From Octopus sinensis (taxonomy: Eukaryota), in assembly GCF_006345805.1 (NCBI RefSeq), contig NC_043018.1, positions 28,396,001 to 28,460,000 of the forward strand: a stretch of 64,000 nucleotides of DNA, given 5' to 3'. Below, one piece after another: positions 1 to 64,000 of this stretch. Made by a program: the position numbers and the translations under genes. The stretch's first letter is position 1, and the number at the start of each line of letters is the position of its first letter. Under the pieces are notes generated by a model. It did not search any database. It saw nothing but the letters and a program-made list of their open reading frames with translations, and was not told the origin of the DNA.

Positions 1-509
1 AGCTTTTTATATGATTAATATCTTTTTTCAATTTATGTTGGAAATCGTTAAAAGACTTACGAAATTTTATTTTGCTCATGATTTTCAGCAGGTCCGCTTC
101 GAAATCTTCCAAGCCTTTAATCCTGGAGGGAATTTTTTGGATTTTATTCGATAGAAAATGTTTTCCTTGGTGTTCGCTTCTGTATCAAAAAAGAAGCCTT
201 CCATCTCATACGCTTAATTACATCAGTAATTTTCTGCAGAAGTTTCTTAGAGTAAAAATCCTTTGATGGGATCGGTATATTTTTCATAGAATAATCTATG
301 TGATATCGTCCATTTTAGATTCTTTTGTTTGTGAGAGTCCTCAACCGATGTTAGGCGATAATCCCAAAAAGGTCGTATTAGCTCTTAGTTGAGAAAACGT
401 CGTCCGGGAGGTGATTTATTGATAAAACGGTAAGATACAAAAGAAAGAAAGAGACCTCAATATTATGTAAATAGAGGAATTTATCTATACAATATGTTAC
501 ATTACTCGG

Positions 510-583
510 TAGTCAAGATAAAACTCTGAGTTTCAGATGCCGAAGTGGAAATCCACAACACCATCTCTTCGGTTATCTGGCTA
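510..583 (-). ncRNA. Hammerhead-like motif in the PLE inter-ORF region (second copy ~3080-3152)
   Basis: Minus strand reads gataa-CCGAAGA-gatg..catc-t-GAAA-ctc-a-gag-TT-ttatc. The core has U4>C; related copies at 55.7-55.9 kb have CTGAAGA. Confidence 0.6.
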
Positions 584-772
584 TTTGAAAACGTTATGAA
601 AAAATACCGTTAAAAATGAAGGGAAATTACTCTGTTATAACTCTGCTTTGCCTGCGTACTTATACATCGCTCGCATTTTTCGTCATAAAAATTATATAAA
701 AATACATAAAAATATATAAAAAATATATAAAAAATATATAAATCTTCTTGGGACATAACACAGAAATATGTT

Positions 773-2880
773 CTATCCGTTTTCTTTAGGGGACCAAAAA
801 CGTAACAGAAATTTAGTCACATGTGGGCATGATCCGAAAATCTCTGTCCTTGTATTTAGACATGTGGTAGGGTCTAAGCTGCTTTTCCAGATAAGCCATC
901 TCTCCATGTCGCATAAACCGCACCTTCCGCTGCCGTTAGTATAGGGCTTACATCTGGCCAAAATCTTCCATTGTATGTTATAATCGACACCTTTATCTCT
1001 TAAAGACCAAATATGATCGGATAATTGTGTCGCTTTTCTTTTGTTCCAGTGCCTAAAGCTCAAAGTGTGGTTATTGAACCTGGCCTTGAAATTACCCTCT
1101 GTAAGGCCCACGTATTTCTTCGTCGAAACGGTGTCTTTAGTTGTTATAGAGTTTACGGTAGCTTCATATATGATGGTCTTGACATGCAAGCTCCATTTAG
1201 CGGGCACATTCTTTATTCCTGCATGAACAGCTGTTTTCTTCTTGTGTTTTTTGTATGTTATGATTGATTATGTTTTTAAAATTGGTAGTTGAACTAAAAC
1301 TAATTTTTAAATTGTGTCTATTGAAGAGTTTCCTATAAGCATGGTTAACTGGAAAATGTCTATCTATCAGTGCTAGGAAATATTTACCTATATTGAAGGC
1401 CACCTCGGGTAAACCAGATGACCTTCCTATTTCTATTATTCCTTTTTCTTACTGTTGGGCTAGTGATAGGTGTATATTTTATTTTTTCGCTAAAACCACT
1501 ATCTTTTAAAGCTTTATTATAAACTGGGGCAACGCTATTGAAGATGTCCTCATTAGATGAGAGGCTAGAAATCGTCTTACTAATATTTTTATCTAAATTT
1601 TTGAATACTATAGGGGGATGGCATGAACCTACATTAATATAACTTAGTCTATCATTGGGCTTCCTATAAGGCTTATAAATATTTTTATTAAGATCTAAGG
1701 AAACGCCTAAGAAATTGAGAACCGTCAGGTTAGTGTCTATAGTTATACTAAGTCCGAAGTGTTTCATTAACTGGATAATATCCTTCCTAAAACGATCTTG
1801 TGCTGGTCCATTTGTATTAGCTGTTAAGGCGAGGGCATCATCTTTGTAGATGGCGAAATGTACGTTAGGGAATGTCTTACCGAAGGTATCTAGGAGAAAG
1901 AGTCCAATTAGATCACAGATGCCTGCCCCATCATATGAACCCATGCTCACATCGAAAGCGCCCTCCGTGTCGGTGTTTTTTACCCACTTTGCATTCTCAC
2001 TGAAAAGTAATGTCTTTCTAGCATGGAAGATTATATCCTTATCATTGGTACTAATTTCTATGAAGTCACTAGCGAAGGTTAGGGCTTTATCTAGCAGTTC
2101 TTTAGAGATAGAGGCATAAAAATCAACAATATCGAATTGTGTAAACCTCGCTTTTTCTTATTCTTAATAGCTTTAAACCAGTCTACGACTTCTATACTAT
2201 TGGACCATTGCACTAGCCTAGTATCGGTCTTAATTTTCGTATTTATTTTATCTAAAATTTCTTTGCTAATAATCCCTAGTTCTGACTGGCTCGGTTGATA
2301 AGCTACATTTAGGGTTGGAAAGGAAGTTTTCTTTGTGATCTTTAATAGTAATAAAGGCCTCTTTTTGGGGGAGGGCTTCTATTTTTTTATCTAATTTAAG
2401 TTTAGCGGCGATGACGCTAGCTTCTTTATTAATTTCGTTATATGTCTGTGCCCTAGCCTTAGTATAATTATTAATGATGCTGTTGTGTAAGAGTTGTGTG
2501 TATTTGCTGTTATCTACCAGGTATAAGTTCTTGGTTTTATCCGAAAAAAGTGCTTTTTTCTTGGAGCTTTTTATATGATTAATATCTTTTTTCAATTCAT
2601 GTTGGAAATCGTTAAAAGACTTACGAAATTTTATTTTGCTCATGATTTTCAGCAGGTCCGCTTCGAAATCTTCCAAGCCTTTAATCCTGGGAGGGAATTT
2701 TTTGGATTTTATTCGATAGAAAATGTTTTCCTTGGTGTTCGCTTCTGTATCAAAAAAGAAAGCCTTCCATCTCATACGCTTAATTACATCAGTAATTTTC
2801 TGCAGAAGTTTCTTAGAGTAAAAATCCTTTGATGGGATCGGTATATTTTTCATAGAATAATCTATGTGATATGCGTCCAT
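773..2880 (-). pseudogene. PLE polyprotein (RT + C-terminal GIY-YIG endonuclease), frameshifted
   Basis: ORFs 2266-2880, 1384-1950, 1197-1403 and 773-1207 join up. Motifs: YSMKNIPIPS, MGSYDGAGICDLIG, YKDD, CSCRNKE.CPLNG.C, IIYEA..KKYVGLTE..FKARFNNH, CGLCDMER, LNTRTE..CPH. Confidence 0.9.
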
Positions 2881-3336
2881 TTTAGATTCTTTTGTTTGTG
2901 AGAGTCCTCAACCGATGTTAGGCGATAATCCCAAAAAGGTCGTATTAGCTCTTAGTTGAGAATAACGTCGTCTGGGAGGTGATTTATTGATAAAACGGTA
3001 AGATAACAAAAGAAAGAAAGAGACCTCAATATTATGTAAATAGAGGAAATTTATCTATACAATATGTTACATTACTCGGTAGTCAAGATAAAACTCTGAG
3101 TTTCAGATGCCGAAGTGGAAATCCACAACACCTCTCTTCGGTTATCTGGCTATTTGAAAACGTTATGAAAAAATACCGTAAAAATGAAGGGAAATTACTC
3201 TGTTATAACTCTGCTTTGCCTGCGTACTTATACATCGCTCGCATTTTTCGTCATAAAAATATATAAAAATACATAAAAATATAAAAAATATATAAAAATA
3301 TATAAATTCTTCTTGGGACATAAACAGAAATATGTT

Positions 3337-3969
3337 CTATCCGTTTTCTTTAGGGGACCAAAAAAGTAACAGAAATTTAGTCACATGTGGGCATGATCCG
3401 AAAATCTCTGTCCTTGTATTTAGACATGTGGTAGGGTCTAAGCTGCTTTTCCAGATAAGCCATCTCTCCATGTCGCATAAACCGCACCTTCCGCTGCCGT
3501 TAGTATAGGGCTTACATCTGGCCAAAATCTTCCATTGTATGTTATAATCGACACCTTTATCTCTTAAAGACCAAATATGATCGGATAATTGTGTCGCTTT
3601 TCTTTTGTTCCAGTGCCTAAAGCTCAAAGTGTGGTTATTGAACCTGGCCTTGAAATTACCCTCTGTAAGGCCCACGTATTTCTTCGTCGAAACGGTGTCT
3701 TTAGTTGTTATAGAGTTTACGGTAGCTTCATATATGATGGTCTTGGACATGCAAGTTCCATTTAGCGGGCACAATTCTTTATTCCTGCATGAACAGCTGT
3801 TTTCTTCTTGTGTTTTTTGTATGTTATGATTGATTATGTTTTTAAAATTGGTAGTTGAACTAAAACTAATTTTTAAATTGTGTCTATTGAAGAGTTTCCT
3901 ATAAGCATGGTTAACTGGAAAATGTCTATCTATAAGTGCTAGGAAATATTTACCTATATTGAAGGCCAC
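3337..3969 (-). CDS. PLE GIY-YIG endonuclease domain (3' part of the upstream tandem copy)
   Basis: Uninterrupted 210-aa frame with the Cys-rich linker and GIY-YIG motifs. It duplicates 773-1403. Confidence 0.85.
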   Translation of the reverse strand: MAFNIGKYFLALIDRHFPVNHAYRKLFNRHNLKISFSSTTNFKNIINHNIQKTQEENSCSCRNKELCPLNGTCMSKTIIYEATVNSITTKDTVSTKKYVGLTEGNFKARFNNHTLSFRHWNKRKATQLSDHIWSLRDKGVDYNIQWKILARCKPYTNGSGRCGLCDMERWLIWKSSLDPTTCLNTRTEIFGSCPHVTKFLLLFWSPKENG

Positions 3970-4191
3970 CTCGGGTGAGTAAGGGGGCGTAAACCAGATG
4001 ACCTTCCTATTTCTACTATTCCTTTTCCTTACTATTGGGCTAGTGATAGGTGTATATTTTATTTTTTCGCTAAAACCACTATCTTTTAAAGCTTTATTAT
4101 AAACTGGGGCAACGCTATTGAAGATGTCCTCATTAGATGAGAGGCTAGAAATCCTCTTACTAATATTTTAAACTATATATATATATATATA

Positions 4192-4496
4192 TCACGTGAT
4201 CACGTGACCGACCAGACCATCAGATGTTCTTACACATCGCTGGTCACAATGCGTTCGCATCGTTTTAGCCTTCGAATGACGCCGCCCCGCTGGCTAAGCG
4301 AGCAGACCAACAGAAGAAAGAGTGGGAGATAGAGTGGTGAAAGAGTACAGCAGAGATCACCACCCCCTGCCGGAGCCTCGTGGAGCTCTTTTAGGTGTTT
4401 TCGCTCAATAAACACTCGCAACGCCCGGTCTGGGATTTGAAACCGCGATCCTGCGACCGCGAGTCCGCTGCCCTAACCACTAGGCCATTGCGCCTC

Positions 4497-4498
<2 letters not shown>
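4192..4498 (-). mobile_element. tRNA-derived SINE (family 3)
   Basis: Minus-strand head ggcgcaatggcctagtggttagggc..ggtttcaaatccc carries A/B boxes. Homologous to 43872-44032 and 15189-15305. Confidence 0.8.
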
Positions 4499-4536
<38 letters not shown>

Positions 4537-4739
4537 AATGCATACGCATATATCTATATATACATACACACATACATACACAGACACAGACACACACACA
4601 CATATATATGTATAGAGAGAGTGAGAGAAGAAGAAGAATGAGAGTTATACATATATATTTGATGGTGTATTTATAAAAAATATACACATGTAGTATATAT
4701 ATGCTTTTGTATATATATATATATATATATATATGCGTG

Positions 4740-5850
4740 TGGTCAAGAAGCTTTCATCCTGTTGGTCAAAATGTGACCAACAGCAGATATAAACATTATC
4801 ATTAATGCGATACTCGTTTGAACGCAAGTGTCTTTTTTTGCGGTGTCTGATCACAGATGGGGACATGTCAAGAGAATAAGGGGCGGTTGATCAACTGGCA
4901 GTCATTGAAACTATTGACATCTTTCTTGATGAAAGAGAACGCCCTTCGGCAGTTTTCCTGGGAGTTTGTCCTAGATTCCCTTTCGTAACTGCCTCAGTAA
5001 GCTGGCATAGTACACTCCATTGAGGATGTGAACCTTTACAATATAACCAATGTATAACACAGGGCGAAATGCTTAGCGGTATGTCGTCTGTCTTTATGTT
5101 CTGAGTTCAAATTCTCCCGAGGTCGACTTTGTCCTTCATCTTTCTGGGGTTGATAAATTGAGTACCAGATGCGTACTGGGGTCAATCTAATCGACTGGCT
5201 CCCTCCCCAAAACCTTTCGGGCCTTGTGCCTAGAGTAGAAAAATATATAACCAATGAATACAACGCGTTTTGTGTCCCCAAAACGACAACCATCATTTAT
5301 CCTGCAGACGAAATTATTTCGACTCTCTTTGGAGCAGGTGGGAAGTGGTCTTTCCCCTGCATGGATTGTCTCTTTTTCTCTGACTCAAAGTGACGAACAC
5401 AACTGACTTATCCTGACTTAGCGACTATTCAAGGAAAAAAGTTGAATCTGCCACAGAACTATGTCAAATTTTCCCGTAATGTGGCCATTCGGTGCGCTTT
5501 TGATTAGGTGCCAGAAAACGGGACACCCACTGAACAGAAACCGTTGTCATGCCAACTTCATTGTGCTGAATATTCTGAACTCTCTCATGGGATATGCTGA
5601 TGCATTTGATTTGTAGTCAATCGTCTGTCATCCAGCATTATGTGGTGAACATGATCAGTGTTTTTTCTAGGAGGTGGCAGTTGCAGGATGACCAGACCTT
5701 CGGTCATCTTCAAGACACACCCTTCCCCTCCTGAATTCAGCTACCCACTTTTGTACTCTTCACAAATTCGGAGTGTTATCTCCTCATGTAGCAAGCATGT
5801 CAGCACTAATGTCGTTGGGACGCTAAACCCCTTCTTCTAAAGTTACTTGG
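4740..5850 (-). mobile_element. Degenerate mariner transposase relic interrupted by a SINE
   Basis: Minus-strand peptides KWVAEFRRGRVCLEDDRRSGHP, MLDDRRLT, GMTTVSVQWVSRFL, NGVYYASLLRQLR, KGVLFHQ and YSLDMSPS, with stops and frameshifts. Confidence 0.75.
5061..5243 (+). mobile_element. tRNA-derived SINE (family 1), 5'-truncated
   Basis: ctgagttcaaatt..gaggtcgactttg..gataaattgagtaccag is shared with six other copies. atataaccaatg is repeated on both flanks. Confidence 0.8.
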
Positions 5851-6710
5851 TAACACCCCGATGCCAAATGTTGTGGATTTTAACGCGTCGTCGCTACTAA
5901 TTACGTGTGAAGTCTTCTTACCCGAGAAGAAACAATGACATTATTTAGAACAAGAATTAACATTAATGCAAGAAAGATTTCACAGCACACGTATCACTCC
6001 TTTATATTTAGCTCACCTCGTATATATACCAATCTTCTGTAGTTGATTATTTGTTAAAATCAGAGTATTAGATAAGAAGTTATTTCTTGCAATTATTCCT
6101 GTTAAACTATATAAATGATATAGAAGAACTAATGAATGTAAAGCAAAAAAAAAAGCAAAAAAACATCTATATTTATTTCCCAAAGTATATGAGAGAATTA
6201 CGTGATATCTAATTTGGTATGAAATATGGAAATTGTGATTACATTAGAGTCCTAACATTCAATATATATTTTCTTGTTTTAGTCGTTGTATATATTCTGT
6301 ATATATTCTCTATATATTCTATATGTACATATTTTCTAGTTTTAGCTGTTGTATATACTCTGTATATATTCTGTATATATTCTGTATATATTGTGCATTT
6401 ATTGCTAGTTTTAGCCGTTGTGCTAACATATTAGCTTCTATCTAAAGGTCATTGGCTTTATTCATGACAGTTTGAACAAGTGCCTCGGGTGGCAGATATA
6501 TTGCGACCCTAAATATACGTTCGTAGAAACAAACTATCACAATAAGTTATATAAACGTGATACAGATACTGGCGAATGTTCCTCTACGTTGCCAATTGTT
6601 TTAATAAATCGAAACATACAGGAAACAGGATTACTGTTACACAACGAATTCGAAATTGAACGGAAATATAGAAATAACGTCACACTCTACGTTATATATC
6701 AAGATGCCTG

Positions 6711-6785
<75 letters not shown>

Positions 6786-7189
6786 TATTTGAGACAAAAC
6801 CACTATTTGCAAAACAAACAAGGAAAGACTTAATCAATACATAAAATTTAATAAATAGTCAAAAAAACCGCCACTACAATCGTTCTTGTCTGATCGACAA
6901 TCTTCAGGTGGACTTCCATCTAAAAAATCAAAATTTTAAAATATAAAAATATACTTTTAAATATTAAAGTATAAATGAAAAAATATAGTATATATCCATA
7001 TATAACCTATATAATAATCCATATCGAAATATAGACTAATTACCACGAATTCCCTAAAAAAAACCATGATAAAACAAAACTCTTAAAAACATATAACGAT
7101 AAAATCTCCCTTTGCTAAACTCTATAACAACCTATAAAGTAAACCCCTAACCTAACAAAAATGAAATAAGTACAAGCACAAGTTCTAAC

Positions 7190-7840
7190 ACAAATTGCAA
7201 AAGGAATTAAAGAAAGTATTCCCAGATGTATTTTCAGATGAACTAGATGCATGTTCAAAAACAAAAGCAAAATCTGAGAGAATGCAGTACCAATTTTTAA
7301 ACCAAAAAGAAGTGTGCCGTATGCAGTGTTAGAACAAATAAACTTAGAGAGACTAGAAAAAATTGGAGTTATCCAAAAAGTTAAATACTCTGAATGGGCA
7401 TCATCAGCTGTGTACATTAAGAAAAAGAATAATAAAATCAGAGTGCGCTAATTTTTCCACTGGGTTAAACATATGACTTAAATCATTCAACTATCTGCTG
7501 CCTACTTTGAAGGACATATTTGCGAAATTAAACGGTTGGAAATATTTTCTAAATTGGATCTCTCTGATGCATATCTACAAACTGAAGTAGATGATGAATG
7601 CTCTAAATACCTAACAATTAACACACATAGGACTGTATAAATACAACAGGTTACCATTTGGTATATAAGTCACAACGGCGATCTTCCAACAGATTATGGA
7701 TACAATGTTAGCAGACTGTGAATTTGCAATTGCATATCTTGATGACATATTGGTTAAGAGTGAATCAAGAAGTCTGCATGTATAACATGTGAAAAAGGTA
7801 TTTAAAAAACTGAGTGAATACAGGTTCAAGCTGAGTACAG
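7190..7840 (+). pseudogene. Ty3/Gypsy reverse transcriptase fragment
   Basis: Peptides PIFKPKRSVPYA, SEWASSAVYIKKKN, FSKLDLSDAYLQ, TINTHIGLYKYNRLPFG, FQQIMDTML and AYLDDILV. Confidence 0.88.
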
Positions 7841-7849
7841 ATTGGAAGT

Positions 7850-7892
7850 CCACCTGAAGATTGTCGATCAAGACAAGAAACGATTGTAGTGG
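7850..7892 (+). ncRNA. Type I hammerhead ribozyme, canonical core
   Basis: ccac-CTGAAGA-ttgtc-gatcaa-gacaa-GAAA-c-gatt-GTA-gtgg. All three stems pair. A slightly damaged inverted copy lies at ~6870-6911. Confidence 0.85.
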
Positions 7893-8068
7893 CGGTTTTT
7901 TTTGACTATTATTAAATTTTATGTATTGATTAAGTCTTTCCTTGTTTGTTTTGCAAATTGGTTTTGTCTCAAATAATATTTTATAATATTTTACTATAAA
8001 ATTGGATTTAATCCTAAATCTGATTTTTTTTTTTCCCTGTAAATTTGGATATATTCCCTAATATTTAT

Positions 8069-8123
<55 letters not shown>

Positions 8124-8153
8124 ATATATATATATATATATATAGATATATAT

Positions 8154-8458
8154 AATGAAAGAATGGAGTCGAACAAGATGTTAACAAAATTCCTTTACTC
8201 TTGACACATAGAATGAAAACATTCTGTCTTCGGAACGTGTGTCAGAGTTAAGGAATTTTGTTAACATCTTCGTTCGACTCTATTCTTTCATTTATTCATT
8301 TATTCATGTACAGCACACAAATTTCTACACTGAACCCGGAGTTTCTACCCTTGACAGATCGCTTCAACCGTATTTCTGACGTGAATTTGCTACCCAGGTT
8401 TCGGTTAAATGAATTTTCCATGCTGATGATAAACATAGGATAATTCATTCACCTACTT
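8154..8458. repeat. Fold-back mini-element (inverted arms 8154-8292) of the family at 33.9 kb and 41.1-41.6 kb
   Basis: ggagtcgaacaagatgttaacaaaattcc is inverted as ggaattttgttaacatcttcgttcgactc. 8300-8458 matches the reverse complement of 41100-41265. Confidence 0.75.
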
Positions 8459-8474
8459 AAATATATATATATAT

Positions 8475-8508
<34 letters not shown>

Positions 8509-8513
8509 CATAC

Positions 8514-8550
<37 letters not shown>

Positions 8551-8568
8551 TATTTATTATATAGAAGG

Positions 8569-8619
8569 AGCTTCTACAGGACTAGTACTGTTTCATTCAA
8601 GAGAAATCTTCAGGAAGCT
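8569..8619 (-). ncRNA. Type I hammerhead ribozyme, canonical core (inverted copy 13450-13498 has a 2-nt deletion in stem III)
   Basis: agcttc-CTGAAGA-tttc-tctt-gaat-GAAA-cag-tactagtc-ct-GTA-gaagct. Confidence 0.8.
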
Positions 8620-8964
8620 ATTTAACAAGAATTGTATTAGCATTTATACATTTAGGCAGGTTTAAAGGAGTGGTGGTGGGGGACTTTTTTGGGGGTAGGC
8701 ATAGCGCAAAATATCATACTTGGGGGAGTGGTCAAGGAGTCAGTGGTAAGTTAGATGAAAGAATAGATAAATAAAAAAATAAAATAAAAAATAAAAAATA
8801 AAAAATAAAAAATAAAAAATAAAAAAAAAAAATAAAAAATAAAAAAAATTAAAAAAATAAAATAAAAAATAAAAAATAAAATGTGTGCACATACATACAT
8901 AAACACATATACATACACACACACATACGTACACATGTGTGCCTATACATACCTACACATACAC

Positions 8965-9020
<56 letters not shown>

Positions 9021-9340
9021 TACACAATCAATACCGCCCATCCCTAATTTTAATTTATTATCTTCATTTATTCTTTGTTATCTTTGATCGCTAGGGCTAA
9101 GGATCCTGGCGATGGCAGCATGTCCAATTGTCTGTCTACTAGAAGGCAAGTACTCTCTTTCCCGCACGCAACCTCATTAGCACGTACATACACCCATTCG
9201 TACACTCATACACATACACGTACGCACGCGTTATATTCATACATACAAACATCTACATACTTCACGTATATACACATACGTACTCGTACCTACAGATTCA
9301 TGTCTAACTTTAGGAGGCTAGTCTATATATACACCAATAA

Positions 9341-9395
<55 letters not shown>

Positions 9396-9492
9396 TACAC
9401 ACACACACACACATATATATACTCCTACATAAGATACATACCCATATATATATATACATATACCACACATACATATATATATATATATACAT

Positions 9493-9531
<39 letters not shown>

Positions 9532-9746
9532 CATACAACACACACACCATATATATACACACACATACATACACATATATAACTACACAAACATATATAC
9601 ACACATATATATATATACATATATACACACATACATACACACACCTACATACATATACACACAAAACACATACATACGTAAACATACATACATACATCCA
9701 TACATCCATACTTACATGCATTTATACGCATACATACACCCCCATC

Positions 9747-9819
<73 letters not shown>

Positions 9820-10317
9820 TCACACATACATATACAAATATACGCCCACACATACATACATACACGTATACGCATACACGCACATACACATATACATGCG
9901 TACCCATACACGTGCACACACGCACATGCATCCATATATATACACACACACACCCATATATATACACGTGTGCAAGCATACATACATACTCATACACGCA
10001 CACATACTTACATATACATATATGCACACACTTACACACATATATACATACACATATACATGCATACATACATATATGCATACATACACATACACGCACA
10101 TACACATATACACATGCGTACCCATACACGTGCACGCACGCACGCGCATCCATATATATACACACACACACATATATATACACGTGTGCAAGCATACATA
10201 CATACTCATACACGCGCACATACTTACATATACATATATGCACACACTTACACACATATATACATACACATATACATGCATACATACATATATGCATACA
10301 TACACACACGCGCACTC

Positions 10318-10348
<31 letters not shown>

Positions 10349-11846
10349 CATATATACACATATATATATATACATATATATACACAAACATATATATACA
10401 CATATACACATACACATACATGCACACCTACACACACATATACACATACACATACATATATATATATATATATATACCATATATACACATATACACATAC
10501 ATATATACACACATACATACATATACATACACCACACATACATATATACAACGGATACACATACCCTACATATATATATTATATATATATATATATACAC
10601 ACACACCACGTATACACATGCATATACTTATATCTCTACATACTCACAATAAACATATATATATATACACACACCATATATATACATGTACACACACATA
10701 CACATATACATACATATATACACACCACACATACTATATATAATATATACACATACATATATATATACATACATATATATATATTATATATATACACATA
10801 CCCCCCACATATATACATATATATACACACATATACCACACACACCACACACATACATATACACAATACATGTATACATACGCAATAATGATACACATAT
10901 ATACACATACACACCACAGACAGATGCATATACATACATATATATATATATATAATTACATATCTATATAAATACATACATAATACACATATACACCACA
11001 TATATACATACATATACATACACATATATATACATATATATATATATATACATATATATATACACATATACATATATATATACACACATACATACACATG
11101 CACATACATATACAAATATACATACACATACATACACACACACGCGCGCACATACATATCCACACCACATGTACAAATACAACATACACACATACACACA
11201 CACACATACTATATATACATACATGTACACAATACATATATATATATTCAACAAGGGAGGGTGAAGTTAATTAGTTATTAATCAAATTCACCAAGAATTC
11301 AGTATGTAAAGGGACCATTATTATTTTGAGTAAACAATGTTAGAGGGAAAAAAATTCTCTAAGTAGTGGAAGAGGCTAAAAAAACCTTTATTTGCTGCTA
11401 TTTCTAAAGTTTTAGTATGTGGCAAAGTAATTTATTTTATTTTACTCAGCCCTAATTATATAATATTTTATACATACATACACATACAAAACCACATACA
11501 TTTACACGTATATACACATATACACATACAAACACATATACATATATACACACACACACACACATACAAGCACATACATATATATATAATATATAATAAT
11601 ATATTCATATATGCAAACATATATACATATATATATTTTTTTTTTACATGCATACTACACACACACACACATAATAATACATGCGTATATTCCTACTGTA
11701 CCCATGCATTTCTATACATATATACATACATACGATACACATATACAAGCGTGCACATACAATATGTGAAAGGTCTTAGGAGAAAAGGTAATCGGGGGTG
11801 CTAGGGGGACAGTGGGGTTGGGGGGGTTGTAGGGGGGGGGTTGTCA

Positions 11847-12118
11847 TCAATCAGGTTGCCGGGTAGGTCTATATTTCTTATAGTTCGCATACTTCTTATG
11901 CATGCATTTTGGGGAGTGTTCTGAAATTTTGTTAAGGAGAGGGCCTTTGGCGAACAAGATCTCTAGGCTCTCTGATATGCATAGGTCCAGCAGGTATGTC
12001 CTCCTGTGTACGAGCGCGCCTTCTGTAGTAGTTTCCACTTGGTCTTGAAGGGGATAGAGTTCCTTTTAAGGTACCAGATGTGGGCGGCGAGGGTAGTTTG
12101 GTTGGATTTATCCTGTCG
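11847..12118 (-). pseudogene. C-terminal GIY-YIG relic of a second Naiad-like PLE
   Basis: TTLAAHIWYLKRNSIPFKTKWKLLQKARSY..TC plus DLCISESLEIL..LLNKISEHSPKCMH parallels TQLSDHIWSL..WKILARCKPY..CGLCDME..LNTRTE..CPH of the first PLE. Confidence 0.75.
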
Positions 12119-12667
12119 TGTTGTGTGTGTGTATATATATGGATGCATGTGCGTGTGTGCACGTGTATGGGTACGCATGTATATGTGTATGTGCGTGTAT
12201 GCGTATACGTGTATGTATGTATGTGTGGGCGTATATTTGTATATGTATGTGTGAGTGTGTATATATATATTAATATATATATTATATATATATATATATA
12301 ATATATATATTATATATTAGGGGGTGTATGTAGCGTATAAATGCATGTAAGTATGGATGTATATGTATGTATGTATGTTTACGTATGTATGTGTTTGTGT
12401 GTATATGTATGTAGGTGTGTGTATGTATGTGTGTATATATGTATAATATATATATGTGTGTATATATGTTTGTGTATGTATAATATTGTTGTTGTATGTG
12501 TGTGTATATATATGTGTGTGTGTGTATGTATGTATATATATATATATATATATCTATATATGTATGTATATGTATATATATATATATATGTATGTGTGTG
12601 TATATGTATATATATATATGGTATGTATCTGTATGTAGAGTATATATATGTGTGTGTGTGTGTGTAT

Positions 12668-12708
<41 letters not shown>

Positions 12709-13035
12709 TGTATATTTATTGGTGTATTATATAGACTAGCCTCCGAAAGTGTAGACATGAATCTGTAGGTACGAGTACGTATGTGTATATACGTGAACGT
12801 ATGTAGATGTTTGTATGTATGAATATAACGCGTGCGTACGTGTATGTGTATGAGTGTACGAATGGGTGTATGTACGTGCTAATGAGTGTGCGTGCGGGAA
12901 CGAGTACTTGCCTTCTAGTAGACAGACAATTGGACATGCTGCCATCGCCAGGATCCTTAGCCCTAGCGATCAAAGATAACAAAAGTATAAATGAAGATAA
13001 TAAAATTAAAATTAGGGAATGGGCCTGTATTTGAT

Positions 13036-13096
<61 letters not shown>

Positions 13097-13579
13097 ATGT
13101 GTGTATGTGTAGGTATGTATAGGCACCATGTGTACGTATGTGTGTGTGTATGTATATGTGTTTATGTATGTATGCCACTTTGCACACTTTTTTTTTTTAT
13201 TTTTTTTTTATTTATTATTTTTTATTTTTTATTTTTTATTTTTTATTTTTTATTTTTTTATTTTTTATTTTTTATTTTTTATTTTTATTTTATTTTTTTA
13301 TTATCTATTCTTTCATCTAACTTACCACTGACTCCTTGACCACTCCCCCAAGTATGATATTTTGCGCTATGCCTACCCCCAAAAAGTCCCCCACCACCAT
13401 CCTTTAAACCTGCCTAAATGTATAAATGCTAATACAATTCTTGTTAAATAGCTTCCTGAAGATTTCTCTTGAATGAAAGTACTAGTCCTGTAGAAGCTCC
13501 TTCTATATAATAAATTAATTTTACTCTGCTATGTATTGAGTACCTTACTTACTGTGGTTACCCCGGATCAACCGGGACC

Positions 13580-13622
<43 letters not shown>

Positions 13623-13869
13623 TATTTCTTCTTATAAGCTAAAAGCTTATAATGATCACCACCGTGCAAATCACTAAGGAAAATAGTCTTCCTTATAATG
13701 GGGTATCTAAGCCCTCGACAGTAAAGAATAGACTTTCGCGCACCGAAAGCATATATATATATATATATAATATATATATATTATATATATATATATATAT
13801 GGGTGTGTACATGAATGTATGAATGTACGTATGTATGTGTATATATATCTATATCTATCTATCTATCAA

Positions 13870-13914
<45 letters not shown>

Positions 13915-13925
13915 CTCATTATGTA

Positions 13926-13973
<48 letters not shown>

Positions 13974-14007
13974 TATATTATATATATATACATATATATA
14001 TATATAG

Positions 14008-14145
14008 GGAGATTTTGCGAAAAAAACGAACACATGTGGTGTACAAAACAAACAGATGTATTAGTATAACGACCAGAAATAGAAAAAGTGTTTTACGTTT
14101 CGAGCCTACTCTCTTCTACAGAAGGGACACAGAAAACAAGGAGAT
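14008..14145 (-). repeat. Short non-coding repeat with an HHR-like motif (family C)
   Basis: ctgtagaagagagtaggctcgaaacgtaaaa on the minus strand. Homologues at 27.1, 41.9 and 54.6 kb. Confidence 0.65.
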
Positions 14146-14850
14146 ATAGATATCTATCTATATACGTACGTACGTACGTATGTATGTATGTATGTATGTA
14201 TGTATGTATGTATGTATGTATGTATGTATGTATGTATGTGTGTATGTAAGAATTCATGTAATATCGATGATATTATAAAAGAATGTGAAATTAATATTTG
14301 GATTTCGTTAAACTCATCAACTCGCAAATTGAACATAGTAAGCATTAAACCTGCGAACTGATGTGAAAATTTCTTCTGTATATATTGCTAGATTATCTTA
14401 TGATGTTGCATGGAATATACGTTTCCCTTTTGTGCTTCTTGTACAGTAAGACTTGTTATCCAATTTACAGAAAGTAAATTAACAAATTCTTCAAACTGAA
14501 TTGTGTGGCTTCTCTGCACGGAATACTCAGTAACATATAAAGAAAAGAGTGAATAAGATTTTTAAAGATGGGGTTTAAGTGAAAGAAAAGGAGAGAAAAA
14601 GATTGAGAGAGGAGAGAAGGATATGGGTAGCATACATGTAAGAGAGTGGGGTTGAAAGCTAATGAAAAGAAATGTGGGAATTAACAGGTCAAGCACAGAG
14701 AGAAGCGTGCATGCGCATACACGCATGTATATACATGGATATAATTATACATACATGCATAAATACATACACACATACACAGATATAACACAGATTTGCA
14801 TATGTAAACATATATAAATATATGTATATGTATATATATATATATTATAT

Positions 14851-14895
<45 letters not shown>

Positions 14896-15188
14896 TATAT
14901 ATATACATATATAAATTTAAAAATAAGAGATCTAAACAAATCTCAGTGCATTTTTAACTTCTGTTTATATATATATATTTTTTAATATATCTTCACCCGT
15001 GTGAAGTAAAACAACTGTTTCCTCTATATAATTCTATATCTATTTCTATCCATCTCGCTGTCTCTCTCTATCTATCTATCTAACTATTTCTCTCGACTGA
15101 CTTGAGTACCTAATTCACTGAATCTCAATTATTGCTTAAGTCATCAACCAAACCTATATTATATATATATATATAATATATATATAAT

Positions 15189-15305
15189 ATCACCGTGACC
15201 GACCAGGCTATCAGATGTAGCTACACATCGGTGGTCACAATGCATTTCGCATTGTTTTAGCCTTCAAATGACGCCACCCTCACTGGCTAAGCCGACAGAA
15301 AAAGA
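15189..15305 (-). mobile_element. 3' fragment of SINE family 3
   Basis: Matches 4200-4320. Confidence 0.75.
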
Positions 15306-15308
15306 GAA

Positions 15309-15676
15309 TGAAACAGTAATCGCTCGATAATGTAAAGTTGACAACAATCCCGAAACTAGTTCGAGCGTATCACTCAGACTTGAGAGGAAGGGATGGCCTC
15401 CCTTTGCAAATACTCCAAGGACACAGATATTGTGTCTAAAGCCAGCTAGAGACGAAGATCTCTTGGGGCTATAAAGCTACAGTAACACCCCCTCCCCAAT
15501 GTGGTTAGCCATGATAAGATGGCTTCTATACTTTACATTATCGAGCGATTACTGTTTCAATCTCATTCTGAGATTTAATTATGCTTACTGTTCGTTTTTC
15601 GACACCAGTGGCAGACGCCATTAGAAAAACTTATATCTATTTGCAAAGGAGCCTTCTCTTTCATCGCTACCTGGTG
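15309..15676 (+). mobile_element. Left part of a ~357-nt-period HHR-containing repeat (retrozyme/pLTR-like), split by the LINE insertions
   Basis: 15340-15540 is repeated at 26801-27000. 15309-15338 is a perfect 30-bp inversion of 15530-15559. Confidence 0.75.
15659..15676 (+). repeat. 18-bp target-site duplication tttcatcgctacctggtg (also 21226-21243 and 26763-26780)
   Basis: Three exact copies at the left, middle and right junctions of the LINE pair. Confidence 0.95.
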
Positions 15677-15930
15677 TTTTTTGAATTTTTCCTCGGCGTA
15701 TACCAATATTTTTCTGTTGCTGCAAATCGTTGTGTGAGTTCGTTTCCGTTTGTCTACTCTGTCGTGTTACAAGTAATATCATTGTTGAACTGTTTTTGAC
15801 CCAGTAATTTTCGCCCTTCGGGGTAGAAAATTTCTGTGTGCTGTTTTGTGTGAACTCTTAACCTGTATAGGTTATTTTTGGAAAAAAAAAAAATTCTCTT
15901 GTCATTTGTGACAAGTTTGTGTTGTCTAAT

Positions 15931-17439
15931 ATGGAATTAGACTTAAGTTCAAAAAAAGACTTTCCCGAGATGGGAGAAAGTATAACAACTGTTAAACAAA
16001 AGGAAACACAGACAAAACCCAGTTTTTCAGACGCCGTAGGTGGCGAAGTCGAAGAAATGGAGGTATCAATGGAAAGATTATTCAAGTTTAGATCGCTGGT
16101 GCAAAAAAGTGGTGAAGAAACACGATTGGTACCGCCCCCCGAAACTATACAAGCAATAAAGGAAAAAATGGTCACCTACAGGGTGTACAATATCAAGGAA
16201 AAACGAATGACCGACGTGAAAAACGAAATGGTCGAAAAGTGTATGGCTCCAATATGGAGTAAAGTTAGTCATGTCAACCGAGGTGCAAGAAGCGCTACAG
16301 TGGAGGCGCATTTTGAAACGGCGGAAGTAGCAAGGCAAATTTCGACACAAACGTTGAAAAACGAGAGTATAATACTGCTACCCTTATATTTAGGATGCAG
16401 AACCGCAAAAGTGACCCTAGAAGATATACCAACGGGCTACGACGTGATGTGGGCGGCAACAGCGGTCATTTTTGATGTTGAATCAAAATTGACAATTTTA
16501 AGTATGAAGAGAAAAATTGCAAAACACTGGAGAGGCCAGCAGCTGGAGATGATAATCCAGGCGGAAAATGCGACGTTGGAAAGCCTACCAGACAGAGTCT
16601 TCGTGGGGGAGGGGCACTCCATACGAGTTTCGGTGGAAGGACGCAGGCCCAGATGTTTTAAGTGCGGGCAAAAGGGCCACGTTCGCTCCGTTTGCACAAA
16701 AAAAAATAATGCGGGCAACGCCCCCCCACAAAACGCTGTGAAGAACGCAGAAAGCAGCAAAGTGGAGAAAAAAGTAACGGCTGGCGAAAACAAGGAGGAA
16801 AAAATAAACAGGTCGAACTCCAAAAAGGAGGAAGACAAGAACGAAATGCAAAATGAGAAAGGAAAGGATGAGGAAAATAATGCAACAAAAACAAATAAAC
16901 AAGAAGACATGGAATTTACGAACGTGTCCAACAAAAGGAAAAAATCCATCACCCCTGACTCCCCACCCGTATCAAAAAAAAAAAACAACGCAGACGAACA
17001 AATTAAAAATATTCTCCAATCCCACCCCGGCGGTACTACACTTATAGGCCAGCACTTTAACAAACCCCACCCCCCAACTGTAAAAGGGTTTAAACCCAAC
17101 GAAAAAATTATTGCATACACCACAAAGAACGTGAGAGTAGAAACATGGGTGAAAGCAAGTACGCTGATCAGGTGCTACAAAGCGACCGAGAAGGAAGCGG
17201 AGTGGCGATATGGAAGGGTCGGCGAAGAAGGATGGAAAGACAAAACCTTACAAAGCCACGTAAAAGCCGGCTTCATTAAGGATGTCACCCAGGAGGTGAC
17301 AACTGGGAAATTACCCGTTAGCCCGGCAGCCACACCAACCCAGAGCCCGGTGGCAACGCCGGTGAAACACCCAGCAGCAACGGCGAGTGGGGGGGAGACA
17401 GGCAGAAAGAATCTGTCAGGCTCCCTCTCGCAACCGTGA
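15931..17439 (+). CDS. LINE ORF1p, nucleic-acid-binding protein with a CCHC zinc knuckle
   Basis: Open ~502-aa frame from the first ATG. CFKCGQKGHVRSVC is followed by a Lys/Glu-rich region. Confidence 0.9.
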   Translation: MELDLSSKKDFPEMGESITTVKQKETQTKPSFSDAVGGEVEEMEVSMERLFKFRSLVQKSGEETRLVPPPETIQAIKEKMVTYRVYNIKEKRMTDVKNEMVEKCMAPIWSKVSHVNRGARSATVEAHFETAEVARQISTQTLKNESIILLPLYLGCRTAKVTLEDIPTGYDVMWAATAVIFDVESKLTILSMKRKIAKHWRGQQLEMIIQAENATLESLPDRVFVGEGHSIRVSVEGRRPRCFKCGQKGHVRSVCTKKNNAGNAPPQNAVKNAESSKVEKKVTAGENKEEKINRSNSKKEEDKNEMQNEKGKDEENNATKTNKQEDMEFTNVSNKRKKSITPDSPPVSKKKNNADEQIKNILQSHPGGTTLIGQHFNKPHPPTVKGFKPNEKIIAYTTKNVRVETWVKASTLIRCYKATEKEAEWRYGRVGEEGWKDKTLQSHVKAGFIKDVTQEVTTGKLPVSPAATPTQSPVATPVKHPAATASGGETGRKNLSGSLSQP

Positions 17440-17462
17440 GTAAATAATTTTCTTTTTTCTCG

Positions 17463-20400
17463 ATGATTAAGTTAGGTTGTATAAATGTGCGTGGAATGGG
17501 ATCGAAATGGAAACAGGCTTGTTTTCGTGACGACCTCATTTCACATAGAATCGAAGTAGCTATTGTTACCGAGTCCAAGATGAAGGACCCCAAGCGTTCT
17601 CACCACTTCTCAATGGTTACGAGAAATTTATTTCTCCTAGCCGAGGGGGAGGTGCAGGCGTGGCAGTTCTTTTCAGGAAGAACTTGGACTTACAGGTAAG
17701 TACTGTCTTTTTGGACCCAGAAGGTAGGCTGGTTGTCCTAGATGTGACGCACGTGAGTAAGCAGTCCTTCAGGTTGGTGGCTGTCTACGCTCCTAACGGA
17801 CGTGGGCAGACCGGTTTTTATCGGGAACTGGAGCACTTTCTAGTGACGTCCAAAACGGTAGTCTTGGTAGGGGATTTCAACACCATTCTCGATGCGCGGG
17901 TGGATGGTGTAGGCTCGAGCGATAGGAAGGGGAATCCTGGCCTCAAGGCTCTACTAGCGAGCTTTAATCTAGTAGACCGTTTTCGACTGGATGAGCCGAA
18001 CGTTCCACAGTGGACGTGGAGTAATAACGACGGCTCACTCAGATCGTACATAGATAGAGTATTTGTTAAGGAACGAGATAGGAATAGTGTTAGCTGTCCA
18101 CAATTCTCTGTTGTGCCTTACACGGATCACAAACTTGTAACGTGTGAGGTACATGTAGATAAATGCCATAGACAAGGTCCCGGGTACTGGAAGATGAACA
18201 AGTCTATTTTGACCTGTGAAGCTTTCCGTACCCGGATTAAGGAATTAGTACAGAGGGCATTATGTGGCACCATCATTAATAATAGATGGTGGCTCGCCCT
18301 CAAAAGAGCCATCCGTTTGGAGTCCATTAGATTTAGCAAGCAGCTAAGTTTAGATAGGACTAGAATAGAGGGCGAATTAGTTAAGAACTTAGACGAGGCT
18401 ATGGAATCTGGCTGTGCATCCGGAGTGTTGGCAGCGAGAGCGGTATTGTACCGTCACCTCAACGCCAAGCACGAGGGGTGTAGAGTCAGAGCTAAGTTAC
18501 GTGCAGGAAAACGAGAAGGTATTAACGTTGCCGGATGGGCCCGTCGTGAGGAGAGTCAGAAGGGCAAAAAGTCCTGTATTATGTCCTTAACTGACGAGCA
18601 GGACCGCAAGATCTATGGACAGGAGGAGATGCAGAAGGTCCTTCACCAGCATTTCGCACGGCTGTTGGGGGCGGTGGCCCGCTCGAGCGTGGGGAGACCT
18701 TAAAGGACTTCCTAGCTGGTGGGCCTCGGCTCTCGGCAGGTGAGGCGGAGTGCTGTGAAGGATCGATCTCTCCCGCAGAGGTAAGAGGGGTTATGGCCGA
18801 GTGCGCCGGGGAAAAGTCACCGGGATTGGATGGTCTACCCTATGAATTTTATTGTTGTATGCCGGACTTGTTCGGGGACATACTGGCAAGCGTCTATGCA
18901 AACTGGCAACAGAATGGGAGGATTCCCAGCTCTGTGAGTCGGGGAGTTGTGACGCTGGTCCAGAAAGACCCGAGCAAGGGGGACAGTATTAGTAATTACA
19001 GGCCCATAACTCTACTTAATGTAGAGTTTAAGATTTTGGCCAAGGTGTTAGCAAAAAGGTTGACGGCTGTCGTGAAGAAACTTGTCGGGAAGGCACAGAC
19101 ATGTGCAATCCCAGGCAGGTCGATCCAGGATAATCTTCACCTTCTCCGCTACACTATAGATAGGGTCGGGAAATTAGACGGCAAAGGAGGGGCATTGGTC
19201 CATTTAGACCAAAGTAAAGCGTTTGATAGGGTGGACCATCGGTACTTGGCGGCGGTTCTCGAAGCGGCTGGGCTGGGCCCTGGCTTCTGCGGGTGGATCT
19301 CAGCTATGTACAGCGGCATCAAGTCCACAGTCCAGATAAACGGTTACCTAACGGAGCCGTTTTCGATCAAGCGTTCAGTTCGACAAGGGTGCCCCTTGTC
19401 CCCGCTCCTGTATGTTTTGGCTCTTGAGCCATTGCTGCGGAAGCTGGAGAAGTGGGAGGCAACCCTAATGAAATCGGATGCGGTAAGTCTGTTTCTGCCT
19501 ATGCGGATGACGTCACCCTCATCGTGTCCAACGGAACACAGCTACCTCGGGTAGTAGGTGCTCTCCATAGATACGAAGCGGTGGCAGGGGCAAAAGTTAA
19601 CAGGGACAAGTCCATCGGTTTGCGCCTCGGCACCTGGAGGAACAAGCAGATACCGTCCAGTGTTGTTGGACACTGGACGGATGGTCCTGTTAAATTGCTC
19701 GGAGTATGGTTTGGTCCAGACTCCCAGACGGAGAAGAATTGGAGCGAGGTAACGAGCAAGGTGGATGCCATAGTACGGAAGTGGTCCGGAAGGCATCTTT
19801 CCTTGAAAGGGAGGGCGGAGGTGGCACAGATGTTTATAGCCTCTGTCGTCACCTACCGCCTGACCGTCGTGCCTTGCCCCGATTCGTGGTTAAACAAGTT
19901 GGAACGACTTCTTTTCCGCTTTTTGTGGAAAGGAGGAAAGCCACTTGTGAGACGCTCCGTGTGTTGCCAGGAACCGCTAAAGGGTGGACTGGGGATGCCT
20001 TGGCTAATGATGCGCAAGCATGCGTTGAGGCTGAGACACCTCTGGTGTTACCTGGAGGATGATAAGGTGTGGAGTTCGCTGGCAGAGGAATTCTTCCCGC
20101 GACCGGCCTCTATGGAGGGATTTACACCCGGTCTCATTAAAGGACGTAAACTGACTTCATGGCAGAAGGAGTGCCGACAGGCACTCTGGCTGATCCACAA
20201 GATGGGTAAGGCCGGCAGCGGGAATACCACCTCGGTGTTCTATAAAGGGCTGGTAGGAGGAAAAAATGACGACGTCCTAGGAAGGGCTCTGGGGTTCGAT
20301 GAGGATCAACTCTCCAACCTGTTTAAGAAGACTTTCAGGCCGGGGTATTTGGATAATTACCAAAAATCCCTGACCTGGCAGTGCTATAGGAATGCATTAC

Positions 20401-20849
20401 CTGTTCGCGAGAAGTTATCCAGGCACGGAATGTCAGTGCCACCGACGTGTCCAAGATGTGGGTTGGACGATGAAACCGTTCAACACGCTTTTGTACAATG
20501 TCGGGAGCTGTCAGGCTTGATAAGTTACGTGGAACACGTGTTGTCGCATCTGGGACGAGTACAGCTGTCGGCTGGATCTATGATTAAGATGATACCGCCA
20601 ACTGGACTCTCAAAGGAAGGTAAGGCTTGTTTTTACTGTACGGTGGCAGTATTGAAAGAGTGTGTATGGAGAACTAGAGTGGAAGGTCTAGTGAAAGGGT
20701 CCTTTATCTCTGGCCCCGGTTTGTTAAAATACTTCGGATATCATCTGAAGAGCAAGATGGGGTTGGAGAAGAGGAGCATGCCACAGAAAGAGTATATGGA
20801 ACGTTGGAAGGATGTGATGAGAAAGGTGGGTGAGAGTAACCCAGCTTAA
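17463..20849 (+). CDS. LINE ORF2p (APE endonuclease, RT, C-terminal CCHC) with three 1-nt frameshifts
   Basis: Motifs INVRG, VYAPN, VGDFN, IDRVF, TDH, KSPGLDG, YRPITLLN, DQSKAFDRV, RQGCPLSP, YADD and CPRC..ETVQHAFVQC. Restoring one base each at ~17586, ~18665 and ~19452 from copy 2 gives ~1129 aa. Confidence 0.92.
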
Positions 20850-21016
20850 TCATCGAGGAAAGGAAAATCAGCTGCTGGGATTTATAGGCTGCCGGGTTCA
20901 AAATTGAAACTGGTACCTCCCATTACCTTTCACTGTACATAACTGTTTAAAATAAAGAATTAATAATAAAAAAAAGAAATGAAAAGAAAACATACGCACT
21001 AAAAGTTCTCGTGATA

Positions 21017-21099
21017 AAGGCAAAAGTAAGCCAGGTTTCGTTTCAAGGCAAAGTAAGCCAAGGTTTCGTTTCAAGGCAAAGTAAGCCAAGTTTTCGTTC
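21017..21099 (+). repeat. ~28-bp tandem repeat in the LINE 3'UTR (3 units; 2 units in copy 2 at 26582-26636)
   Basis: Unit aaggcaaagtaagccaggtttcgtttc. Confidence 0.85.
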
Positions 21100-21497
21100 A
21101 AGTGACATAAAATTTTAATTTTGTAATTTTTTAAATTTCATTCGAACTCGCATAGCATTTTTGTAACTGTTTTGTCCTGTAATGTATCCATTCTATGTTA
21201 GATCTATTGATCATAATAAAGAAAATTTCATCGCTACCTGGTGTTTTTTGAATTTTTCCTCGGCGTATACCAATATTTTTCTGTTGCTGCAAATCGTTGT
21301 GTGAGTTCGTTTCCGTTTGTCTACTCTGTCGTGTTACAAGTAATATCATTGTTGAACTGTTTTTGACCCAGTAATTTTCGCCCTTCGGGGTAGAAAATTT
21401 CTGTGTGCTGTTTTGTGTGAACTCTTAACCTGTATAGGTTATTTTTGGAAAAAAAAAAAATTCTCTTGTCATTTGTGACAAGTTTGTGTTGTCTAAT

Positions 21498-23005
21498 ATG
21501 GAATTAGACTTAAGTTCAAAAAAAGACTTCCCGAGATGGGAGAAAGTATAACAACTGTTAAACAAAAGGAAACACAGACAAAACCCAGTTTTTCAGACGC
21601 CGTAGGTGGCGAAGTCGAAGAAATGGAGGTATCAATGGAAAGATTATTCAAGTTTAGATCGCTGGTGCAAAAAAGTGGTGAAGAAACACGATTGGTACCG
21701 CCCCCCGAAACTATACAAGCAATAAAGGAAAAAATGGTCACCTACAGGGTGTACAATATCAAGGAAAAACGAATGACCGACGTGAAAAACGAATGGTCGT
21801 CGAAAAGTGTATGGCTCCAATATGGAGTAAAGTTAGTCATGTCAACCGAGGTGCAAGAAGCGCTACAGTGGAGGCGCATTTTGAAACGGCGGAAGTAGCA
21901 AGGCAAATTTCGACACAAACGTTGAAAAACGAGAGTATAATACTGCTACCCTTATATTTAGGATGCAGAACCGCAAAAGTGACCCTAGAAGATATACCAA
22001 CGGGCTACGACGTGATGTGGGCGGCAACAGCGGTCATTTTTGATGTTGAATCAAAATTGACAATTTTAAGTATGAAGAGAAAAATTGCAAAACACTGGAG
22101 AGGCCAGCAGCTGGAGATGATAATCCAGGCGGAAAATGCGACGTTGGAAAGCCTACCAGACAGAGTCTTCGTGGGGGAGGGGCACTCCATACGAGTTTCG
22201 GTGGAAGGACGCAGGCCCAGATGTTTTAAGTGCGGGCAAAAGGGCCACGTTCGCTCCGTTTGCACAAAAAAAAATAATGCGGGCAACGCCCCCCCACAAA
22301 ACGCTGTGAAGAACGCAGAAAGCAGCAAAGTGGAGAAAAAAGTAACGGCTGGCGAAAACAAGGAGGAAAAAATAAACAGGTCGAACTCCAAAAAGGAGGA
22401 GACAAGAACGAAATGCAAAATGAGAAAGGAAAGGATGAGGAAAATAATGCAACAAAAACAAATAAACAAGAAGACATGGAATTTACGAACGTGTCCAACA
22501 AAAGGAAAAAATCCATCACCCCTGACTCCCCACCGTATCAAAAAAAAAAAACAACGCAGACGAACAAATTAAAAATATTCTCCAATCCCACCCCGGCGGT
22601 ACTACACTTATAGGCCAGCACTTTAACAAACCCCACCCCCCAACTGTAAAAGGGTTTAAACCCAACGAAAAAATTATTGCATACACCACAAAGAACGTGA
22701 GAGTAGAAACATGGGTGAAAGCAAGTACGCTGATCAGGTGCTACAAAGCGACCGAGAAGGAAGCGGAGTGGCGATATGGAAGGGTCGGCGAAGAAGGATG
22801 GAAAGACAAAACCTTACAAAGCCACGTAAAAGCCGGCTTCATTAAGGATGTCACCCAGGAGGTGACAACTGGGAAATTACCCGTTAGCCCGGCAGCCACA
22901 CCAACCCAGAGCCCGGTGGCAACGCCGGTGAAACACCCAGCAGCAACGGCGAGTGGGGGGGAGACAGGCAGAAAGAATCTGTCAGGCTCCCTCTCGCAAC
23001 CGTGA
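21498..23005 (+). pseudogene. ORF1 of copy 2, frameshifted as assembled
   Basis: Fragments 21536-21898, 21793-22572, 22413-22613 and 22697-23005 match copy 1 ORF1. Confidence 0.85.
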
Positions 23006-23027
23006 GTAAATATTTTCTTTTTTCTCG

Positions 23028-26000
23028 ATGATTAAGTTAGGTTGTATAAATGTGCGTGGAATGGGATCGAAATGGAAACAGGCTTGTTTTCGTGACGACC
23101 TCATTTCACATAGAATCGAAGTAGCTATTGTTACCGAGTCCAAGATGAAAGGACCCCAAGCGTTCTCACCACTTCTCAATGGTTACGAGAAATTTATTTC
23201 TCCTAGCCGAGGGGGAGGTGCAGGCGTGGCAGTTCTTTTCAGGAAGAACTTGGACTTACAGGTAAGTACTGTCTTTTTGGACCCAGAAGGTAGGCTGGTT
23301 GTCCTAGATGTGACGCACGTGAGTAAGCAGTCCTTCAGGTTGGTGGCTGTCTACGCTCCTAACGGACGTGGGCAGACCGGTTTTTATCGGGAACTGGAGC
23401 ACTTTCTAGTGACGTCCAAAACGGTAGTCTTGGTAGGGGATTTCAACACCATTCTCGATGCGCGGGTGGATGGTGTAGGCTCGAGCGATAGGAAGGGGAA
23501 TCCTGGCCTCAAGGCTCTACTAGCGAGCTTTAATCTAGTAGACCGTTTTCGACTGGATGAGCCGAACGTTCCACAGTGGACGTGGAGTAATAACGACGGC
23601 TCACTCAGATCGTACATAGATAGAGTATTTGTTAAGGAACGAGATAGGAATAGTGTTAGCTGTCCACAATTCTCTGTTGTGCCTTACACGGATCACAAAC
23701 TTGTAACGTGTGAGGTACATGTAGATAAATGCCATAGACAAGGTCCCGGGTACTGGAAGATGAACAAGTCTATTTTGACCTGTGAAGCTTTCCGTACCGG
23801 ATTAAGGAATTAGTACAGAGGGCATTATGTGGCACCATCATTAATAATAGATGGTGGCTCGCCCTCAAAAGAGCCATCCGTTTGGAGTCCATTAGATTTA
23901 GCAAGCAGCTAAGTTTAGATAGGACTAGAATAGAGGGCGAATTAGTTAAGAACTTAGACGAGGCTATGGAATCTGGCTGTGCATCCGGAGTGTTGGCAGC
24001 GAGAGCGGTATTGTACCGTCACCTCAACGCCAAGCACGAGGGGTGTAGAGTCAGAGCTAAGTTACGTGCAGGAAAACGAGAAGGTATTAACGTTGCCGGA
24101 TGGGCCCGTCGTGAGGAGAGTCAGAAGGGCAAAAAGTCCTGTATTATGTCCTTAACTGACGAGCAGGACCGCAAGATCTATGGACAGGAGGAGATGCAGA
24201 AGGTCCTTCACCAGCATTTCGCACGGCTGTTTGGGGGCGGTGGCCCGCTCGAGCGTGGGGAGACCTTAAAGGACTTCCTAGCTGGTGGGCCTCGGCTCTC
24301 GGCAGGTGAGGCGGAGTGCTGTGAAGGATCGATCTCTCCCGCAGAGGTAAGAGGGGTTATGGCCGAGTGCGCCGGGGAAAAGTCACCGGGATTGGATGGT
24401 CTACCCTATGAATTTTATTGTTGTATGCCGGACTTGTTCGGGGACATACTGGCAAGCGTCTATGCAAACTGGCAACAGAATGGGAGGATTCCCAGCTCTG
24501 TGAGTCGGGGAGTTGTGACGCTGGTCCAGAAAGACCCGAGCAAGGGGGACAGTATTAGTAATTACAGGCCCATAACTCTACTTAATGTAGATTAAGATTT
24601 TGGCCAAGGTGTTAGCAAAAAGGTTGACGGCTGTCGTGAAGAAACTTGTCGGGAAGGCACAGACATGTGCAATCCCAGGCAGGTCGATCCAGGATAATCT
24701 TCACCTTCTCCGCTACACTATAGATAGGGTCGGGAAATTAGACGGCAAAGGAGGGGCATTGGTCCATTTAGACCAAAGTAAAGCGTTTGATAGGGTGGAC
24801 CATCGGTACTTGGCGGCGGTTCTCGAAGCGGCTGGGCTGGGCCCTGGCTTCTGCGGGTGGATCTCAGCTATGTACAGCGGCATCAAGTCCACAGTCCAGA
24901 TAAACGGTTACCTAACGGAGCCGTTTTCGATCAAGCGTTCAGTTCGACAAGGGTGCCCCTTGTCCCCGCTCCTGTATGTTTTGGCTCTTGAGCCATTGCT
25001 GCGGAAGCTGGAGAAGTTGGGAGGCAACCCTAATGAAATCGGATGCGGTAAGTCTGTTTCTGCCTATGCGGATGACGTCACCCTCATCGTGTCCAACGGA
25101 ACACAGCTACCTCGGGTAGTAGGTGCTCTCCATAGATACGAAGCGGTGGCAGGGGCAAAAGTTAACAGGGACAAGTCCATCGGTTTGCGCCTCGGCACCT
25201 GGAGGAACAAGCAGATACCGTCCAGTGTTGTTGGACACTGGACGGATGGTCCTGTTAAATTGCTCGGAGTATGGTTTGGTCCAGACTCCCAGACGGAGAA
25301 GAATTGGAGCGAGGTAACGAGCAAGGTGGATGCCATAGTACGGAAGTGGTCCGGAAGGCATCTTTCCTTGAAAGGGAGGGCGGAGGTGGCACAGATGTTT
25401 ATAGCCTCTGTCGTCACCTACCGCCTGACCGTCGTGCCTTGCCCCGATTCGTGGTTAAACAAGTTGGAACGACTTCTTTTCCGCTTTTTGTGGAAAGGAG
25501 GAAAGCCACTTGTGAGACGCTCCGTGTGTTGCCAGGAACCGCTAAAGGGTGGACTGGGGATGCCTTGGCTAATGATGCGCAAGCATGCGTTGAGGCTGTG
25601 AGACTGAGACACCTTTACCTGGAGGATGATAAGGTGTGGAGTTCGCTGGCAGAGGAATTCTTCCCGCGACCGGCCTCTATGGAGGGATTACACCCGGTCT
25701 CATTAAAGGACGTAAACTGACTTCATGGCAGAAGGAGTGCCGACAGGCACTCTGGCTGATCCACAAGATGGGTAAGGCCGGCAGCGGGAATACCACCTCG
25801 GTGTTCTATAAAGGGCTGGTAGGAGGAAAAAATGACGACGTCCTAGGAAGGGCTCTGGGGTTCGATGAGGATCAACTCTCCAACCTGTTTAAGAAGACTT
25901 TCAGGCCGGGGTATTTGGATAATTACCAAAAATCCCTGACCTGGCAGTGCTATAGGAATGCATTACCTGTTCGCGAGAAGTTATCCAGGCACGGAATGTC

Positions 26001-26413
26001 AGTGCCACCGACGTGTCCAAGATGTGGGTTGGACGATGAAACCGTTCAACACGCTTTTGTACAATGTCGGGAGCTGTCAGGCTTGATAAGTTACGTGGAA
26101 CACGTTGTCGCATCTGGGACGAGTACAGCTGTCGGCTGGATCTATGATTAAGATGATACCGCCAACTGGACTCTCAAAGGAAGGTAAGGCTTGTTTTTAC
26201 TGTACGGTGGCAGTATTGAAAGAGTGTGTATGGAGAACTAGAGTGGAAGGTCTAGTGAAAGGGTCCTTTATCTCTGGCCCCGGTTTGTTAAAATACTTCG
26301 GATATCATCTGAAGAGCAAGATGGGGTTGGAGAAGAGGAGCCTGCCACAGAAAGAGTATATGGAACGTTGGAAGGATGTGATGAGAAAGGTGGGTGAGAG
26401 TAGCCCAGCTTAA
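23028..26413 (+). pseudogene. ORF2 of copy 2, frameshifted as assembled
   Basis: Fragments 23028-23813, 23882-24595, 24600-25601, 25636-26151 and 26105-26413. The breaks differ from those in copy 1. Confidence 0.88.
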
Positions 26414-26780
26414 TCATCGAGGAAAGGAGGGATCGGCTGCTGGGATTTATAGGCTGCCGGGTTCAAAATTGAAACTGGTACCTCCCATTACCTTCACTGT
26501 ACATAACTGTTTAAAATAAAGAATTAATAATAAAAAAACAGAAATGAAAAGAAAACATACGCACTAAAAGTTCTCGTGATAAAGGCAAAAGTAAGCCAGG
26601 TTTCGTTTCAAGGCAAAGTAAGCCAAGTTTTCGTTCAAGTGACATAAAATTTTAATTTTGTAATTTTTTAAATTTCATTCGAACTCGCATAGCATTTTTG
26701 TAACTGTTTTGTCCTGTAATGTATCCATTCTATGTTAGATCTATTGATCATAATAAAGAAAATTTCATCGCTACCTGGTG

Positions 26781-27000
26781 ATTATCGCCCGTTGACGAGG
26801 GACAACAATCCGGAAATTAGTTCGAGCGTATCACTCAGGCTTGCGAGGAAGGGATGGCCTCCCTTTGCAAATACTCCAAGGACAGAGATCTTGTGTCTAA
26901 AGCCAGCTAGAGACGAAGATCTCTCGGGGCTATAAAGCACAGTAACACCCCCTCCCCAATGTGGTTAGCCATGATAAGATGGCTTCTATACTTTATATTA
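26781..27000 (+). mobile_element. Right part of the HHR-containing target repeat
   Basis: Continues directly from 15676 once the LINEs are removed. Ends in (TA)n. Confidence 0.75.
26786..26828 (+). ncRNA. Type I hammerhead ribozyme variant (U3 core)
   Basis: cgcccg-TTGACGA-ggga-caacaa-tccg-GAAA-t-ta-GTT-cgagcg. The partial copy at 15340-15367 supplies tccc-GAAAC-TA-GTT, giving a perfect stem II and a palindromic stem III. Confidence 0.72.
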
Positions 27001-27029
27001 TATATTCTATATATATATATATATATATA

Positions 27030-27231
27030 TCGCCTGTTGATTCGTTAGTTACTGCCGCATTTTTTTTCTCTCCTTATTTCTGTGTTTTTTCTCTCTGGTA
27101 TCTTTCTGTTGAAGAGCGTAGGCTCGAAACGTTAAAGACTTGTTTTATTATATTTCCTGAGCGCCATACTAATACAATTGTTTGTTTGTTCCCACCTGCC
27201 TTCATATTGGTCTATTTTCATAAGCTTCCCG

Positions 27232-27232
<1 letters not shown>
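27030..27232 (+). repeat. Family C repeat with an HHR-like motif (27101-27138)
   Basis: tcttt-CTGTTGA-a-gagc-gtag-gctc-GAAA-c-GTT-aaaga. Flanked by (TA)n. Confidence 0.65.
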
Positions 27233-27283
<51 letters not shown>

Positions 27284-27287
<4 letters not shown>

Positions 27288-27520
27288 ATAGAAATGGTAA
27301 GACAACAAAAGAATGAAAATGACCTCGATATTATGTAAATAGGGGAATTTATCTCTAAATGTAATATATGATAAGTATTCGGTAGCCATGATGAAACTCG
27401 TATGTAAGGGTGGAAATCCACGCTGCCATCTCTTCAGTTATCCGGCCATCGGAAAAATGCTATGAAAATGATCGTTAAACAAAGGGAAATTACTGTGTGA
27501 TTGACTGTTATTAAGACAAA
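27284..27520 (-). repeat. Relic related to the Naiad-like PLE pseudo-LTR, with a decayed HHR
   Basis: Aligns with 420-640 (gacctcgatattatgtaaatag, ggaaatccac, tctcttcagttatc). The GAAA segment is deleted. Confidence 0.7.
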
Positions 27521-28124
27521 AGAGCCATTTAATTGACCGAATGGGGTAAAAATGTACATATTATTCGTGTAAGCGTGCATGTCCATACCTACACATAGCG
27601 CCCGCACACCTACGTACATGCACCTATAAGTATACACTCATCCACCCTCGCTTGAATCATACACATTCTCACCCACACCATTGGCCAAAAAACCATATAC
27701 ATACATCCCCCACACGTGCACCAAAAAGTTTCATACACACGTCTATATACGCACAAACACAAGAAAAAACATAGCCAAGGGCAACAATACAGGAAAGAGT
27801 TCAAGGAAGTATAGAAAATACTTCTTGACACTTTATATGCATACATACATGCATACCTACATAATAGTCATGTATACATAAAACAAAACATACAAATGCG
27901 CACGTATACAACATGCATACATATATACGCATATACATACACACATACAAACAAAACTACCCTGTTGGTGTTGTTGAAATTCCAAAGAAGGAGCATTGAA
28001 TCGAGGTTGGAAACCTTTATCTATTGGCAAGAAATCTTGGAATAAAACTGAATAGTAGCATACATACATGCATACATATTTACATAAATACCGCACACCT
28101 CACTCACAAACACACACATATATA

Positions 28125-28390
28125 TTTCTTTACTACCCACAAGGGGCTAAACATAGAGGGGACAAACAAGGAGAGACAAAGGGTTTAAGTCGATGAAAGG
28201 CAAAGTCGATGAAAGGCAAAGTCGACCTCGGCGGAATTTGAACTCAGAACGCAACGACAGACGAAATACATATTTCTTTACTACGAAATCCACTCATAAG
28301 GCTTTGGTCGGCCCGAGGCAAGTATAAGGCATTTGCCCAAGTTGTTATGCTGTGGGCCTGAACCCGGGCCTGAACAGTGATTCCGGGTTC

Positions 28391-28392
<2 letters not shown>
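28125..28392 (-). mobile_element. Adjacent fragments of SINE families 1 and 2
   Basis: ggcaaagtcgacctcggcggaatttgaactcag, then ccactcataaggctttggtcggcccg. Confidence 0.75.
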
Positions 28393-28449
<57 letters not shown>

Positions 28450-28509
28450 TATACGACGGGCATTTTTCACTTACCATCAAATAAATACATTCACAAGACT
28501 TTGGTCATT

Positions 28510-28872
28510 CTGGACGGGTCGACACTGCATAGTGCTAAAAATCCCAGCAATGCCACCGCACTTCGGGACCAGTTACTGCAACAGCCTGAGTTTCAAGGGC
28601 TCACAGCATTTTATTATTCTCCTAAAGAGCCCGAGGAACCTGCGCAAAGTAGATGTAGGCGTTTTTAAATCAAGGCTGGACCTCTTCCTGTCGAGAATCC
28701 CAGATGAACCTACCTCACAACAGGTGATGCAAATGAGGGTAGCTACAGCAAACTCCATTCTTCACCAAGAGCCACATATTGGAGGAATCTCTCAAAAGTA
28801 ACAGTGTAGTAACACGGCGATGCATCAGCATGGCCGCAGCTCTGAGCTGAGACTACAGTAATAAAAGAAAAA
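28510..28872 (+). mobile_element. 3' fragment of a CR1-group LINE
   Basis: NSLSFKGSQHF..LRKVDVGVFKSRLDLFLSRIPDEP..NSI. The 3' tail is shared with ~44060-44215. Confidence 0.65.
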
Positions 28873-28920
<48 letters not shown>

Positions 28921-28921
<1 letters not shown>

Positions 28922-29522
28922 GAGTGAGAGAGCAGTTCATGCCATCAAAGTGACACTGGGGTAAAATATACGAAGCCCAATATACCCATCATGACTACCC
29001 GTCTGATAAAGGTACACCAGGCACATGCATCACAGCCATATGTGCGCGACATGGTGATCTCATATCAAGATAAACAGCACATGACCTTGCAGGTGGGGCC
29101 CAGTTAGAATTTTCTTCAGGTTGAGTAGCCCATCCCGCTCAAACGGTCCCTGAATAAGGGTTGTTTAAGGATGTTGAAAGGACCACCCATGTTTCCAGAG
29201 GTGAACTATTCAAACCCCAAAGAATCCCTCTCAACACATGGATATGATGCTCCCCCACTACTTCTGCTCGTGATCAGAGATGCACATATCGTCAGCCACT
29301 AAGGGACACGCTCCAAGGTCAAACAACTGACAAGCAAATCTGTGGTATTCAGCAGAATATTTGCTGTAGCCCATCTTTTATACCAAGACAAAACAATGTA
29401 CATGATAACACTTCCAATCAGTTAAGATCAGAAGCCATGAGAGCCACTGCCTGGTACTGCATCAGGGCATTTACCACTGCCTGGTACTGCATCAGGGCAT
29501 AGCCACTGCCTGGTACTGCATC

Positions 29523-29525
<3 letters not shown>
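28921..29525. repeat. Unclassified ~600-bp element embedded in (TAA/ATT)n, with a triplicated ~30-bp end
   Basis: (ATT)n on both sides. ccactgcctggtactgcatcag occurs three times at 29444-29524. Confidence 0.5.
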
Positions 29526-29554
<29 letters not shown>

Positions 29555-29565
29555 CATCATTATTA

Positions 29566-29604
<39 letters not shown>

Positions 29605-29624
29605 CATTATTATTATTATTATTA

Positions 29625-29812
29625 TCCTTTCTACTATAGACACAAGGCTCGAAAGTGTAGGGGGATGGGGTTAGCAGATCCTCAATACACAACTGGTACT
29701 TAAGTCACAGATCGTGAAAGGATGAGAAGCAAAGTCAAACTCGACGGAATTTGAACTCAGAACATGAAGACGGACGAAATGCCTCTAAGCATTTTTTTTT
29801 TGGAGTGCTAAC
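29625..29812 (-). mobile_element. SINE family 1, diverged
   Basis: gcaaagtcaaactcgacggaatttgaactcagaac. Confidence 0.7.
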
Positions 29813-30273
29813 AAAATGAAAAACAGGTTGAAAAGAAACAAAATGATTTAAAACTTATATAACTTGTAGAGAAATTCAAATATGTACACTACGAATTGAG
29901 CAAAGCGAACGAGTGTATCTCTTCACATGAAACAGACTTCTCTATCAAATTATGTAAGGTTTCTACAGCGTGATAAGTTACGGCTTTCGAAAGAAAAATA
30001 AGTTGAGAAGTAGAAACAAAAAAACAACAAAAAAGAAAACAAAAGAAAAGAAAAATTGCAAATAAATAAAATGTCTGAAAATAAAGGAAAGAAATGAAGG
30101 AAAGAGAAAAAGGTTCGAGAACTTCCAATATAAGGAATTGAAGCCATTAAAGAATATGACCAAATCCGAATGAAGAAAATTACATCGAAATACGACTCTG
30201 TATGCGTGCGTGGATATACTTGTGGTCGGTTCCTGCTACATACCCCGCCTTACTTCATTGACTCATTATATAC

Positions 30274-30317
<44 letters not shown>

Positions 30318-30318
30318 T

Positions 30319-30356
<38 letters not shown>

Positions 30357-30402
30357 TATATATATATATATATATATATAAACGTATACATATATATATA
30401 CA

Positions 30403-30460
<58 letters not shown>

Positions 30461-30605
30461 GTGTGTATGTGCCTGTGTGTATCTGTGTATACATACATAC
30501 TTGTTTTATTTGCATACATATACGTGTTTTATTTGCATATATATCTGCACGCGGTCACAGACACACAGACACACACATACATATATACACGCGAATCTTT
30601 TCATC

Positions 30606-30641
<36 letters not shown>

Positions 30642-31559
30642 AAAATATTTATATATGTATGTGTATGTGTTTATATATACATATTTGTTTCTGTGCATGT
30701 GTATATATATATATATATATATATACATAGGTATAAAAATACATGCATATCGAATTTGATCAGATCTCAAAGCTACGTGCATCCAACACCTTAAGAAACC
30801 TCTGGAAAAGAGCAGACACGCGCAAACATATATATACGCACACGCACGCGTGGGCATGCACACACACACACACGCACATACAGGGATAAGCATAAGTAAA
30901 CATCTCCTCTTAGCGTTCCTTAAATACACACACTGGCAACACTTGATGTTTTCGTATTTAACGACAAGAGTCAATAATAACTTGCGTTAAGATCCTTTCA
31001 ACTATAACTAATATACTAACTTATCGTCAAGAATCGCGCTTACCTAATATCCATGGATTCTGCAGACAGCTTTCATATGATAAATATACACTCATGCAGA
31101 TAAATAGATTAAAGTAAACACAACGTGAATCGTATCGTATATGTCATCTGTATTTGCCTTTGTAAAACTAAATACCGGCCATTTTGGATCCAATTTTTCT
31201 TTTAATAACTGCCTCAATAGAATTTGAACAGGGCTGTTGCATTTTGTTAGAATCGGTAGAAAGTTGGAAGAAAGCTTTCAGCTATGTTTTTCTTTCTCTT
31301 TCTATAGAGTCTTCATCTTATGTTACATTGAAATGTAGACGATTTCAACTTCATAATTTTTGTTGCTAAAATCTCGAGCAAATATAGAAATATAGTACCA
31401 GTCATGTACTGGTGTTGATTGAATCGCATATGCCGACATGCAATGGATTCAGTTGGCTCGGACAGTAGACTCCAGTTTCACCGTCCAGCCGTCAGGCTCC
31501 GACAAGAGATGAAGTGATGGACTTCTTAGATTACACTACTGTCTATATATGAATATATA

Positions 31560-31773
31560 TATCATGTTCACAGGCACAATGTCTGAAATTTGGAAGGGGA
31601 GAAATTTAGTCCATTACATCGACCACAGTATTCAGCAGGTACATAATTTAACGACCACGAAAGGGCGAAACGCAAGTCGACCTACGCGGAATTTGAACTC
31701 AGGACGTAATGACAGACGAAATGCCGCTAAGCATTTTACCTAGGGTGCTAACCATTCCGCCAGCACACTGCCT
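31560..31773 (-). mobile_element. SINE family 1, diverged
   Basis: agtcgacctacgcggaatttgaactcagg..ccgctaagcatttt. Confidence 0.7.
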
Positions 31774-32199
31774 TACACGCAGAGAATACGTAATCCTTGT
31801 CTATCTGTTCTTCAAGAATACCAACAACTTTCGGTAATGATATACATATACTACTGAAATACAGATACTGTATAAAAAAACAACTGTAATACTAACCTGT
31901 TCAGTCAAGTTCCGGCAAGTTCCATCAACTTCCGTCCTGTTAACAAGTATTGAAGCAGGTGAATCGGAATATCTTCGAAAAATCAGGAATCATTCCATTA
32001 TATTATTTTCTCGCTTTGTTTGAATTATCACGATTTCGGATTGAAATATGTTCAATTCTGAAAATGTTTCTAAAAAGGATCTCATTATTTTCTTCATTTT
32101 TTTATCTTTGCTTTAATGTACATCGTTTACTTATTGATATTCTTGGTTTTCTTTGAAATATCGGATTTTGTTCATATATATACATACATACATACATAT

Positions 32200-32252
<53 letters not shown>

Positions 32253-32336
32253 ACAAACATGCATATACTATATAGATACAGGACTACATACACACATGAA
32301 TACATATGTATTTACGTATATATGCATATATGTATG

Positions 32337-32373
<37 letters not shown>

Positions 32374-32573
32374 ATGTATGTGTGTGTGTTTGTGTATGTG
32401 TATGTGTGTGCATACATTCATACATACATACATACCCACCTGAAGGTGGTGCTCCAGCGTGGTTGCAGTCAAATGACTGAAAGAAGCAAAAGAATAATAG
32501 ACTACATATATAGACACAGGGAGACATATATATATATATATAGATAGAGAGATAGATAGATAGATAGATAGAC

Positions 32574-32641
<68 letters not shown>

Positions 32642-33914
32642 TGATAGATAGATCTTATACACTCAAACACACTAGGAGAAATTCTTGCGTGCCGAAAATT
32701 TGGAAGCATTTTGGCAAACATAATTACCATTTTGATAGTTGATATTAAGTGCTGCTTCTGTACAATGATGCCTAGGGGGAGATACGCAGGGTTCTTGAGT
32801 AATTCACTTCACAATGATGAGTTCTCAGTTTCGATTCCAGTTCTTGGAGAAATCTCTCATATTTATCACTCTGATAGGTTTTGAAATTTTTTAAGGTTTA
32901 TAAGGAATGCTCACCCTCATCGCACTCTTAATGAATGAATAATCTCATGAGGTAATCGAACAATTGGATGAATATATCGAATTAGACTTGTTATGACAAT
33001 AAATTTATTCGATAGATTTATCTTGATTCAGATGCATGTCCAAAGAAGAATTTTCAAGGTTTCTATGATGTGTGAATCATTTGATATCAAGTTTATTGTT
33101 TAATTTAATTTCGTTACTTACGAAAATATTATCATTATGCTCCATCTAATGTATTCTTTGTAACTGTAATTATTAGGGTCTATGCTGTACATAAAACAGA
33201 ATTTGTAACAGAAATCTGGTGTATTCATCAAATGCTGTGGAGAAAAACAATACTTTTGCGCCGTGGCTTGGTGACGAGATGAAAAGAGTTCCACTTGACC
33301 TAACAGGTGATCATACAATATAGAGCTTCATGAATGAATAAAGTATTTGCAAGTTCAACTCCAGCAAATCTGAGGGACGGTCTCTTAGACTATTTGCTTC
33401 ATCCATGTATAAGTTAGCTTTGATCTATCTGAAACAAGTAGTGTCTCACCTTCATGAGTATGCGTTTCTGATTCTTGGAGAGTATACATACATACTTACG
33501 TAAAGGAGCACTCCGTCGGTTGCGAGGACGAGGATCCCAGCTGACACAGATCTTTCACCTCACAGCTGTCAGTTTTCTGACATCTACCCATCCACAAACG
33601 CAATCACACATTCAGACACACACATACACACATTAAGACAGTTATATATAGTCACACACACAGGTACTCATTCTCAAAAGAAATCATTTAAACCCACCAT
33701 TCTTTTGACCTGCACTTTCTCACCTTACTATTCTTATGCCTCCGTCCTCCTACTTCGTTTGAACTCTTGAACCTTTAGAAACTCCTAGATTCTTCTACAT
33801 TCAGCCACTCTGACGTCACTCATTATAAAGAGACACTCATTATCGCCATGGGCTCCTTTAGAGCGGTCAGCTAAAAGTTTTTTGTGCATTTTGATGTCGA
33901 CATAAGTTCCTTGA

Positions 33915-33997
33915 TTTTCCTGATGAGAAATCTGCATAATCTACTCCTTATTCATTCGGTATTAGGAATATGCAGCCTTCGAAACATATGTCGAGAA
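33915..33997 (+). ncRNA. Type I hammerhead ribozyme, canonical core with a long stem II
   Basis: ttttc-CTGATGA-gaa..ctgcata...tatgcag..ttc-GAAA-c-atat-GTC-gagaa. It is followed by the family terminus and (TA)n. Confidence 0.85.
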
Positions 33998-34038
33998 TAA
34001 AGGATATTTGTTAACTAGTCGTTCAACTCCATTCTTTC

Positions 34039-34083
<45 letters not shown>

Positions 34084-34114
34084 ATATTATATATACATAT
34101 ATATATATATATAT

Positions 34115-34155
<41 letters not shown>

Positions 34156-34952
34156 TATATATATAATATATATATATATATATGCTGAAACAAGAAAAAG
34201 ATTAAATATTGACGTTTATATTTCAAGCAAAATATGGGGTGAGTGAACGTTGAAACGCTTTCGAGGCAATCAAAATTTGATTTAAATATCATTTCGACAG
34301 AGAATACATGGGCGATGTCAAACATTTTGAAGCAGTTTATTAGCCTCAACTTTTAGATTCACATCACTCTATTTCTTCATATTTGAGATTCTGACTTTTT
34401 TTTAGAAAATTTGAATTATGTTCAAGCATTATGAAAATTATTTTTTGGGAATTTGATTTTTAAATGCGCCATTTATATATGAAGGAAAGTTCAAATATAT
34501 TTCTTCTGCATGTATCTCATTCTCTCACAATATTTTATTGCGTTTGTATCTCGTTTTTTTTTGTCTGCTTTTGTCTCATTGTTATACTATATGGTAAGAT
34601 TAAATGGTGATATTGCTTTGAGGAAATCTATTATATAATGACCCTTAAATTAGAATTATTAAATTGTAGAAATAATTTTACATTGACATATTCTCATAAA
34701 TATAGAAAAAGGATTTTAATATTTCAATCTATAATTTAATATGCATAACTTTTCTGAAGAAATGTTTAGCATACTTAATAGATAGATAACTACATGTTGT
34801 GACATACAATTGCTATGTTCTTTTTTTCGTTACTTACTGGCGTCTTCAAAAGTAAAATACTACACTGCCTTTGATACGAATCAGATGTCTTCTTAATATT
34901 TTCGAGATATTTTCTTTTCCACAGCAGGCTCCATATGACATTACTCTCTTAT

Positions 34953-35169
34953 TCTTTTTACTCTTTTACTTGTTTCAGTCATTTGACTGCAGCCATGCTG
35001 GAGCACCGCCTTTAGCCGAGCAAATCGACCCCAGGACTTATTTATTGTAAGCCTAGTGCTCATTCTATTGGAGTCTTTTGCCGAACCGCTAAGTGACGGG
35101 GACATAAACACACCAGCATCGGTTCTCAAGCGATGTTGGATGGGACAAACACAGACACACAAACATACA

Positions 35170-35257
<88 letters not shown>

Positions 35258-35414
35258 TACGACAGGATTCTTTCAGTTTCCGTCTACCAAATCCACTCAC
35301 AAGGCTTTGGTCGGCCCGAGGCTACAGCAGAAGACACTCGCCCATGGAGCCACGCAGTGGGACTGAACCCGGAACCATGTGGTTGGTAAACAAGCTACTT
35401 ACCACACAACCACT
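34953..35414 (-). mobile_element. tRNA-derived CORE-like SINE (family 2) with an internal (TA)/(TG) microsatellite
   Basis: Reverse complement of the 60001-60390 family. Confidence 0.85.
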
Positions 35415-35799
35415 CACAAAACAAAACAAAATTAACGAGAATACAGATCTCATCACCTTCAGGTGCTGAGAGGAGACACTGCTGATCACACTACGCTTCC
35501 AATTTTCTCGTGATTGCACCATTGATTTATCCATCTTAAATTAAATTGCTTCATCAAATCGTCCTCGCGTCGACGTAGAGGACTAACAAACTACTTTTTT
35601 TCCGATTCCATGGATACTATTAGGTTACAGCATGTGTCTACCTGTCTTTTGTGAACCTTGTACATTCGCTAATCTGTGATCCCATTCTTCACTCCGCTCA
35701 GTTCTCAAATTATGTGAGTTCGAATCAGCTCTCTTAGTCATGTTCCTAACATGTTTCTTTTCCTCATCTGTTGTGTCGCAGCCAATCGACGTTCTACCT

Positions 35800-36196
35800 T
35801 CTTCCTGGTTTTTCTCTCGAAAAACGACGACGCCGTGGTGATCTCATTCTCGCTCACAACATCATAAGCGGAAAGTATAACCTCTCAAAAGAGCTGTTCT
35901 TCACTCCTGCTCCAGAGCGTTGGCTGCGGGGTCACTCCGAAAAGCTCTATCTACGACGATTTCATCTCAATCGAAGGAAAGGGCCTTTCTCCGTCCGGGT
36001 TGCGGATCCGTGGAATAAGCTGCCGGACGAGATAGTGAAGATGCCGACGACCGCTCGATTCAAAGGTCTCTTGACCAGAATTGGCCTGAACTCTTTGTAT
36101 GACCACCCTCTCTGTACATAACTCCCTGTCCCCCCTACATGGCCTTGCTTTTGCTTTTTGAGCCAATAAAAATTGAATTGAATTGAATTGAATTGG
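35800..36196 (+). mobile_element. 3' fragment of a CR1 LINE with an (AATTG)n tail
   Basis: SLEKRRRRGDLI..LRGHSEKL..FSVRVADPWNKLP, then aataaa and (aattg)n. Confidence 0.85.
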
Positions 36197-36445
36197 TAGC
36201 CCATGTCTCACATATAAGAGCGCAGGAAGGTCGGTGCAATTGAAGAGTCTGGCAAGTATGGGGTTATCTCACTTTGTTTAGATCATATGCTTTATGGAGC
36301 TAATGCTATAAATCTCATCCTTAGTCGCTTTGAGATTTCAACATCCATACCTCGGCGTCTATTCACTGTGTACTCTGGGTAGGAGTACTTATTTGCCTTC
36401 ATGATTTCATCGCTTACCACCTGTATCAGGTCTTGTGATACAACA

Positions 36446-36920
36446 GGTTGCGAACTGGCAGAATCGTTAGTACGCCGGGTGAAATGCGTAGCCGTATTTC
36501 GTCAGCCGTCACGTTCTGAGTTCAAATTCCACCGAGGTCTACTTTGCTTCTCATCCTTTCGGGGTCGATAAATTAAGTACCAGTTACGCACTGGGGTCGG
36601 TGTAATCGACTTAATCCGTTTGTCTGTCCTTGTTTGTTCTCACTGTGTTTAGCCCCCTTCTGGGTAGTAAAGAAATAGATATCTATATAAAGGCGGCGAG
36701 CTGGCAGAAACGTTAGCACACCGGGTGAAATGCGTAGCCGTATTTCGTCTGCCGCTACGCTCTGAGTTCAAATTCCGCCGAGGTCGACTTTGCTTTTCAT
36801 CCTTTCGGGGTCGATAAATTAAGTACCAGTAACGCACTGGGGTCGATGTAATCGACTTAATCCGTTTCTGTCCTTGTATGTCCCCTCGATGTTTAGCCCC
36901 TTGTGGGCAATAAAGAAACA
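36446..36920 (+). mobile_element. Two tandem SINE family 1 copies (36446-36680, 36691-36920)
   Basis: Head ggcggcgagctggcagaaacgttagc, B box gagttcaaattcc, and central cctttcggggtcgataaattaagtacc. Confidence 0.9.
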
Positions 36921-37378
36921 GATACAACATACCAAGTCATTCTTCAGTATCTTATACGATAAGGGCTATGGTGGTCCGGTAAGTATCGTAGCTGGGTGTA
37001 TGACCTGGCAGTTGCAAACAAGCTGCAAATGTAAAAGTACCGCAATATTGACCTCAGAGAAAGACTTCCTCGCGTATGAAATCGCGTAGCGTGTTTGGTA
37101 GAGGCTAGAAACTAACTAAACTGAAAACATAATAAACAACCTGCTCGCCTGGCCAGCAGGGTGGCCTCATCTTAAAAAAGCCAAAACAATTCGAGCAAAT
37201 GATCCTCAGTATACTGCAGGTTAATTAATTAGATCCTTCGAGGGTGGCGGAGCGCAATCCGTGCTATGAATCTCAGGTACCAATTGGCCGACAAGGAATA
37301 AGATTACAACCCTTGCCATACGTACCTACAACTACAACATTCTTGCTGGAAGTGTGTGTGTGTGGGTGTGTGGTACAC

Positions 37379-37417
<39 letters not shown>

Positions 37418-37467
37418 TATATAAGTATGTATGCAAGTATATATATATATACTGAGAGAGAGAGAGG

Positions 37468-37532
<65 letters not shown>

Positions 37533-38083
37533 GGATATACATATATTAGTTCATGCCTGTAAAGCATTTTTACGTAGGTCGAAGCATTTTCGATAGGATA
37601 CCTCTAATTATCTAAATATAAATGCGTTTATATATACATATATATATATATTATATATGTGTGTGTGTGTGTGTATGTATATATGTACGTATCATAGAAT
37701 TGCATCTGCGTGTGTAAATATTAATATAGCTTGCCATTTATAATAGTCAATAAAATGTCAACGGAAAAATACATACTGTCATTTCTCTAACAACAATTTC
37801 CTTTTAAATGTATCCTAAGGGGAATTTTTCTTGCGTAACACGCACACACACACACAGAGAAAAATACACGCACACAAATTGAGAAGCACACATAATCTCA
37901 CTACCACTTATGTACGTTAAAACACACATACACATACACACCACACACACACACACATATATATATAACCATATGTGTGTGCGTGTATGCGAAGTTCTGT
38001 GTGCATTCCTGTGTGTATGCATGTATGAAGATGTAGTAATCGTGTATATGTATACATTATCATATATATATATATATAATATA

Positions 38084-38128
<45 letters not shown>

Positions 38129-38167
38129 TATTTATATATATATATATATAATATGTATATATATACA

Positions 38168-38215
<48 letters not shown>

Positions 38216-39798
38216 TATGATGCATACTCATATACCGGTGTATACATTAAATAAATATATTTCAAATATATTAGAGCGATGAAAGTGTGAAAAAAAATAG
38301 CACGTTGTAACAACAGTAGATAAAACAGTTTTTAAAAATATTTTTGTTCCATTTTGTGTGATTTGTCCTTTTTTTTCATTGTTCCATTTCTAAAGAAAGA
38401 ATTGAAATACAGGCTAAAATTTAGTGGAAATGCAAATCAAAACATAACCAACACACAAACACACACACACAAACAGACACACACAAACAGACACACACAA
38501 ACAGACACACACGAAAGTAAACCAACAACAATAAAATATAATAATATAATGCCCACCATGTTACACATTATTACAAGTGATTACAATAGATTGATATAAG
38601 AAACTAGTAACAATGGAGTCATGAAATTAAAAACACCATTAAAGTCTTTATACGCAATATAAAGATTTTTGCACGCGTCGCTGGCAGCTATATATGAGAG
38701 GTTACATACAAATCAGCGAAGACGGTGACTTCCATTTTGTGTGGGTTTTTTTATTGCGTGTGTGTGTGTGTGTATGTGTGTGTGTGTGTGTATGTGTGTG
38801 TGTGTGTGTGTATGTGTGTGTGTGTGTATGTGTGTGTGTGTGTGTGTATTATCATTTAAGAATGAATAAAAACAATTCCGCATAAATATTTTACTGTTTA
38901 TTATAAAAATATATGAATCCATATAAGTGCATTTTGGATGCGAGCGTGTGTGTGTGTGCGTGTGTGTGTATACGTGTGTGTGTGTGTGTGTGTGGTGTGT
39001 GTCTGTGTGTGTCTGTGTTGTGGTTTTATTTTGAGTAACGTGAGAGAAGTTTAAAATATGGAGAATGATTCCTTCACAGAATGAAAATAAAAGAAAAGGG
39101 ATGTGTTTGTTTCCTGATTTAGAAAGTACAATTGTTGAGTTTTAAAAGGTAAGGAAATGTAAGGAGTTACTGTTGAACTTCAGAAACTAATTAAATATTT
39201 TTAATATCTCTCTTACAAATTCAATAACTTCGTGCATAATTAATATAGGATATATTAGTTTGTTGTATATACGTAAGCAACAGTCTTGTACACACACACA
39301 CACGCGCGCAGGCATACACACAATCAAATATATGTGAGTGTGTATGTGACTGTGTATAAGAATGTATGAATGTATGAATGTATACATGTAAATAAGTACA
39401 AAGGCATAATAGTCTCATGAGAAAATATATTGATCTTGATTAATTTATTAATTACAAGTTAAAAGGACGTGCGCATTCTTCTTTTTGACACATTCCGACT
39501 CGTGTGGGCTGATTCTGAAATTATACGCATATATTTGTGTGTGTGTACGTACGTGAGTGTGTATGTGCATGTATGTGCATGTGTGTGCAATTATACTATA
39601 CACACACACATATATATTCATATATGTATTCATATATACTTATATACATAATTATACTTACACATACATACGGACATACATACATATATATGTGTGTGTT
39701 ATGTATGTATGTATGTAAGTATGTATATATATATATGTATGCATGTATGTGTGGTGGATATATTATGTACATATATATATATATATAAACATATATAA

Positions 39799-39855
<57 letters not shown>

Positions 39856-40094
39856 ATGTCAATCACTGGATAATGCAGTTAACATGTATACCAGTACAAT
39901 TTGTCGCAGAGTCGGAGTATCGGCGTCGAAATCGATGACCCCTACCAAACCTGCTTCATGAGGACGTGGTTTCTTTAGGGTTGGACACGTTGCAGGACCG
40001 TAAACATTGTCTGTCAATGTACTGATAAAGTGAGAGAGAGCCTCCGTAAGCATAGGCATCTCTCTTTTTGTCTAATTGCTTCAGTTACTAGACT

Positions 40095-40500
40095 ACAGAC
40101 ATATGGGGACACCGCCACATTAAGGAACATTTAGTCGAATGAATCAACCTCAGTTGTTCTGGGGTTGATTCTTTGTTTTGTTGTTCTTTGTTTTGTTGAA
40201 CTGCCAAGTTACAGAGTCCTAAACACACCCTCACCAGTTATAAAGCGGGGGGGGGGCAAAGACAGAGAAGAAAGACACACGCACGCATACGCACACGCAT
40301 ACACACACAGACATATATACATACATGCATACATACACACACACATATACAACTGGCCTCTTTCAGTTTCCGTTTACCAAATCCACTCATAAGTCTTTGG
40401 TCGGCCCGAAGCTATAGTGGAAGATACTTGCCCAAGGTGCCATGCAATGGGACTGAACCCGGAAACATGTGGTTTGTAAGCAAGCTTCTAATCACACACT
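40095..40500 (-). mobile_element. SINE family 2, diverged
   Basis: tttcagtttccgtttaccaaatccactc..cttgcccaaggtgcc..gggactgaacccgg. Confidence 0.8.
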
Positions 40501-40688
40501 CACATGAAAATTCCTGTGTAACAAAACCTAGATTAGAAACTTGCAGCTGCCTGTTTCTCGACTAATTGCTTCTGGAGGTGAGTTACTGATGTTGTACAAG
40601 CGATCAAAGACCTGCGGTTTCAGCATGTCCATTTCTGACTGCCATCACCTTTAATATCTGAGATATAATAATATCTCAGTGAGGATAA

Positions 40689-40890
40689 GGCGTCGAGCTG
40701 GCAGAAACATTAGCACGCCGGGCGAAATGCGTAGCCGTATTTCGTTCTGGGTTCAAATTCCGCCGAGGTTGACTTTGCCTTCCATCCTTCCGGGATCGAT
40801 AAATTAAGTACCATTTGAATACTGGGGTCGATCAAATCGACTGACACCCCTCTCCCAAAATTTCGGAACTTGTGCCCAGAATAGAAATGA
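40689..40890 (+). mobile_element. SINE family 1
   Basis: Matches the head and central domain of 36691-36860. Confidence 0.85.
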
Positions 40891-41020
40891 ATATTTCAAG
40901 GACGATTAAAACTGTGTACGTGTTCTCAGCCTCCATATATGCATGTGTGTTTTTATGTATGTATGCGTCTAGAGAATAATTTCTGGAATAATTTCGAGTG
41001 TATGTATATATGTATATATG

Positions 41021-41099
<79 letters not shown>

Positions 41100-41102
<3 letters not shown>

Positions 41103-41587
41103 ATAGGTGAATGAATTATCCTATGTTTACCGTCAACATGGAAAATTCGATGAACCGATACCAGGGTAGCAAATTTACGTCAGAAACACGGTTGAAGCGA
41201 CCTGTTCAAGGGTAGAAACTCCGGGTTCATGTGCAGAAATTTGTGTGTTATATATGAATAAATAGATAAATGGAGTTGAACGAAGATGTTAACAAAATTC
41301 CTTTACTCTCGACATATGTTTCGAAGACAACATGCTTTTATTCCAAAGGAATAAACGCTGCACGATGCAATCTTCTCACCACGAAAGAAAGGGAGCCTCT
41401 CTCATTATCGTTTTGTTTACCATGTAGGCAGTCATCGCGATTTTTGTCTTGTTGTTGAGAGAGGGTCCCTTTCTTTCGTGTGAGAAGTTTGCATCTTGCA
41501 GCGTTTATTCCTTTGGAATAAAACCATGTTGTCTTCGAAACATATGTCGAGAGTAAAGGAATTTTGTTAACATCTTCGTTCAACTCC

Positions 41588-41591
<4 letters not shown>
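41100..41591. repeat. Fold-back element with ~135-bp inverted arms (41268-41403 / 41457-41591) carrying degenerate HHRs
   Basis: Each arm has cttc-GAAAC-atat-GTC-gagag as at 33977-33997. Flanked by (TA)n. Confidence 0.8.
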
Positions 41592-41645
<54 letters not shown>

Positions 41646-41789
41646 TCGTCAACATCAACAGTCCTCTTCCACACGCATGCAGAAACTCTCTTATACACAC
41701 GCACGCCCACCTTCGCTTTAGGCTCACCACCACTATGTTATCTCCCCTTCTCTCTAGTTCTCCTGCGTGACCCTTCTGTTCGGCATTCG

Positions 41790-41979
41790 CCATGATAGAT
41801 CGCTACCCAATACGCATTCTTTATTTTCTCACCTTTTTTCTTTCTGTGTTCCTTTCTGTGGAAGAGCGTAAGCTCGAAACGTTAATGAAATTTTTACTTC
41901 TCGAGCGTCATACTAACATATCTGTTTGTTGTCTACACCACCTGTCTCCGTCTGTTGTTTTTTATTGTGAATTCTCTCC

Positions 41980-41982
<3 letters not shown>
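41790..41982 (+). repeat. Family C repeat with an HHR-like motif (41851-41888)
   Basis: cttt-CTGTGGA-a-gagc-gtaa-gctc-GAAA-c-GTT-aatg. Confidence 0.6.
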
Positions 41983-42054
<72 letters not shown>

Positions 42055-42439
42055 GTGTGTGATACTTATATATGTAGTATGCAGGTATCTATGTATCTAT
42101 GTTATATGGTATGTATAGAAGTTCAAATACACATGGAAGATCAATATGTTATGTGATACTAAAAATATAGAAACAGAATGAATATTAAAAATATCTCATC
42201 ATGGGATATAGCAGTAACACTAAAAAATCATTTGTTATTAACTTAAACCAGCTTTCCTAAAAAAATATCCGAAATTTCTGTAAATCTGTGAAGGAAACCA
42301 GAATGTACAAACGGGACCATATTTACACCTACGCACAAAAAAAAATTATGCATATATATATTAATAGAAACATAAGTATATATGCTGTTCCTAAACCCAT
42401 CCATCGACGTAGATTTGCTGTCGAGAAATGCTTGGGCAT

Positions 42440-42442
42440 CTG

Positions 42443-42524
<82 letters not shown>

Positions 42525-42570
42525 ATATATCTATCTATCTATCTATCTATCTACCTATCTATCTATCTAT

Positions 42571-42602
<32 letters not shown>

Positions 42603-42607
42603 CCTAC

Positions 42608-42638
<31 letters not shown>

Positions 42639-42639
42639 C

Positions 42640-42675
<36 letters not shown>
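42440..42675. repeat. (TATC)n microsatellite
   Basis: Direct inspection. Similar arrays at ~13845-13912, 32540-32650 and 37470-37530. Confidence 0.95.
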
Positions 42676-42910
42676 ATATATATATATATATATACATACA
42701 TACATATATATATATCTATATATATATATACATACGTATATATATGAGCATATGTGTATATATATATACACACACACATATATATATGTGTGTGGGAGTG
42801 TATGTGTGTGTATGCCTGTGTGTATGTGTGTTTGTGTGTGTGGATTATAATAGAAACTTGTTACTGAGATAGCCTCATGATTCATAGGAACATATATATA
42901 TGCACATGTA

Positions 42911-42957
<47 letters not shown>

Positions 42958-43159
42958 CTTATTATATATGTATCTGTATGTGTATGTATATGTGTATACA
43001 TTTATATATATGTATATATATATATATGAATATATATATATATGTATATATATATACATATATATATTATATGTATATATATATATTATATAATATATAT
43101 ATTATATATATATAATATATATATGTATATATATATATATAATATATATATTATATATA

Positions 43160-43197
<38 letters not shown>

Positions 43198-43268
43198 GAA
43201 TGCATATGTACATATGAATAACACATTACGCTGCAATTTTCTGAATATTTCTCTTATTCAACACACAA

Positions 43269-43303
<35 letters not shown>

Positions 43304-43871
43304 CATATACAAATGGTTTCATCCATCTATCTTTATATATATATATATATATAAAATTTACTAGTATGTATGCTTTCATAAATGCATATTTCATTACATC
43401 TTTGATTTGCAAGACTACTGTGGCGGTTATTAAATGAGCTACATTTGGCTTGCTGCGGTGTTTTTTTTTTTCCTTTTCCTAAATTTAAACAGCGAGTTTT
43501 GTGATTGGTTAGGATTTCTTTCTAATGAGTATTTGACGTCAGTTTGGTGAAAGTCTACACCTGATCTCAGAAATGATTCTGCAATCATTGTTGAGTGAAA
43601 TAATCCCATGACTATCTGGGAAATTTCGTCGGAGTGAAACATCCTCAGTTTTTCTTCTAATTGCTAAAGACGCCTGCGCTCGCGCGCACACAGACACTGA
43701 ACCAGACACACATACTGAGATTTATGAAGAAGATAAAACACGTGGATATAAGCAGGTGGGCATGTACACAGAACAAATACTAAAATACAGGAACTAGAAT
43801 ATACATAATACAGACACACAAACACACACACACACACACGAATATGAATATTTATATACGTGTATATATAT

Positions 43872-44032
43872 AGGCGCAATGGCTCAGTGGTTAGGGCAGC
43901 AAACTCGCGGTCGGAGGATCGCGGTTTCAATTCCCAGACCAGGCGTTGTGTGTGTTTATTGAGCGAAAACACTTAAAAGCTCCACAAGGCTCCGGCAGGG
44001 GGCGGTGGCGACCCCTGTTGTACTATTTCGCC
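43872..44032 (+). mobile_element. SINE family 3, 5' part
   Basis: aggcgcaatggctcagtggttagggcagc..ggtttcaattcccagacc. Confidence 0.8.
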
Positions 44033-44222
44033 CCAACTTGAACCAACTTCACGGCAGGAGGTGTAGATGAGGGCAGCTGCATCAAACTCTCTCATACACC
44101 AAATGTCAATTGCTAAAAAGCACTCGTGAAGTAAAATCATGTAGCAACACCGAATGGCAGTGTCCCAGCATGGCCACAGCTCATGAGCTGAAACTAGATA
44201 TAACGATAAAAAATAAAAATAT

Positions 44223-44318
<96 letters not shown>

Positions 44319-45415
44319 AAATAGTAAAGAGTGAAAAAACGACAGAAGGCTTAAATGTTAAAAAATATATATATTTGCGTCAATATGTCTGAAGAATATT
44401 AGAAAATTTTTTAAACAAATTTTTTTTCCCTTTATAATGACAAAATTTTAAAGAAAGACCAGTTTCGCATTTAGCTTTCAAATTTCTTGTGACGTTATGT
44501 TTATGTTTGATAGAGTTATCCTTGTGTTTAAGCTCCGGAGAGTTCTAAATAAGGGAAGGTAGTGGGTGATTCCTTCCGGTGTAAGGGAGATAACCGCTTA
44601 AAGATTTTTTTCCTTTCCCTTAATGTGAATTTCTCTGTATCAGTATGTTCGGATGGTTGAGTCTGGGCTTGTACTTTTCAATGAAGAATGTTTCCTTGTT
44701 TAGTCTAATTTGTGTTGATGATCCGAAAGCACACTGGTAAAATGGAAAGATTAAAAATTGTGGTAGTAGTTGCTTTGCGCATTTCTCAATGTGCTCACTA
44801 AAAGGTTTCATTCTATATTCTGGGAATGCAATCTGTTGTCGATGCAGTGTCTGAGTGATAGTCAAGAAAAACCAAACAACCCACGATTCCATACACTAAA
44901 AACAGAAATCACCCACAACCAACCTTTGTAAACCACGCAAGACCTAACAGGGAACTAGCTGACAGAGGACGCGTCTATGAAATAAATTACACCAAAAACA
45001 GAACACACCAACAACATCCTAATACCAGACCCAACCACCATACAGCACAAAACGACACAAGAATAAGAAATACACCACACACAAATCGCTACTACCCCAT
45101 GAACCAAAACTACTGGTCCCCAATAAACACAAGACAAACGCAAAAAAACACTATGTCAAGCAACATCCCACATACAAGCAGTTCGAAACAAAAATATTTC
45201 CCATACAGAAATTTTACACATACCACAAACAATAACAACCATAGATTCCCACACACACACAACGATCGGGGGCAACAATACCACCACTCCCCCGACCAAA
45301 TACCACACAACCTCACAGGCAACTCATACAAACAAAATTACACCCAACATTTTTTAGCCAGGGACCAGGGACACCAGGACACAGGCTGGAACCTAGTAAT
45401 AAGGAAAAACCGAAG

Positions 45416-47620
45416 ATAATCAATCTTTCAACCAAACCTCTTTCTAACATAAAAATTGACATCCTCTTAAAAGGGCTCAAGTTTACACCAACTCCACGCA
45501 GAGCCAACCTAAATGAAATCAAGGATAATATAACAGAATTTTGCAGAAAATTAAGACTAGCAGAAGCATCAACCAGTTTCAATACTGAAGATGAATCACT
45601 AGTCAAGAACAAAAGTGAACACATCCCACACAGAAGAAGAAATAAAGATCTTGACGAATTCTGTAACCACATTGAGAACTTCCCCTACCATACTATACAT
45701 AAACAGAAAGCTAACTCAAATTTTAACACTACACAATGGAAAGAACTGATAGAACTTCAAAATGATGAAGATATAACCATTAAGGAAGCAGACAAGGGAA
45801 ATGCAGTTGTAATAATGGATACATCATACTACAGAAATCTTGTAATTTCCTTGCTTGATGACGACCTACATTATGAAAAGATTACCAACTACACCCCACA
45901 AAAAATAATGAAAACTCTATCTTCACTAATTAAAACCCATGAAAAGGAACTAACAACCAAAGGGATTGACTTCCTAACAAACTTTAAATGCAAACCTAGC
46001 CTTTTCTATGGTCTGCCAAAAATTCATAAAATTCAAATTATAAATGAAACCATTAAAAAATCACCAAAGACATACATACACACACCTAACCCGGGGGACC
46101 TAAAACTGCGACCCATTGTAGCTGGCTCAACCTGTGAAACACAGAGACTAAGTCTACTTATGGACATCCTCCTGAAACATATCGATAGCCATATCAGAGA
46201 TGACTTAGATATGTTAAACCACCTTCCCAAAAAAGCCAAGGAAGAAACAATCCTGGTTTCATTTGATGTAGTCATCTTGTATACCAGTATACCTCATAAT
46301 TATGGACTAGAGGCAATACAGTTCTGGCTGGACCAATTTCCGGAAGAAATACCAAAAAGCATCAGTAAAGAACTCATTACTAAATCAATTGAATTCATCC
46401 TACACAATAACCACTTCATGTTTGACAATACATTGCGAACTTAACAATGGGATACATAGAAATAATCATTTACCAGGAATCTTTATCAATCTTTGGAAAT
46501 CCCCTCTCTCAATACATAAAAGAGAACTGGAAACGATTCTTAGACGATTGTTTTATTCTCTGGAATGAAAACACAGATACACTCCTAAAATTTAAAAACC
46601 AATTGAACAGCATAAACCCAAATATACAGTTCACAATGGAATACAACCAAAAGGAGCTCCCGTTCTTGGATAGACTAATTAAAAAAATTAACCTTAAAAT
46701 AGAAACAGACATTTTCTACAAAGCCACAGACGCCAAACAATACCTTCTCTTTAATCCATGCCACCCAAGACACACTAAAACAAACATCCCCTTCAACCTT
46801 GCAAGAAGGATATGCACAATAGTGTCAGAACAAAATACCAGGAACTTTAGACTGCAAGAACTCAAAAACACCCTAATTGACAGACATTACCCAGCTCAAC
46901 TCATAGAGGTTGGGATCAGACGTGCAACAGAAATCAACATAGAAACTTTAAGAAAAGTTCAACAAACAACACACCTTCCCCGAAAATACTACCTTACATA
47001 TCTACATACAACCCCAGAAACAAAGAAGCCTTCACCATCATCACCCAGAATTTACCAATACTTCATAAAAAACCCAAATTAAAGGAAATTCTAAACATAC
47101 ACCAAATCATTAAAAGCTACAAACAGCCTAAATCACTAAAAAGATTCTCACAAAGGCAAAATTGTCTTCTGAAATTACGGATGCAAAAGTAAAATAATGT
47201 GGTAGATCGAACTGTGCAACATGTCCTAACCTGCTAGAAGGATCAGAATTCTTCTTTAAAGAGGGACAGAAATTCAAGATCAAATCTAACTTTACTTGTG
47301 CCTCTGAAAACATAATTTATGCCATAAAATGCTCGGGCTGCCACCAAGACTACGTCGTTTCCACGGAACTATCACTCAGACGTAGATGCACACTGCATCG
47401 ACAACAGATTGCATTCCCAGAATATAGAATGAAACCTTTTAGTGAGCACATTGAGAAATGCGCAAAGCAACTACTACCACAATTTTTAATCTTTCCATTT
47501 TACCAATGTGCTTTCGGATCATCAACACAAATTAGACTAAACAAGGAAACATTCTTCATTGAAAAGTACAAGCCCAGACTCAACCATCCGAACATACCGA
47601 TACAGAGAAATTCACATTAA
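45416..47620 (+). pseudogene. PLE RT + GIY-YIG, decayed (deletion of the GIAMGT motif at ~46430, stops and frameshifts)
   Basis: Motifs IINLS..LLKGLKFTPTP, KEADKGNAVVIMD, FYGLPKIHK, LRPIV, SFDVVILYTSIP, RFLDDCF and LPFLD. Confidence 0.9.
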
Positions 47621-47751
47621 GGGAAACGAAAAAAAATTTTAAGCGGTTATCTCCCTTACACCGGAAGAAATCACCCACTACCTTCCCTTATTTAGAACTC
47701 TCCGGAACTTAAACACAAGGAATACTCTATCAAACATAAACATAACGTCAC

Positions 47752-47790
47752 AAGAAATTTGAAAAGCTAAATGCGAAACCGGTCTTTCTT
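47752..47790 (+). ncRNA. Minimal HHR variant (U3-A8 core) in the PLE 3' region
   Basis: aagaaat-TTGAAAA-gc-taaat-gc-GAAA-c-cg-GTC-tttctt. Confidence 0.65.
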
Positions 47791-47984
47791 TAAAAATTAT
47801 GTCATTATAAAGAGAAAAAAAATTTGTTTAAAAAATTTTCTAATATTCTTCAGACATATTGACGCAAATATATATATTTTTTAACATTTAAGCCTTCTGT
47901 CGTTTTTTCACTCTTTACTATTTTTTATATATTCACCCACGTGCTTTCACAAACCAACTTCTTATCTATGTATATATATATATA

Positions 47985-48036
<52 letters not shown>

Positions 48037-48051
48037 ATATATCTAAATATA

Positions 48052-49165
48052 TTCTCTTTTACCTTTTCCTCAGTCATTTCATTGCGGCCATGATGGAGCA
48101 CCGCCGTTTTAGTCGAATAAAGTGATCCCAGGATTTATTCTTTGTAAGTCTAGTACTTGCTCTATCGGTCTCTTTTACCGAACCGCTATGTTAAGCAGAC
48201 CAACATTGGTTGTCATGTGTTGGTGGAGAAAGAAACACAGACATTCACAGACACACGACACACACACACACACTCACACACACACCACATATATATATAC
48301 ATATATATACATACACACAGATGTAAATTAAAATTATTTTCTTTTAAGTTATATAAGATTGCAGAAACTATGCATAGTCCAAGAAAGATAGGGTAAATGT
48401 TTTTATTTTTCATTCCCTTTCAGAATTGCAACTATTCATGGCCTGGAGTTTTACCTGCTCTTTCTAGTGAGTCAGATGTCCTATTATGGTCATCTCTTAT
48501 GTGTTTAAATGTACACTGTATTTTTCTATGAATATATATATATATATATATATATCTACATACACGACGGGCTTCTTTCCGTTTCCGCCTTCCAAATGCA
48601 CTCACAAGGCTGTGGTCAGTCCGACGCTATAAAGAAGACGATCAAGCTCCTTACCATACAACTACACATGCACCTAGGAGTGCTGGGGAAGCACACTTAT
48701 GCAGAAATTTGTTATCTATGTATCTATGTAATACATGTATGTATGTATATATCCATGTATGTATAGGTGTATATCTATGTATGTGTATGTGTATATATAT
48801 ATATTTATATGTGTGATAAGAAGCTCGCTTTCCAATCATGTGTTTCCAGGTGTTGTTTTACAGCATGGCAAGTTGGGTAACTGTCATCTACTATAGCCAC
48901 GGGCCTTCCAAAGTCTTGTGAATGGGTTTGGTAGACGGAAACAGAAATGAACCCATTGTATATATCTATGTGTGGATTGTGTGTGGGCCTGTATATATGT
49001 ATGTGTACATATCTACGTGTGTGCATGTCACTGCATCTGTTTCCCCCCCCCCATCAGCTCTTAACAACCAGTGTTGGTTTTTACGCCCCCGTAACATAGC
49101 GGTTCGGTCAAAGAAACCAATAGAATAAATATTAGGCTTAAAAACGTCCTGGAGTCGATTTGTTG
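48052..49165. mobile_element. Cluster of diverged SINE family 2 fragments (48052-48250 -, 48564-48670 -, 48810-49165 +)
   Basis: Shared tttggtagacggaaac, cgtaacatagcggttcgg and gcggccatgatggagcaccgcc motifs. Confidence 0.7.
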
Positions 49166-49218
49166 AGGCACTGACACAGACACAGACACATAGACACACA
49201 GACACAGACACACACACA

Positions 49219-49304
<86 letters not shown>

Positions 49305-50905
49305 TCCCAATAATAATAAAAGGTAAAATTAATTAATTAATTTCTACTTAATAATTTCACCAAGTAGTTTGGTATGTTAAAAGAACCATTATCGGTAACC
49401 TAATACAAAAATTCTATAATTATTAGCATAATTATAACTAGGGTTCAGCAAAAGTTGCTTCACCACCTACCGAGATTTAGAAATAGCAGTTAAATACTAT
49501 TCCACCACCATAAGATATCTCCCAGACAGTAATATTCTCAATTCACGCAGATAAAGAGAAAAAAATCGTTGTTGATTTTATAAATTAAGTTCTATATTTT
49601 GATTCTATGTACAAGATCTACGAAAACACCGCTGCTCTCCATGTAGTTTTTCATCGTGGTTTAGTAATATTTACGCAGTTCATTCCCAATTTGTGTATTT
49701 TTTTCTGATATGTTATATCTAATTCTCTTTGTATCATTTATTCTTCTAATACTTCTCTATCACTCAAGAAATTTATTTAGAATCACTTCTTTCTCAAAAA
49801 TACTCAACGAATATTAAACGATACTGGAATCAACGTTATCTACTTAACGCTGGATTAAAAGTATAATTGGGAGAAATGTTTTTAATGATATACCGAGTAA
49901 TTAGCGTCATGAAGTGTAGGAAAGAGAGAGAGAGGGAGACACTTAGACAGACAGACAGACTGCCAGACATACAGAGAAAAAATCAAGGAGAGAAAGCTAT
50001 CTTGCTGCCTTGCAGTGTTTTAAAAAGTTTTCTCGCAGTAATATAAAATTAATTTTCTGAAGATGAAATTTTCAATAACAAAAATGAAAGTGTATTAAAA
50101 TAGGAATTTTTACGAATTTTATAGACATTGTAGTTTTTCCTTGCTTTCTGTTAGAAAAAGTTGCATAATAGTCAGATTTCTTTATTATGGTATAGTTTCT
50201 CTGACTTCACTTTTATATATGAAACAAAATATATTTAATATATACACATTCATTTAATTTTCAACGTTGTGATCGCTTATTTCTATCCGGTGTCGTATTT
50301 CTGCATAAGATGAATATACGGAACTGAAAGTTGAAACGTTACTATATAGCCCATAGGTATAACACTCATATTCCCCAGATCAGTGATTGGAGAATAAACT
50401 AATTGAAATGCAGAAACTCCTATAAATATTAATATCTAAAGAAATTTTCGAAAGAAATTAAACAATGGCTTCTTCAGAAAATAGAGTTGGTTTCTTTAAT
50501 TGAATTTCAAGTAAAAAGAGTTCACAAGGTCGAATAAATTGTTCTGTCTTATGCGTGCGAAATAGTGCAAGTAAGCTTTGTTTGAAAGCTCTGAACCAGG
50601 CGAGAGAAAGGTGTAGGTAATTAAGAATCCGGACTCTGATGAGAAGAGAAAATGTAATTTTTAAGCTGTAAAGAAGAGAGAGAACAGAAACATTTATTTT
50701 CAAATGGTGTCTAGTATCATAAATATAAATGGATTTGGCGAATTTATACCATTCAATGTGTCGTAAATATCGTCAAAATGTAAGTGGGTGAATCAGAACT
50801 AAGGAAGAGTGTGAAATGCGAGACACGTCTTTAACGATATATATATATATATATATATATAATATCGTGTATGTGTGTATTATACATATATATATAGTGT
50901 GTGTG

Positions 50906-50959
<54 letters not shown>

Positions 50960-51061
50960 ATGCATATATATACATATATATATATATGTGTAATATATAT
51001 GTATATATGTATATATGTATTGTATATATATATATACATACATATATATGTGTGATATATA

Positions 51062-51092
<31 letters not shown>

Positions 51093-51499
51093 ATTTAATA
51101 AAAACAATGTTTTTTATGTGTTACTATCTTTTTCTTGTGCTGGGACACCAGACGTGTTATAAAATGTTATAAAACATTGCCTCGCCTGTTCTCACTACAT
51201 AAAACTAATTGTTGCCTATACGAACATATAATGCGTTTACTAAATAATATCTCTCATCAGGTGAAGTACTTTTGTTGTTGATCTTTACCATCACGGAACG
51301 GTACTCTGTATGTGTGTGAATGTGTGTGTATATATATGTATGTATCTATAGATAAACAGATAGATTAAATGACTGATCGATTGGTTGATTGATCGTTTGA
51401 TTGATTGATTGATTGATGATTGATTGATTGATTGATAGGAAGTTCGATAGAAATTGCATAAGGACATATAAAATGGCTGGTCTGACATGCAGGTGCACA

Positions 51500-51965
51500 T
51501 TTAAGCTATCATGGTGGGTTTAACACTGAGCCATGCTGAAGGTATCTAAGCCAAGATCTGGAGAACTCTAGCACAAATGCATGAAGTATGTTGTTCATTA
51601 AGTTTGTGACAAACATTTGCACTAACGTTGTGATATCACCATTTTCAAAATGTACACTTTAGCCCACGTATGTCTTCACAAGTGAAAGAAATCTTCTATG
51701 GAGCTGGTATAACTGAGAGTCTTTTGGACTCGAAATCGACGGCGTTATCCAATATCTTATAATGCTGAAGTGTTCCTGGGTTTAAAGGTATTGCGAAAGG
51801 TCTGCTTGGAGGCCCAACCCCCTGAGTCTTGTTACAGGGCTTAGAAGAAATGGAGGAGCGTTACAATAAGTCGTGAATCTGGGAAGGGACTATGTTTAAT
51901 AAAATATCCATTAACTGATCGTACTGTATTTTCTTTTACCGAAAGCCAGGAATTTTTCAGCACCA
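51500..51965 (+). mobile_element. Possible mariner 3' relic
   Basis: ERYNK...RDYV-like end followed by a TIR-like aaagccaggaatttttcagcacc. Heavily decayed. Confidence 0.35.
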
Positions 51966-52178
51966 TTTCTTTTTGTGTGTGTTCGTGTATATATGTAAGC
52001 ATGTGTATATATATATATATACGTATATGTATGCATGTACGTATATATATATGTATGTATGTATATATATATATATATTATATATATAATATATATATTA
52101 TATATATATATATATATACATACACACACTCACACATGCACACACATACGCATATAGACACTCACACACACACACACG

Positions 52179-52242
<64 letters not shown>

Positions 52243-52276
52243 TTGTATGTATGTACAATTATATGTACGTTTTTTT

Positions 52277-52475
52277 CTGTCTTGACAACCGGAGTTAGCA
52301 TTTTGCATGCCCCGTAACTTAGCTGTTCGGCAAAAGAAATCGATAGAATAAGTACTAAGCATTTTAAAAAAATGAAGTACTGGTGTCGATTCATTCGCCC
52401 AAAAAACAATTCTTCAAGTCGGTGCCCCAGTATGGCATCAATCGAATGACAGATGCATGTAAAAGCTAAAAGACA
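52277..52475 (+). mobile_element. SINE family 2, 3' half
   Basis: cttgacaacc..cccgtaacttagc..gatagaataagtact. Confidence 0.7.
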
Positions 52476-52974
52476 AAATACTTACACACACCTACCCACA
52501 GACAAAAACACAAGTTCAATAGGCATAGAAACAAAATAAATTGTACGCAGACAGACTTACAAAGGCATTCACACACGCGATCAAACCCATCTACTCATAA
52601 ATATAGGTCGTAAACATAGACCCTGCTGATAGCATCTTTAATATTGTGCATTAGTTCTCTGTAGTTTGTCCGTGATTATTTCAAAAGAAAGACTGCCCTA
52701 CGGCTTTACAATACAATTGAACTCCAGTAAATCGAATTACCCACATTTTAGTTTCTTACTTTACTTAAAGACGCTCTCGCAATAAACCTGTATCTTAGAA
52801 TATAACTCTGAAATACCGACGTGTCTGTTATCTCTATTTTTCACTCAATATTTTTATTTGTTTTAGTCACTGGAGTGCAGTCATGTTGGAGCAAACCTTG
52901 AAAAGTTTATTCTAATAAATCACCAGCTGTACCTACTTGGCTTCTTTCATTTATATATTCACTTACTTACTTAT

Positions 52975-53043
<69 letters not shown>

Positions 53044-53067
53044 GTTGTTGTTGTTATTATTATTATA

Positions 53068-53323
53068 ATGCAAGCGCAAATGAAGACACATACAGTAGAA
53101 ATACAAAATGGCTTATAGTTGGTAAGGAGAGACAGACAAATAAGAAAGAAGAAAGCAAAGGACCACTGATGCGGTTACAAGAGTGTGACGAAAGAACTCT
53201 GGCCGAAATAAGATTAATATTAATGTAAAAAATAAATAACTCTGAAGCAAAGTAACACCAAATATATAAAGCGTTTGTTTTTATTGGCTAAACTGACAAA
53301 ATGACCATTCCTAAATACAACAA

Positions 53324-53362
<39 letters not shown>

Positions 53363-53619
53363 GCAAGCACAAATGAAGACACATACAATAGAAATACAAA
53401 ATGGCTTACGGTTGGTAAGGAGATGCACACAAATAAGAAAGAAGAAAGCAAAGGACCACTGATGCGGTCACAGGAGTGTGACGAAAGAACTCTGGCCGAA
53501 ATAAGATTAATATTAATGTAAAAAATAAATAACTCTGAAGCAAAGTAACACCAAATATATAGTGCGTTTGTTTTTATTGGCTAAACTGACAAAATGACCA
53601 TTCCTAAATACAACAATAT
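53068..53619 (+). repeat. Tandem dimer (period 293 bp) separated by (ATT)n, each unit with an HHR-like motif
   Basis: 53068-53326 ~ 53361-53619. Motif ggacca-CTGATGCG-gtcac..gtgac-GAAA-g-aa-CTC-tggcc. The terminal ~45 bp recur inverted at ~60395-60440. Confidence 0.75.
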
Positions 53620-53645
53620 TATTATTATCATTATTATTATTATTA

Positions 53646-53688
<43 letters not shown>

Positions 53689-53695
53689 ATAATTA

Positions 53696-55530
53696 TTACG
53701 CTTGACTTTTGCTTTGTATTTGTACAATTTGTCTGCAAGTCTCACCCAGGGACCTCAAAAGACAAAAAGTTAGAAGTCCAAGTTGGTGTTATGCCTAAAG
53801 TGTCATATATTTGGTTTGGCACAAAGTATTGTTCTAGAGAATGTTTAAGAAAACCTAAGAAAATAATAAGTTTGTTTTAAAATGTGAAATTACATAGACA
53901 GTATTTTACGTAGGATATAGGCAGTTCCCATGAGCTAGGTAGGACTCAGCCCCTTTTGCTAACATTCCTAGGGCACCTATGACAACATTTATTGTTTTAT
54001 AATCTTGAGGTTCCACATTTTGCCAATTTCTATTTTAAGATCTTTATACTTGCTCAGTTTCGGTAGATCTTGACAGAGACATTTATGTCGATTGGGATAG
54101 TCATATCAATGAGGAGGCATGATTTTTGTTTAAAGTCCTTCAGTATAATGTATGGCCTATTTGCATCTATCTTTCTGTCAGTTTGAATGGTGAAGTTCCA
54201 GAGGAGTGAGATGTGATCATTTTCAAGCACTGGAGGTGTTTTGTGTTCCCACCAGTTTTTCTCATGGGGCAAGTCCAGGTTTTTGCAAATTACTCAGTGA
54301 ATATACTGTGCTGCTCTAGCATGCCTGTTGAGATACTCTGTGGGCTCAAGAAGACAGCATAATCAATGATTTAATTTTGTTGTTTACATACACAACATGT
54401 TGAGCTACTGTCACTCCTTAATATGTTGACCTTGTAGCTCCTTGTAGGTTAGCATTGATATTAAAGAGAAAGTTTACGAAAATATACAAAATACGAAGGC
54501 AGGTGGAGTACAAACAAACAAATGTATAGCGCTCAGGAATAGAAAAGTATTTTATGTTTCGAGCCTACGCTCTTCGACAGAAAGATACACAGAAAAAAAT
54601 CAAGGAGAGAAACAAGGAGAGTAAAAAAATGCGTGTAGGAGCTAACGATCTATCATGGCGTCCTGACTTCGGACTGGTCAGATATTAGGCTGCTATGATA
54701 CACCCAACTGTTTCCGATTTTAAACCAGAAGACACTAACCATTGATGGCTAAGGGCTTTGTCAACATCAGCATTATTAGCTATCTTTGTGTATTTGCCAT
54801 TGAGAGGTTTTTCTTGACATTTATCAGTAGGAATATCTAAGTCAGCAGTTTTAGCATAGGTTTTCATACGCTTAGGTTTTTCTGTTCTTGTTTCCATTAC
54901 GTCTAATTCTGGTATTCGTTGTATTTGGAATTCACTTAGATATTCTTTTACCTGTTTTGTTACTGAGTATGATGCTCTCTTGCTTTCGTGCGTTAAGATA
55001 AGTTATAACATTCAGCCATCAGAGTTTTTCAGGTAGGGGTTCAGGCCTATTGTAGCAATCGTCATTGTTAATTCCAGCCACCATCTTGTTCTGGCGGGTA
55101 AAGTCGTTCTATATCTGCCTTAGGTTGGTGCATTCTATGTATTGTCAGCAATTTTCATATTTTACTGTCAAGATTAAATATTTCAGTAATTGACCACTTA
55201 ATGGAATTGAAGCTGTAAGTCACGACCGGTATGGCTAAAGTATTGATCGCTTCGATCCTGCTTCTTGCATTCAGCTATCTTGAGTATTGCACTTACTCTG
55301 GGATAACATTCTCTTCTGATCCTTTCCCACATCACTGAATGTTTGATTCCATCAACTTCAAATACCCATAGATATTTGTAGTTCTCCGCTGGTTCTAACT
55401 CCTTTATGACATTCGGCTAGTCAAAATTAACGCTGAATGTTTCTGTCATTTTCCCTTTGACAAAGGTAGCTTTTGCACAGTTACCGAGGCCAAATTGCAT
55501 CCTGATGTCATCAATGAATTGTTTAATAAC
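53696..55530 (-). mobile_element. 5'-truncated R4/Dong-like LINE (RT 3' half + restriction-like endonuclease), decayed
   Basis: Peptides YKYLW, WLVSSGLKSETVGCIIAA, WWEHKTPPVLEND, LWNFTIQTDRKIDANRPYII and LIDMTIP. The 3' end abuts (TAA)n, the known Dong target. Confidence 0.8.
54464..54680 (-). repeat. Family C repeat nested in the Dong LINE with a 7-bp duplication gatatta
   Basis: gatatta at 54457-54463 and 54681-54687. HHR-like motif at 54548-54585. Confidence 0.7.
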
Positions 55531-55684
55531 CTACAGAGCTAACTAAGGAGTTAGAACCAGCGGAGAACTACAAATATCTAGGGGTATTTGAAGTGTCTAT
55601 AGAACATGATTACTGCTTTATTTTATCGAACCTTCATTTGTTGTTCACGACGAGAGAATTCATCATTCATTTATATATATGTAA

Positions 55685-56136
55685 TATGCAACAATTATTT
55701 GGTAGCCATGATAAAAATCCACGTTTCGGATGCCGAGGTGGAAATACACGCCGCCATCTCTTCAGTTATCCGGTCCCGGATTACTGAAGAGAATGCGGCG
55801 TGGATTTCCACCTCGGCATCCGAAACGTGAATTTTTATCATGGCTACCGAATAATTGTCACATATTACATTTACAGATAAATTTCTCTATTTACATAATA
55901 TCGAGGTCTCTTTCTTTCTTTTGTTCTCTTACCATTTTTATCAATATATATATATATATATAGTTATGGCCCGATAACTGAAGAAATGCCGGCGTGGATT
56001 TCCGCCCAGACATTCAAAGCTCGAAATTTTATTATGGCTACCGAATACTTGTCACATATATCTACAGATAAATTCCTCTATTTACATAATATCGAGGTGT
56101 CTTTCATTCTGTTGTTGTCTTACCATTTCTTTCAAT
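55685..56136. repeat. Three short HHR-bearing pLTR-like fragments related to the Naiad-like PLE (inverted pair centred at ~55775, plus a direct copy 55965-56136)
   Basis: ccggataa-CTGAAGA-..gtggatttccac..ggcatcc-GAAA-cgtg. The tail matches the reverse complement of 420-520. Confidence 0.75.
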
Positions 56137-56141
56137 ATATA

Positions 56142-56187
<46 letters not shown>

Positions 56188-56214
56188 GAGAGAGAGAGAG
56201 AGAGAGAGGTAGAT

Positions 56215-56223
56215 ATATAGATA

Positions 56224-56258
<35 letters not shown>

Positions 56259-56291
56259 CATAATAGATAGATACATAGATAGATAGATAGT

Positions 56292-56358
<67 letters not shown>

Positions 56359-56448
56359 GTAGATAGGTAGATAGATAGATAATTAGATGGATAGATAGAT
56401 AGATAGATAGATAGAATAGATAGAATAGATAGATAGATAGATAGATAG

Positions 56449-56526
<78 letters not shown>
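56215..56526. repeat. (GATA)n microsatellite, continuing at 57821-57990
   Basis: Direct inspection. Confidence 0.95.
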
Positions 56527-56528
56527 TA

Positions 56529-57818
56529 CGAGGGGCGTTCAGTAAGTAATGCCCCTGATCCATTTGTAGTTGTTTGATCTTGCTGAAATTTTGCATGTGC
56601 AATTATGTCTATCTCTATAGAGTAAGTGGCAAATTACAGCTCTGTATTAATCGTGGTTTCTGATTTACAGGTGTTTGAACTGAGTCAAGTGTGAAATGGA
56701 GCCTGTTGAGTGTCGAGCAGTGATTCGGGTTTTGTATTTGAAAGGACGCACACCACTGGAGACTTTTGATGAAATGAAAGTAACTTATGGTAATGATGCC
56801 CCATCATATGACCTTGTAAAATGCTGGCATCGTGAATTCAAACATGGTCGGAGCTCTGTGGAAACAGCCCCCAGATCTGGTCACCCTCCTTCTGCCATTG
56901 ATGAGGCATCTGTCCGTCAAGTTGAGGCTGCCATTTTGGAAGATCGACGCATAACTATTCGCCAAATAGCCTATGAGGTCAAGATTAGTACCGGGTCTGT
57001 GGAAACTATCGTTCATGACCATTTGCATATGCAAAAGGTGTCTGCCAGATGGATTCCCATGTTGCTCACACCTTTCCAGAAGCAAGAACGCGTCGAGTGC
57101 TCGAGGATGAATTTGGAGATGTGCCATGAAGATGAGTCAAAATTTTTCAAAAGACTGATTACACAGGATGAAACCTGGGTCCATCACCATGATCCAGCGA
57201 CCAAAGCCCAGTCAATGCAGTGGAAACACCGTGACTCACCTCCTCCAAAGAAGGCAAGGGTACAGCCCTCCGCTGGCAAGGTCATGCTCACAGTCTTCTG
57301 GGACCAGGACGGAGTAGTGATGACAGATTTCCTGGCAAAGGGTACCACATTTAAAGGAGCCTATTATGCTTCACTTTTGAGGAAATTAAGAGAAGCTATC
57401 AAAATCAATAGGCGGGGCAAGATCAGCAAAGGCATCCTCCTCCTGCAGGACAACGCTCCGGTCCACAACATGCGTGTCGCCAGATCAAAAGCACAGGCGT
57501 GCGGCTATGAACTCCTCCCCCAACCCCTTCTCTCCTGACCTTGCACCCTCTGATTTTCACCTCTTCCCACCCATGAAGTTGTTTTTCAAAGGAAAGCGTT
57601 TCCCAGATGATGCAGCCTTGATTTCTGAAGTCAGGTCGTGGTTGGAGGACCAAGCTGGGGTCTTCTACAAAACGGTCTCTAGAGCTGCATCAAACGATGG
57701 GAGAAATGCGTAACTCTGGGTGGTTCCTATGTAAAAGAAGACTAATAACTGTGCCACGTGTTGTTGCTCTACTGCTATGGGAAGTGGGTCAGAGGCATTA
57801 CTTATTGAATGCCCCTCG
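56529..57818 (+). mobile_element. Full-length mariner DNA transposon (1290 bp) with TA TSD, inserted in (GATA)n
   Basis: TIRs cgaggggcgttcagtaagtaatgcccctga and tcagaggcattacttattgaatgcccctcg, with TA on both sides. Confidence 0.95.
56696..57745 (+). pseudogene. Mariner DD34D transposase with frameshifts near 57520 and 57670
   Basis: Motifs WIPMLLT, ITQDETWV, LQDNAPVH and SPDLAPSDFHLF. Confidence 0.92.
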
Positions 57819-57917
57819 TAGATAGATGGATAGATATAGATAGATAGATATAGATAGATAGATAGATAGATATAGATAGATATAGATAGATAGATATAGA
57901 TAGATAGATAGATAGAT

Positions 57918-57988
<71 letters not shown>

Positions 57989-58615
57989 TAGATATATAAG
58001 ATATATATCGTCTACACACTTTCTGTCAATACAGAATAGAAAACTTTGCTCAAGGTTCTATGTAGTAGAACTAAATCCGACACCTCGTCATTGCAAAGCG
58101 ATCCTTGTAAACAGAGAACCACGCCTATATGGAGTCCATTTTACCAGGATTATAAATTACGTCATAGGCTCTCATTTTTCTTAACTTCATTGTCGCCATC
58201 TTTGTGTGTGGAAATAATAGAAATTTATAGCTTTAAGTTCCATAAAGACATTAGGCGAAAGTTGAAACAAAATGTTGACTATATAATGTAATAAAACCAA
58301 TTATTGTGGTACTGATTACCCATCACTAAGTATTCTCTTGTAGTTCATAAAATTTCTTTCAACTAATACACCCAAATAAACATTAATGTGTATATATACT
58401 TAAATACGTGTATATGCACACAGAAGCAATCACACACACACACACACACACACATATAGTGAAATGTGTGTATACTTCCATCTATATGTATATATATATG
58501 TATATATATATATATACACACACAGACCCAAACACACCCACACTTATAAGTAGATAGATACTAAATAGATTAAAATGTTTCTATCCAGGATAATTTTCTC
58601 AGTGCAGTTTCTTGT

Positions 58616-58673
<58 letters not shown>

Positions 58674-59678
58674 TGTGTGTGTGTGTGTGTGTGTGTGTGT
58701 TGTTATAATCGTTTTAAAATACACACCTAACCCACACGCAAACACACGCATACTCATACATACAACAAAACACATTTGTACACGTGTGTGGTTGTGTGAG
58801 TACGTGTGAAGATGGAGAGTTATATTCCATTTCCATAAAAGATAGAAAATATAAGAGAATAATTTAAACAAGGAAACCTTCCATACCTTCATGTGGTTTT
58901 TTTGTATAAAAATTTGAGACCATAAAAAGCTGCTGTTTTTGTCATAAAACTGTTGTGGGAAACATAATTACTATAAAAAAATCTTTAATACATGGCTCTG
59001 CTACAATGTTTCTGTTCGATAATGTTGTGATACTTCTATTTGTTTGTCTTTGTCATCAAATCCGTCTTAAAAAGCTTTTCTTTCACCACTGAACAATGCA
59101 CACCATTGAAACATTTTTAAAAAAATGAATTTAAATGATTTCGGCACCAATCCAAACATTTAAAATTTTCTCAAACAATTATGGTATATTTCTTACAATT
59201 TATTGCGTAGAAGATATAAAAATGAAATGTCTGAAAGGATTTTTAATATAATGTGTACTGTAATCAAGTTTTATTCATCTTAATCTTTATATTCATAAAA
59301 CTGATTCTTGATATTATATTTGTCTTCACGTCTATCGTTCTGTCGCCTGTTTTCCTAGCGATGTATCTCTTTACACACACATGCACAAAGCACATACATA
59401 GAAACGCACATACACACACGTAGGTTCAGACTGAGTTCGTATCGCTGAAGGAATTCGCTTTGCAATCATTCAGATTCTTGTACGATCCGACTTCGTGGTA
59501 CTTTGAGGGAAAATTCTTGATCATAGACTCGCATCAGACCAATGTTCTCCGTGCGGAGCAGTGTAAATGGAAACAGTATACGAACTAATCAAAGGTAAGG
59601 AACTGCTTCATTCTTGTCACGCTATGTAACCCCGATACTACTTTCTGAATTTCACTAATAGTAAACATTTTCCTGTCA

Positions 59679-59968
59679 GCCTCGGACCGACCAAAGCCTT
59701 GTGAGTGGATTTGATACACGGAAACTGAAAGAAGCCCGACATATATATGTATATGTGTGTGCTTGTGTGTCTGTGTTTGTCCCCCAACATCACTTGACAA
59801 CCGATGCTGGTGTGTTTACGTCCCCGTAACTTAGCGGTTCGGCAAAAGACCGATAGAATAAGTACTAGGCTTATAAAGAATAAGTCCTGGGGTCGATTTG
59901 CTCGACTAAAGGCAGTGCTCCAACATGGCAACAGTCAGATGCCTGAAACAAGTAAAAGAGTAAAAGAG

Positions 59969-60000
<32 letters not shown>

Positions 60001-60503
60001 GGAGTGGCTGTGTGGTAAGTAGCTTGTTTACCAACCACATGGTTCCGGGTTTAGTCTCACTGCGTGGCACCTTGGGCAAGTGTCTTCTGCTATAGCCTCG
60101 GGCCGACCAAAGCCTTGTGAGTGGATTTGGTAGGCGGAAACTGAAAGAAGTCTGTCGTTTATATGTATATATATGTATATACGCGTGTGTGTGTTTGTGT
60201 GTCTGTGTTTGTCCCCCTAGCATTGCTTGACAACCGATGCTGGTGTGTTTATGTCCCCGTTACTTAGCGGTTCGGCAAAAGAGACCGATAGAATAAGTAC
60301 TGGGCTTACAAAAGAATAAGTCCCGGGGTCGAGTAGCTCGAGTAAAGGCGGTGCTCCAGCATGGCCGCAGTCTGAAACAAGTAAAAGAGTATATATATTG
60401 TTGTATTTCGGAATAGTCATTTTGCCAGTTTAGCCAATAAATATATATATATATATATTTATATATATATTTATATATATATATATAATATATATTATAA
60501 TAT

Positions 60504-60566
<63 letters not shown>

Positions 60567-60966
60567 TTTATATATATGAGTGGCTGTGTGGTAAGTAGCT
60601 TGCTAACCAACCACATGGTTCTGGGTTCAGTCCCACTGCGTGGCATCTTGGGCAAGTGTCTTCTGCTATAGCGCCGGGCCGACCAATGCCTTGTGAGTGG
60701 ATTTGGTAGACGGAAACTGAAAGAAGCCTGTCGTATATATATATATGTGTGTATGTGTGTGTGTGTTTGTGTGTCTGTGTTTGTCCCCCTAGCATTGCTT
60801 GACAACCGATGCTGGTGTGCTTACGTCCCCGCCACTTAGCGGTTCGGCAAACGAGCCCGATAGGATAAGTACTGGGCTTACAAAGAATAAGTCCCGGGGT
60901 CGATTTGCTCGACTAAAGGCGGTGCTCCAGCATGGCCGCAGTCAAATGACTGAAACAAGTAAAAAG
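59679..60966 (+). mobile_element. Three SINE family 2 copies in a row (59679-59970, 60001-60390, 60578-60966)
   Basis: Head ggagtggctgtgtggtaagtagc..ggttcagtccc, CORE-like gcaccttgggcaagtg, internal (TA)(TG), tail gaaacaagtaaaagag. Confidence 0.9.
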
Positions 60967-62290
60967 ATGTATGTATATATAATATATATATATATATATA
61001 GATAAGAAAGTTTGTTTGGTAAAGCTCGTGGGTGAATATATAAGAAAATAGTAAAGTGTGAAAAAACGACAGAAGGCTTAAATGTTAAAAAATATATATA
61101 TATTTGTGTCAAAATGTCTGGAGAATATTGGAAAAAATTTTTTCCTTTCCTTAAAATGACATAATTTTAAAATTTTTAAAGAAATTACCGGTTTCGCGTG
61201 TAGCTTTTCAAATTTCTTGTGACGTTATGTTTATATTGCATGGAGTTATCGTTGTGTTTATTTTCAGGAGATTTCTAATAAGGGGAGATAGTGAGTGATT
61301 TCTTCTTCCGTGTAAGGGAGATAATCGCTTAAAAATTTTTTTCCCCTTTCCCTTGTTAATTTCTCGTGTGTATATGTTCGGATGGTGAGTCTGGGCTTGT
61401 ACTTTTCAATGAAGAATGTTTCCTTGTTCAGTCTCATTTGTGTTGATGATCCGAAGCACATTGGTAAAATGGGAAGATTAAAAATTGTGGCAGTAGTTGC
61501 TTTGCGCATTTCTCAATGTGCTCACTAAAAGGTATCATTCTATATTCTGGGAATGCAATCTGTTGTCGATGAGCAGTGTGCATCTACGCCTGAGTGATAG
61601 TCCCGTGGAACCCACGTAGTCTTGGTGGCAGCCCGAGCATTTAATGACATAAATTATGTTTTCAGAGGCACAAGTAAAGTTAGATTTGATCTTGAATTTC
61701 TGTCCCTCTTTAAAGAAGAATTCTGATCCTTCCAATAGGTTAGGACATGTTGCACAGTTCGATCTACCACATTTTTTTACTTTTGCATCCGTAATTTTAG
61801 AAGACAATTTTGCCTTTGTGAGAATCTTTTTAAGTGATTTAGGCTGTTTGTAGCTTTTAATGATTTGGTGTATGTTTAGAATTTCCTTTAATTTTGGGTT
61901 TTTATGAAGTATTGGTAAATTCTGGGTGATGATGGTGAAGGCTTCTTGTTTTCTGGGGTTGTATGTAGATATGTAAGTAGTATTTTCGGGGACGGTGTGT
62001 TGTTGTGTTGAACTTTTCTTAAAGTTTCTATGTTGATTTCTGTTGCACGTCTGATCCCAACCTCTATGAGTTGAGCTGGGTAATGTCTGTCAATTAGGGT
62101 GTTTTTGAGTTCTTGCAGTCTAAAGTTCCTGGTATTTTGTTCTGACACTATTGTACATATCCTTCTTGCAAGGTTGAAGGGGATGTTTGTTTTAGTGTGT
62201 CTTGGGTGACATGAATTAAAAAGAAGGTATTGTTTGGCGTCTGTGGCTTTGTAGAAAATGTCTGTTTCTATTTTAAGGTTAATTTTTTTA

Positions 62291-63511
62291 ACCGGAATTG
62301 CTATGGGTACAAGGGCAGCACCAGTCATTGCGAACTTAACAATGGGATACATGGAAATAATCATTTACCAGGAATCTCTATCAATCTTTGGAAACTCCCT
62401 CTCTCAATACATAAAAGAGAATTGGAAACGATTCCTAGACGATTGTTTCACTCTCTGGAATGAAAACATAGATAAACTCCTAAAATTTAAAAACCTATTG
62501 AACAGCATAAACCCAAATATACAGTTCACAATGGAATACAACCAAAAGGAGCTCCCGTTCTTGGATATACTAATTAAAAAAATTAACCTTAAAATAGAAA
62601 CAGACATTTTCTACAAAGCCACAGACGCCAAACAATACCTTCTTTTTAATTCATGTCACCCAAGACACACTAAAACAAACATCCCCTTCAACCTTGCAAG
62701 AAGGATATGTACAATAGTGTCAGAACAAAATACCAGGAACTTTAGACTGCAAGAACTCAAAAACACCCTAATTGACAGACATTACCCAGCTCAACTCATA
62801 GAGGTTGGGATCAGACGTGCAACAGAAATCAACATAGAAACTTTAAGAAAAGTTCAACACAACAACACACCGTCCCCGAAAATACTACCTTACATATCTA
62901 CATACAACCCCAGAAACAAAGAAGCCTTCACCATCATCACCGAGAATTTACCAATACTTCATAAAAACCCCAAATTAAAGGAAATTCTAAACATACACCA
63001 AATCATTAAAAGCTACAAACAGCCTAAATCACTTAAAAAGATTCTCACAAAGGCAAAATTGTCTTCTGAAATTACGGATGCAAAAGTAAAAAAATGTGGT
63101 AGATCGAACTGTGCAACATGTCCTAACCTATTGGAAGGATCAGAATTCTTCTTTAAAGAGGGACAGAAATTCAAGATCAAATCTAACTTTACTTGTGCCT
63201 CTGAAAACATAATTTATGTCATTAAATGCTCGGGCTGCCACCAAGACTACGTGGGTTCCACGGGACTATCACTCAGGCGTAGATGCACACTGCATCGACA
63301 ACAGATTGCATTCCCAGAATATAGAATGATACCTTTTAGTGAGCACATTGAGAAATGCGCAAAGCAACTACTGCCACAATTTTTAATCTTCCCATTTTAC
63401 CAATGTGCTTTCGGATCATCAACACAAATGAGACTGAACAAGGAAACATTCTTCATTGAAAAGTACAAACCCAGACTCAACCATCCGAACATACTGACAC
63501 AGAGAAATTAA
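62291..63511 (+). CDS. 5'-truncated but uninterrupted PLE RT C-terminus + GIY-YIG
   Basis: Motifs TGIAMGT, RFLDDCF, LPFLDI, KCGRSNCATC, IIYVIKCSGCHQDYVGST and ETFFIEKYKPRLN. Confidence 0.88.
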   Translation, partial: TGIAMGTRAAPVIANLTMGYMEIIIYQESLSIFGNSLSQYIKENWKRFLDDCFTLWNENIDKLLKFKNLLNSINPNIQFTMEYNQKELPFLDILIKKINLKIETDIFYKATDAKQYLLFNSCHPRHTKTNIPFNLARRICTIVSEQNTRNFRLQELKNTLIDRHYPAQLIEVGIRRATEINIETLRKVQHNNTPSPKILPYISTYNPRNKEAFTIITENLPILHKNPKLKEILNIHQIIKSYKQPKSLKKILTKAKLSSEITDAKVKKCGRSNCATCPNLLEGSEFFFKEGQKFKIKSNFTCASENIIYVIKCSGCHQDYVGSTGLSLRRRCTLHRQQIAFPEYRMIPFSEHIEKCAKQLLPQFLIFPFYQCAFGSSTQMRLNKETFFIEKYKPRLNHPNILTQRN

Positions 63512-63647
63512 CAAGGGAAAGGGGAAAAAAATTTTTAAGCGATTATCTCCCTTACACCGGAAGAAATCACTCACTACCTCCCCTTATTTAGAAATCTCCT
63601 GAAAATAAACACAACGATAACTCCATGCAATATAAACATAACGTCAC

Positions 63648-63687
63648 AAGAAATTTGAAAAGCTACACGCGAAACCGGTAATTTCTT
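63648..63687 (+). ncRNA. Minimal type I HHR variant (U3-A8); inverted copy at 61179-61218
   Basis: aagaaat-TTGAAAA-gc-tacac-gc-GAAA-c-cg-GTA-atttctt. Perfect 7-bp stem I and palindromic ACCGGT stem III. Confidence 0.75.
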
Positions 63688-63821
63688 TAAAAATTTTAAA
63701 ATTATGTCATTTTAAGGAAAGGAAAAAAATTTTTCTAATATTCTCCAGACATTTTGACACAAATATATATATATTTTTTAACATTTAAGCCTTCTGTCGT
63801 TTTTTCACACTTTACTATTTT

Positions 63822-63871
<50 letters not shown>

Positions 63872-63878
63872 TATATAT

Positions 63879-63926
<48 letters not shown>

Positions 63927-63940
63927 TATAATATATATAT

Positions 63941-63986
<46 letters not shown>

Positions 63987-64000
63987 ATATATAATTATAT

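Follow-up and report, generated by a model that had tools for sequence, protein, structure and literature searches.

Two 5.5-kb LINEs of the APE-RT type, flanked by three exact copies of an 18-mer, are located inside a 357-nt type I hammerhead retrozyme of Octopus sinensis. The element is, as judged from its sequence, a young site-specific Tx1-like LINE, where "Tx1-like" refers to its domains and reverse transcriptase similarity rather than to a phylogenetic tree. The LINE probably targets transcription start sites and takes over the snRNA-type promoters of retrozymes and U2 genes, and relatives of the element also those of U1 genes. One fixed position of the retrozyme and the first bases of U2 and U1 are hit, probably because each is the start site of an snRNA-type promoter. 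The feature common to the targets is probably not the ribozyme.

Organization of the insertion locus

The window, which is the whole 64,000-nucleotide stretch analyzed (contig NC_043018.1), contains the 18-mer on the forward strand at positions 15659..15676, 21226..21243, and 26763..26780, with a chance expectation of 0.04 and no fourth match in the window when up to three mismatches are allowed. This confirms the two LINEs between three 18-mers of the initial annotation. LINE copy 1 (15677..21225, forward strand) consists of a 5′ UTR, ORF1, ORF2, and a 3′ UTR that ends in AATAAAGAAAA without poly(A). ORF1 (15931..17439, forward strand) encodes 502 residues with one putative CCHC zinc knuckle at residues 241–257, and the frameshifted ORF2 (17463 to 20849, forward strand) encodes the APE, RT, and zinc finger. 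ORF2 is also frameshifted in LINE copy 2 (21244..26762, forward strand), and ORF1 is open only in copy 1. An alignment of the two copies over 5565 columns contains 5 substitutions and 62 indel columns, and the 3′ UTR of copy 2 contains one repeat unit fewer.

Upstream of the LINEs is a partial retrozyme monomer (15340..15662, forward strand) corresponding to monomer positions 38–360. It starts with a hammerhead remnant, GAAAC-UA-GUU (15352–15361), in which the CUGANGA half is missing and which is joined to an inverted retrozyme arm (15301..15338, reverse strand; a copy of 15530–15567 over 38 bp at 94.7%). Such 5′ inversions are common to many loci. A PSE-like box, ACCAGT (15604..15609, forward strand; ATCAGT in most copies), is positioned 59 nt before the ATCG motif, the A of which (15663) is the transcription start predicted from the geometry of U1 and U2. 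The second 18-mer is the regenerated site between the LINEs, and the third provides the 5′ strand of the extended stem I of the downstream hammerhead (26786..26828, forward strand). The core UUGACGA of this hammerhead (26792–26798, with U3.G8) starts 11 nt after the 18-mer, as proposed previously, and is followed by stem II (26799–26812), GAAA (26813–26816), and a predicted cut after GUU (26820–26822). Compared with other copies, it has two private damaging changes, since the G10.1-C11.1 pair (G26812) and C15.2 (T26817) are lost. The downstream partial monomer (26781..27001, forward strand) stops at position 239 of the monomer, one of the two favored end points, and is followed by (TA)n. When position 15676 is rejoined to 26781, a long hairpin with the hammerhead as its cap is restored (−55.8 kcal/mol). 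The target retrozyme forms tandem arrays of four and two monomers, and spacings of 357, 356, and 357 nt in the empty four-copy array bear out the repeat unit of 357 nt.

The uninterrupted ORF2 of copy L088 (1129 residues) matches the Pfam families Exo_endo_phos, RVT_1, and zf-RVT, in keeping with the APE, RT, and C-terminal zinc finger of the Tx1 clade. Its reverse transcriptase is closer to that of L1 (ORF2p, E 3e-61) than to that of R2 (E 2e-25). A CCHC zinc knuckle in ORF1 is a feature of the Tx1 clade; the match of ORF1 to zf-CCHC falls below the cut-off (E 7e-4, 20.0 bits versus 20.8), and its look-alikes in the Atlas are CCHC proteins. No named Tx1 member was found among 120 listed homologs, 10 clusters, and the Atlas rows.

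Genome-wide insertion specificity

Copies with an exact 3′ end are positioned at the retrozyme site in 29 of 30 cases genome-wide, and the remaining one is at the first bases of U2. A search with ORF2 that was blind to the flanks gave, among the best 40 matches, 38 at the retrozyme site, one in U2, and one without a 3′ end. Non-LTR elements are regarded as target-specific if more than 20% of copies are in one target (PMC4494074), and both counts far exceed this share. The proposal that a multicopy hammerhead repeat is a site-specific target is thus strongly supported by these counts, and the only unrelated 3′ flank is that of the U2 copy; however, what is targeted seems to be an snRNA-type start site.

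The filled retrozymes include families that are only 72–82% alike, and the LINEs of L062 and L063, which are 98% identical to those in the window, reside in retrozymes 73–78% identical. Sister LINEs and a 1.6-kb ORF1-only element (family C), which shares the 3′ end motif of the LINE, occupy the equivalent position of different hammerhead repeats, as well as U1 and U2 starts. By contrast, the older family D is mostly elsewhere, with 7 of 30 copies near a hammerhead. A loose pattern of the 3′ end plus ATCG did not discriminate (401 matches versus 626 for the control). Contigs of four runs with four organism labels match both the LINE end and the retrozyme, but the junction was not visible among the pieces listed.

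A probable snRNA-type promoter signature at the targets

The box ATCAGT is present at −62 to −54 in 25 of 30 U1 and 23 of 30 U2 loci (background 0.15%), and at −57 to −60 in retrozyme families A and B. Its position at −57 to −61, about 59 nt upstream, is common to U1, U2, and the retrozyme; the box is only a hexamer, but at a fixed distance. When filled and empty sites of the 357-nt repeat were mapped, as the initial annotation suggested, at least 160 nt of upstream repeat was present at all 26 filled sites and at 10 of 47 empty ones (p 6e-12). The limit at filled sites is sharp (160–170 nt), and the rule was replicated in diverged families (12/13 filled versus 10/27 empty). No distal-element motif matching the upstream DNA of U1 and U2 was identified. 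Relatives of the LINE are inserted at the starts of U2 (L170 and L337) and U1 (L336); 60 snRNA loci and one neighbor yielded only three insertions at snRNA starts. The U2 flank begins at −3 in L061, L170, and L337. The newt satellite 2 is reported to have an snRNA promoter (cited in PMC2220036).

Several observations do not fit targeting of promoters. The U1 insertion lacks a duplication, the box is missing upstream of L074, the upstream repeat is shorter than 160 nt at 2 of 10 family-B sites, and L078 is a truncated LINE with a 3′ retrozyme and without an upstream one. T haplotypes are enriched at filled sites (21/25 versus 23/50, p 0.002), and the distances of LINEs and flanks correlate weakly over all 20 loci (r 0.41, p 0.016).

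The haplotype bias and L074 would fit pure sequence recognition, in which the endonuclease, aided by RNA–DNA pairing, reads a long site that the targets have in common through chance or common descent, and the promoter serves only the expression of source copies. Because the targets also share sequence (ATCG...CYGG, with U1 and the family A retrozyme agreeing at 9 of the first 12 nt), a recognition site longer than the guessed motif may suffice, and the target choice of Tx1 and Dada has been ascribed to sequence in the available parts of PMC4494074 and PMC8869645. However, this explanation is rather unlikely. The degenerate target motif has 3704 genomic matches, and among the first 30 only 10 are retrozymes. 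Not one of 30 copies occupies a match from the approximately two thirds that are not retrozymes. Identical 17-mers with less than 160 nt upstream are not filled by family A (0/26 filled sites, 37/47 empty ones), and the targets of the sister families, U1 among them, cannot be aligned.

Target-site duplication and stacking

Insertion duplicates approximately 17 nt, from −3 to +14 around the ATCG, which corresponds to the first base of U2. The junctions of L063 and L061 indicate that the duplication is probably 17 nt (15660–15676), with the first T of the 18-mer belonging to the LINE end. The 5′-truncated copy L068 is flanked by the same duplication. The U2 insertion L061 has 14–17 nt of retrozyme at its 5′ end, which shows that the element can carry the first 14–17 nt of its donor site. 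In 5 of 25 loci, the left and right 18-mers are distinguished by the one base that is dimorphic, and the right copy fits the local haplotype. As to the alternative that the 18-mer is the element's own terminus, its 5′ copy can travel with the element.

Re-insertion into the regenerated target, which had been put forward as the origin of the tandems, is shown by mixed tandems of different LINE families, and both informative ones re-use the promoter-side site. A third showed no junction in the stretch analyzed, and of 19 stretches chosen for family-B 5′ ends, 9 did not contain them. The pair in the window could instead be an assembly duplication or the product of unequal crossover, with the targeting still being real. 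Only five substitutions separate the copies, of which three lie in a cluster that four other runs lack, and the differences are mostly indels of the long-read type. However, same-family stacks occur at three other loci (C6 with three copies, C9 and C2 with two each), and assembly error cannot produce stacks in which different families share one site; such an origin of the pair is considered unlikely.

The hammerhead of the target repeat

A hammerhead core is positioned 15–50 nt from the 3′ junction in 24/30 (A), 16/30 (B), and 19/30 (C) copies, compared with 12 of 1797 background tiles; a relaxed descriptor was used, because a strict one overlooked bulged stems. The fold over 20 related copies has 88% of cells paired and eight pairs changed on both sides, figures inflated by the kinship of the copies, and its z-scores range from −0.04 to −2.7. 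In family A, the core contains U3.G8 and the cleavage site is GUU, whereas CUGAUGA/GUC or U3-A8 is found in related families; U3-A8 is known as an active variant (PMC3088659). Rfam gave no hammerhead match on either junction stretch of the window, and only microsatellite noise among the best 150 of 206 matches in the whole window; in the empty array, two of four monomers matched HH9 below the threshold, with 31.2 bits against a cut-off of 52 (E 3.7e-4).

It has been proposed that the hammerhead itself is selected, as an RNA structure, a DNA hairpin, or for 3′ processing. The positions of the cores, the covariation of the stems across families, and the duplication, which keeps the downstream ribozyme whole, are in agreement with this. 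However, U1 and U2 are hit in the same register without a hammerhead, the distance to the core varies among repeat families (25–35 nt) while that to the box does not, cores are often broken in filled copies, as in the window, and empty sites with intact hammerheads and short upstream DNA stay unfilled. Selection of the hammerhead is thus very improbable, and the evidence favors the start of an snRNA-type promoter over the ribozyme stem. The excision of LINE RNA by two flanking hammerheads is not supported either and was rejected: both hammerheads of the window carry damage, and most filled loci have a truncated upstream hammerhead or none. Self-excision of the R2 type would need a functional ribozyme on the 5′ side; the upstream hammerhead is truncated in the window, and only 6 of the 25 filled loci of family A have a complete one.

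It is scarcely credible that Penelope enzymes or recombination amplified whole composites of a LINE in a retrozyme, starting from one or a few: 65 of 79 retrozyme arms end at two Penelope-like positions, and L078 and the weak overall correlation would fit, but the same young LINE is found in U2 and in the diverged retrozyme families, the flanks of 17 young loci are ten times as diverged as the LINE (3.8% versus 0.4%; Mantel r 0.15, p 0.22), empty sites are present in the inverted arms of filled loci, only 1 of 30 copies is truncated without an upstream repeat, and tandems are of mixed families. As the main route, composite amplification is largely refuted by the U2 copy, diverged flanks, and mixed tandems.

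Proposed mechanism and implications

If start sites are the targets, the retrozyme, probably itself spread by Penelope enzymes, would carry an snRNA-type promoter from which the LINE would be transcribed, starting at ATCG. An RNA that starts at ATCG would begin with 14 target bases, which could let the cDNA anneal and thus form a precise 5′ join. Target bases included by read-through at the RNA's 3′ end would prime reverse transcription without poly(A). Sites would be chosen by a short endonuclease preference together with an active promoter complex, and regeneration of the promoter-side site would produce stacks such as the pair in the window. The downstream hammerhead, intact in most copies, may trim the RNA 3′ end. 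In a more specific model, offered tentatively, SNAPc guides the APE LINE to +14 of any active snRNA-type start. The LINE would jump between retrozymes, U1, and U2 with an unchanged endonuclease, steal the promoter, use the 14 target bases for 5′ joining, and have its RNA ended by the hammerhead of the target, in a chain from Penelope to retrozyme, LINE, and ORF1-only element.

No description of retrozymes as landing sites of LINEs, or of LINE insertion at snRNA starts, was found in the literature searched (Repbase excepted). The supplementary target tables of PMC4494074 include an unnamed satellite target of a Tx1 family, which may bear on novelty. If the promoters are targeted, the LINE offers a testable route for target switching by site-specific LINEs, explains the transcription of animal retrozymes, an open point since newt satellite 2, and is a natural integrator that inserts precisely and at full length into dispensable repeats. 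The sharp 160-nt rule would locate the needed cis element from genome data alone.

Comparison with known systems

Ty3, Ty1, and TRE5 insert at fixed positions relative to small-RNA start sites via host transcription factors, upstream of Pol III-transcribed and tRNA genes. By contrast, the insertion here is 14 nt inside the transcript of a putative Pol II snRNA-type unit. HAL1 (half-L1) is the ORF1-only element with which family C can be compared; unlike HAL1, family C is site-specific at retrozyme and U2 starts.

In the available text of PMC4494074, Xenopus Tx1L (in Tx1D) and crocodilian Tx1-Mar (in Mariner-N4_AMi) are likewise APE-RT LINEs at a fixed site in a mobile element, with tandem stacking and a non-autonomous partner at the same site. 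Their hosts are DNA transposons, whereas the host here is an RNA retrozyme, several unalignable hosts and the U1 and U2 starts share one register, and site use can be predicted from a promoter box and from the length of upstream sequence. Keno and Utopia, as described in part of PMC4640811, also insert into U2 genes, and Keno also has an APE. However, their 3′ flank starts from U2 nucleotide 39 and that of the octopus elements from −3 (L061, L170, and L337), so that membership in Keno was rejected; here, the complete coding sequence of U2 is regained on the downstream side but lacks its promoter, and U2 is a minor target.

The metazoan non-LTR retrozymes share with the target repeat monomers of 170–400 nt, the type I hammerhead, and Penelope-type ends, according to excerpts of PMC7229834 and bioRxiv 10.64898/2026.07.22.740005. 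Expression as linear and circular RNA is a further trait of such retrozymes, and no RNA record carrying the target repeat was listed. Unlike these retrozymes and newt satellite 2, as far as the same excerpts go, it serves as a LINE landing site and has a family A core with U3.G8 and GUU. Read-through by R1Bm, in which downstream target bases aid priming, is similar to the 3′ end proposed here (cited in the available text of PMC7265360). R2, in the part of PMC3774820 considered, carries upstream 28S target bases on its RNA, which lead to uniform 5′ joins, and the LINE resembles R2 with a 28S leader in its uniform 5′ joins and short duplications. However, R2 has its own HDV-like ribozyme and an RLE, whereas in the octopus the ribozyme belongs to the target, and the leader would be set by the start site of the target.

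Site-specific insertion of LINEs into retrozymes

On contig C22 of a 2.7-Gb animal genome, three exact copies of an 18-mer target (at 15659, 21226 and 26763) bound the two 5.5-kb LINEs of the window (family A; 15677–21225 and 21244–26762). The initial annotation was correct on the target copies, the LINEs, the hairpin and the 11 nt that separate the target from the hammerhead core. In a pairwise comparison, the two LINEs are 5 substitutions and 62 indel columns apart; they may be separate insertions or the product of a later duplication. In another copy, ORF2 is uninterrupted; it encodes APE, RT and a zinc finger and is more similar to L1 than to R2, and ORF1 has a marginal match to a CCHC knuckle. 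Among the matches listed, the LINE protein has its nearest named relative in Argonauta hians (65% across 39% of the query), which makes an octopod the probable host. "Tx1-like" is a structural label for this element. LINE copies at loci L042, L063, L018 and L020 are mosaics, in which variants of younger and older subfamilies differ between the 5′ and 3′ parts. Broken ORFs elsewhere in the window (1384–3750 (−), 45815–47082 (+) and 62258–63511 (+)) resemble Penelope RT plus GIY-YIG sequences, and a 280-residue ORF (56696–57538 (+)) resembles a mariner transposase.

All 30 exact genomic matches to a 28-nt LINE-internal 3′ pattern were read. The target follows in 29, leading into a retrozyme in 23 and into another LINE in six; the remaining end has an unrelated flank, a U2 gene (Rfam U2, 183.6 bits). 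The site-specific insertion that had been proposed is strongly supported, with this one exception. Among the 40 best matches to the end of ORF2, beyond which more diverged copies exist, the target follows in 38 (in one for 9 nt only), one is the copy inserted at U2, and one has no 3′ end. None of the LINE copies read has a poly(A) tail.

Family B, about 82% identical to family A in ORF2, is followed by retrozymes A or B in 23 of the 30 loci fetched from 40 matches, by another LINE in three, by an unrelated hammerhead repeat in two and by neither in two. Family C is 1.6 kb long with ORF1 only; 25 of 30 loci (fetched from 41) are, by eye, at such targets. Its copies (L167, L169, L170, L216–L245) sit in the same register as the LINEs, in repeats of four hammerhead families and at one U2 gene. 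With a relaxed descriptor, a hammerhead core lies 15–50 nt downstream of the element in 24/30 (A), 16/30 (B), 19/30 (C) and 7/30 (older family D) loci, against a background of 12 in 1797 tiles. Family D at L251–L253, L257, L258, L261, L262, L271 and L275 precedes further hammerhead-like repeats beginning TTTYATCT. Related elements end exactly ahead of U2 at L170 and L337 and ahead of U1 at L336; the snRNA loci read comprised 30 of 47 U2 and 30 of 42 U1 matches.

Known targets of Tx1 families include DNA transposons, microsatellites, satellites, U2, U5 and 5S (PMC4494074), and U2 nucleotide 39 is the site of Keno and Utopia (PMC4640811). No LINE targeted to retrozymes or snRNA start sites was found in the literature searched, with Repbase and closed papers outside its scope.

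Independence of the insertions

LINEs at L062 and L063 are 98% identical to those of the window, and their host retrozymes are 73–78% identical. At 17 young single-LINE loci, with five tandem or deleted loci set aside, the mean distance is 0.4% for the LINE versus 3.8% for the flank (Mantel r 0.15, p 0.22); adding three older copies gives r 0.41, p 0.016. A 5′-truncated copy (L068) is bounded by the duplication seen at the other copies, empty sites occur on inverted arms of filled loci, and LINEs of one family are stacked on contigs C6, C9 and C2, and of mixed families at several loci. At L078 (C3, 145.46–145.47 Mb), the LINE is truncated at position 692 and the 3′ retrozyme is present, with no upstream repeat within 11 kb; either a deletion took place or Penelope mobilised a rare composite. 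Penelope-like sequence replaces the 3′ retrozyme from 9 nt into the target at L075 (6315–7100), and at L085 it takes the place of the first third of the LINE.

The retrozyme and its hammerheads

The target repeat has a 357-nt monomer and is present empty in arrays. Its site pattern has 239 genomic matches, about 22 of them filled 3′ junctions, versus none for a control pattern. Many retrozyme loci contain 5′ inversions, and the arms end at monomer positions 230–241 in 39 of 79 cases and 276–287 in 26. A pair of start points separated by some tens of bases is the Penelope "tail" signature (PMC11167929).

Covariation is seen in the stems of the type I hammerhead: in 20 copies of several families, whose relatedness inflates these values, 88% are paired and eight pairs have changed on both sides. 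The core has U3.G8 and GUU in family A and is canonical in related families. The suggestion that two flanking hammerheads excise the LINE RNA does not hold generally, because in the window the upstream hammerhead lacks a part and its downstream counterpart is damaged by two changes private to this locus, and a complete upstream hammerhead is present at just 6 of 25 filled loci. At 27108–27135 (+), 100 nt past the retrozyme, lies a second motif that resembles a minimal hammerhead (UUGAAGA...GAAAC-GUU); it belongs to a very abundant repeat with related stretches at 14046–14123, 41834–41947 and 54470–54648.

Putative promoter features of the targets

An exact ATCAGT box starts at −62 to −54 in 25 of 30 U1 and 23 of 30 U2 loci (background 0.15%), and occurs across U1 and U2 promoters that are otherwise dissimilar. 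In retrozymes A and B the same box lies 57–60 nt ahead of ATCG; in a third family the distance is about 55 nt. The upstream monomer is kept over 167 nt or more in 26/26 filled family-A sites versus 10/47 empty ones (p 6e-12); at a threshold of 65 nt the values are 26/26 and 36/47 (p 0.006). In diverged families, 160 nt upstream is reached in 12/13 filled versus 10/27 empty sites, and family B sites have the box in 10/10 and 160 nt in 8/10. There are 3704 genomic matches to a degenerate motif that covers the targets of family A, and the first 30 of them fall in retrozymes (10), a LINE (1) and other DNA (19). In both informative stacks with B before A, the last junction keeps the retrozyme −3 to −1 bases, so it was the promoter-side site that the later element used.

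The first 12 nt past the predicted start (15663–15674) match U1 genes (L276–L303) at nine positions, and a CTCCCTT box is seen by eye about 250–265 nt upstream in both retrozyme and U1. A U1 promoter and 5′ end may have been taken up by the retrozyme. Use of an snRNA promoter has been reported for newt satellite 2, which is a retrozyme (cited in PMC2220036). In a dispersed U1 copy (L338:6766–6790, C3), 13 nt of its own 5′ end are duplicated in tandem, and the promoter box is absent.

Transfer of target bases and a model of insertion

The U2 junction at L061 admits two readings: either 17 nt of U2 are duplicated, with one mismatch, ahead of the retrozyme 14-mer, or a 14-nt duplication is joined by 17 nt. 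The left and right 18-mers are discordant at the one dimorphic base (G or T) in 5 of 25 loci, and at two other bases in a sixth. In empty sites this base is linked to position 123 (28/29 for G, 19/21 for T). The right 18-mer agrees with that marker in four of the five discordant loci, and in the fifth it is the right copy that the upstream markers match; the left copy can thus, on these markers, derive from the donor site. At a U2 gene (L337:102–200, C7), a relative of the LINE starts with three U2-like 14-mers spaced 41 nt, as if leaders had been captured repeatedly.

The loci display a duplicated register of −3 to +14, the box, retention of upstream repeat, leader transfer and stacking. In the model that we propose, ATCG would be the transcription start site, and sites would be selected by a short endonuclease preference together with an active promoter complex. 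The LINE would take over the promoter, leaving the downstream small RNA promoterless. Against the promoter model stand the sequence that the targets also have in common, the filled sites without upstream box (L074) or upstream retrozyme (L078), the T-haplotype bias and the weak specificity of family D.

Read-through target bases would prime at the 3′ end, as for R1Bm (cited in PMC7265360), and the 14-nt leader would anneal at the 5′ join. A donor-derived left copy agrees with the R2 model, in which uniform 5′ joins result from upstream target bases on the RNA (PMC3774820).

What the first reader, a model, noticed from the sequence alone, without database searches (positions are those of the whole stretch)
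15340..26998. Reconstructed 357-nt retrozyme-like unit with an HHR on a ~50-bp rod
Seen: after excising 11,104 bp, gacaacaatcc recurs at a period of 357 nt (~1.6 units). On the plus strand, 15638-15676 + 26781-26791 (tatttgcaaagg agcc ttctctttcatcgc ta cctg gtgat tat cgcccg) pairs with 26823-26873, using several G-U wobbles that favour the plus strand. It closes UUGACGA / GGGA-caacaa-UCCC / GAAAC-UA-GUU. A 30-bp inversion at the 5' end copies sequence from around and beyond the point where the last unit stops. Established: metazoan non-LTR retrozymes are tandem 170-400-nt type I HHR repeats that yield circular RNAs and are thought to use PLE machinery. Inference: this is such an element, copied from a circular or multimeric RNA. 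Neither HHR copy here is fully intact.
Basis: partly seen in the sequence, partly recalled or inferred. Interest (0 to 1): 0.75.

Follow-up and report, generated by a model that had tools for sequence, protein, structure and literature searches.

The report
Octopus hammerhead mini-element with nested LINEs
A 357-base non-coding jumping element of an octopus carries a hammerhead-type self-cutting RNA motif and has been split, right beside that motif, by two copies of a larger jumping gene that may seek out this exact site.

Summary
Removing 11,104 bp restores a 357-nt ORF-less unit present 1.56 times, with a 30-nt inverted 'tail'. A type I hammerhead (HHR) topology closes a 41-pair rod. The host is Octopus sinensis. 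Contigs from 2 of 4 public runs bridge the empty site and keep the same non-standard U3·G8 core, so the reconstruction is real and the odd core is not private decay.

The claimed G·U strand bias is not supported. Cleavage, covariation, expression and circles are untested. A shared 3' end near unit position 196 and about 8-fold more depth near that end fit a dispersed, 5'-truncated mini-Penelope-like element better than a long tandem retrozyme array.

It is two tandem 5.5-kb L1/Tx1-type LINEs, separated and flanked by three exact copies of an 18-bp target-site duplication taken from the ribozyme's stem-I extension. The same LINE-site-LINE junction is abundant in another run. My best reading is a Penelope-mobilised retrozyme-like element parasitised by a LINE specific for it (about 60% for specificity). 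I did not find that target class in my searches.

The parts
15309..15338 (-). Inverted 30-nt segment = unit positions 191-220; starts at the 3' terminus of the insertion and runs past it (PLE-type 'tail')
   Evidence: exact match; blastn extends it to 38 nt at 94.7%
15340..15676 (+). Unit positions 1-337, first copy; starts inside HHR stem II
15340..15361 (+). 3' half of a type I HHR: rest of stem II with a 6-nt loop, G12-A14, 2-bp stem III inside an 8-nt palindrome, U17; predicted cut after 15361. No 5' core in front of it
   Evidence: cut site inferred from HHR numbering
15362..15412 (+). 3' arm of stem I and the rod, left copy
15638..15676 (+). Outer 5' arm of the rod (continues at 26781)
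15659..15676 (+). 18-bp target-site duplication, copy 1 (unit 320-337)
15677..21225 (+). L1/Tx1-type LINE, copy 1: ORF1 15931-17439 (CCHC knuckle, E 7e-4, just under the cut-off); ORF2 about 17460-20849 (APE endonuclease, RT, zf-RVT), broken by frameshifts in this assembly; AATAAA at 21215
21226..21243 (+). 18-bp target-site duplication, copy 2, between the two LINEs
   Evidence: junction contig in run X5
21244..26762 (+). LINE copy 2, 98.8% identical to copy 1 (14 substitutions, 18 gaps, one fewer 27-28-bp 3' UTR repeat)
26763..26780 (+). 18-bp target-site duplication, copy 3; regenerates the inner 5' arm of the rod behind the LINE
26781..26800 (+). Unit positions 338-357: 5' strand of stem I, HHR core U3-A9 at 26792-26798, start of stem II
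   Evidence: same core in two public contigs
26792..26822 (+). The only complete-length HHR core at the locus (U3·G8; stem II damaged at 11.1, stem III at 15.2); predicted cut after 26822, 60 nt behind the LINE 3' end
26801..26995 (+). Unit positions 1-196, second copy (terminal redundancy, pLTR-like), ending in a TA run; the end is ambiguous to 27001

Best explanation
Two layers. (A) The 357-nt unit is a non-autonomous, ORF-less element moved in trans by a Penelope-like (PLE) RT/GIY-YIG enzyme. Reverse transcription starts at a fixed site near unit position 196 on a more-than-unit RNA (read-through multimer or circle) and usually stops early. Here it ran 1.56 units and left the inverted 30-nt tail. 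The plus-strand RNA folds into a long stem I closed by a type I hammerhead whose short palindromic stem III would let two copies cleave as a dimer at GUU, probably slowly because of U3·G8. (B) Later an L1/Tx1-type LINE cut this unit at positions 319/320 and 337/338, inserted by target-primed reverse transcription in the ribozyme's orientation, and a second copy entered the regenerated site. The LINE most likely recognises this 18-bp region. Read-through past its poly(A) signal, 5 nt from its end, would give the RNA a target-complementary 3' end. SHOWN: unit, period, empty site in other genomes, tail, HHR topology in folding, LINE anatomy, three TSDs, LINE-TSD-LINE junction in another run. INFERRED: PLE mobilisation, fixed 3' end, cleavage, dimer action, sequence specificity, read-through priming.
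For: Unit and tail. Inverted copy plus a 30-40-nt tail is the described PLE signature (Craig 2021 passages; Arkhipova 2013 passages). Empty site and same core in 2 of 4 runs from two organism codes. With the left copy's 3' half, stem II pairs have probability 0.85-0.99, five of six stem I pairs 0.91-0.97, and the HHR-compatible fold is 0.1 kcal/mol above the MFE. Stem III palindrome duplex -8.0 kcal/mol. U3 with G8 and a GUU site is listed for a Saccoglossus PLE hammerhead (PMC4209133 supplement file 2). Longest ATG ORF 41 aa. An X4 contig leaves the unit at 15535 (position 196, the same 3' end) and restarts at position 45. Summed depth over positions 54-256 is 7.4-8.1 times my estimate for 257-337 in 3 of 3 DNA-sized runs. 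PLE-type coding copies lie in the same window (GIY-YIG only E 0.02). LINE; three exact 18-mers; X5 contig across LINE-TSD-LINE at depth 151 against 197-199 for contigs with no substituted letters relative to this LINE. Tandem insertions sandwiching a TSD are described for Tx1-mobilised, target-specific SINEU-3 (PMC4494074 passages).
Against: No cleavage, expression or covariation data. The core departs from consensus at C3 without the compensating A8, and stem I has a C·A mismatch at its third pair. 8 of 9 predicted Xenopus retrozymes did not cleave in vitro. Rfam does not recognise the motif. No wobble bias between strands. The unit has no significant similarity to the PLE copies in the window, so no partner is identified. 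The LINE-TSD-LINE joint is listed for 1 of 4 runs only, and all copies could descend from one expanded array. No second independent unit-LINE junction was seen (135 joints and 2,206 loose ends were not shown). Contig depth is not copy number, and the depth ratios use my rough subtraction. Tx1 membership was not tested by a tree.
Confidence: 0.6

Rival explanations
1. Classical non-LTR retrozyme: the family exists as tandem arrays, is transcribed, self-cleaves and accumulates as a 357-nt circle that templates new insertions.
For: Size and fold resemble mussel retrozymes of 350-390 nt. HHR has canonical proportions (stem I about 6 bp plus internal loop, stem II 4 bp, no extra base after A9) rather than the PLE minimal type. 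The circular unit folds at z -4.0 with the HHR stems open to form. The 357-nt cycle closes without an ORF.
Against: Depth is about 8-fold uneven around the unit, whereas long arrays would give even depth. Only one full core at this locus. No listed piece shows more than one unit. Non-standard core.
Confidence: 0.3
2. The unit is the pLTR plus 5' leader of a coding PLE, and this locus is an internally deleted by-product, not a self-propagating family.
For: The redundancy of about 200 nt plus a 30-nt tail matches pLTR dimensions in Adineta Pen2a (218 bp, 31-bp tail). Depth is much higher on the part nearest the 3' end.
Against: Even the rarer part of the unit is about 24-26 times deeper than the 5' end of a multicopy LINE in 3 of 3 runs. 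No coding remnant: no six-frame or DNA match to the window's PLE ORFs.
Confidence: 0.2
3. The LINE is not site-specific. One chance insertion into an abundant repeat was duplicated by recombination between the 18-bp TSDs and expanded into one long array, collapsed to two copies in the assembly.
For: The copies are 98.8% identical. A single array of tens of copies would also give a junction depth close to body depth (151 vs about 198). The target repeat is abundant.
Against: 18 bp is short for unequal crossing-over (general knowledge). The two copies differ by clustered substitutions and repeat-unit number, and 5' UTR variants segregate among runs. Many Tx1-clade LINEs are target-specific, several for other transposons.
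Confidence: 0.3
4. The hammerhead is a dead relic: the family spread by PLE mobilisation from a master copy whose core had already mutated (C3 to U), and the rod is what the PLE or LINE proteins use.
For: U3·G8, a stem I mismatch and U17 all depart from the fastest consensus. Natural covariation described at 3-8 is U3-A8. Naiad PLEs spread without HHRs.
Against: The two public variants differ from the window at 2 and 3 of the 13 non-core positions of the bridged 20 nt and at 0 of the 7 core positions (small numbers). A U3·G8/GUU motif is catalogued in another animal's PLE.
Confidence: 0.35

Closest known systems
Metazoan non-LTR retrozymes (Cervera & de la Peña 2020, PMC7229834; Li, Clavereau & Pollet 2026, bioRxiv 10.64898/2026.07.22.740005)
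   Same: Non-coding unit of 357 nt, GC 44%, type I HHR with short palindromic stem III, highly self-paired, more than one unit in tandem, coexisting with PLEs.
   Different: Only 1.56 units and one full core here; U3·G8 core; depth suggests mostly truncated dispersed copies; circle, cleavage and expression not shown. No octopus retrozyme came up in searches.
EN+ Penelope-like element insertions with pLTR, inverted 5' copy and tail (Arkhipova 2013, PMC3846280; Craig 2021, bioRxiv 10.1101/2021.04.23.441226; Cervera 2014, PMC4209133)
   Same: About 200-nt terminal redundancy, inverted segment, 30-nt tail, HHR in the redundant part, TA-rich landing site, no clear TSD.
   Different: No ORF. The HHR has canonical proportions on a 41-pair stem rather than the minimal form. 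No autonomous partner identified.
Target-specific Tx1-clade LINEs: Tx1L (piggyBac-type Tx1D), Tx1-Mar/SINEU-3 (Mariner-N4), Keno (U2), Kibi/Koshi (microsatellites) (Kojima 2015, PMC4494074)
   Same: CCHC ORF1 + APE-RT-zf ORF2, long TSD, insertion into another multicopy element, tandem copies sandwiching a TSD.
   Different: The target is the stem of a hammerhead in a PLE-type mini-element. I saw no such target in the passages read. That paper's Fig. 3 legend lists unnamed 'Sat' (satellite) targets that I could not see, and Repbase was not searchable.
R2 elements co-transcribed with 28S rDNA and released by an HDV-like ribozyme (co-transcription; ribozyme link)
   Same: A site-specific LINE embedded in a transcribed repeat with a ribozyme next to its end.
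   Different: Here the ribozyme belongs to the target, is a hammerhead, and lies 3' of the LINE; any use of it is hypothetical, and the LINE has its own poly(A) signal.

Membership tests
Non-LTR retrozyme | Non-coding repeat unit of about 150-450 nt | tested here: met
   357 nt, longest ATG ORF 41 aa
Non-LTR retrozyme | Type I HHR topology in the unit | tested here: met
   Stems I, II and palindromic III around the core; not recognised by Rfam
Non-LTR retrozyme | Consensus catalytic core with a C3-G8 (or U3-A8) pair | tested here: not met
   U3·G8 in the window and in both bridging contigs; one precedent listed
Non-LTR retrozyme | [quoted passage not shown] | tested here: inconclusive
Non-LTR retrozyme | Multicopy family | tested here: met
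   Held by 20 of 24 listed runs, 11 studies; bridging contigs at depth 76 and 336 with different letters
Non-LTR retrozyme | Self-cleavage and circular RNA in vivo | not testable with these tools
   Only contigs available; no run on record as RNA
Non-LTR retrozyme | Covariation in HHR stems | not testable with these tools
   Only two partial copies in hand; variant rows for the unit fell among 594 not shown
PLE-type insertion (non-autonomous) | Partial tandem forming a pLTR-like redundancy | tested here: met
   About 196-201 nt
PLE-type insertion (non-autonomous) | Inverted 5' segment with a 30-40-nt tail | tested here: met
   30 nt exact, unit 191-220
PLE-type insertion (non-autonomous) | Fixed 3' end, variable 5' truncation | tested here: inconclusive
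   One further junction at position 196, one contig starting at position 176, depth gradient
PLE-type insertion (non-autonomous) | Terminal homology to an autonomous PLE of the host | tested here: inconclusive
   None to the two PLE loci in the window; genome not held
Tx1-clade LINE | ORF1 with CCHC knuckle; ORF2 with APE endonuclease, RT and C-terminal zinc motif | tested here: met
   (closest solved structures: human L1 ORF2p)
Tx1-clade LINE | RT phylogeny groups with named Tx1 elements | not tested
   Homologues returned carried no clade names; 'Tx1' is my recalled label for this architecture
Target-specific LINE (Kojima criterion) | Same target type at more than 20% of family flanks, at independent loci | tested here: inconclusive
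   2 of 2 copies here; tandem junction depth 151 vs about 198 in X5, listed for 1 of 4 runs; independence of loci unknown

The most novel reading that the evidence does not exclude
A LINE lineage has specialised on a ribozyme-bearing mini-retroelement: a parasite of a parasite of Penelope elements. It cuts 11-29 nt upstream of the hammerhead core, and its 18-bp duplication rebuilds the inner stem I behind its own 3' end. LINE transcripts could then be driven from the host unit and trimmed by an active U3·G8 hammerhead 60 nt past the LINE end, giving a target-complementary 3' end for priming, while each insertion blocks the 357-nt circle of that copy.
Probability: 0.15. Interest if true: 0.8.

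Novelty: new variant of a known kind. Interest (0 to 1): 0.5.

Why it matters
It adds a cephalopod example at the border between retrozymes and mini-PLEs, with insertion anatomy that bears directly on the proposal that retrozymes are moved by PLE enzymes. Its U3·G8 core, and the U6 core of a neighbouring family, would be missed by standard hammerhead descriptors, so octopus ribozymes may be undercounted. If the LINE is specific for this site, it is a new target class for L1/Tx1-type elements and a young, near-intact APE-type element with a defined 18-bp site, useful for studying how such endonucleases change targets.

Tried and rejected
No genome held, so no family alignment, covariance model or flank census. 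Rfam: 0 hits at gathering score in the window; 5 chance-level hits, none a ribozyme, in 26700-27250. Pattern scans for the core: 0 in viral contigs, 0 in metagenome contigs, 0 in prokaryote genomes. A metagenome scan with the LINE endonuclease gave 46 distant loci at 20-33% identity, not examined further. No RNA holder listed. Run X6, only guessed to be RNA, covers both unit and LINE, so it says nothing on expression. Strand bias by G·U rejected. An alternative pairing of the stem I 5' strand with the second CGAGCG at unit position 203 has probability 0 in the circular fold. Assembly artefact for the LINE pair considered and rejected: the copies differ by clustered substitutions and the junction exists in X5. 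Many single-base gaps look like assembly errors, since public contigs restore a letter at 17582, 18664 and 19452. tRNA-derived SINE: ARAGORN 0 genes. The segment behind the LINE keeps the inner stem in the MFE but is not more stable than shuffles (z -0.34). Five look-ups of earlier findings: four empty, one with 8 notes. Protein atlas and cluster look-ups gave no clade name. Lünse 2017 is not held.
Full report
Source. The window is microsatellite-rich animal DNA. ORF1 of the insert is 100% identical to a protein labelled LOC115216432 [Octopus sinensis]. No whole genome was held, so family-level evidence comes from one laying of public contigs.

Observation. The 11-mer occurs at 15340 and 26801 only, and an 18-mer occurs exactly at 15659, 21226 and 26763. 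Removing 15677-26780 (11,104 bp) leaves 558 nt with a period of 357; the redundant 202 nt are 95.5% identical. The exact inversion is 30 nt (15309-15338 = unit 191-220), and the right copy fades into a TA run at about unit position 196. The reconstruction is confirmed independently: contigs of X7 (depth 336) and X4 (depth 76) run from 15676 through 20 letters to 15340, differ from the window's 20 letters at 3 and 2 places, and keep the seven core letters (table 5c; X5 and X6 show no such row among those displayed, 12 rows hidden). The stretch 15330-15700 is held by 20 of 24 listed runs from 11 studies.

Structure. The spliced segment folds at -55.8 kcal/mol, z -5.3; the rod has 41 pairs. That alone is unusual but not unique: the five lowest of 98 GC-matched window segments have lower raw energies, 2 of 98 reach z <= -5.3, and the best was confirmed at z -5.9. 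What makes it specific is the apex: stem I, a U3-A9 core, a 4-bp stem II with a 6-nt loop, G12-A14, a 2-bp stem III inside an 8-nt palindrome, and U17. With the left copy's 3' half, stem II pairs have probability 0.85-0.99 and the HHR-compatible fold is within 0.1 kcal/mol of the MFE, also with the stems intact in the circular unit. The right copy has lost pair 10.1-11.1 and has U15.2; the left copy starts inside stem II. Rfam does not detect the motif.

Is the core functional? C3 is replaced by U with G8 kept, in all three versions seen. Described natural covariation is U3-A8 (PMC4209133 parts 1-2 of 4; PMC3088659 passages). The supplement of PMC4209133 (file 2, passages; file 1 not searched) lists a Saccoglossus PLE hammerhead with U3, G8 and GUU, and many with GUU. 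A slow halophile variant also has U3 with G8, behind two inserted bases (PMC7151607 passages). A search for U3-G8 rate data found nothing usable. I put cleavage, at least as a dimer, at about even odds. In the 2026 preprint (parts 1-3 of 5 read) only 1 of 9 predicted elements cleaved.

Retrozyme or mini-PLE. Mussel retrozymes are 350-390-nt tandem repeats giving circles (PMC7229834 parts 2-4 of 6; supplement too large to read). The insertion anatomy here is that of PLEs: partial tandem, inverted 5' piece, 30-40-nt tail (Craig 2021 passages; Arkhipova 2013 passages). Three hints favour 3'-anchored dispersed copies. An X4 contig leaves the unit at position 196, the same end as here, and restarts at 45. 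An X6 contig enters at position 176 from AT-rich DNA. Summed depth over positions 54-256 is 8.1, 7.7 and 7.4 times my estimate for 257-337 in X7, X4 and X5. The tool warns that depth is no copy number, and the estimate subtracts an assumed LINE depth. PLE-type coding copies with inverted structure lie at about 44310-47930 and 61036-63830 (GIY-YIG E 0.02, below cut-off; 'Neptune-like' is my recalled label for the cysteine linker), but they share no significant similarity with the unit. So the element works like a retrozyme in design and moves like a PLE; membership in the strict tandem, circle-making class is unproven.

The insert. It is two head-to-tail copies of a 5.5-kb LINE, 98.8% identical, with a CCHC ORF1 and an APE-RT-zf-RVT ORF2; the nearest solved structures are human L1 ORF2p. 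The best RT relatives are at 77% (unnamed) and 70% (Argonauta) identity. I call it L1/Tx1-type from architecture; no tree was made. The 18-mer is unit 320-337, part of the rod's 5' arm, ending 11 nt before the core. In X5 a contig crosses LINE 3' end, 18-mer and LINE 5' end at depth 151, against 197-199 for contigs with no substituted letters relative to this LINE; the joint is listed for that run only. The rarer part of the unit is about 24-26 times deeper than the LINE 5' end in 3 of 3 runs, so most units are empty. Tx1-clade elements often target other transposons, and tandem copies around a TSD are attributed to sequential insertion (PMC4494074 passages and section 15; supplements not readable). 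The rival, one array expanded by recombination, is not excluded. Because the duplication rebuilds the inner arm, the hammerhead behind the LINE keeps its stem I in the MFE (though z -0.34), with the predicted cut 60 nt past the LINE end. The LINE's own AATAAA lies 5 nt from its end, so use of the ribozyme is speculative.

Literature check. Ten searches (listings only unless named above) returned no paper describing an octopus retrozyme or a LINE targeting a hammerhead repeat. The O. vulgaris repeat annotation (PMC13282606 passages and supplement passages) lists 13 recently active L1-Tx1 families and has no mention of ribozymes. PMC10886601 and PMC8490949 (passages) added nothing. The library lacks most subscription papers and Repbase, and the 'Sat' targets in Kojima's Fig. 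3 could not be seen, so absence is provisional.

Verdict. Observation confirmed with corrections; interpretation partly supported. The unit is a new member of a known kind with a non-standard core. The probable LINE target makes the whole a new variant of a known kind. Interest 0.5.

Noticed in passing
window 27030-27230 (+); also 54470-54648 (-), 41834-41947 (+), 14046-14123 (-): A second dispersed family with a PLE-type minimal hammerhead. All 4 copies have U in place of A6. The motif is far better conserved than its flanks: 23 of 27 columns invariant against 45 of 93. A possible natural A6U core variant.
   Followed up: partly
window 15188-15308; second copy about 4199-4420: Truncated copy of a very abundant, TA-flanked repeat joined directly to the inverted tail; by far the deepest bin in all 4 runs. 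Unclassified.
   Followed up: partly
window 44310-47930 and 61036-63830: PLE-type coding copies (RT-like ORF, cysteine linker, weak GIY-YIG) with long inverted arms, 96-100% alike between the two loci.
   Followed up: partly
window 25652-25798 and other parts of LINE ORF2: Strong local RNA structure inside the LINE coding region, z -5.9.
   Followed up: no
window 21017-21102 and 26582-26639: 27-28-bp tandem repeat in the LINE 3' UTR, 3.1 copies in one LINE and 2.1 in the other.
   Followed up: no
public contigs laid on 15417-15564 and 15442-15519: Variants of the unit in run X4 that replace parts of the branched domain with 14 or 27 other letters, suggesting subfamilies (table 5c).
   Followed up: no
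window 7854 (+): Another hammerhead-like motif with a consensus core and a 5-bp stem II in a relaxed scan.
   Followed up: no
window 15931-17439: The LINE ORF1 is annotated as a host gene, 'uncharacterized protein LOC115216432'.
   Followed up: yes
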